A stretch of DNA of 43,812 bases, taken from contig JBOZIK010000001.1 in the NCBI GenBank assembly GCA_051453625.1, positions 346,883 through 390,694 on the forward strand, in the 5' to 3' direction. Below the pieces are notes generated by a model. It saw only the letters and a program-made list of their open reading frames with translations, was not told the DNA's origin and ran no database searches. Source of the stretch: Welwitschia mirabilis (Eukaryota). Shown here piece by piece: positions 1 through 43,812 of the stretch. A program made the position numbers and the translations under genes. Positions within the stretch are counted from its first letter, which is position 1. The number at the start of each line of letters is the position of its first letter.

Positions 1-519
1 CTTTTCAAACTTCTCACTAAACTTATTTAGGGTCTCATCTAACATTCCAAAGTAAAAATATCCTAGATATTTACTTATTGTCTTTTTATGATGAGATCTT
101 TTAGAGGGATCTTTTATCATTTAATAGCACGTAATACTTCCTAAAGACAAAGAAAATGGAAGAAGACAGCTGGATCTAAAAGAAATAGGTAGACAGGTAT
201 GAATGAGGAAAGTAGGACTGCACAATATTTTATAAAAAGGAGTGATTAAGTTGAATTTGAAAAAAAAAAAAAACAGGTCCATCACCTTTATCCCACTCTA
301 TAACCCTATAGGTCATCCAGTAATCCGTTGAAATTTGGACTGTGAAAATTCTAGGTTTGGTTGACTAGGACTCTAGTTCAATTAATCTAACTAGATTTAG
401 GTCTGATCTAGGAAAGATAAAGTAACCAAGTAAAATTTAATTAACTCAACTTCCCTAGATCTAGTTGACTGAATGCAAAATCTAGTGAACTGTCCTACTT
501 TGAGTCAGAGGATAAAGAG

Positions 520-3500
520 ACAATTCTTAGTTCATGATGAAGTCTTAATAATTTATTAAATTTTAGGGATTTTATAATAATATCAGCTAGTAATTTATTA
601 GTGCTAATAAAGTTCATAGAAATTTTGTCTTTTTCTACTTAATCTACAAGGAAATGGTGTCTTAGTCTAATATGTTTCATTTAATAATGTTGAACAAATT
701 TATTTAAGATATTAATTACACTAGTATTATCACAAAGATTAGAACTATTTAAATTTAACTCCAAAGTCTTTGAGAATTTCCTTCATTCAAAGAAGATGGG
801 TACAACAACTTCTTACTACTATATATTCTTCTTTTTCTGTGGAAAGAGAGATAGATTTTTGGTTGTTACTTGACCATTCTACCAAGCATGATCCTGAAAG
901 AAAACAATTTCCACTGGTGCTTATAACCTGCCCACTCTGTATCACTAAAACTTATGAGCTTAGATAAAGTTTTTATAGGATATTATATCCTATAATCACT
1001 TGTGCCTTTTAGATATCTTATAATTCTTTTGATAGCTTGGAGGTGTGATTCCTTTGGTTGCATTTGATATCTTGGATACACAGCAACACTGAATATTATG
1101 TTAGGTCTACTTTTAGCTAAATATGATACACTTCCTATCATGCTTCTATAAAGTTTTTAGTCCACAAATTTTTCATGATCATTAAGACTGACTTTATAAG
1201 AAGTTAACATAGGTGTATCAGTTGATTTTGAATTTTATAGTTCAAATTATTTTATCAAGTTCCTTGAGTATTTAGATTGAGAGATGAAAATCTCATGTTT
1301 TATTTATTTAATTTGTAGACCAAGAAACATCTGAACTTCACCTAACATATTCATTTCAAATTATGTGGTTACAATACTAGCAAATTTTTTTAAGAGATAT
1401 TTTTTTGAGGCTACAAAAATTATGTCGTCAACATAGATTTAAATAATAATAAAGTCTTTTTTAATATTTTTGACAAATCAGTTTTATCCACAACTCCACA
1501 AGTATAACTATTTTCTTCAATAAATGTCGTTAGTTTTTCATACTAAGCCCTTGGAGCTTGTTTTAAACCATATAAGCCTTTTAATTCTATAGACATAGTT
1601 TGATTAGTGTGAATCTATGAAACCTTGTGGTTGTTCCACATAAACTTCTTCATTAAGAATTCCATTTAAAAAGGCACTTTTCACATCCATTTAAAAAACT
1701 TTAATGTTCTTAAAAGCTGCATAGGACAAAAACATTCTAATATTGCCCAGTCTTACCAGTAGAGCAAATGTGTCTCCTACATCTATTCCTTTAATTTGGT
1801 TGTGTCCTTGGGTCACTAACCTTACCTTTTTTTAATCACATTATTATGTTCCTTACACTTGTTCCTAAAGATTCATTTTGTTCCAATTACATTTCAATCT
1901 TTTGATCTTTTTACAATTTTCCAAACATCATTTCTTTTGAATTATTAAAGTTCATCTTGCATAGTTATCATCCATTCTTCAAAGGATTCAGCCTCTTCAA
2001 ACTTTTTGGATTTAATTTGAGAGACATAATAAATGTGGGCACAAACAATTTCAAGAGAGTCTCTAGTCTAGATATTTAAGCTTACATATCGAATAATAGA
2101 CTCAAGTGGGTGATATGTTAGCTCTTTAAACTTTTTGGAAGTAACATCTTGAGATGGCTCTTCTTCCTTTTCAGTTGTTACTTCTTTTACTATGGAGGTA
2201 CTTGGATTTAGATTTTCTTCATCATTTGAAGGAATAAGTCTTGTACTAAAGTCATCTATTTGAACATTTATAGATTCTTCCACTGTTAGACTTCATTTAT
2301 TGAAAACCTAGTAGGCTCTACTTCTAGTTAAATATCCTAAAACGATTACTTCATCAGCTTTGGGCTTAAATTTATTCAAACATTTCACTCAAATTTATTT
2401 AAACATTTTCTATTTTTTAAGATAAATAATTAATTTTTAAAAACCTTAAATATGAAACATTTGGTTTTCTTCCTTTCTAAAGTTCATAGGGGTTTTTTCC
2501 ATACCTAGTCTTAGATAGACTTTGTTAATAATATAGCATGTAGTACTTATTGCTTCCGCTCAAAATTTTTTAGAAACTTCCTTATCATTTAGCATTATTC
2601 TTCTTATTTCTTGAAAGACTTAGTTTTTCCTCTCTACAATTCCATTTTTTGAAGGAGTCTTTAGGGCTGAAAACTAATGTTCTATACCATTGTCTATATA
2701 ATACTTCTCAAGAAGATGATTTTAGAATTCTCCTTTATGATCACTTTTAACTCTTTTAATAGTGTATCCTTTCTTATTTTGAATTTTGTTACATATTTTA
2801 ACATAACTTTTAGAGGTTTCAACTTTGTTTCCTAAGAAAGCAATCTAAGTAAATCTAGAGTAGTCATCCACCATAGTAAAAAAATATCATTTTCTTCCTA
2901 GACATTTAGTTTGGAAGGGACCCACCAAGTTCATGTAAATGAGTTCAAGTGGCATTGTTGAGGAGACTAATTTTTTACTTTTATGAGAAGTCTTGGCTTA
3001 TTTTCCTTTTTAACAAGCATCACATAGCCAATGTTTTTCAATGGTAATCTTAGGGATTTCTTTCACAGTCTTCCTTTTAATGATGATTTTGAGATGGTAA
3101 TAGTTTACATGTTCTAATTATTAGTGCCATAATTATTCTTGATTTATATGATAAAAATAATAAGCAAATAAAGACTAATTAATACTATAAACATTATCTA
3201 TTTTATTTGCTTTAACAATAACATCATTTATTTTACCATTTTTAACTTCACATTTCTTACTATCAAAGATGACTTTGTAACTTATATTACAAATTTGACT
3301 AATACTTAGCAAATTATGTTTAAGATTATTTGCATATAAAACTTCATTAATTTTAGGAATTTTACCTTCACTGATGCTTTCAATGCCTTTAATTTTTGAT
3401 TTTCTATTATCATCAAATGTTACTTCTCCTTCATCAAAGTCATCCAGATGTAAGAATCTTAATTTGTCACCTATCATGTGATAAGAACAACCACTATCTA

Positions 3501-5807
3501 TGTACCAGAAGGTTCCATTTAATACTTTAAAAGCTATTTAGATCAATAAACTTTTTAAATTGTTATCCCTTATCCACTTAGTCCATTTGGACTATTATGG
3601 TACACATCCCCTTGGGACAAATTTAAATGAAAAATTACTAATCGAGTTTGTAAAGAGCATTATCTTCCTAGCATTAAAAAATAATTTTGAATGAGCTATC
3701 TTTCCACAAAACTGATAAGTAATTTTTAACATATAGTTATTTGCCATATTACTTGATTGCATGGTTTTTTAGAGATGAAGCTCACACCTTTCTTGTTATG
3801 AACTAGTCTTTATACCCTAAGCATCTATTCCAATTTACTTGAACTATTTGAAACTTTATTTACAAAGTAAGATAAGATTTTTACCTCTTGATTTGGCTTG
3901 GAGCTTTTTGTTNNNNNNNNNNNNNNNNNNNNNNNNNNNNNNNNNNNNNNNNNNNNNNNNNNNNNNNNNNNNNNNNNNNNNNNNNNNNNNNNNNNNNNNN
4001 NNNNNNNNNNNNNNNNNNNNNNNNNNNNNNNNNNNNNNNNNNNNNNNNNNNNNNNNNNNNNNNNNNNNNNNNNNNNNNNNNNNNNNNNNNNNNNNNNNNN
4101 NNNNNNNNNNNNNNNNNNNNNNNNNNNNNNNNNNNNNNNNNNNNNNNNNNNNNNNNNNNNNNNNNNNNNNNNNNNNNNNNNNNNNNNNNNNNNNNNNNNN
4201 NNNNNNNNNNNNNNNNNNNNNNNNNNNNNNNNNNNNNNNNNNNNNNNNNNNNNNNNNNNNNNNNNNNNNNNNNNNNNNNNNNNNNNNNNNNNNNNNNNNN
4301 NNNNNNNNNNNNNNNNNNNNNNNNNNNNNNNNNNNNNNNNNNNNNNNNNNNNNNNNNNNNNNNNNNNNNNNNNNNNNNNNNNNNNNNNNNNNNNNNNNNN
4401 NNNNNNNNNNNNNNNNNNNNNNNNNNNNNNNNNNNNNNNNNNNNNNNNNNNNNNNNNNNNNNNNNNNNNNNNNNNNNNNNNNNNNNNNNNNNNNNNNNNN
4501 NNNNNNNNNNNNNNNNNNNNNNNNNNNNNNNNNNNNNNNNNNNNNNNNNNNNNNNNNNNNNNNNNNNNNNNNNNNNNNNNNNNNNNNNNNNNNNNNNNNN
4601 NNNNNNNNNNNNNNNNNNNNCTCATTGATCCATTTTGGAACTTTTTCACATTCTAAGTAGAGTCCTTGACAAGTATTTTTTTAGCTCCTTTTGATCTTAT
4701 TTAATAAGATCTAAGTCATCTAGTTCTATTGAGCAAGGCGTGTTCTTCACAGAAGGGACTACTACCATGAAGGAAAGTGTTTTGTCTCCATCTAACTCTT
4801 GATTTGAGCTATTATCTTCTTCTTCGTCTACATTATCCCAAGTAATAATGAAGGATAATGTTTTGGGCTTCCTCTGATCTCTTCTATTATTTGGACATTT
4901 GTTTGTAATATGTCCATATTCCTTACATGTATAACATTAGATTTGCTTTCTTTTTTTTGGATCTCTTCCTAGTTTGGAATGACTCCTATTTGGTTCCTTA
5001 CTTGCTTCACAATCTCTCTTTCTTTTGTATAAGAAAATTTTGAATCTTCTTACCAAAAGAGCAATCTTATCTTTATCAAGGTCTTCATCTGATTTTTCAA
5101 ATATGGACTCTTCTTGCATACTTTTGAATGCAAGAATTTTTTTTAAATTTTTGGAAAACTTTAATTTATAAGTTTGAATATTACCTTATAGTTTCTCTAG
5201 TGCCTTTCAATTGATGTTCTTGCTTTCCTCAATGGCTGTGAACTTTGGCTCAAAGCAATTTAACAAAGATCTTAGAAACTTTTTGTATAACTTTTCCTTG
5301 GTCTATTTTCTTACTTAGACTTATCATAGAATTTACTATGCCTATTAGTTTAGCAAATAACTCTTGTAGAGTTTGTTCTTCTTCCGTGAAAATATCTTTA
5401 AACTTAGAGATGAACATCTATAGTTTTGCCTATTTTATAGTGAATGTTTTTTTGTAAGTGATTCCAACTATATCCCAAGCTTCCTTAACATGTTCACAGT
5501 TCAGAATCCTCTTGAATTCATCTGCGCAAACTACACAAAGAATAGCATTAAGAGCAAAGTCATCTAAGGTATCCTTGGCTTTGTCAATAGGGGTTTATTA
5601 GTCTTGAGATTTCTCAACCAGCATGATGGTTTTATTATTATCAATTTTGGATAATGTGGGCATGACATATCCATTATAGATTATCTCTTCTATGTCTACA
5701 TCTAAGGATCTAAGGAAGGTTCTGATTCAGGCCTTCCAGTAAGCATAGTTAGTCCCATCAAACATGTATGATCTTCCAGTAGATAGGCCATCAGAAACAT
5801 TACTCAT
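520..5807 (-). pseudogene. Copia gag-pol polyprotein remnant (many stops and frameshifts, N gap at 3913-4620)
   Basis: ATG at 5807; knuckle CYTCKEYGHITNKCP (~4890-4935); protease WYIDSGCSYHMIGDK (~3465-3510); integrase VDDYSRFT (~2850-2875); RT motifs MDVKSAFLNG (~1660-1690), LYGLKQAPRA (~1550-1577), IYVDDIIF (~1415-1438); RNaseH KHIRLRHHFL (~650-680). Confidence 0.92.
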
Positions 5808-5858
5808 AGTTAGAGTTTGGAGTTAAGATTTCTTAGGATCTACTAATTACTTAACCTC

Positions 5859-5870
5859 GCTCTGATATCA
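5859..5870 (-). promoter_or_regulatory. Primer-binding site (tRNA-iMet type) of the copia element
   Basis: Minus strand reads TGATATCAGAGC, one mismatch from canonical TGGTATCAGAGC, 2 nt after the LTR end ...TTCAACA. Confidence 0.85.
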
Positions 5871-5872
5871 AA

Positions 5873-7056
5873 TGTTGAATCTAGAATCTTAGAATGATTT
5901 ATATAGGATTTAAAAATAAATTGAAAAACTTCCTTCACAAAGTATTAAATCCTAAAAATATTTATACATATGAAATAACAAAAATGATCTGAAAGAAAAA
6001 TAATTGAAGCTACAGAATACCGATGAAGATTGATAGATACAAAATTTATAGTAGTTTGAGAAATTCCCTTACTTTACTCTTAACAATTAGCTTCTACTCT
6101 AGACTGACCTAGATCCTTGTTGCTTACTTTTCAGGTTTCTCATGTTTACCTATAACCTTTTGTAATTGGACTTTTAGAGGCTCAATCTCAAGCTTTAAAA
6201 AGAATGATTTTTTATGTAAATAATATGTTGTAATGCATAAGCTTCATTAGATATAAAGTAAAGAAAAGATAGTACTACACTGTCTAAAAATGATCTTACA
6301 AATCCAATTACATACAGTGCAAACTAATTAGCCAAAGGACTGATAATAAAAAGATGCTTATTCATGTTTTTAGTTAGGTTAAAGGACCACAATAATTTTT
6401 ATGACTAAATTTTATATAGGGGATATATTTTAGGGTTTTATAAGTAGATCTGATACTTAAATCAATAAAAATAAGAAGGCAATAGCTAAAAAAATTCCAT
6501 TTCTATCATAATCGATTGACCCCCTCCAAATGTCTAGTCAACTCCATTGAATACCATCACTGAAGTCTGTCGACCCCATCTTCTTCCGATTGACTTGAGT
6601 TCCTCATGTCTCCAAGTTTGATCAACTCCATCAGGGATCTGGTTAACCGCATATGTTCAAGTTTGGTTGATTGCATTTTGGTCTAGTTGACCCCATGTAA
6701 AGAATTGTTGAAAAATATTTTAGCCTTGGTCTAGTTGACCCCTTAGTAATCTAGTCAACCCTTTAATGAAAAGATTTAACAAATTATTATACAAGTCTAG
6801 TTAATCCCTTAAGAATTCCATTGATCTATTAGTAATCTGGTTTTGATACTTTTTTGTATAATTCTAGTTGATTCCTTATGAATCCAGTTGACCCCTTTGA
6901 GGAACTATAATTAATCAGGTTCAAGCATGTCTAGTGGAAAAAGTATGTTGCTTTTAACTTGCAAGGATTAATATTTTTTGCAAGGATACAACATGTTTTA
7001 CTATACTAGAAAAATGCTAGTTTGACAATATCAACTTGGCAAATTATAACTTAACA
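5873..7056 (-). repeat. 5' LTR of the copia element (~1.18 kb)
   Basis: Ends TGTTGAA...CTTAACA (imperfect TG..CA inverted termini). Left end abuts the PBS. Right end is where similarity to the Athila LTR (cf. ~13785 onward) begins. Contains many (C/T)TAGTTGACCC-type repeats at ~6510-6900. Confidence 0.75.
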
Positions 7057-7993
7057 AATAGCTTAATGTATTGCAAATAGGAATAACTTTACAACAAAGT
7101 AAGAAAAAAGCAGGAAGAACTCCTCAGCATTCCTCGGAGACTAGCTTAGAAATCCATCACAAGTTGATGCTCTAAGGTACTATAATTATCTAAGTCAAAG
7201 ATAACATGATAAAGGTTAGAAGGTTCTTTTATAGAAAGAAATGGTAAAGAANNNNNNNNNNNNNNNNNNNNNNNNNNNNNNNNNNNNNNNNNNNNNNNNN
7301 NNNNNNNNNNNNNNNNNNNNNNNNNNNNNNNNNNNNNNNNNNNNNNNNNNNAGGTACTATAATTATCTAAGTCAAAGATAACATGATAAAGGTTAGAAGG
7401 TCCTTTTATAGAAAGAAATGGTAAAGAAAGATGGTTATAAGTCCTTATCTTATAGCATTAGGTAGGCAATTATAAATTATAACATTAGGTAAGGCGATTT
7501 GTCTTCTTTCTCATTTAGTGAAGGTGCTTATGACAACGCTAAAGCTTGACTCCAGTGTACTATAGATACTATCAACTTCTATTTACACCATGCATCTCTA
7601 TTGTTGTCCTACTGAGTAATGCCATATGTCACTTTGTGAATCCTCATCATCATTTCCACATGTCATCAAGAATGTAATTGATTTTTAAGGTGGAACTCAA
7701 TCAATCCCATAACTACATTTTATCCAATTTTTCATGAGAAGCCAAGAATATAAGTTTAAAGTCAGTCTACATAGAAAGGTTGGTGATGTCGATGGTGCTA
7801 GACGACATGAAATTAAGGCATGTCCTTCAATTGAGCATAAGTTTCCTAAAAATGTCATGAAAAAATAATTAAGTGCATAATTAATATGAAAATCAATAGA
7901 AGACATGTTTTTATGGTAAAATCAATTATATTAGTGTTTATGTTTAATTTATCATTTAAACTTAATTGTAATGTCAATTTTTACATGTTAACA
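7057..7993 (-). repeat. 3' LTR (partial, interrupted by the copia insertion) of the Athila-like element
   Basis: Minus-strand start TGTTAACATGTAAAAATTGACATTAC follows GGCACTAGCAAAAAGTCAGTTAGGATGTG. Colinear with ~13785-14565, e.g. shared CATCAAGAATG(T/C)AATTGATTTTT and GCATAAGTTTCCT(A/G)AAAATGTCATG. Confidence 0.8.
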
Positions 7994-9742
7994 CACATCC
8001 TAACTGACTTTTTGCTAGTGCCTTAATAAAAAAAATGAGAATGACATAGTTAATCATGGAAAAATCATTAAAGTTAAATATGCTCAAGCATAAAAAAAAT
8101 GAAACTTCGAAAATTTTCACGATAAATTTTATGTGATTAAGACATCAAAGTAAAAAATTAAGGAAAAATTGAATGAAAATCGAGATGTCATACCACTAAC
8201 CAGAACTGAACTTTATCGTCAAAATTTATAACTTTTAAACCTTTTGAGAACATAAGCCTTAGAATGAATTGCAAAGAGTTATTTTGTTGAAAACTATGTA
8301 ACTAAGCTAAGAACTAGCTATAGTGAAAAGCTAAGGAAAAATTATCTACAGTGAAATAATGCTAAGTTGGAGGTCAGTCAATAAAAACAGTTTATGCCTT
8401 AGGAATTATTTCTTATGGAAATGATCACAAAGCAAAGTGGAGTGAAATGGAGTAAAATGGAGATGATAAATGGACTTAAACCACAAATCGATGAATAAAT
8501 GAGTAAATGTTCCTAAGTTAATAGCCCTTTATTATATTTTTATATTTTTATTAGATCACAATATCAACTAAGTGTTAACTAAGTAACTTATATGAATTTA
8601 AGAAATCAATGCAAATCCTAAGTATGAAAAGTTAAGAGACAATGGTTCATATAAAGCCTCTAATTCCCACGTTTTTAATTCCTTTACTTTTCATTTATAC
8701 CATTGCATATGTTCTTAGCATTATGCCTTTAACCGTGTTAAGCATCTAGTGTTACAATGTTTTCTACCAACAGAGTTAAGACATATTTTATTTACAGAAA
8801 TCAATGCTACATTGCCAAGTGTGTTTATAGTCCCAATGCAGTTGAAAATGTCACAATTAGATTATTAGAGCTACATTGTCAACACATGTCCAAAACTTCA
8901 ATGCAATTAACTAAACCCAACTAGCTTATTAATGTTATTTGCTTTTGAAGAAGAGATATATTATTTTCTTTTATTCATCTTCTCATAGTTATTTTTTATG
9001 CACATTACAGGGTCATTGGCTCATTAGACTAATCAAGATAAATCTTGTCCCCATCAAAATCTTGAGACTTAAGGAGTACATAAAAAGGTAAATCCTACCT
9101 TTTCAACCAAGTTTACTAAAACTAAATCTAAGTGAATGCATTCTTAATCAATGTACTCTAAATAGCATACTTTTCCTTAAAAACCCATAAGCAAACTTGA
9201 TCTTAATTATTGCTAAAGTAATAGCGAGATCACTTATTATTGATTTTTATTTAACATTCTTTAACTTAGACCAGTAATCCTTAGAATCTTATGGATTGAT
9301 GGTTTGTAGAGATGATTTATGGAATTTATGAAGTGATTTAAAAATGAATTTAATAAATGATAAGGTTTGAAAGGGTCATGGGATAAGTGACAATGATGTG
9401 ATGGGGTGCTAATGAGAAAACCATCCTTAGGAAAAGAATAGTTTTTAGGATGAATTAGGGTAGAAGACTCAAAAAAATTATGGCTATCATTTTCAGAGTC
9501 AGAGAAGTAATAATCAAAAGATAGTGAAGAATGGAAAATGTTTGGCTTGAGAGGAGAATATTTGAAATCACAAGTTTCATTTAGTTAATTAGCTTCTTCA
9601 GGATTTCTTGATAACTCTATTGCATTAAAAGTATTTAAGTTTNNNNNNNNNNNNNNNNNNNNNNNNNNNNNNNNNNNNNNNNNNNNNNNNNNNNNNNNNN
9701 NNNNNNNNNNNNNNNNNNNNNNNNNNNNNNNNNNNNNNNNNN

Positions 9743-11858
9743 GTTTAAGGTCATGTTGTCAAATGATATTTTCATTTGATCATTTCTACAATTGATTAAA
9801 GCATTTGAAGTCATAAGAAAGGGTCTTCCTAAAATGATGGACACTGAATTGTGTTTTGTTACATCCATATCTAAAACTATGAAGTAAGCCAAGAAATAGC
9901 AATTATTAACTTAAACTGTTATATCCTTAACTATTCCTAAGGATGGCTTCACAGAATTTTCTACCAAGTATAAGTAGATTTTAGTGAATTTAAGATTATT
10001 TGAGCCAAGTTTCTTAAAAATATAGTAGAGTAAAATGTTTATGCTTACTCCCAAATCTAGCAATGCTTGCTTAATATTTTTATCTCCAATTGTAATTCCT
10101 ATCAAGGGGCAACCTGGATCTTTGTCTTTAGGCAAAAGCTAGTTTTGGATGATTGTAATAGTTTGTTGAGCTAAGAAGTCTTTTCTCTTAATGTTCATAC
10201 ATCTTTTCATGGTGCACATGTTCTTAAGGAATTTTGCATAGGAAGGCACCTTCTTAATTTCTTCTAAGAGAGGGATGTTAATCTTAATTTCTTTCAAAAT
10301 TTCTAAGGCCTCAATTTGTTATTTCTCAATGTTTTCCTTTCTAAGGCATTTGGGAAAAGGTAAAGGCTCTTTGTATGTGGGCAAAGATTCTTTTAAGTTC
10401 ATTACCTTTTCTTTATTCAAAGCTTGGTGGAAAGATAAAGGTTCTTAGTAAGAAATTGTGTCTTATTATTTTTCTTTTCCCTCATCTTTAGATTTATTCT
10501 GAGTTAATCCTTGGTTAATTTTTGTACCACTTCTAAGATGAATTATCTTGGTTTATTTTAAATGGCTTAACCCTTCAGCGATAAATCTAAATCCCTTGGG
10601 ATTTGATGAATTACTCATTGGTAGTTTTTCTATTTCTCTTTGGTTTAATGATGAAAGGATGTGGATGGTGGTTTGTTGGAGTTAGTGTATGCTTTACTCA
10701 AGTCTTTGGTTTATTTATGCTTATGATTTCATGAGATTTTTAAAGGCTTCCTCCAATGGGTTAGATGAAGTCATTTAATGATTTGATAATGAAGGGTAAG
10801 GATGGAAAGATAAGGGGAATGAGTTTTTAGGCTAATAATTTTATTATGGGTTATTATCCTATTTCTAAGAGAAATTAGGAGGGTTTTGCTAAGTAGAGTT
10901 GTAAGTGTTTGAATATGAATCATTTTTAGGATTTTACCATTAGTGCCCTACCACATTTACCTACTCATTAATTTTGTTTTAGAATAGAGGAATGAAGGGG
11001 CATTCAATGATTTCATGAGTATCAAATAAGACATTTTGGTTTAATGACCATGGATGAAGGTGAAGGTGAAGTGGTGAAGAATTATACTCTTCATGATAGC
11101 TCATTTATCTTGTTGATTACTCTAAAATTTTCAAGGATCTTAAAAACACTTTTTGATCATACAAGATAGTGAGATCTTGAACGTTCAGTAGGTTTTTTTC
11201 CCAATTTTTTGAACTTTCAGCTACATTTTCTAAGTACTCCTGAACCTCATCTAAGGGCATGCTAAGAAAATTACCTTGGCTTATCATTTTAACTAATTGA
11301 TGGTTATTAGTAAACAAGCCATCATTAAAAAAACTTATTTTCATACTTGGTTCAAAATAATGTTAGGATCATTTTAATTAAAGTTCTTTTAATCATTCTA
11401 AGGTTTAAGAAAAGGTTTCATGACCCTTATATCAAAAATTCATGATTTCTTTCTTTAAGGCATTTGTCTTGTAATTGGAAAAGAATTTGAAGATAAAAGC
11501 TTCACTCAGGTATTTAAGTTATAATGGAGAAGGATTTTAGGGTGTATAACTAGGATTTTTGCTTTTCTTTCAAGAAAAGGAAAATAGGGTAAGCTTAAAT
11601 GCATGATTAGTGTTAGGATACTGAGGGATAGTTGATAGGACACACTCAAATTATTTGAGATGGAGGTATGGATCCTCAAACTCTGATCCATGAAAATGAG
11701 ACAAGAGTGGACAGCAGAGGATTTGAATTCTAGTCTCTAGTTAATGGGTGGTGGTATTATGAAACTAAATGTTTCTAGGCTTTATAATTGAAGGAATTAC
11801 ATAGGTTTTACCTAAGTTGATTAGTAGCAGTAGTGAGGGCAGCTTGTTGTTTAGCCAT
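9743..11858 (-). pseudogene. Athila-type gag and aspartic protease remnant
   Basis: Translates to LSHFHGSEFEDPYLHLK*FEC (~11640-11705), EIKINIPLLEEIKKVPSYAKFLKNMCTMKR (~10200-10292), KDPGCPLIGITIGDKNIKQALLDLGVSINIL (9911-10135 ORF) and FIVLDM...IILGRPFLMTSNALINC (9635-9892 ORF). Confidence 0.88.
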
Positions 11859-12149
11859 TTCTTAGGTAAAATAGTGGGTTATTAATCTATTGAGCATTTT
11901 TTGATTAGACAAAGATCAATTGAAGGGATCTTAAATATTGAGTGAGTTATTTAGATTTTACTATGATTACTATGATGAGGCAGATCAATTTAATTATTTT
12001 GGGGAGAGTTACCTTGATCTCGGTTTCTGGTTTGTTGCTGTTATAACCCACATTTTGTAAGCTTTAATTAATAGAATTTCTAAACTATGTAAAACATTTC
12101 TTATATCAATTCTAATGAAAACCCTTTTTTTTCTTAGAGGGAATTTATG

Positions 12150-12395
12150 TGTAACCCTATAATCAATAAAGTATTGTACNNNNNNNNNNNNNNNNNNNNN
12201 NNNNNNNNNNNNNNNNNNNNNNNNNNNNNNNNNNNNNNNNNNNNNNNNNNNNNNNNNNNNNNNNNNNNNNNNNNNNNNNGTTAATAGAGTCTAAATAGGA
12301 TTTGATCCTAGGTTCCGTTGTGCATGATAGTTAATAACTATATATATTAAAAAAATATTATGGTTAATTAGGGTAATTAAGAGTAGGGTGTTACA
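12150..12395 (+). mobile_element. Possible nested Tekay/Del-type LTR termini collapsed around an N gap
   Basis: Starts TGTAACCCT at 12150 and ends AGGGTGTTACA at 12395 (near-inverted, typical chromovirus LTR termini), with a 100-N gap between. No clean target-site duplication. Confidence 0.35.
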
Positions 12396-12989
12396 GGTGC
12401 ATTCTTTCATGATCATTGAAGGAATCCATGTTGTTGTGAATTAGTCTTCTAGTTTTGTCACAGGTTTAAGTCATGCAAAAATAAGTTTAAAAGATTACAT
12501 ATAGGTTTCAGATAGTTTTCAAATAAAATTTCATAGGTCCTACAAGTCGATTGGACTTCAGGGGCTGCACAAAACATTCTATGATATATTGAGGAGGTTC
12601 TAGATTAAAAGGATGGTAACGCTAGTGAGAAAAGGTATCAATGTTAGTCAAGTTTCAATTATAGCCTAGCAAAAATGAGGTGGTTTGCTCAGTCGTTTCA
12701 GATTATTTTATGTATTGAGATCACAAATAAATTAAACTAAGACAAAACACATGAATAAAATTAATCCCAACATATCAAAATTGTGGAAGATTTTTAAAGT
12801 TCTAGGCACATAAAAAAAATGCAGAAACAAAAGTAGAAAAATAAAAAAAGACACAATAGGAAAATAAAAGCATGCAATGCAATGTAAAGTTTAATTAAAA
12901 GTTTTTGAGGTTTCTAAGTTTTTTAAACCCTAAAAGTAGCCTACAAATAAATACTATACCTGCACAAAATAAGTTAGAAAATAAACTTT

Positions 12990-13125
12990 AAAATAAGCTA
13001 GACTAGTTTGGGTAACACTGGAAGGATTAGTACCAATCACTAGAAAGAAAACTGAACACACAAAATAAAATAAGCTAGACTAGTTTGGGTATCACTAGAA
13101 AAGAAACTAGTATCAACCACTAGAA
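12990..13125. repeat. Short direct repeats in the Athila leader region
   Basis: AAAATAAGCTAGACTAGTTTGGGTA(A/T)CACT(G/A)GAA occurs twice (~12990 and ~13067), with additional CACTAGAAA units. Confidence 0.7.
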
Positions 13126-13211
13126 AAGTAAAAACTATGTATAAAAACTTGTAAAAAGAAACATAGTACTCCTCTAAGCTAATTTAAAGTTGAGTTTACA
13201 CTTAGTTAAGA

Positions 13212-14565
13212 TGATAAGCCAAGGGCATACTAATAAAATTACCTTGGCTCATTCTACTACATTAGTACAATGAATCAGATTTAAAGCTAAGTTTACACTT
13301 AGCTATCATTCTTCCTCAAGTATAATATTGGTTTGGGTACAGAATTACACTAACTAAAATTTAATAAATTTATAGGTTTTAAGAAAAGGAATAAGAAAAA
13401 GAGATGGTTCTTAGAATTAGGTTTGAACTTCATCTTGAGAAAGAAGGAAAGCAAACTAGCTCAAAGGTATTATCAGTTCATCCTTAAGCAATCTTTTAAT
13501 CTAATGTTATTCAATCATCTTCTTGCAAAATACTTAAAACCATAAAGTTCTTTTAGTTTAAGTCATAAGGCATAATCTCATTCACCATCTGATATATGAT
13601 GACTCTAATGATTCTTTAGTCTTAAAATAATAATAGAAAGGAAGGACTCCTAAAGTGCTTAAGATCTATGAAATTAAAAGACTTAGGCTAAGTTATTAAA
13701 AGAAATTCACATAAATAAAATAAACTTAATGATTAAAGTAGTTATCTAAGCATTCCAATTTACTCATGAATTAAAATCAAAGAAAAATAATTTAATGTAT
13801 AGCAAAAAAAAAAAAAAAAAAACTTTACAGCAGAGAAAGAAATAATCAAAAAGAAAACCTCAACAATCCTCAAAGAGTAGCTTACTTCCCCAAAGAATCA
13901 CTTAGAAAGCCATCACAAGTCAATGCTCCAAGATTCTAAAATTCTCCAAGGCAAAGATAATACAATGAAGGGTTTTAAGGCCATTTTACAGGGAGAAATA
14001 GGAGAGAGAAGGCTTGTAACATTAGATGGAAGGTTATAGATTATAACATTAGGTAGGATGATTTGTCTTCTTTTCCATTTGGTGAAAATGCCTATGCAAT
14101 GCCAACACTTGGCTCTAAGGTGCTACAGCTACTGTCAACCACTCTTTATGTCATGTGTCTCCACCATCATCCTGCTTATCCATACCATATGTCATGTTGT
14201 AAATCCTTGTCATCATCGCCATGTGTCATCAAGAATGCAATTGATTTTTGATGCAGAACTTAATCAAGCGCATAATTGCATTTTATCCAATTTTTCATGA
14301 TAAGCAGGAACATGAGTTTGAAGGTAGTCTACACAAAAAGGCCAACATGACGGCACTAACGTTTTGACTCTGATAATTGTGAGATTAAGGAATGTCCTTC
14401 AATTAAGCATAAGTTTCCTGAAAATGTCATGGAAAAATAGTTAAATGTATANNNNNNNNNNGTCGAAAGCATGTTTTTATGGTAAAATTAGTTATATTAA
14501 TATCTTCTATTAAGGTTAATTAATCATTTAAACTTGATCGTAATGTCAATTTTTATATGTTAACG
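13212..14565 (-). repeat. 5' LTR of the Athila-like element (left boundary approximate)
   Basis: Homologous to 7057-7993. The left part (13240-13330) is the reverse complement of the LTR 3' regions at ~15230-15300 and ~26740-26800. The minus-strand end is probably ...GGCTTATCA at 13212. Confidence 0.65.
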
Positions 14566-15491
14566 GCTGTCATAAGAATCGTTTCCAAGTATAAAGGAAG
14601 ACAAACCTTTCTATCTAAATATTATCATTATGTAACTGTGGCAGTGATGGGTGGTTATAAGTCTTTCTCCCTATAAAAGGGACTGAAACCCTGAGGATTG
14701 TTAAGAAGTTCTTCTATCATCTTTCTTCCATTGTTGTAAAAGTGCTTTTATTTTCGTAATACATAAGTTGTTTGCCTTTTATTTCAAATCATAAGTAATT
14801 TTGTATTTGGAATGTTTAGGAAGCAACCTAACTATTAAAGATTTATGATATTTGAGTGAGCTCTTGTAATACTTAATCTAAGCCTTTTAACTTTACAGAT
14901 TTTAAGTGCTTGGGTCCTTACTTTCTATTATTCTTTAAGGCTTAGAAGATTAAGTGGTAACTGAGTTTACCATTACTCATGTGGTGAATGAGATTATGTC
15001 ATCATGATTTAAGCCAAAATAGTTTATGGTTTTAAGTGTGTTGTAGGAAGGCATTGGTAACATTAGAGTGAAGGATTGCTTGAGAGTGAATCAATGATAC
15101 ATTAGAGCTAGCTTGCTTCCCTCTTTCTTAGGTTAAAGTTCAAAATAAAACTTTAAAATTACCTCTTGTCTTCTTTTCTTTTCTTGAAATTTGTTCTTGC
15201 ATTAAGTTTAAGTTAGTGCAATTTTAAACCAATACCCATGTTATCCCTGAGAAAGAATGATAACTAAGTGCAAACTTAGTTTTAAATCCAAAGATTGTAA
15301 AATAATGAACACACATATTTGTCACAAAGTTTATAATTTTGATGTCTTAATTTCATAAAATTGGTCATAACTTTTTTAAAGTTTTATCACCTTTTACACT
15401 TGTACACTTTGACTCAAATAATTTTTCCATACTTAATCATTTCATTATTAACTTTTTGCTAAAGGTCTAGTAAAGGTTTAGTTAGGGGGTA
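14566..15491 (+). mobile_element. Older plus-strand LTR 3' half (14566-~15313) and short internal/PPT remnant of the same Athila-like family
   Basis: Begins mid-LTR (GCTGTCATAAG...GAAGACAAA) and has CCTATAAAAGGG. Similar to 25976-26839 and to the reverse complement of 13240-14080. 15330-15491 resembles the reverse complement of ~7995-8150 and ends in PPT-like GTTAGGGGGTA. Confidence 0.65.
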
Positions 15492-15998
15492 TGTTAACAT
15501 GTAAAAATTAGCATTCCAATCAAGTTAATGGACTAATTTATCTTAATGGAAGACATTAATATAATCGATTTTATCATAGAAACATGTCTATTATTATTTT
15601 GTTATAATAACTATGAACTTATCATTTCCCCATGATATTTTCAAGGTAATTATCACACTTTGAGGAACATTTCAAAACATGATCAACATCTAGCTTAAAA
15701 CATCAATGCCACTATACATGTCACTTGGTGTCATCGGTCCTTTTGTGCAAAACACATCAATTCTCATGTTCTTAACTTGTCATGTTTTTGTCAAATGCAG
15801 TTATTGGATTAATAAAATTTTTCTGTGTAAATAACTTGCATTTTTTACGGCATGTGGTAATGATGATAATGATGCATAGGAGTGACATGTGGCATTACTA
15901 AGTAGGATGACAGTGGAAACGCATGGTAGCAATAGTGGTTAGCAGAAGCAGCAACATCCACAAGCCAAGTATTGGCCTCATCTTAATGGTCTCTACCT
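15492..15998 (+). repeat. Athila-family LTR, 5' part (interrupted by the CACTA element)
   Basis: Starts TGTTAACATGTAAAAATTAGCATT right after the PPT-like tract and matches the reverse complement of ~7500-7993. Confidence 0.75.
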
Positions 15999-16014
15999 CA
16001 CGACTAGAGATATA

Positions 16015-16205
16015 GGCTTTTAAGAAATTTCGAAAATGCCTTAAAAGGCCTTAAAAAATGTCTTAAAAGCTTTTAAGGCATTTCTTTACAAAATGCCCTA
16101 AAAGGAGTCTCTTAAGGCATTTTTATACAAACAACTTTAAAAGTGGCTTTTAAAAATGCCTTAAAAAGTGCTTTTAAGGTGTTTCTATAAAAGCACCTTA
16201 AAAAT
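16015..16205. repeat. CACTA left subterminal repeat array
   Basis: Repeated AAATG(C/T)CTTAAAA and inverted TTTTAAGGCATTT units in head-to-head and tail-to-tail arrangement. Decayed equivalents at ~25845-25955. Confidence 0.8.
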
Positions 16206-17561
16206 GGCTCTTCTTGAAAGGTATAACTTGGATTTAAAAAAAAGTTCCATTAGGAATGTGCCTTTTGCATAGATTTATCCTAATGAAGCACTTAAGGATG
16301 ACATTCTAAGAAGCTTAGTACAACATTAGACCTTTTAATATGCATAGAATAAAAATAATGGCATTAGAAAAGATTCTGAGAGAAAGAAGCGAAATATACA
16401 AAGATATAATAAAAAATAGGTGTTGTGTTTAAAATTGGCCATAGAAATTTGTTCTAGGTGAGATAGGTATGCTCTTATCATAAGCTATATATATTCATTT
16501 TAATGCTCTTTGCAAATACTATATGGTGTAGTATTCCTTAATATTCTATAATATGCGCTATTCTTCCAATTTTCAAAATTTTACTCTCATCTGCAATGAA
16601 GAAGAACCAATTTCAATATAATGTATAGTTATTATTAGTTTTAAGATTCCTATCATCTAATTTGAAATGAAAACTCAAGAAACGGAATGAGATAGTTTTG
16701 GGATATCTTCTATATCCAAACTACTTATAAATGAGTATTGTAATATGCTACTTTAAGATGTATTTGTCACCATTGCTATATTTGTTACTGAAATAAACCA
16801 AATAAAATGAAATAAGATCTAAGGGTGAGGATAAACAATACAATGAAATTTGAATCTCGTAGAAAGTTTCCTTTTAAGCAACAGACATATTTACATTCTG
16901 TAACGTGATCTTAAGAAAACAAAAATAACTTGCTTCATTTTAAGTATGTGTTAGCTTGATATCCTAGTTTCTGGAAATTACAAAAATGCTCTATTAAAAG
17001 ATCAAATACAAAGTAAGACAATCTCCAGTTACAGCAAAAGAAAAGAAATACATAGAAAGTATCAACCTTCCTAATTTCCAAAAACATCATAGCTCTTTTC
17101 CCATGAGAGATAGCATAGAAAGGTATGCAATTACTCACTAATTAATAAAATAACTTCAGGATTCTTAATAATTTAGGAATATATTGTTTTAGTGGTCTAA
17201 TTCAACCAGACAGGGTAGTCTAGGCATGCTTTACTATGATTAAGATTCCTTCGGTCTAAGAAGGATCTTACCCAACCTAGTATGTGAATAAGGAATTTTG
17301 TTTGAGAATACTAGCATGACTAATTAATGAGAAGGATCCTATGATATCCTAATATCTTTTTTAAAACTTAAAATCCTAGCCATTTNNNNNNNNNNNNNNN
17401 NNNNNNNNNNNNNNNNNNNNNNNNNNNNNNNNNNNNNNNNNNNNNNNNNNNNNNNNNNNNNNNNNNNNNNNNNNNNNNNNNNNNNTTTAAAACTTAAAAT
17501 CCTAGCCATTTAGATCTCATAACTTGTTGTTCAACACAAAATAGGACATCGCCTAAATCAC

Positions 17562-18136
17562 CTGATCAAATGATGGCCAAGGTCTTCCTCTACCAAAATT
17601 GAACAATGTCCAAGTAGCATTTCTCAACATTGACAGTTTTGCATGTTCATTAAGTTATGCAAGCAAAGAAAAAAGAGCATTATGACTAAGAACCAGGTCT
17701 TTGCACTTTGGAGAATCACTAGCAACATTGCTCAATGCCCAAATAACCTAAAAAATATTGTTAACTCATAAATTAATTTTAGAAACATTAAGAATACAAG
17801 ATCTTGGCATCGCAACATCTAAACTAAAATATTACCTATTCATAAACATCATCACTAGAAGAACCTAACAATGGTATGGAAATTGGAACGACCCCATGAT
17901 CGATCATGACTTTTTTATGAACTAACATTTCTGAATCTATATTTGTTAAGGCTGATGCTATTACAAACTAAAATAATAGTTAAACAAAAAAAAAGAAATA
18001 ATAGCAAATGAAATAGTTCTAGCCTAACATTCATGACAAATCATAGAACACTTTCACCTGAACATTGGAAAGATCACTTTTGGTAAGAAACTGAACAAAA
18101 TGTAAGAGATCACTTCTGGAAGATGCCTCTCTCTTT
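17562..18136 (-). pseudogene. Importin-alpha (karyopherin alpha) gene fragment, three exons with introns
   Basis: Exon ~18136-18058 (ER..PEVIS / HFVQFLTKSDLSNVQ, frameshifted); exon 17967-17836 (132 nt, FVIASALTNIDSEMLVHKKVMIDHGVVPISIPLLGSSSDDVYE*); exon 17747-17562 (186 nt, [61 protein letters not shown]). These match plant importin-alpha ARM repeats ([50 protein letters not shown]). GT-AG introns of 90 and 88 nt. Confidence 0.93.
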
Positions 18137-21100
18137 CCATGATAACCATTAAAAAAAGAGAAAAATAGAAACAAAAAAGCCTTAACTCGGGAGTATGACT
18201 GTTGTTTATAGAGTTTAACAGTTTACCACCGCACAGATAGAACAGAAACAATCACACGCGGTATCTTTTGGGGCATTTTTTAGCCTATGAGTGGTCATAA
18301 ATGAAGAGAGGGGAGATGTGGGAGCACCAAGTGTGTGGGGATTTTATGGAGCTTCAAGATCTGAGTCTTTTCGCACATTAATTGACCGTGGGTCACTCTT
18401 CTCTCATCCCCGTTTTATATCCATCATTGATGCTTCTTTCAGTTGTGCTGTCATGAATTTATAGCAGAAGTTCCTTCTGAACACAGATTTTAGCTCACTC
18501 AGAATTTTTACAGTTAAAGGGTGGTGAACGATCAGATGGGCATGGTAATGCGGGAAAGTGCACCGTTTTACGGACACACCAGACACGTCAATGAAGAAAA
18601 GCAGCATCAGAATCTGACCTGGAAAACTTCAGCATTGTTTATGTTCTCGGGAGTTGCAGGGAAGCTAGTTTTGGTCAGATCAGCTTCCATGATTCTACTT
18701 TTCTTCTGGTAGCAATTGGTTACCTCTCAGAACAACGATAACGCCACTCTCAGCAATAGTAGAAGAACTGGAAGGAGCTCAAAAAGGAGTTAAGTTTTTA
18801 TCGAGATGACAAAGTGCAGGGACAAAGTGCTGGTGACAATGCCCTATGACTTTCTGCACTGAAGAGACCATCAAGATGTAAGAGATCATATGTTCTTAAA
18901 TAGCTAGAGAATGCTTCACACCTTCTCAAGTCAATGAAAAGCTTCGGTTTCTCATCTGAGAATTAAACATATGCCATAGCTCTGTGGCTCTACATAAGAA
19001 ATTTCAATTCGTTTTCATAAGAGCTTACCAATCATTATAAGTACCAAGTAATCTCCTGTTAAACACCACATTCAAGGAGTTTAAGCCATAAGAAGAGACT
19101 ACATTCATAATCTACAAGGGGTGTAGCATAATAAACTAGCATAATGGTCATACTAGGATGACCTTTCTCTAAAGTGGAATCTCACCTTGGTTTGGGCTAT
19201 GTCTTCATTCATCTATGGAATGGTTTTGCAATATCTATTGTGAATCGGATTCAAAATTTGTAGGGGTGTAGCCTTCCTCTTGGAATGACTATGACTGTGA
19301 ACATCTCCAAACTGGAACTATTATTGCCACACTCATCTCATCCTCTCGTGCCCTGAATGTGCTTGAAGAATTACCAGTGGAATCGGATTCACGTTGCATC
19401 TCAATGTGGTTGCTTACTACCATCTCAAGGTCATTCATTGAAGCTCTTGTCCTTGTCATTGGCCAAATGGGTTATTTTGAGATGTAATGCATAGATGCCA
19501 CATTAAGAAAGTTTGTGCCTTGTATTTGAAGCATTCTAGAAAGAATTTTAAGTTCTAGAAGACTGATCAAATCATATATAGATAGGCCCATTTTCTCTAT
19601 TTCTTAGTTGAATCATAGTTTAAAGGCAACCGCTTACAATTTGACATGCAATACCAAGGATACACCATTTGTTGAAGACTATTATTTCTTTCTTGATCTA
19701 AAATGGGTGGAACAGAAAATACTAGTACCTAGTTACTTAATAGCAGAGACTGAATTTTTCAGCTTAATAAGGCATGAAGTAACTTTTACTCTAGTTCTAA
19801 ACTAGGTGCTAGCCATTACGAACATCTCGTAGAATCCATTTTTGTCAATTGTCTTTCCTTATAAGATTCTAAGTTTTTGACATTATGCAAGGCTAAATAA
19901 GATTTGTCGAATGGAAGTCATTCCCTTCTATTAGATTTTGTAAGTCTGTCACTTCTTTAATTAGCAGGCATTTTACTCGATCGATTATAGGTTTTTAGAA
20001 TATCAACAAAATTAATACCGAATTATATGACTACATAGAAACTATAATCCTTTTTGGACATGTTCTACTGAAGAAATTTATCATAGGGGATGTTAAATGG
20101 TTCGACTGAAGTAGACAAGTTACAACAAAAATTCTTTGCAAAGTAAACTCTTTCCTATAGAATGCCATTTTTATTTCTATTTAGGGATTGGATTAGTTAT
20201 TACTCTTAGACTAGAGATTTCTCTAGTTACAGATGTCATTATTTATGGGAAATATCACCCCTTATGTGAGGCTCCATCATCTTAAATGAGTATTTCAAAG
20301 GCTTGGCTAAAGTAGTTTTTTAGTTAGAACAGATGCTAAAAATTCTCTAAAGTAGAAACCTTTGAAATGTTTTTATGTAAATTCTTATCTGGGTAGAAAT
20401 TATAATAGGAATAATAGAAAAATATCCAAAACATTACATTGAGAGTGCTACAGAGTTTACAAAAAGTTTAAAACCTAAAAATAAAGGTACAAAGAGAAAT
20501 GCCTTCCCTAGTAAAGAATTCAATGATGATAAACTCCAACAAGATTGAACTACTAGGACTGATAGCCATTACTTGTCTGAACCATAGTTGAAGAAGAAGT
20601 AGATATTCCATTGAAGAATGACATATGGGAAGGGCCTCTTAGTGAAGCATCAAATGGAAATATAGAGGGGGATAATGCAACAGAGTTTCACCAATGTAAT
20701 CCCTTTCATGAAAATTATGAGCAAGGTACTCATCCAAATAAAAAATGATAAAATGAAGAATCAGATGATTCTTATGCTAGAAAGAGTTTTCCAAAACAAT
20801 CTCTTAAACACGGGCCTAGAGATGAATATTTTAATAAAACACACAACAGATATCACAACCAAAGTCAAGGATGACATTTTAACTAGTGGTATTAGTTTAG
20901 AAAATGGGGTCATCTTGGAATACTAACTTTAACAAGAACAAGGTTGTAACTTAAAGCAATGGGAAAATGACTTGTATGAGTGATAGGTCCTAGGATTAAG
21001 ATTATTTATGCAAATTTACTTAGTAAATCTAGATGAAAATGTGGAATAATGTGTGCTATTGCAACCTTAATATCACTGAACTTATCATAATATATTTTGT

Positions 21101-22722
21101 TTAAGGTGAGGGCTTGAAGGACCTAATTTACCTTAAAGTATCAAGAATATTTAATTTATTGTTCAAGTCATTGAAAATGACTTTCTTGTAGGAACTAATG
21201 CTTTTATAAGACTTTTTAAGATCATTTCTTCGAATAATAAAGTGCTTTATCAATTCATCTTAGCTAAATATATTCATAAAATACAAGATTTGAGGAGTTG
21301 GTAACATAAGAACAGTAGTAAACTAATGCTGGATAGCACTTATTTCTAAGGATTATTATATTCTAATACCTACCCAACAATAGATTTAGGAGCAAAATAA
21401 GATAAATATTACTTTTTCAAGTAAATATTAGTTCACAATAATTTTTAGCATGTAAACAAAGTAAAACAGCATTCTAACAGATAACTTCTCAGTTCTGTAA
21501 TATATAACAAATGCTAAAATGAAATCACAATACAAACATATTTTTTTTAGAAATATAATGCTTATACAATGATAAATAAATTAGCTACAAATAGTGTTTC
21601 CTTTGCAAGTCATAATTGAAATGAAGAAGAGTACTCCAATATTGATCCCAAGGCTTTCTATCATTCCTAGATGTTATGCAAAGTGTGCCAAAAAGATTTC
21701 ATAATGGTAACTCTAGGTCATATTTATACTAATCTTTAGGTAATTAGAGAGAGACAACAGTTGTACAAGAATGAATAACAGCTCCTCCTATATTAAGGGA
21801 GTAAATTACCACATGTTATGCATGAATTTAGAGCAGTTAGAACATTACCTCCATTTTCCCTGTGGCACTTGATTATAATGAGATCACTTTCCTTTCTTCT
21901 CATCTTTTTGTTTTTCATTAATAGTTGTTATGACACTTGTCATTATGCTCCATGGGTTTATAAACCTGCAAAACAATAATAGTATTTTCTTTAATTACTA
22001 AGTTATGCACTATAATCAATATGTAATCCTAAATTATAATTCTAAAGTAATGCCTAAATATGAAAGATAATTGCTATATCTACGTAAGCTAAATAGCAAT
22101 TCTATGTTTCTAACAGCTGACTATGCATAAAATCTATTATTCAAAATGTAAATTTTTGCCTCATCAATGAAGAACCCTCTCCAACAAAACTAAAGAAACA
22201 AGAAACTTACCAAGGAATGATCCCAAAATGGAAATTATTGAAAAAAGTGGAGATTTGCAAGGTAGAGACAATCAAGATAAGTACACAAACAACCAAGGTT
22301 ACTCTTACAATTTATCAAAGAAATGAAAACATTACAAGCAAGTTAGTGAAAATAGCATATATCTAACATCAGGTGAAGGACGATCACAAAGAAAGAAAAA
22401 GCAAATGTTAAACTCAAGTTCTGGGCAATTACCAAGGAGAGGCAAATTGAGATCTTATAGTTCTAACTCAAAAGCTAAATAGTATTCTCATCATACGAGG
22501 AGCATAAGCAGGCTTTACCATGAGGTGTAGCTACTGATTTCCATTTAGAATATGAAGGCCCTTTTAAAAAACAAAAAAAAAAAAAAGCAAAAAAAAAAAC
22601 CCAACTATTTGTCAACAGTAAAATCTTTATTAGTTTTGTTATCCCCTCCTTTCCATGGAAAAGTATCTATAGCCTAGTTGGAGCTCGAAAGATATGAATA
22701 GCATTAAATAAGTTAGGTCATA

Positions 22723-22890
22723 GTTTTTTCCCCTAAAGGTAATGATAAGTAGGTAATTTGTGTCACACAAATGCCCAATGCTACCTGGGCCTATGAAAAC
22801 TTTCCATTTTTTATGTTCCCTGTCAATGCGAGGGTTTGAACTCTAGACCTCTGGGTCCATGTGTCTGTGACCTTACCACTCTAGTAAGCT
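22723..22890 (-). mobile_element. tRNA-derived SINE (~170 bp) inside the CACTA element
   Basis: Minus strand has A-box-like CTTACTAGAGTGGTAAGG, B-box-like GAGTTCAAACC ~33 nt downstream, a short A tail, and flanking direct repeat GTCATA (22717-22722 and 22891-22896). Confidence 0.6.
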
Positions 22891-24058
22891 GTCATAAACA
22901 TCATCATTTAGTATTATAATCCCTTTACCGTTCTTCTCTTCCCTAAATAAGCCATGACAAATATTTCTCATTGAAATTTTTTTTACTACTCCTTTTATCA
23001 GCCTTCTCAATATATTTGATACCATTGTTAAACCATAAAATCATAAATTATCTAAAAACCTACCTTCTATGTTATAGAGAACCTCCCTTCCCACTTTGCA
23101 CAACATGAAACGCATTTCAATAAAGGATGAAAAGTATTCAAAATTGTATCTTATTTGTAGACTTATTTATTTATTTATTTATTTATTGAAGGAAATTTTT
23201 TCTTNNNNNNNNNNNNNNNNNNNNNNNNNNNNNNNNNNNNNNNNNNNNNNNNNNNNNNNNNNNNNNNNNNNNNNNNNNNNNNNNNNNNNNNNNNNNNNNN
23301 NNNNNNNNNNNNNNNNNNNNNNNNNNNNNNNNNNNNNNNNNNNNNNNNNNNNNNNNNNNNNNNNNNNNNNNNNNNNNNNNNNNNNNNNNNNNNNNNNNNN
23401 NNNNNNNNNNNNNNNNNNNNNNNNNNNNNNNNNNNNNNNNNNNNNNNNNNNNNNNNNNNNNNNNNNNNNNNNNNNNNNNNNNNNNNNNNNNNNNNNNNNN
23501 NNNNNNNNNNNNNNNNNNNNNNNNNNNNNNNNNNNNNNNNNNNNNNNNNNNNNNNNNNNNNNNNNNNNNNNNNNNNNNNNNNNNNNNNNNNNNNNNNNNN
23601 NNNNNNNNNNNNNNNNNNNNNNNNNNNNNNNNNNNNNNNNNNNNNNNNNNNNNNNNNNNNNNNNNNNNNNNNNNNNNNNNNNNNNNNNNNNNNNNNNNNN
23701 NNNNNNNNNNNNNNNNNNNNNNNNNNNNNNNNNNNNNNNNNNNNNNNNNNNNNNNNNNNNNNNNNNNNNNNNNNNNNNNNNNNNNNNNNNNNNNNNNNNN
23801 NNNNNNNNNNNNNNNNNNNNNNNNNNNNNNNNNNNNNNNNNNNNNNNNNNNNNNNNNNNNNNNNNNNNNNNNNNNNNNNNNNNNNNNNNNNNNNNNNNNN
23901 NNNNNNNNNNNNNNNNNNNNNNNNNNNNNNNNNNNNNNNNNNNNNNNNNNNNNNNNNNNNNTTGTAGACTTATTTATTTATTTATTTATTTATTGAAGGA
24001 AATTTTTTCTTAATATAGCTTCCATTCCTATTACACTAACATCTGAGAAGATTCAACC

Positions 24059-24154
24059 CACATTGATATACATTGATACACATTGCTAATTTCACACTAA
24101 ATTTGTTGATACACATTGATACACATTGCTAATTTCATATTAAATTTGTTGATA
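24059..24154. repeat. Short compound tandem repeat
   Basis: ACATTGATACACATTGCTAATTTCA(C/T)A(C/T)TAAATTTGTTGATA occurs twice, built on ~10-bp ACATTGATAC units. Confidence 0.75.
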
Positions 24155-25975
24155 ACCCACCTTGGTAACCATCTTACTGGATCCAACTACACATTCAAAC
24201 GTTATGCCATCAAAAGTAGTATGCTAAATAAACTTATAAGAGGAAGGACAAAAAAATATAAAGAGAAGTAATGAGAAATATAAATATATGTGGAGTATTA
24301 GGTGATCAAATCTTTAGATATGAATACAAAGATAAAACCTACGAGGTAATTTTATGGGATAAGTCAGAAACTTATGTGGATAAATTCAAAAAACAATAAC
24401 ATTTACCTAAACAATGTTTGCGATTATGCAATTCTTAGTAGGTTCATCAAGCTTTTCAATGACCTAGCCTGATTGGATGAGGATTCCTCTAAAAAATTTT
24501 TATAGGCTTTTAGTAAGATCCCTTTTGCTATTTCATTAGGTAAGGATCCCACTTCAATCACCCATAGAAATTAATAGGTCTAAAATTAGTACTTTTTCTT
24601 AAACATTAAGTAGCTTTTTGATGCAGATTATGAGGATTCAATGGATAAACCTTATCACTGTACCATCATCCATGATTTCTCTTTTCTTATAAACTATAAA
24701 TTCTCTTTTCTTAAATAGAGGTTTTGAGTTTTAGTTAAATTTAAGCCTTATGATGCTCAAATTTTCATGAATTCCTTAAATCAAAACCTTAACTATCACT
24801 GTTAAAAAATCCCAATGGCTTGTTTTAATCCTTATTAAAAACCTTAAACCATAGCACTTCCTAGAGGAAACTATTGCACCAATCTCTTTCTCTATAAACA
24901 GGTGCACCCACAAATCCAACCTATATTCCATTGCCTTAACAAAAGAACATTACAATTAATTAATTATTTGTCATGGCATTTAATAAGTGTGTATCATTAT
25001 CGATCCATTGATATATGATTATCTAACTTTGTTATATTTTAGTAATTGCCTTTAACTAAAACTAATTCAAAATTAGCGTCGTATTTATTTTTTGGACTGA
25101 AATTACAAAAAGAAGTAGAGTTTACTTTGATCTAATGAAAAACAAAGAGAAAATTTTGCATACAACATAAAAACCATAAACACATAGGAGAGGAAAGAAT
25201 TTTTTCGTTGTTTAGAGGCATAGAGACAGACTATTCAAAGATTTCAATTAATATTCTAGATTTGAATAAAGAAATCTATCAACTATTCAAAATGTGTTAG
25301 AGTTTATGATTGTAATTGCTCTTAATTCTTATTTATATTATAAGCGATGAATCAGGATGTTGACAGACTCTCTAGAATTGATATTTAGTGATTAGAATCT
25401 GTCAATGACTGTGAGCATTTTCTGAGCATCCAGTTGTTTTGCAGAACGATATGGAGAGAACAAGCTAAAGAGTGATCCTAGAAGCATCTTCATTAAAAGT
25501 TCTATTCTTTGAAAGAATGAATACAGATAGAAACAATGAAATCTTTCTTACAAAGTAGTCGCAGATATCATTTAATAAAGAAATTACATTATCAAAAGCT
25601 AAAACTGTGAAATGTAAGCACACAGAGATTCTTAAAACAAAGAAAGAAAAGGATATAAGAAGAATACCAGAGTTTCTTTCTTTGGCAATACATTTCGTCT
25701 CTTCGTATGGGCGTTAATTTTTGTATGGTTGTTAGGGCAACCACAGTTCTTGTTGATTCTACTTAAAGATGAAATATATCTTTAAAGAAATGACTTTTTT
25801 CCCCTAAAATAACCTTTCTTTTTAAGGATTTTAATTATGAACATCTTATTAAACAATTTCAAGTCTATTCTTAAGACATTTGTATATAAACATGTCTTAA
25901 AAAGCTTTTTTTTTAACCTTTCATGTGAGCCATTTATTAAAAGAAATGCCTTAATAGACTATAATTCTAGTAGTG

Positions 25976-26839
25976 CTTAATGAAAGATGAAAAACACCCT
26001 ACCTAACACCATCATTTTGTAACCGCTTACTTAATGCTACAAGCCAAAGACTTATAAGCACCCCCACCCCCATCCTTGCCTATAAAAGGGGCTTGATCCT
26101 TTAATTATAATATATTTCATTTTATCAAAAGCACTGAACCTTTCAAGCATTAGTTATGATGGCATTCTAAGAACTTCTTTAGGGAGTGAGCTTCCTTTCA
26201 AGGATAGCTTGAGGAGTTCTTTCAGCTTTTTTCTATCTCTAGTGTAATGTGCCTTTTCTTTAATTTAATACTTAAGAGTTGTTTTCTTTTCATTATTAGT
26301 TACAAATCACTTTGTACTAGGAATGCTTAAGTAACAACGTACCTATCAAGATTCTTTAGTCAAATGAGTGAATTCAATTAGTTAATTTGTCTAAGTCTTA
26401 GCACTTTCATGGATCTTGTGCAAAATGAGTTTATACTTTTCCTTTTTATTATAGGGCTATGAAGGATCAGTGAATTTTAAATTCACCAACACTCATATGA
26501 TAAATGAAATTATGTCATCATAACTCGAGCCATCATATTTGATAGTTTAAAGTTTGTTCCAGGATCATGTAGCATATGGTCAAGTGAGGAATTGCAAAAG
26601 GATGAATTGGGTAAACACTTGGAGATTGCTTACTTCCTACTTTTCCAACACCAATTTATCAACCTCTCTTATTTTTCCCTTTTTTTTTATCATATCTTAA
26701 AATTAAGCAAGAGTTTATGTTAATTCTGTTTAGGCAATCCCAATTTTCCCTATGAAAGAACGATACTGAGTTTTAACTCATTCTTAAATCTAATTCATGT
26801 ATTAAAATGATCATTTAATATGTTGAAATCATCTAAACA
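25976..26839 (+). repeat. Athila-family LTR, 3' part (continuation of 15492-15998; right end approximate)
   Basis: CTTAATGAAAGATGAAAAACACCCTACCTAA continues the LTR consensus seen in the other copies. Has CCTATAAAAGGG and parallels 14670-15310. Candidate end ...CTAAACA at 26839. Confidence 0.7.
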
Positions 26840-27275
26840 TACGAAAATAAGATTACGGGTTAATTAAATTTCCATTAATATTAATTACTATACCCACAAA
26901 AAAATCATTCTCTTTATTATTATGCTTTAAGGGAAAATTTCCCCCCAAATAAATGGGAGTATGAAGGATGAAAAGGAGTATATTAGAAGTGGAAGAAGGA
27001 GAATGAAAATAAAAGGGTAACATCCAAAGTACAGAACACTTTTTTTTAATCCCTTAAAGGGAATTCTTTCCCTATTCATAGTGAAAATCATGTCTATCTT
27101 GATATAAGCTATGCTTGCTTACTTAGTAATGACCAATCAGCAAGAGCAATGTATTCAAAGCTTGATCTAATATTCTTCACTTAGGGATCTCAAATTTTCA
27201 ATATCTAGGATTAGGGCTTGGGTGGGCATAGCAAAAAAAGGAGGAGTTGGAGGACATGCGTTTTTTTTTTTTTTT

Positions 27276-27324
27276 TGTGTGTGTGCGTGTGGGTGTGTGT
27301 GTGTGTGTGTGTGTGTGGGTGTGT

Positions 27325-27367
<43 letters not shown>
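27276..27367. repeat. (GT)n microsatellite preceded by poly-T
   Basis: Imperfect GT dinucleotide run ending in an N gap. Confidence 0.95.
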
Positions 27368-28439
27368 NNNNNNNNNNNNNNNNNNNNNNNNNNNNNNNNA
27401 AAATGTTATATTTGACATCGAAGATTTATTAAATCCTATAGTAATAGGATCCAATGCCTAATTTCTCTTAGAACTTAACAGACATTCTTTAAATAGCATT
27501 AGCACATATGCATACCTATTATACCATTTATTTAAATAAAAAATACTAAATATAATTAATTATCCTACATCTTTAATCTTATGAAGAGCTATAAAATCAT
27601 AGCCTACCTCAAGGGCTAAGGCATCCTTCATCTTTTATCATCACTAAATTTATGTTTAGCTAAGAGTCTACCATGATCAAAGTATTATTATTTATCCATA
27701 TGTTAAAACTCTACCATTTTAAATCAAGAATTTCAATGGCTATGATGAGGGCTTATCTCATCATGAGCTTCTAAGCCTCTCTTCTCCCTCCATGGTTATA
27801 AGGGAATTACTGACTCATTGCCTCTGTCATGTTTTGCTCTAGATATTGATCTACACTAATTCAATATACTCTATAGTGCTTGCATCATTGGTGAATGCAC
27901 TTCGATCTATGATTAGATTATCTTACTTTTCCATCTTTGATTTAATTAAGATTATTAATTACGTAATAATATATTCTACACATTCTTTTGTGTTTCTTTC
28001 TTAAATCTATTCGTTAATGCTTTATAGGACTTAGATAAATGATATGTTATTTTACATGCTATCCTAGTGTTTCCTACACTTCATTGTAAGATCTAAACAA
28101 TTTTTATACTTAAATTACACTTTTATTACATTTAGATTCTACAGTGAATGACTTATTATTCAAGTATAAATCCAATCTATACTAAGTGAATTATCTACTA
28201 GTTGGTTAGGGTTTATTTGTTTGGTTGCCTTATGAATAGTCATTTATGATTTCTAGGATAAGATATTTAATCTATTGAATTTGTTCTTTAATTACTTTTT
28301 AGACTCTTCTTCTATTCAAATCTATCGTTGAAAACTTTATCAATTCTTATTACTACGAGAGAAAAATAATTAGGGTTAATTATACTACAATAGAATACCT
28401 TAGTTTCTTATTTAAAATTTCTACCTATACCTTGATGGC

Positions 28440-29520
28440 CAGGATACATCTTTCATAAATTATAATTTTTCATACAAGTTAAGGTGTAGCAACATTTTTG
28501 TAAAACATGTTACTAAAGACATACCTTAGGGTATTAAGGATAGTTAAGTATTCAACTAGATTTCAAACATGCTTATGAAAAGACTAGAAAGCTTAATGAG
28601 ATTAAAAAAAGAAAGATAGATGCTAGCAATTATCAGATTTTACTAGATGATATGATAGTAAGTAATAAAAGCATTTGAGCTAGAGGAAAACCTATTATCA
28701 TACTTGATGATAAATCATTAAAATTTTCTTCCAATTGACTAGGTAAATATTCGTGAGAATTTGATTAAGAAGCTACAAGAGTGAGAATATTGCATGACAC
28801 TCATTAAAATAAAATTGTATACCATTGAATGTCCATCTGATATTCAACAATCCTCTTATCAAATCCCTTTATTATACATAAATGTTCCTAGATACACTAG
28901 AGTTTGACTCTAATTCTTTTATAAATTAACCACTAGAAATTCTCTAAGTTCTGATTTTAAGACATAATTAAGTATCCATATTCTTGTTAGGTGTTATTGT
29001 AAAAACTAATCTTAGAATATCTATCATGCATATTACCTTATGCTAGCTCTTGTATTCTTAAGTTTCAATGATATGCTTTATAATAAATGTTTATGAAAAA
29101 CAAGAATATTTTTAAATAATAACAAGTATTATGTAGTTTCTTATTTTCATGAAAAGAAACTATCAAGGCATATGAAAATGATTGATGAAGTTCCCTTTTA
29201 TGAAACCTCTTAGTGATACCAAAGGTTACTTAACCTTTATACTGTAGGTTCAAAAGTGAGAGGATGCTATTGGGTTATACTCAATTAGATGCTATTTTAG
29301 ATCATACTAAATCAGTTTGATGGTTAATTGGGTTATGGTTAGCATCACGAGATCCCTTAGTAAAGTATGTCTATAGGTATCTTAAATAGATAACCATTGT
29401 TATATCTAATCGAAGTAGCACTATTAAGTGTGTAATTAGTATTCACACAACTCATATATATGTCTAACCATTTATGCAAGTCTAAATAAAAATATGAAGC
29501 ACTAGTTATCTTTGATGAAA
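28440..29520 (+). mobile_element. Heavily decayed hAT transposase remnant
   Basis: 29318-29450 reads *WLIGLWLASRDPLVKYVYRYLK*ITIVISNRSSTIKCVISIHT, resembling the hAT C-terminal dimerisation motif (WW..G..P.L.K.A.R.LSQ...CER.WS...IHT). Weaker BED-finger-like traces near 28480. No TIRs identified. Confidence 0.35.
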
Positions 29521-30039
29521 AGAACTATAAGATATTACTTAAAGTTGAATAATAGGGTGTGAAAATAAGTCACAATAGTCTTTTATTGCATTTTTTAAAA
29601 TTTAATTACTTATTAAAAGATTAGGTTGCTTTTTGAATAGAAAAAACAAAATTTCTAAATCAATTTCTCTAGCTAAAATCCAAACAAGGTTGTTGGGGAA
29701 AAAGAAAAAAGTAGTATAGTTAAAGAAATTCTTTTTGTGGAGTCCTATTGGTTAATGCCTTGCATACCATTTGGTATAGAAATAGCCTCATAAATAGAAT
29801 GAATAAGTATTGTGGAACAAATAATTGTATTCCCACAAATTTTGTTAAGTGAAGAAGTTATTCATATTGATATAATTTAACATTAGAATAATGATGTCCA
29901 CTTCTTGTGAGATTTAATCATGTAAATCATTTAAGCATCTAACCGAGATTTATTATTTAGTTTTGTTAAATGAAAATTTAGTTTATGGTTACTCCATGCA
30001 AGTAATTCTACTTTGTAGAATTTAGATGAAGCCTGTCTA

Positions 30040-30912
30040 CTTTAACATTCTTGAATTTAATCATAGTAAAATCTTTTAACATTAGGAAGCATCTAGAAGA
30101 TGTAGTACTAGGCTTAAGTTCTTTATTTGTAATCATAAGACATCTATCAATCAAAAGTTCCATATATTTTCTAATGACATTTAGGATAATCAATAGACAC
30201 AAGAAAATGATAATATTCCCTTGCTGCTCTTCATGCTTAGTACGGAACAATATAAACATAAGGGAAATGATTTTGGTAGCCAGTATCAAACCAAGCGAAT
30301 TTGTCTTGCTTACAACAAATAAAACATTATCATGCTCCTTATCTCTTAAATATTTATAACATAAGCTCAACTAAGGTTTGTGAAGTCTTTAATATTTCAC
30401 ATAAATATTTCATGGGAGTTGGTATACAATTTGTACTTGAGAAAGCTAAGAATCATGACGTATAATTATAAGACTATTAAGATGTTCAATCAAAGTAACA
30501 AAAGACTTCATTATTTGTAGCTTTGGGTATTAGTTTTCTTGTTTGTTTCATATGTGCCATTTTACAACATGTGGGGACTTTAAGTAAAACCTCTGTCAAG
30601 GAATTATGAACAAAAGGAACCAAAGGCATGAAACTTCTTAACCCAAGGAAATTTAGCTAGAGTTAACATTTGGTAATTTAGGTAACTAGTTCGTACTATA
30701 TGATACTTTAAATTGGAGGAAAGGACAAAGGAAAAGGAAAAGACCATAGCAAGAGGGAAATGACAAAGCACTAGCATAGAAGTTCAAAACTAAGATCACA
30801 CTAAAAGAGTCTAATGAATAGCATAGTCATTTGATCATGTCTACTAAGTCACATTAGGTAAAAGCCTCAATATCTTGAGTTCTTGAATCCAATGCTGCAT
30901 AGTACATCTGAA
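30040..30912 (+). mobile_element. Decayed copia gag-protease remnant
   Basis: S*VLESNAA*YI at ~30873-30908 resembles the copia protease WILDSGAS.HM, preceded by a G/K-rich stretch (~30715-30760). Very degenerate. Confidence 0.3.
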
Positions 30913-31402
30913 AACACCTATAAAACTATTAACAGAATAATACTAATATATTGTTATCTATTTAGGGAATGTTGAACTCGAAACTTTTAGTGAATGTATT
31001 TTCTCCAAGAATACAACCATCATAATTACCCAAACCTTTCCTAAAAATACAATGATCACTTTAAAGAATGATTTTAATTATGCCTAAGGCTTTATGGTAT
31101 GTCAGCTCATCCAAAAGTTTGAACCCATAACCTCCTAAATATAAGATAAATAGCCTTTTAATTCAATTAACATCCTTTCAAAATTAAAACCAATATTTAT
31201 TATAATTTTACGAAGTCTCTCTTGCAGTCTCATTACAAATTGTCACATGTATTTACCATCCCTATTATGGAGGATTTTGTCATTTGTGCGAAATGTTTTC
31301 GAGTTACAAAATGTGAGATAAAGAGTTCCCTAGGCAACCTGCGTTTGGTTTACGGGCATCGCTTCTACTGCCTTCGATCACAACGCATAGCAAGGTGCAG
31401 GC

Positions 31403-31676
31403 ATGGCAGCTACAACATCCATTTACGGCATTCCCTCACTGAGTAACAGGCAGACTTCATTTGGACATGGCCAATCCCTTTTCCAGGGAAAACGCTTGCA
31501 CCTGTTTTCCTTCTCTAATGCAGGGAACAAACGTCCGTTGTCATTAAGAAATCGGAATTCAGTATCGCTGCAAAGTTGTCCAGCTTTGCCTATCATTTCC
31601 AACGTTCCTGTAGTTGGTCCAGTTTTTGCGTTTGTTACCAACCCCGTTTTTCTCCTCGCTGTGTATCTTCTTGGAG
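31403..31676 (+). CDS. First coding exon of an unidentified, probably plastid-targeted membrane protein gene
   Basis: Intact 91-codon frame in a CpG-retaining, GC-richer island. Start context GGCATGGCA. N-terminus MAATTS... is Ser/Arg-rich with no acidic residue, like a chloroplast transit peptide, followed by hydrophobic LPIISNVPVVGPVFAFVTNPVFLLAVYLLG. Donor GAG|GTAAAA at 31677 (phase 1). No convincing next exon found in the window. Confidence 0.75.
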
Positions 31677-32913
31677 GTAAAAAAATTCTCCTAGGATATT
31701 ATTAGCTATGTATCCTCCTCTTGGTCTACTATAACCTAAATTCTTGGGAATGATTTCCTTTCCCATTATCATGATGTATTATCTCTCTTTCTTTCTTTGT
31801 ATGCTATTTGAGTGGATTAAATCTCATATGTTAAGGAAATTTCAATGTCCAGCAGGCAAGAATGTCTTTGATAGCAATCTTATTTGTTATTTGTCCATGC
31901 TAGGGTAATCCCTTGGTCTTCTCAATGATTAATTGCCCAGAAGCCTCCCTTGTGGATACAACTAAAGTTTGGCAAACAAAATCTTCGCTCAAGAGATGTA
32001 GTTTTTGGAATTTGCTTGTGTTCCTACTTAGCATTCATACAGATATAACGGTTTCAATTCCATGTGATTCTAGTTGTGAGTATAATTGATTAGTGTAGTG
32101 ATGTCAAAGTAACAATTTATTTGATAAGATTTATCAAAAAGAAAATGGCTATAGGAAACTAATTCACCAATTGTAAGATTTGCTTAATAGTAGCTAATCC
32201 ATCCTTTACACAGTATAAGTCATTTGATCGATACCTATAAGTGGTGAGTGGTGAGCTTGAATATTGCAGGCTTGTTCTAAAGTATTTATGTTGGCCTGTG
32301 TTTCTAACCATCTATTTAAGGTACACTTTGATATAGGATTTAATGCCGTGAGTATAAATCATAAGTAAATCTTAGACATTTGATGTGAGGTCTTCGTCTA
32401 ACAGTGCCACCAATGTGTTTTTCATCTGGCCAAGCAACCTAATGACACTAGTGGGTATGATGCGGTTTCTCATGAATTTACATCTTTGAAAAAGAACAAT
32501 TAATAGTAGCCATTGATTACTATCAATCAAATTCTAGTTTGAATGTTTAGACTTTGGAGTAAAATGTAATAAAGATTAGTTTTTCTTCTTTGTAAGGAGG
32601 GAAGGCTTTTTTCATAAGCTTAATAAGTGTGTATGACAAAACTGGTTAGGCCACTTGTTAGACTACGACATTAGTAGTTCATAATGAGCTAAACAACTCC
32701 TAGAAGAGTACAAGACAACTTACAAGACCCACCTTGTAGTGAAAAACAACCAAAAGAGCAAAATAGAAGTTAGAAACCAAAGGTCCAAGTTTTGTAAAGA
32801 AAAACATTTATTTGAATAAAAAATATATGAGGTTATGAAACTAACTCTTGTGTTAAAGTTTGGATGTTGTGCTATTCATATGCTGGAATTTTGTAAAGAA
32901 TGTTAGCTTCTGG

Positions 32914-33390
32914 TATTTCATTTACATGTTGTTTAGTTACAAGTTAATTTGCTTGATTAGTAATAGAGATCTTCCTTATCCCATGGATTTTCTTTGCCTT
33001 AAAGGGATTTATCATGCAAATTACCATGTTTTGTGGCTCTTCTGGGTTTGCCTTTTTGTCATTTTATGCTATGTTCTTTTTGTTGTTGTTTCAGAAAATG
33101 ATCCTATCGTGCTTTGATGCTTCTTAAGTCAAGTCATTGGGTACCCTTCTATTATTTCATTTACATGTTTTTTTAGTAACAAGCTAATTTGGTTGATTGG
33201 TAATAGAAATCTTCATTCTCCCATGGATTTTCTTTGCCTTAAAGGGCTTTATCATGTAAATTAGCATGTTTTGTGGCTCTTCTTGGTTGGCCTTTTTGTC
33301 ATTTTATGCTTTGTTCTTTTTGTTGTTATTGCAGAAAATGATCCTATCATGCTTTGATGCTTCTTAAGTCAAGTTATTGGGTACCCTTCC
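32914..33390. repeat. Tandem duplication, 2 x ~240 bp, intronic
   Basis: 32914-33150 and 33153-33390 align throughout (TATTTCATTTACATG...GGGTACCCTTC) with scattered substitutions, roughly 90% identity by eye. Confidence 0.92.
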
Positions 33391-33464
33391 TACATGAAAT
33401 ATTATTAGTGCAAGTTGTATAATGTTTTGTTCTTTAGTTGATTGCATTATTTAGTATGTAGAAG

Positions 33465-34707
33465 TGTTGTGACGCTAAATTGTATGTATTTGATGGGGTA
33501 TTTTGAGTACTTTTGCAGGACATTTAAATAGGTTTAGATGGAATTCTAAGGATTATGGAGATTTGATGGGATAATCACGGAAACATGCAATTCTTGATGT
33601 ATTTAGAGGCATTCTAGGCAGATTCTGACACTTAACATTTTAATGAGAAGACCAATGATGCAGGAGGCCGACTGCTCTTAGCGGGAAAGCTTAGGAAGCC
33701 TATTGTTCCCTAGGTCATCTAGACAATAGTCAAGATGACAGTGATGCTTACATGGACCAAGGCTGCAGGGCTGGAAGTTGATCAATCATCTCTTATTGCG
33801 GGGTATCGTCCCTAGAGTTGTCTGAATGATAGGTAGGACGATAACTATTTTATTTAAACAAAACGAATTATCTTTGTAATGGGGTCATGCACCCCATGTG
33901 GGCTGTTAGGTTTCAGCTCCAACTTCTAGGGTCTTGCTTCCAGAATCTTCAATGTAAAGCTATAAATACTCCCTTGTCCTCACTCTCAAAACCATTCTTT
34001 GTACCAGAAAGTCCTGTGATGGGATATTGAAGGATAGGAGGTCCATCCATAGCTACAAAGAGAAGTCTTCCTTAGTGTTGGGCTGTGTATCCTCCAATAA
34101 GGTGCTGCTGCTTTGTAAGTGGATGCTTGATTCATTCAAGATTAATACAAAGACTGCTTTACTTCTCTTATGTGCATCTCCTTTATTGTTCATGTTGGTT
34201 ATGATTTTGTGATAATTTCATAGTTGATCTAGATTATAAAGGCAACCTTTGTTAAGGTTGACATTATTGGTTTAGATCTTGCATTTCATTTCATATTGCA
34301 TTCCCATAGTTGCATTTATCTATATTTTATTTGATGTATCTAATAGCTTATGTTAATTAGGCTTAAATGATAGTTTTCCTAAGTGATCTAAGTTATAAGA
34401 GCTGATCTTGGTGACAGAAAGATTAGTAGTCAAATAGATTCATTATTTGCGTTTCATCTATAAGCATTGCATTATCATTCATCTTGCATCATATTCTTGC
34501 ATTGTTTTCTATTTTTATTTATTTACAGGAAAAAAGACTAAAAGTACTTTGGCAAAATCAATTCTCTAACTTCTAGCTTAGTACTTTCAACAGATTATGA
34601 CATTCGGGTTAAATTCTGTCTATATTAGTGTGTGTTTTTTTGCAAGCATTTGTGATTGATAGGAAGTGCCTAAGGACTTAAAGATTGTATAATTTCACAC
34701 GACAACA
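33465..34707 (+). repeat. 5' LTR (1243 bp)
   Basis: TGTTGTGACG...GACAACA, colinear with 41360-42610. I count 18 mismatches in the first 136 bp. TATA-like CTATAAATA at ~33960. Confidence 0.92.
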
Positions 34708-34710
34708 TTT

Positions 34711-34727
34711 TGGTGCAATTATCGGGG
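34711..34727 (+). promoter_or_regulatory. Degenerate primer-binding site (tRNA-Asp/Athila type)
   Basis: TGGTGCAATTATCGGGG 3 nt after the LTR, resembling the Athila PBS TGGCGCCGTTGCCGGGG. Confidence 0.65.
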
Positions 34728-35320
34728 TAGGCCACAAGGAGCTGGAGGATTGTCACTATCTAGATAAGTATATTGGATTTCGATTTGAGTTATTTATCTG
34801 AATAGTGCTATGTTTTTACTGTAGATTCCATAGGTTTATTTTTCGCAATTTTTCATTTCAGTAGTGTTAATAAGCCCTGTCGTCCTTTCTGTCGTCTAGA
34901 CGATGGTACGAATGACTGTCTGCAGTTAGCTTTTTTCTGTTTTATTTTTGTTTTTTGCAGTAAGATTTTCTATTTTCGGGTAGTGTAATAAAGTCGACGT
35001 CCTCTTCTCTGTTGTCCAAACGACTAAGCGGACGGTGGATGACAGAAAGGACGACTATTAGGATTTTTACTTCTGTTTCTATTTTCTTTTCAATGTTTTT
35101 TTTTTTTTTTTGTTTTCTGCAAGATGTCTATTGGTCATCTCACATATCATTCAGATGGTTGTCAAGATGACAAGCATTACGCATTTTTTTGAGTGCTAAA
35201 GATCCAAACAATTTTGTTAAAAAGATAAAATATCAGAGGGAGCAGAGCTTGGTGTTCACCTTGTACTTATCTTTGTTACCATCTTGATTAATTCTTTTTG
35301 TTCCACCTTTCTCTTTTGTT

Positions 35321-36676
35321 TTGATGAATAGTGATAAAAGGACCCTTAGAGAAATTCTTTCTAAAAGGAGGAAAAACTTGAAGATTTCTGAGGAACATGG
35401 TAAAAAAACACTTCGAGAAATTTTTGCAGAAAAAGGGAGGACAACACCAAATGTTGTTGAGATTAGGAATTCAGCTCCTTCCTCTTTTCAACCCCCTAAT
35501 TTTTCCTACTTTTTTAAGACTTCATATAGAAATGACAACAAAGATTTTCAAATTTCAGGGATTCCACCTCATTTAGAGAAGCATTGTATAATCGTTTTAG
35601 CAAATTCAGTCCATGTCCCATTAATTACTATGAAGAAGAAGAGCCATATCTCATGAATTACTATGAAAAAGACAATGACTCAATAAAAGAAATGAGGGAA
35701 GGGATGAAGAAGATGCGAGAAAATTTAGAAAATCAAAATAAGAAACTAGAAAATCTGATTAGGATTTTCAACAAACAATGTTACAAAATCAAGGTTTGTT
35801 TTACAACACAAAATCGTATTACATCCTACCTTGAGAAAAATGAGAAAGAACTTACGAACAAGTGACAACGATTCTTGCTTTCAAATAGAAGATGAGATTT
35901 TGGATCAAACTTCAATATCCCACTCATTAGGAGATGTCCAAAAGGAAGACAACAATGACTCAACTCAATTTTTCAACAATAAGGATCGGGATGATTATTT
36001 ATTGGATGATGATATTAAAACACTAGATTATATCATTGAAATCCATTTACTGCTAGAAAATATAGATGGAATAGAAGAATCATTTCATAAGGAATCTGAA
36101 AATTTTTCCATCTATGATGAAGGTGATACGCACATTTCTCTTAATGACCTTTTTGATGAATCTAACAACTTGGAGAATGAGAGCAATACTCAACAAGAAA
36201 AGGAAGGTATAGTTAAAAACAATGACAAGGAAAGTGGAAAAGCAATCCAACAAAGTAATGATGAAGACAATAATGAAGAAAAGGAATATAGTAAAGAACC
36301 TGTAAAGATACAATCAAACTTCAGAGAGGATAGACTTGTTCATTCTACCCATGTTTCTCCATCCCTTCCACCTATGCTTTCATGTAAGACTCTAAATCAC
36401 ATCCTTTCTTCTACTTCTACTTCCATATTACCTTGTGATCTTATAATAGTAATCTTTCTCCATTTTTTCCTTTTGAACCTTCATGTAATTCTCAAAGCCA
36501 CATCGTTTTTTTTGACTTTAATGAAGCCTAGGATTTTGAAGAGTCTATTCTTAATATCTCTCCATCTTTTCCTTTTAAAACTCCATGTGATACTCAAAGT
36601 AACATCCTTCCCTTTTCTACCAAGTCCACTTTACCTTGTGATTTTAATGATTACATTTTTTAAAAGTATGACTTGA
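35321..36676 (+). pseudogene. Frameshifted ORF in the gag position of the LTR element (basic N-terminus, coiled-coil-like part, acidic region)
   Basis: Three overlapping ORFs (35321-35656, 35584-35865, 35831-36676) appear to form one broken frame with repeated (R/K)TLREI. No canonical capsid or knuckle motif seen. Confidence 0.45.
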
Positions 36677-39600
36677 AATATCTTAGAGTTTTAAATTAGA
36701 GTAAATCTTATCTTATTAATCCAAATCCATGCTTAGAATTAAATGTTAAGATCTTCTTAATTATGTTAAATGTATCTCAATCACTCATCCTAAGAAGTTT
36801 CTTACAAAGCCTTAAATCCCAAATACTACCTTTAATGTCTTCCATGTTTAATATCAAGCTTTGAATGAAATATATGTTTCAACTCCTTTAAATCATAAGT
36901 TTAATAAGAGATTGTTTGTTCATGAGTTATATGAAATTTTTATCTCTTATATTACTACTAAAACTTATGGAGATAAAATGTGATGTGGTCATGCTAATTG
37001 AAAAAAGGCTTATTTTCTTATTGAAAATCCACATCTTGAGTTGAATGATAGAAAGCTTTTTAATTTTACTAGACATTCTAAAGAGCCTTCAAAATATTCT
37101 GGATCTATTTTTTGAGTTATGTCTTACATGCATTTTATAATGATACTTATAATTTATAATGTTTTAATAAGAGATTATTTATTAATGACATGTATCACTT
37201 CTTTATCTCTCATTTAAATTTTGAAATTTATGCTATCAGAGTTTTATTATTTTACTCTCTCTTCCTCAAATTGATTTTACTAAAAAATGATTATATACCT
37301 TTTATGTTTTATCAGTTGGTAAATATTTGATTTGGTTCTTAATTTTTTGTAAGAATGAAATATCTTATGACTATAGCCTTAGAACAATCTTTCTTTTTCT
37401 TTCTTTTCAATAAAAGTGTTGAATAGATTTTAGGATTTGAATAAAATTTTTTTTTAGTTTACTTTGGTATTTCCTTTTTACTCTTATATTTTTATGACTT
37501 TGACTTTGATTTTTGTTTTAAGCAATAAATTAATCTTAAAATGGTTAGGTTATTACCTTATTAAGAAAGTACATTTTAATGGANNNNNNNNNNNNNNNNN
37601 NNNNNNNNNNNNNNNNNNNNNNNNNNNNNNNNNNNNNNNNNNNNNNNNNNNNNNNNNNNNNNNNNNNNNNNNNNNNNNNNNNNTTTTGTAATGATACTCA
37701 TGATTTACGATGATTCAATAAGAGATTATTTGTTAATGAAATTTATCACTTCTTCATCTTTTATTTGGATTCTGAAATTTGTGCTATCAAAGTTTTATCC
37801 TTTTACTCTCTTTTCCTCTAATCGATTTTAGTCCAAAATGATTGTATACCTTTTATGTTTTATCATTGGTTTCTATTTGATTTGACCATTACTTTTCTGA
37901 AAACATACAATACCCAAGTGCATCTTTTACACAACAAGTTAACCTCTAAATGACTAGGTCCTATCCTTTAAAAAAAGTATATTCTAATGGCTCAGTTAAA
38001 ATCTCCAATCCAAACACTTGGGAAATTTAGAAGTTAACAAAGAAAGGTTGAAAATCTATGAATCACCTATTGATCAAACCTTGAATCCGATAGAAGCACT
38101 TGTCTTGGAAGTTCTCTTGCCATTGTCTAAATTCTTTCTTAGCCTATTCCTTTGGTGGACGTCATGTTATCACTTGAACATCTTTAACTTGATCAATGTA
38201 TTACTTTATGAAGTTACCATGACTAGTAATCTTTTACCTGGGCATTTCACAGTGATAAGATCGGGTTTACTTATCTTAAGAAATTCGTATGTCTATGAAC
38301 TTCATTTTGATGGAAGATGCCTTGATTCTTGTGTTCTCTCTTCATGGTGTGAATCTTTAGTTGTTTAAATATGTCTTCCGTTGTTTCTCATCTGATTACT
38401 TCACCCTTGTCTTTAAGAGTACTTGGTCATGTGGAATTTACTTGCTTCACTTAGAGAAAAAAAGGAAAAAAAAGGGAAAAGAAGAAGAGAAAAGAAGGAA
38501 AAAAGAAGAAGAAGAAGAGAAAAGAAGGAAAAAAGAAGAAGAAGAAGAAAAGAAATAAATAATGACCATGATCTTTTGTATCTGAGCTAAAAACATGATT
38601 ACCATNNNNNNNNNNNNNNNNNNNNNNNNNNNNNNNNNNNNNNNNNNNNNNNNNNNNNNNNNNNNNNNNNNNNNNNNNNNNNNNNNNNNNNNNNNNNNNN
38701 NNNNNNNNNNNNNNNNNNNNNNNNNNNNNNNNNNNNNNNNNNNNNNNNNNNNNNNNNNNNNNNNNNNNNNNNNNNNNNNNNNNNNNNNNNNNNNNNNNNN
38801 NNNNNNNNNNNNNNNNNNNNNNNNNNNNNNNNNNNNNNNNNNNNNNNNNNNNNNNNNNNNNNNNNNNNNNNNNNNNNNNNNNNNNNNNNNNNNNNNNNNN
38901 NNNNNNNNNNNNNNNNNNNNNNNNNNNNNNNNNNNNNNNNNNNNNNNNNNNNNNNNNNNNNNNNNNNNNNNNNNNNNNNNNNNNNNNNNNNNNNNNNNNN
39001 NNNNNNNNNNNNNNNNNNNNNNNNNNNNNNNNNNNNNNNNNNNNNNNNNNNNNNNNNNNNNNNNNNNNNNNNNNNNNNNNNNNNNNNNNNNNNNNNNNNN
39101 NNNNNNNNNNNNNNNNNNNNNNNNNNNNNNNNNNNNNNNNNNNNNNNNNNNNNNNNNNNNNNNNNNNNNNNNNNNNNNNNNNNNNNNNNNNNNNNNNNNN
39201 NNNNNNNNNNNNNNNNNNNNNNNNNNNNNNNNNNNNNNNNNNNNNNNNNNNNNNNNNNNNNNNNNNNNNNNNNNNNNNNNNNNNNNNNNNNNNNNNNNNN
39301 NNNNNNNNNNNNNNNNNTGTGAGTCTTTAGTTGTTTAAGTATGTCCTCCCTTGTTTCTCATCTCATTACTTCACCCTTGTCCTTAAGAGTACATGGTCAT
39401 ATGGGATTTACTTCTATTATTAAAAAAAGGGGAAAAAAGAAAGAAAGAAAAAGAAAAAAAATAAATAACGTCCATGATCTTTTGTATCTAAGCTAAAAAC
39501 ATAGTCACCATGATGCCCTACCACACCAAGGTAGATTTCCCGATAGGGACATTTGGCAATGTTGGTAGCTATGGGAATTCCACTAGGGGGTTAGTTGGCC

Positions 39601-41339
39601 AGGCTTCATGGGTCATTACTTCTCCGACAGTGGTTGCACTTCCCTCATCATGGAAATAATTATCACTTAGAGGTTGTGGGATCAGTGATGTCCCTGGTGT
39701 CATCAGAGGCATTGCTTATTTCTTAGATTCATTGTACATATAGTACTTCCACATGATCATTTCACTATTTAGGATTCTGGTATGTTTTGGAGTGGAAGTA
39801 GGTGAGTCCATCTTTGAGCAACTTTTGATCTTATCATTCACTGAGTCAGAACATCAGATATACGTGGCATCGGCATAATCACTGTCTTTTTAAATGGTAT
39901 TTTATAAAGTTTTTACATCATGTCATGCATCACTAATCAGGTGATTTTATGATTTCTACCAAGGGACTTTGCTAAGTTAGACTTTAGGGTAGGTAAACAA
40001 TCTTCTTCATATTCCTAATTGTCCGTTGTCACTTTTTGTTTTTCTCACTCATTTTGTTTGGTATTTCAAAGTCATTTCGGTACTTTTTCAACACAATATT
40101 TAAGACTTGATCATTCAATAGTTTTCTTGTTGTCTTTTTGTTTTCACTTACGGTTTTATCCATAGGGGTTGACTTTCTTTTAGCACTTTGACAGATGACA
40201 TTTCTTTCATTCATGATGATACTTTTTCCATTTCTTTTTGAGTTTCGGCACATCCACTTGCTACTCGTGCATAATTTTGAGTTCGGGCATATTTGAGGAT
40301 TTTTTTTTTTAGCATCGCTTCTCTTTACTTGGTGCATTATCATTGTCCTATCCTGTAGCCCTTTTCTCTTACCTTGAGTTCTTTCCACTTTTGTCTCTTT
40401 TACCATGATCCTTTTAATGACAATTCCTAGCTTTTACCTATCTCTTGGACTTCTTGATGACTTTCTGAGGCCTCACTATTGCTATAATTGATTATCTAAC
40501 TCTACCTGGACTTCACTGTTTTGCCAAATCTTTCTTTTCTGATCATCGTCCCACGTCTGTCATCTAGACACCGATCTGGATGATAATAGCTCCTCCTTAT
40601 TTTATTGCGATACTAGATGTATTGATTCACCTGTGGTTGGGGGGGGTGTGGGGACATATTTCTAGGATATTTTGAGATATTGAGCAAAAATTTTAATTAT
40701 GAGGGTCATTTTGAGCTTTCACAATACAGATATATAATGCACTGGTCCGGTTATGATTTCATATTATTTGTATGATATGCATTATAGACCTTGTTTAGTG
40801 GGCCAGTCGCAGGACCTTCTTGCAGGTGTGATCTAGGAGATTTAGAAAACCATGGACAAGGGAAGTAATATTATGATTATTTTTGATGTATTTACCCCTT
40901 GTAGATTGCACTTACAACTCACTGATTGATTTATATACATTATTTTGAGTTATCATTGCTTTCATTATTCATATACATCATCATTTTCCGAGTTATCATG
41001 GTTATATCTTATGAAGATTTTTGTGTATGATATTCAATTTTTATCTTGTGATGTGTTAAACGTTTTAGGTGGGAGACTAACGAAGATTTCAGTATCACAG
41101 ACACTTAACTTTCATTCTGATTTATTGAGCATGTCGTCCCCATAGTCGTCTAGACGACACATAGGACAACAGACCTATTGCACATCTTGCGAAGGTAATA
41201 CGTTCGTTCATCAGTTTTTCATATTTGATCCTACATGGTAAAGATTTTTGAACTCAATTTATGTTTCTCTAGTTATTGTTTATCTTAGTCAATTTGGCTC
41301 ACAAGTTGTAGTTGATCGCTTACTTTGTCAAGGACTAAC

Positions 41340-41354
41340 AAGGCTAAGTGGGGG
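41340..41354 (+). promoter_or_regulatory. Polypurine-tract region before the 3' LTR
   Basis: AAGGCTAAGTGGGGG within GGACTAACAAGGCTAAGTGGGGGTACTA directly before the 3' LTR, an Athila-type junction. Confidence 0.7.
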
Positions 41355-41359
41355 TACTA

Positions 41360-42610
41360 TATTGTGATGCCAAATTGTATGTATTAGATGGGATATTTTG
41401 AGTACTTTTGTAGGACATTTAGACAGGCTTAGATAGAGTTCTGATGATTATGAAGAGTTGATAGGATGATCACGGAAACATGCAAATCTTGATGTATCAG
41501 GAGGCATTTCAGACAGATTTTGACACTTAGCATTTTGAGGAGAAGAGCAATGATGCAAGAGGCTGATTTCTCTTAGCTGGAAAGCTTAGGAACCTTGTCC
41601 CTCCCTCAGTTTGTTCAGACAATAGCTAGAATGACAATGATGCTTACATGGATTAAGGTTGCGGTGTTGACTGTCGGGCTGGAAGCTAATGAATCATCTC
41701 TTATTACAGAGTATCGTCCTTAGAGTTGTCCTTAGAGTTGTTCAAATGACAGTCAGGACGACAATTATTTTATCTGAACAAAGCGAATTATTTTATTTGA
41801 ACAAAGCGAATCATCTGAACAAAGCGAATCATCTGAATAAAGCGAATTATCTTCAATGTAAAACTATAAATACTCCCTTGTCCTTACTCCCAAAACCATT
41901 TTTTGTCCTAAAAAGTCTTGTGACGAAAGATTGAAGGGTAGAAGGTCCATCCATAGCAATAGAGAGAAGTCCTCTTTAGTGTTGGGCTGTGTATCTTCCA
42001 TTGAGGTGTTGCTGCTTTGTAAGTGAATGCTTGATTCTTTCAAGATTAATACAAAGATTGCTTTACTTCTTTTATGTGCATCTCTCTTATGGTTTATGTT
42101 GGTTATGATTTCGTGACAATTTCATAGTTGATCTAGATCATAAGGACACCCTTTGTTAAGGTTGACACTGTTAGTTTAGATCTTGCATTTCATTTCATAT
42201 TGCATTCCCATAGTTGCATTTATCTATGTTCTGTCTGATGTATCTTATAGTTTATGTTGGTTAGGTTCAAGTGACAGATTTCCTAATTGACTAAGTTACA
42301 AGGGTTGATCTTGGTGATAGAAAGATTGGTAGTCAAATAGATTCATTATTTGCATTTCATTTATAAGCATTGCATTATCATTCATCTTGCATTGTATTCC
42401 TGTATGGTTTTCCATTTTCATTTACTTAAAGGAAAAAAGACTAAAAATACTTTGTCAAAAGGAATTCTCTAACTTCCAGCCCAGTGCTTTCAATAGATTA
42501 CAACATTCGGGTTAACTCTCATCTATACTAGTGTGTGTTTTTCTGCAAGCATTTGTGCTTGACAGGAATTGCTTAAGGACTTAAAGATTTCATAAATTTG
42601 GACCACAACA
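41360..42610 (+). repeat. 3' LTR (1251 bp)
   Basis: TATTGTGATG...CACAACA, homologous to 33465-34707 and followed by TSD AGAAG. Confidence 0.92.
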
Positions 42611-43812
42611 AGAAGTTAATAGAAAATGGCTGCATTGAACTTGTCTTTCATATCGTTGAGATTGCATTAAGTTTGTTTCCACAATTTTATGAAATATTTC
42701 TATATTCTAAAGGGTTTTGAAATGCTTCATTCTGGTGCTGAAAAGAGCCATCTAATGGAGAGCTTTCAATTTGTTATGGTTGCAAGCTAGCTTTTCTCTA
42801 ACATGATTTGACTAGTTTGGTTAGTTTGGACAGGGATGCTTAAGTCTTGTCATTGTTTCAGTTGGAGGTAACATGACAACAAGATGTTGTGCAACATTCG
42901 AGGTGATCTAATAACACCTTTAGATATTAGAGATTACATGGGTGCAGAGTATTCCAAATTGGGATTAGCACAAAAATTGGCAGCCTTAAAAATCCAAATT
43001 GGCACAAAAAATCATCATATAAATTAGAATAAATCAACACAAAAATCCACAATTCATGTAAATTCTTTAACAAATAGGTAAATGGTTTCCCCTATAAACA
43101 AGACCAAGTGGAGAGGATTCCACACATTAAAAAACACATAGGATTCTACACATTGGAAAACATATGGGACACATACTAGATCTATTATGCCATTACTCTA
43201 AAACATAGGTTCTTAGTTTTATGTCAAGATTTACATGTGCGTCTTCATTCTAATTCTTTGTTAGACTAAGAAAACATGTAACAATTAAAACATTCATGTA
43301 TTATACATTAAGATTTAAGATAATAATATTAGTAATATGAATGGTTATTTTGAATGTTTCGAAATTCTAACTATCATAGTCCAATTATGCAAAAAGCAGG
43401 TAAAGTGCATTGAAATCTAATCATACATTAGTTGTTCTTACCAAGCATATAAAATGAAAACCAAAAAAGTGTGTGTGGTATTCTAGCATGCGTAAGTAAA
43501 TAAGAAGCAACAACTATCAAGTATTAACAATAATATATGATGGCCCTGCTAGGCCACTACTGGACTAATGCTAGTCTCCTTTAGAGGTTTTTCCACGTAA
43601 TGCTTTGATGTAGATGCTCTTTTTAGGATGACATCTTTTGATTTGAGAGGATATTCCTAAAGGTCCAACATCATCATCATGTATCAGATCTCTTCTTTCT
43701 TGTACTAAGTCCTCAACCACTTAATGCTCATGCTTCATCTTCCTCTCAATATCGAATACTCTGACTGACTCCTCAGGATGCTTACCCTACTGCTTTATTT
43801 GAATATCATCCT

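Follow-up and report, generated by a model that had tools for sequence, protein, structure and literature searches.

A segment with inverted terminal repeats interrupts a high-copy repeat at positions 15999 to 25975 of a 43,812-nucleotide stretch of Welwitschia mirabilis DNA, hereafter the window. Its interior includes fragments of an importin-alpha gene and of a PMT-type methyltransferase gene, along with blocks that resemble expressed RNAs or are high-copy repeats. The features are as follows, with strand given where one applies.

14692..15998, minus strand: left part of the host repeat, a high-copy family of ~1.3 kb (summed depth 3900-9750)
15996..15998: target-site duplication on the left, CCT; in paralogs A and B, the left flank ends and the right flank starts on one shared set of 3 bases
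15999..16031, plus strand: 5' terminal inverted repeat, beginning CACGA and matching the 3' end at 26 of 33 positions
16018..16184: 5' subterminal array in which the 13-bp motif AAATGYCTTAAAA lies in either orientation and matches 9 times at no more than 2 mismatches
17386..17485: assembly gap of 100 N, with an exact 26-bp duplication on each side (17360-17385 = 17486-17511); probably spurious
17559..18102, minus strand: importin-alpha gene fragment, residues ~121-242 of a 488-aa importin
18843..19120, minus strand: fragment of a PMT-type methyltransferase (Pfam Methyltransf_29), residues 468-524 of a 597-aa PMT20-like protein
19164..19463: block ~85-95% similar to expressed RNA from elsewhere in the genome (RNA depth 15-21; loose ends at 19164 and 19463)
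20980..22080: high-copy repeat block, nested or captured; borders approximate, taken from contig ends
22800..24005: second high-copy block, containing a 757-N gap (bin 22746-23179, depth 944-1278)
24916..25340: block similar to expressed RNA from elsewhere (RNA depth ~13-14; loose end at 25340)
25820..25956: 3' subterminal array of AAATGYCTTAAAA (4 matches at no more than 2 mismatches)
25943..25975, minus strand: 3' terminal inverted repeat, ending ...CTAGTAGTG, with the canonical TAGTG
25976..25978: target-site duplication on the right, CTT, which shares 2 of its 3 bases with the left-hand copy
25976..26700, minus strand: right part of the host repeat, a colinear continuation of the left part

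The segment begins CACGACTAGAG... at 15999, and the reverse complement from 25975 begins CACTACTAGAA.... The initial annotation had described these termini as CACTA-type with 26 of 33 identical positions, and a recount by script gave the same figure; the two ends are 79% alike. The 3' end is an exact TAGTG, and the 5' end, CACGA, is one base of five away from CACTA. Elements of the CACTA superfamily have termini of the form 5'-CACTA...TAGTG-3' and short inverted repeats of 10-54 bp, as outlined in parts of PMC4938662, and the ends found here correspond to this form with CACGA instead of CACTA on the 5' side. The imperfect likeness of the ends and the inexact 5' terminus would suit a different account, in which no transposon is present and a chance inverted match borders a segment inserted by some other rearrangement. 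However, only two CAC...GTG pairs spaced 1-20 kb apart score at least 26 of 33 in the whole window, the second of which (13296/15270, 28 of 33) sits in inverted copies of the host repeat. By our own estimate, which takes account of base composition and of how many pairs were compared, ~0.004 pairs of this quality are expected by chance.

The distribution of AAATGYCTTAAAA likewise argues against chance borders. At no more than one mismatch, the motif is found 13 times in 43.8 kb (8 in 16018-16166, 3 in 25869-25956 and 2 elsewhere), and 11 of these 13 near-exact matches lie within ~190 bp of the element ends, on both strands. At no more than two mismatches, the window contains 29 matches, versus 14.0 +/- 3.7 expected. 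The subterminal repeat arrays reported earlier are thus confirmed, and the presence of a 13-bp motif at both ends agrees with the arrays typical of the CACTA superfamily. In En/Spm elements, short repeats are arrayed next to the termini, some direct and some inverted, and a TnpA-like protein binds these motifs. By analogy, AAATGYCTTAAAA motifs are putative binding sites of a TnpA-like protein.

Further copies of the host repeat occur in the window at 7056-8157 and 13278-14564. In paralog B, the left flank (15502-15976) aligns with 14555-14101 and the right flank (25983-26700) with 14073-13379, and paralog A exhibits the same pattern, with 15940 corresponding to 7574 and 25982 to 7510. Identity between the flanks and these paralogs is only 62-68%. 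In base-level alignments to paralogs A and B, the two flanks meet at a common set of 3 bases, with a 3-base overlap and no gap. Since two paralogous copies are colinear across the junction, the segment is a clean insertion with a 3-bp duplication, CCT/CTT, which is the duplication length of the CACTA superfamily and is identical at 2 of 3 bases. A duplication at a precisely colinear empty site is not what chance borders predict.

The near-matching CCT/CTT flanks and the clean interruption of a repeat, both proposed in the initial annotation, are therefore supported, in that the flanks are read at 15996-15998 and 25976-25978, and the rejoined flanks, when aligned to other copies of the repeat, recover an uninterrupted site in two paralogs. 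The repeat had been called an LTR, which is plausible, the support being a weak gag match (E 0.078) between two other copies. An independent contig carries the 5' junction, spanning 15648-16062 with 1 difference. The joint 15998->25976 is not among the 15 joints listed, out of ~1000, for the sequencing runs, which provides no evidence either way on insertion polymorphism.

Three DNA runs show high repetition of the 5' subterminal region, which, together with the evidence from the ends, the motif clusters and the empty site, makes an origin through chance borders barely credible. Rows with indels at 16166-16170 have a summed depth of ~1000-4200, versus ~3-5 for single-copy contigs, and the cargo region at 16236-20575 has 4-24, where summed contig depth is not equivalent to copy number and values in the 3' terminal bin are distorted by the high-copy flank. 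For the gene-capturing family proposed in the initial annotation, these depths show a highly repeated 5' subterminal region and mostly low-copy cargo. In one set of contigs, 27 match inward from 16006 and carry unlike sequence outside it (agreement 0.52). A metagenome scan with a degenerate 26-letter end pattern returned 0 stretches. A paired-motif pattern matched 15 metagenome stretches, which share the pattern alone and no other element sequence, and were set aside as unrelated hairpins. Among the matches listed in a literature search on the end motif, none looks transposon-related by title.

The interval comprises 9977 bases, of which 857 are N in two runs. The second run (757 N, 23205-23961) lies between copies of an exact 50-bp duplication. 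Both gaps are probably spurious, and the exact 26- and 50-bp duplications that flank them imply a real element length of ~9.0-9.1 kb. The initial annotation did not mention the N runs.

Within the element we searched 112 open frames of at least 33 amino acids, as well as all six reading frames translated across stops, which were written as X. Transposase_21, Transposase_24 and other CACTA transposase families have 0 matches at E<=1 among the 112 open frames. The six read-through frames match no transposase family, the matches being Methyltransf_29 and Arm alone, and PDB sequence searches with the six frames find importin-alpha alone. One open frame (18407-18628, minus strand) has a weak, sub-threshold match to DDE_1 (E 0.11, 12.5 bits versus a cutoff of 22), which is a pogo-type rather than a CACTA-type transposase domain and is absent again from the read-through frames. 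The TnpD (Transposase_21) of an autonomous CACTA element, and the TnpA (Transposase_24) that usually accompanies it, were not found in the sequence, in which the 857 N could hide some bases. The element has no recognisable enzyme genes of its own, and either lost them or never had them.

These searches also bear on a reading of the segment as an ordinary decayed autonomous CACTA, whose interior is mostly eroded TnpD/TnpA and whose gene-like pieces are incidental. A length of ~9 kb falls within the autonomous CACTA size range, and the N runs and the large share of the interior that lacks assignable homology would leave room for such remnants. Nevertheless, no CACTA transposase family is detected in either set of frames, and the sole significant protein homologies are to two host genes, so we consider this reading very unlikely. 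The initial annotation had reported the interior to be free of transposase, and had named a mostly decayed TnpA/TnpD interior as a result that would contradict it; we looked for such an interior and recognised none.

The importin-alpha fragment consists of three exon pieces (18102-~18040, 17967-17839 and 17744-17559) with spacers kept and in-frame stops. It exhibits 77% identity over 62 aa and matches rice importin alpha-1a (PDB 4bpl_A) with E 3.6e-26, in agreement with its original identification. Another PDB sequence search gave E 4.5e-6, and Pfam Arm matches in this region are weak. The PMT fragment has two exons (19120-19028 and 18920-18843), a kept spacer and one in-frame stop (PF03141, E 1.3e-6, 27.7 bits versus a cutoff of 23). 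A 627-nt contig from another locus matches 17813-18122 across an importin-alpha spacer, with 44 differences. The retention of introns and the match of this paralogous contig across the spacer suggest capture at the DNA level. Because the importin-alpha and PMT pieces are internal to their genes and ~740 bp apart, they do not represent one contiguous captured locus, and at least two unlinked host genes contributed fragments. The named genes make up ~0.8 kb of the roughly 9 kb.

The interior is a mosaic of distinct blocks, as had been proposed, in which the two gene fragments are joined by RNA-like and high-copy blocks and GC content per kb is 0.28, 0.28, 0.40, 0.35, 0.32, 0.28 and 0.33. At least two blocks resemble expressed RNA, and the two listed above have no protein homologue. 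For the block at 19164-19463, the minus-frame read-through has 0 protein matches among 1.84 billion representatives, and the plus-frame read-through has 98 candidates, with 0 at E<=0.1. Around the first high-copy block, bins at 21010-22311 have a summed depth of 400-2450, and single-copy contigs stop at 21008 and resume at 22053; this block has no match elsewhere in the window. An inverted match of 22 nt that pairs the left flank with 22260-22281 was treated as chance, and 20400-24300 showed no further similarity to the window in a sensitive search. The window has no Rfam matches at gathering thresholds and no tRNA genes, and its tandem repeats are unremarkable.

Two unrelated high-copy blocks inside the element imply that nesting occurred or that repeats were captured, and some of the cargo could come from later nested insertions rather than capture. 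They also fit a scenario in which a nested Helitron or Pack-MULE later brought the gene fragments into a plain non-autonomous CACTA that did no capturing itself. On either side of the gene-fragment block, as a nested carrier might leave, lies a weak inverted match of 19 nt (84%, 17359-17377 / 19542-19560), but 107 such inverted pairs exist in this AT-rich DNA, and the match overlaps a gap-edge duplication. Moreover, the gene-fragment block is surrounded by no MULE-typical long inverted repeats or duplications, and the low depth of the cargo is unlike that of a repeated carrier. Delivery of the gene pieces by a nested carrier is accordingly unlikely.

In an RNA run, 2 of 687 reads are at least 99% alike to the window and 467 are under 90%, counts that say nothing on whether this copy is silent. 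The RNA reads at the positions listed all differ from the window sequence. These read identities point to parent genes that are expressed and distinct from the element copy. A more ambitious proposal is that the element belongs to a large, undescribed Pack-CACTA family whose hundreds of copies share these subterminal motifs and differ in their mosaics, and in which the co-oriented PMT and importin-alpha pieces and the neighbouring transcribed block would be spliced as chimeric transcripts in some tissue. If so, this would be an exon-shuffling system comparable to soybean Tgm-Express; we regard the proposal as improbable.

We conclude, with a probability of roughly 85%, that 15999-25975 is a single non-autonomous, Pack-CACTA-like element that belongs to the CACTA (En/Spm) superfamily and contains pieces of host genes and no recognisable transposase, in keeping with the initial annotation on each structural point tested. 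The element entered the high-copy host repeat by cut-and-paste insertion, making the 3-bp target-site duplication, and was presumably mobilised in trans by an autonomous member of its family elsewhere in the genome. Its gene pieces may have been acquired as DNA, the route suggested for Pack-type elements. This copy is old, decayed and probably inert, to judge from ends that are 79% alike, a duplication with one mismatch, stops in the gene pieces and divergence from the expressed parents.

DNA transposons with gene fragments shuffle exons, yet in automatic annotation they are often overlooked or wrongly entered as genes. A well-delimited example with a demonstrable empty site gives grounds for masking its importin-alpha and methyltransferase pseudo-exons when genes are predicted, and its end and subterminal motifs could be used to collect the family genome-wide. 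The known workings of such elements are unchanged by this find.

CACTA elements that carry gene fragments are already well known in plants. The Tpn1 family of Japanese morning glory consists of non-autonomous CACTA elements with host gene fragments that have been recently active and cause visible mutations; compared by description, the copy in Welwitschia differs in looking old and inert. The Pack-TYPE class used by packFinder, as set out in portions of PMC8903248, comprises elements with a valid match to a host coding gene and no transposase match that belong to a cluster with the same ends, singletons being discarded as possible false positives. Here, importin-alpha and PMT are matched and transposases are not. 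The high summed depth of the 5' subterminal region and the contigs with unlike sequence beyond 16006 are indirect evidence of a cluster with these ends. Pack-TYPE cargo comes from chromosomal DNA, possibly from several loci, and in this element both fragments keep their introns and derive from separate genes.

Pack-CACTA elements have been described in Arabidopsis thaliana and in maize and rice (Catoni et al. 2019, PMC6379663; Gisby & Catoni 2022, PMC8903248). To the extent of the sections consulted in these papers, the element resembles them in its CACTA ends, 3-bp duplication, multi-locus host-gene interior, lack of transposase and an interior less repeated than the ends. It differs in that its ends begin CACGACTAG / CACTACTAG, whereas theirs use a CACTACAA core, and in that it is larger (~9 kb), with nested high-copy repeats.

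Soybean Tgm-Express1 (Zabala & Vodkin 2007, PMC1947982) also has CACTA ends and several unrelated gene fragments with exon/intron structure kept, by the description in parts of that paper. According to the same parts, Tgm-Express1 is 5.7 kb long, resides in an F3H intron and yields chimeric transcripts in which its fragments are spliced together. In contrast, the element described here resides in a repeat, and its RNA matches at 99% or above are the 2 reads noted above. The pvCACTA1 family of common bean, whose non-autonomous CACTA elements are very abundant in an AT-rich dicot genome, shares with it the lack of autonomy and the 3-bp duplication, as far as the relevant portions of PMC4938662 describe it. 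However, pvCACTA1 is small, with inverted repeats of 145-158 bp and WWW duplications, whereas the Welwitschia element is large, with inverted repeats of ~33 bp, a C[C/T]T duplication and gene cargo.

The element begins with CACGACTAGAG at 15999 and, on the other strand, with CACTACTAGAA from 25975. The initial annotation had recognized CACTA-type termini here, and a script count confirms that the two ends agree at 26 of 33 positions. Across the whole window, the CAC...GTG pairs 1 to 20 kb apart that reach 26/33 are the element ends and one other pair, which sits within inverted copies of the host repeat, the repeat family into which the element is inserted; chance would supply ~0.004 such pairs by our own arithmetic from base composition, a figure that is not tool output. 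A degenerate version of the end pattern occurs twice in the window, at the element's two ends. Proposed subterminal repeat arrays are likewise evident: 11 of the 13 window matches to the 13-bp motif AAATGYCTTAAAA (at most one mismatch, both strands) lie in 16018-16166 (eight) and 25869-25956 (three), and two are elsewhere. Separately, the subterminal motif region recurs in isolation and inverted at 18265-18282, between the importin and PMT fragments, where 18 nt show 89% complementarity to 16087-16104. This match may be due to chance or may mark a former element end in the interior; we looked for a CACTA end beside it and saw none.

The triplets bordering the element are CCT and CTT, and both flanks belong to one repeat family with uninterrupted copies at 7056-8157 (copy A) and 13278-14564 (copy B). 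The left flank (15502-15976) aligns to 14555-14101 of copy B and the right flank (25983-26700) to 14073-13379, and in copy A the matching positions are 7574 for 15940 and 7510 for 25982. At base level, the end of the left flank and the start of the right flank land on the same three bases in both copies, with no gap on either side where they meet. The rejoined flanks are therefore colinear with both paralogs across the junction, with a 3-base overlap, so 15999-25975 is wholly an insertion, made precisely and with a 3-bp duplication. On these alignments, CCT/CTT is that duplication with one later substitution. Because the flanks are only 62-68% identical to copies A and B, the argument rests on colinearity and not on closeness.

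The host repeat is a candidate LTR; the stretch separating copies A and B has a weak Retrotrans_gag match (minus strand, E 0.078). Four pieces of this very high-copy ~1.3-kb family, 62-72% alike, occur at 7056-8157, 13278-14564, 14692-15998 and 25976-26700. The third of these runs on, along its own strand, into a second partial unit (15288-14692), which makes the family partly tandem. Elsewhere, a ~9.1-kb element appears to be bounded by two LTRs, direct repeats at 33467-34707 and 41362-42610 that share 81% identity over 1267 nt; within it, a 305-aa open frame (35759-36673, plus strand) has no Pfam match at E<=0.01. A Copia-type retrotransposon remnant (3178-5594, minus strand), with Pol_BBD (E 7e-18), zinc knuckle and Retrotran_gag_2 matches, is broken by an N run at 3913-4620.

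In its anatomy this is a CACTA-type element that lacks a transposase. A Pfam scan of 112 stop-to-stop interior frames of at least 33 aa detected no Transposase_21, Transposase_24 or other CACTA transposase family at E<=1, and six read-through frames (X at stops) matched Methyltransf_29 (two frames), Arm (one) and nothing else, which upholds the claim that the element carries no transposase. A sub-threshold DDE_1 match in frame 18407-18628, minus strand (E 0.11, 12.5 bits versus a cutoff of 22), is absent from the read-through frames. PDB sequence searches with six frames matched importin-alpha alone.

Gene fragments in the interior, mapped by tblastn with a 488-aa importin alpha-2 and a 597-aa PMT20-like protein as queries
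18102 to ~18040, minus strand: importin-alpha residues ~121-140
17967-17839, minus strand: importin-alpha residues 141-181; PDB rice importin alpha-1a, E 4.5e-6
17744-17559, minus strand: importin-alpha residues 181-242; 77% identity, one stop; rice importin alpha-1a, E 3.6e-26
19120-19028, minus strand: PMT residues 468-498; 61% identity, one stop
18920-18843, minus strand: PMT residues 499-524; 92% identity

The importin-alpha fragment noticed earlier thus resolves into three pieces, all separated by spacers. Methyltransf_29 is matched in frame 18801-18962, minus strand (E 1.3e-6, 27.7 bits versus a Pfam cutoff of 23). Both fragments are internal to their genes and lie ~740 bp apart, so they are not one contiguous chromosome piece with two whole neighbouring genes, and the interior is therefore a mosaic that includes intron-bearing fragments of two unlinked genes. 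A 627-nt genomic contig from a different locus aligns to 17813-18122, spacer included, with 44 differences, which is consistent with cargo taken from genomic DNA and not from mRNA.

RNA reads accumulate over the importin and PMT pieces, over 19164-19463 and 24916-25340, and around 22831-22882; the loose ends of these piles are sharp and resemble exon borders. Just 2 of 687 reads are at least 99% alike to the window, 467 are less than 90% alike, and at the listed positions every read differs from it in letter; the source of the RNA is therefore not this copy but its expressed relatives at other loci, the parent genes. No protein homologue of 19164-19463 was detected on either strand, and this block and 24916-25340 are cargo that resembles RNAs transcribed elsewhere.

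Part of the element was found in 13 of 24 listed sequencing runs (four studies, two organism labels). Contigs from three DNA runs and raw reads from one RNA run were aligned to 14500-27500 at 85% likeness or more.

Summed depth, which is not copy number, the 3' terminal bin being confounded by the repeated flank (single-copy contig depth ~3-5)
16166-16170 (5' subterminal array): ~1000-4200
16236-20575: 4-24
21010-22311: 400-2450
22312-22745: ~2-6
22746-23179: 944-1278
24048-25783: 0.3-23
Host repeat: 3900-9750

The profile indicates high repetition of the 5' subterminal region and of two internal blocks, the remaining interior being low copy. The element ends are repeated and the cargo is low copy, a pattern reported for Pack-type elements (PMC8903248). 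The two internal blocks have no match elsewhere in the window. Of the compositionally distinct blocks originally described, the mosaic interior stands, but part of it is unrelated high-copy repeat. One 415-nt contig reads through the 5' junction with a single difference. In addition, 27 contigs match from 16006 into the element and have dissimilar sequence beyond it (agreement 0.52), as would be expected of family members inserted at other sites. Within the interior, a ~34-nt A-rich tract at 22566-22599, ending a low-copy stretch, may represent a retroposon tail.

The window is AT-rich, plant-like eukaryotic DNA (GC ~30%) with homologies to plant proteins and retrotransposon domains, in a draft scaffold that contains ten runs of N. 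Exact duplications border the runs at 7252-7351 (77 bp) and, in the element, at 17386-17485 (26 bp) and 23205-23961 (50 bp). These suggest overlapping contig ends left unmerged by the scaffolder; the lengths given for these gaps are therefore probably artefactual. Of the described 10 kb, 857 bases are N, in the two gaps inside the element, both probably spurious. A 43-bp tandem repeat (24063-24154, 2.1 copies, 93% matches) lies shortly after the second.

An autonomous relative would have moved the element in trans. Subterminal motifs of En/Spm bind TnpA, and by analogy those here are putative binding sites of a TnpA-like protein. The cargo would have been acquired at the DNA level. One proposed route, given in PMC6379663 and PMC8903248, is that two neighbouring insertions are mobilised as one element; no internal end relics pointing to this route were seen in the element. 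The copy looks old: its two ends agree at 79% of positions, its duplication is mismatched, stops interrupt the gene fragments, and its sequences have diverged from the expressed parents.

The ends, the empty site, the lack of transposase and the two gene fragments together support the original reading of a non-autonomous CACTA element with host gene cargo. It has the CACTA superfamily features tested (ends, 3-bp duplication, subterminal arrays) and lacks the transposase of autonomous CACTA elements; in packFinder-style terms for Pack-type elements, it matches genes and no transposase. Similar elements are already known, including Pack-CACTA in Arabidopsis, maize and rice, the Tpn1 family and Tgm-Express1 of soybean, so this element adds one more of a recognised type.

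Follow-up and report, generated by a model that had tools for sequence, protein, structure and literature searches.

The minus strand of the window (the whole stretch of DNA analyzed here, 43,812 nt) carries, at 18099–17562, three consecutive exon pieces of an importin-α gene, corresponding to about residues 120–239 of flax importin alpha-2 (P0002, 501 aa). This copy is no functional importin-α: it covers only about a quarter of the protein, contains two stops and lacks the IBB domain. Non-processed fragmentary pseudogenes are very common in plants, and this is one of them: an old, dead copy with no function today, made at the DNA level and lying within a mosaic of gene scraps. Our account of how it arose, perhaps as filler during repair, is tentative.

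Results

An importin-α fragment that retains its introns

The original prediction had assigned 17562–18136 to importin-α, and this origin was borne out. Searching the whole 43.8-kb window by tblastn with two flax importin-α proteins gave joined hits with E values of 7e-34 (P0001) and 1e-33 (P0002), and a PDB search with exon A alone returned residues 138–178 of rice importin alpha-1a (E ~1e-8). The two predicted exon blocks of 132 and 186 nt with GT-AG borders were recovered on the minus strand, each with one stop (Table 1). In exon A, 27/43 aligned residues are identical to P0002 residues 134–176, and the last codon is TAG (17838–17836) at a position that is Gln in P0002. Exon B is identical to P0002 residues 179–239 at 47 of 61 aligned residues, keeps the Trp/Asn pairs, and has TAA (17657–17655), again in place of a Gln of P0002, as codon 31. 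GT/AG dinucleotides are intact at all five importin splice borders checked. The fragment spans roughly ARM repeats 1–4; a Pfam search of stop-to-stop ORFs gave only sub-threshold Arm hits, for four ORFs of the importin region.

Table 1. Coordinates of the importin-α and PMT20-like scraps and of the features next to them (positions in the window).
Feature	Position	Strand	Details
Scaffold gap, 100 N	17386..17485	.	same 26 nt (100%) on both sides; 76 nt downstream of exon B
Third importin intron, start	17486..17561	-	GT at 17561-17560; runs into N gap; no importin exon after it
Importin-α exon B	17562..17747	-	186 nt, 62 codons; AG before, GT after
Retained importin intron 2	17748..17835	-	88 nt, GT..AG, 23% G+C
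Importin-α exon A	17836..17967	-	132 nt, 44 codons; AG before, GT after
Retained importin intron 1	17968..18057	-	90 nt, GT..AG, 24% G+C
Upstream importin-α exon, 3' end	18058..18099	-	P0002 ~residues 120-133; ends in phase 0, then GT (18057-18056)
Candidate frameshifted continuation of upstream exon	18100..18149	-	'MERERHLPEVI' vs 'SIERSPPIEEVI'; colinear
G+C-richer spacer piece	18416..18717	.	has an expressed homologue of higher G+C content at another genomic site; partly matching RNA reads, loose ends
PMT20-like exon, residues 499-524	~18843-18921	-	24/26 identical
Retained PMT intron	18922..19028	-	107 nt, GT..AG
PMT20-like exon piece, residues 468-498	~19028-19120	-	tblastn, joint E ~1e-16 with residues 499-524

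The upstream exon had been described as damaged, and indeed no more than its last 42 nt could be recognized. Here 18099–18058 reads 'FVQFLTKSDLSNVQ' against 'FVEFLVREDFPQLQ' with a local score of 35 (shuffle mean 22.2, sd 3.8), a score reached by 4/300 shuffles. The continuation in another frame at 18149–18108 is at chance level when taken alone (137/300 shuffles reach its score), its sole support being its position; from this colinear position, a continuation of the exon to 18149 is plausible, and 18136 is only an approximate 5' limit of the fragment.

The 90-nt and 88-nt introns are kept, in line with the predicted copying at the DNA level instead of through a retrocopy. Retained introns exclude retroposition and leave three DNA-level routes; the structure of a poly(A)-tailed intronless retrocopy is absent, the introns being present. 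The original prediction had also set a fragment against a decayed whole-gene duplicate with further colinear exons on both sides. No further importin-α exon was found on either side: tblastn of the whole window with P0001 and P0002 gave only residues ~119–242, so that the IBB domain and a complete ARM array are absent, and sensitive small-database searches at a low threshold returned nothing significant for residues 1–125 in 18090–23204 or for residues 237–501 in 12280–17570. The copy thus resembles functional plant importin-α (rice importin alpha-1a, PDB 4B8J; flax P0002) in ARM residues ~120–239 and in the Trp/Asn pairs of exon B, but differs from it in having two stops, no IBB domain and nothing from residue 240 onward.

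A PMT20-like scrap and a G+C-richer spacer

A PMT20-like fragment, missed in the original prediction, adjoins the importin-α piece, ~700 bp upstream on the same strand. The intron between its two exon pieces interrupts a Trp codon, exactly where an intron lies in a real PMT20-like gene on a metagenome contig (L004); this scrap, too, has thus retained an intron of its parent. TAG at 19114–19112 replaces Trp in the exon piece of residues 468–498, and the donor GT expected after the exon of residues 499–524 reads GG. One of the 14 ORFs in 18.2–19.6 kb, 18962–18798(-), matches PF03141, the plant PMT/QUA2-type methyltransferase family, with an E value of 1.3e-6.

Extension of the PMT exon piece to ~19230 did not rise above shuffles. 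Neither the final PMT exon nor any exon encoding residues 1–467 was detected, either by small-database tblastn within 5 kb or by tblastn of the whole window. By-eye alignments were dropped for the last exon, with scores reached by 106/300, 33/300 and 71/300 shuffles, and for the upstream exons, with scores reached by 74/300, 45/300 and 6/300. Since the last PMT exon is missing, the importin and PMT scraps are both internal pieces. With the PMT fragment included, two or more genes have contributed scraps to the mosaic at this locus. No contig among those listed spans 18553–18860, so that the PMT scrap is placed next to the importin piece by the assembly alone.

The spacer piece at 18416–18717 had no protein or RNA family match in Pfam, HMMER and Rfam searches. 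Rfam gave 0 matches at gathering score in the whole window; therefore, the G+C-richer 18.2–19.5 kb is not a relic of rRNA or tRNA. Nothing in plasmids matched 18137–20500 by blastn. For the 74-aa ORF at 18407–18628(-), a transposase identity was rejected (weak DDE_1 hit, E 0.11), and its one HMMER hit among 1.84 billion proteins was a tandem-repeat artefact protein.

On two plant contigs from metagenomes (L013 and L015), a second PMT-like match (~19478–19994) lies ~7 kb downstream of the first, which suggests tandem PMT paralogues in the plant of these contigs.

Decay of the scraps

Nucleotide changes were inferred by parsimony, from each differing codon to the nearest codon for the conserved reference residue; the resulting counts are rough, with a reference from another species. 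For the two importin exons this gave 39 changes, with GC-to-AT transitions (24) far outnumbering AT-to-GC transitions (3). With both stops at Gln positions, this bears out the decay of Gln codons to stops by C-to-T changes that had been proposed. Over all four exons (importin and PMT together), 56 changes were inferred, including 32.3 GC-to-AT and 4 AT-to-GC transitions. At the loose read end at 18523, 7/8 differences are A or T in the window and G or C in the expressed homologue. The exons have 33–38% G+C and 0–2 CpG each. The GC-to-AT bias is strong, as would be expected from deamination in silent, methylated DNA.

Codons are changed at 32/106 positions of exons A and B. Exon A is identical at 41/41 residues between rice importin alpha-1a and flax P0002, whereas the window copy differs from P0002 by 16 changes. 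This conservation between rice and flax, set against the changes in the window, indicates that constraint has been relaxed. We estimate ~0.16 (importin) and ~0.13 (PMT) non-synonymous changes per site. Taken with general plant mutation rates, the importin value, for a segment without differences between rice and flax, would put the age of the copy, very roughly, at 10–30 million years.

Copying as DNA and the search for transposon ends

In the history that we tentatively favor, an ectopic site received a genomic copy of an internal importin-α piece (one exon end, two whole exon-like blocks and two introns). There it lies beside the third piece at 18416–18717 and an internal part of a PMT20-like gene, unlinked in origin, that shares its orientation. 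Gene movement by gap patching is said to have been described in a classic study of cereals. The copying here may have taken place on templates during repair of a chromosome break, through synthesis-dependent strand annealing or as end-joining 'filler' DNA. Such repair filler would stitch together short pieces of several loci, in single copy and without transposon ends, and the patch would then have drifted neutrally, mostly by GC-to-AT transitions, presumably under methylation. In a five-species survey, most plant pseudogenes were reported to be fragmentary, and the dispersed ones were fitted to an NHEJ-SDSA filler model (PMC7935947).

Possible, yet less probable, is an origin as cargo of an old, by now unrecognizable non-autonomous DNA transposon, either Helitron-like or of the Pack type with TIRs, that took up internal pieces of several genes, made a single insertion here and then decayed along with its cargo. 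Within ~1.7 kb there are at least two scraps of unlinked genes, both with introns and both in the same orientation; a pair of fragments oriented alike is the classic look of Helitron cargo. Unlinked intron-bearing gene pieces side by side are textbook transduplication (PMC13317346, PMC1947982, 10.1101/777037). Also in favor of such cargo, the 15-nt motif found in the high-copy element (16011–16205) recurs as one lone, inverted copy at 18265–18279, 126 nt from the importin piece.

The search for ends argues against it. No inverted repeat of at least 40 nt brackets the block, and short TIR+TSD candidates are no more common (13) than in 20 shuffled controls (10–23). Helitrons have a 5' TC and a 3' hairpin with CTRR behind it, and insert between A and T. 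A hairpin+CTRR scan gave no convincing end, only 6–7 bp stems with a mismatch before CTRR, none of them enclosing the block. The lone motif was rejected as the far end of an element starting at 16011, because the region around it aligns to the element end in the motif only. Decayed ends could escape the scan, and decay of ~15%, as in the exons, could erase transposon ends; an old carrier would also look single-copy at 95% identity.

Copy number bears on the same question. Four public runs were compared with 16000–20500, namely DNA contigs of X2 (study P1) and X5 (study P2) and the RNA-seq runs X14 and X17. One contig of 793 nt from X2 (17650–18442) and one of 821 nt from X5 (17622–18442), each with one differing letter, run unbranched from exon B to 18442. 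Their depth over the importin piece is ~7, like that of the flanks, whereas depth over 16000–16150 sums to ~2900. Contig depth is not equal to copy number and unbranched contigs exclude near-identical copies only; read within these limits, the data fit a real, single-copy locus. The unbranched contigs of flank-like depth are a further point against transposon cargo. The earlier wording of a 'captured' fragment, in the sense of transposon cargo, was therefore not upheld: we found no bracketing TIR, TSD or Helitron end, and the piece is not a near-identical multi-copy sequence.

The cluster at 16011–16205 itself contains seven copies, on both strands, of the 15-nt motif (AAAATGCCTTAAAAG) in nested palindromes, with a summed contig depth of ~2900 against ~7 in the flanks. 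It therefore belongs to a family, MITE-like or satellite-like, of very high copy number. At 18265, 25943 and 29580, the motif occurs singly with two mismatches.

Neighboring genes and the duplicate reading

The third DNA-level route, which we consider improbable, is that the block descends from a whole-genome or segmental duplicate that was originally complete, with PMT20-like and importin-α genes as neighbors, and that deletions later whittled both genes down. The two scraps are decayed to a similar degree (~0.16 vs ~0.13 non-synonymous changes per site), share one orientation and have introns of normal size, and the old LTR retrotransposons nearby show that the region was reshuffled, all of which would suit such a relic. 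It would, however, need at least four separate deletions that spared introns of 88–107 nt, and no other exon of either gene lies within 5 kb on each side or in the whole window. Importin-α was found at 0/62 PMT20-like loci of other plants (648 kb), of which 25/62 had at least 3 kb after the stop; this neighbor test is weak, as the loci are redundant and the species of the window is not among them.

Expression and assembly

The stretch is present in public runs of two organism labels from four studies. No RNA run was among the runs matched to it in the public sequencing-run search, and 16000–18415 drew no read from RNA-seq runs X14 and X17, in about a quarter of each run. A few RNA reads fall on 18416–19170, as partial matches only (~50 nt for the PMT scrap). 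In our reading, the loose read ends at 18843 and 19108 encode PMT sequence and hence come from spliced mRNA of an expressed PMT homologue elsewhere and not from the locus in the window. While the PMT scrap was thus matched by reads from its expressed homologue, no read of importin-α mRNA matched the importin piece at 95% or more. Long perfect matches to the parent, such as would feed trans-acting small RNAs, are therefore unlikely.

These data bear on the suggestion in the original prediction that the fragment is a source of siRNAs, which was not supported: the importin piece is without RNA reads in the two RNA-seq runs, and no importin-α mRNA read matches it at 95% or more. The predicted non-coding state, on the other hand, stands, given the two in-frame stops and the damaged, truncated upstream exon.

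Readings that give the locus a present role, or tie it to an element of a new kind, fare poorly. It is a long shot that the PMT scrap, the spacer with its expressed homologue and the importin scrap together are cargo of an undescribed low-copy transduplicating element, or else make up a chimeric non-coding locus that, in an unsampled tissue, targets importin-α and PMT genes through small RNAs. Very unlikely, too, is a working element, be it exons of a chimeric gene or of a long non-coding RNA, or a source of small RNAs by which the parent importin-α gene would be regulated. The intact splice dinucleotides at 5/5 borders are in its favor; against it are the two in-frame stops and the damaged first exon, the silence of the importin piece in the two RNA-seq runs, and the lack of importin-α mRNA reads at 95% or more next to ~50-nt partial PMT matches, which makes long perfect matches to the parent improbable. 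In addition, no protein of at least 77 aa in a collection of 5.8 billion carries exon A beyond 63% identity.

An assembly artefact, whether through chimeric scaffolding or through misjoining of a read from the true importin-α gene, is hardly credible. The scaffold is in draft state, and duplicated sequence flanks at least three of its 10 N gaps. Against an artefact, independent X2 and X5 contigs of two organism labels reproduce 17650/17622–18442 with one differing letter each, studies P3 and P4 share ~0.3 of the sequence words in the stretch searched, and the stops and GC-to-AT bias are not expected from a misassembled live gene.

Discussion

Relation to known systems

The copy resembles the non-processed fragmentary pseudogenes of plants surveyed in PMC7935947 in its partial coverage of the parent, kept introns, stops and frameshift, intergenic TE-rich setting and lack of any sign of expression. 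Nothing essential differs from that description; the window copy shares its patch with a second, unrelated gene scrap. With the arrays of Helitron, Pack-MULE and CACTA (Tgm-Express) elements (PMC1947982, PMC13317346), it has in common internal pieces of unlinked genes, introns and a single orientation. Unlike those arrays, it showed no TIR, TSD or hairpin+CTRR end, nor extra copies among the contigs of two runs. The word 'importin' was absent from the gene-capture literature among the top-ranked matches.

The filler DNA of the NHEJ/SDSA model, cited in PMC7935947, is the likeness on which our preferred reading draws: a short, ectopic, single-copy patch without transposon ends, possibly from several templates. 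Filler DNA is defined by microhomology at its junctions and by an empty site in a relative.

Consequences for annotation

The importin and PMT scraps deserve masking or a pseudogene label, as they would otherwise enter counts of importin-α or ARM-repeat paralogues as false members. Beyond annotation, the locus is of little importance. It is a tidy example of plant mosaics of DNA-copied gene scraps that decay by GC-to-AT transitions, and, taken together with the full genome, it could add one case to the question of break repair or transposons as the source of such mosaics.

Genomic setting of the window

The window is A+T-rich, mostly 25–35% G+C, and is a draft sequence with ten N gaps. The gap at 17386–17485 is probably an unmerged contig overlap that hides nothing. 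The same sequence also stands on both sides of the gaps at 7252–7351 (77 nt, 99%) and 23205–23961 (50 nt, 100%), which are probably unmerged overlaps of the same kind, likewise hiding nothing.

A decayed copia-type LTR retrotransposon lies at ~1694–5594 (-), with RVT_2, Pol_BBD (Pol beta-barrel), zf-CCHC (zinc knuckle) and gag in short ORFs and a 708-N gap inside. Pfam searches of the other ORFs gave nothing credible for 115 in 12.3–23.2 kb and only copia-type domains (~1.7–5.6 kb) for 149 in the rest of the window. Long direct repeats with 75–89% identity form two pairs, ~7130–8000 with 13886–14564 (~6.57 kb apart) and 33467–34687 with 41362–42590 (~7.9 kb), which are likely LTR pairs of old retrotransposons. 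Inside the second presumed LTR element (33.4–42.6 kb), 35759–36673 (+) is an open frame of 305 codons, acidic and of low complexity, with no Pfam match. A tandem duplication of 221 nt occupies 32929–33389, and a long (GT)n microsatellite at 27260–27367 runs into a 32-N gap.
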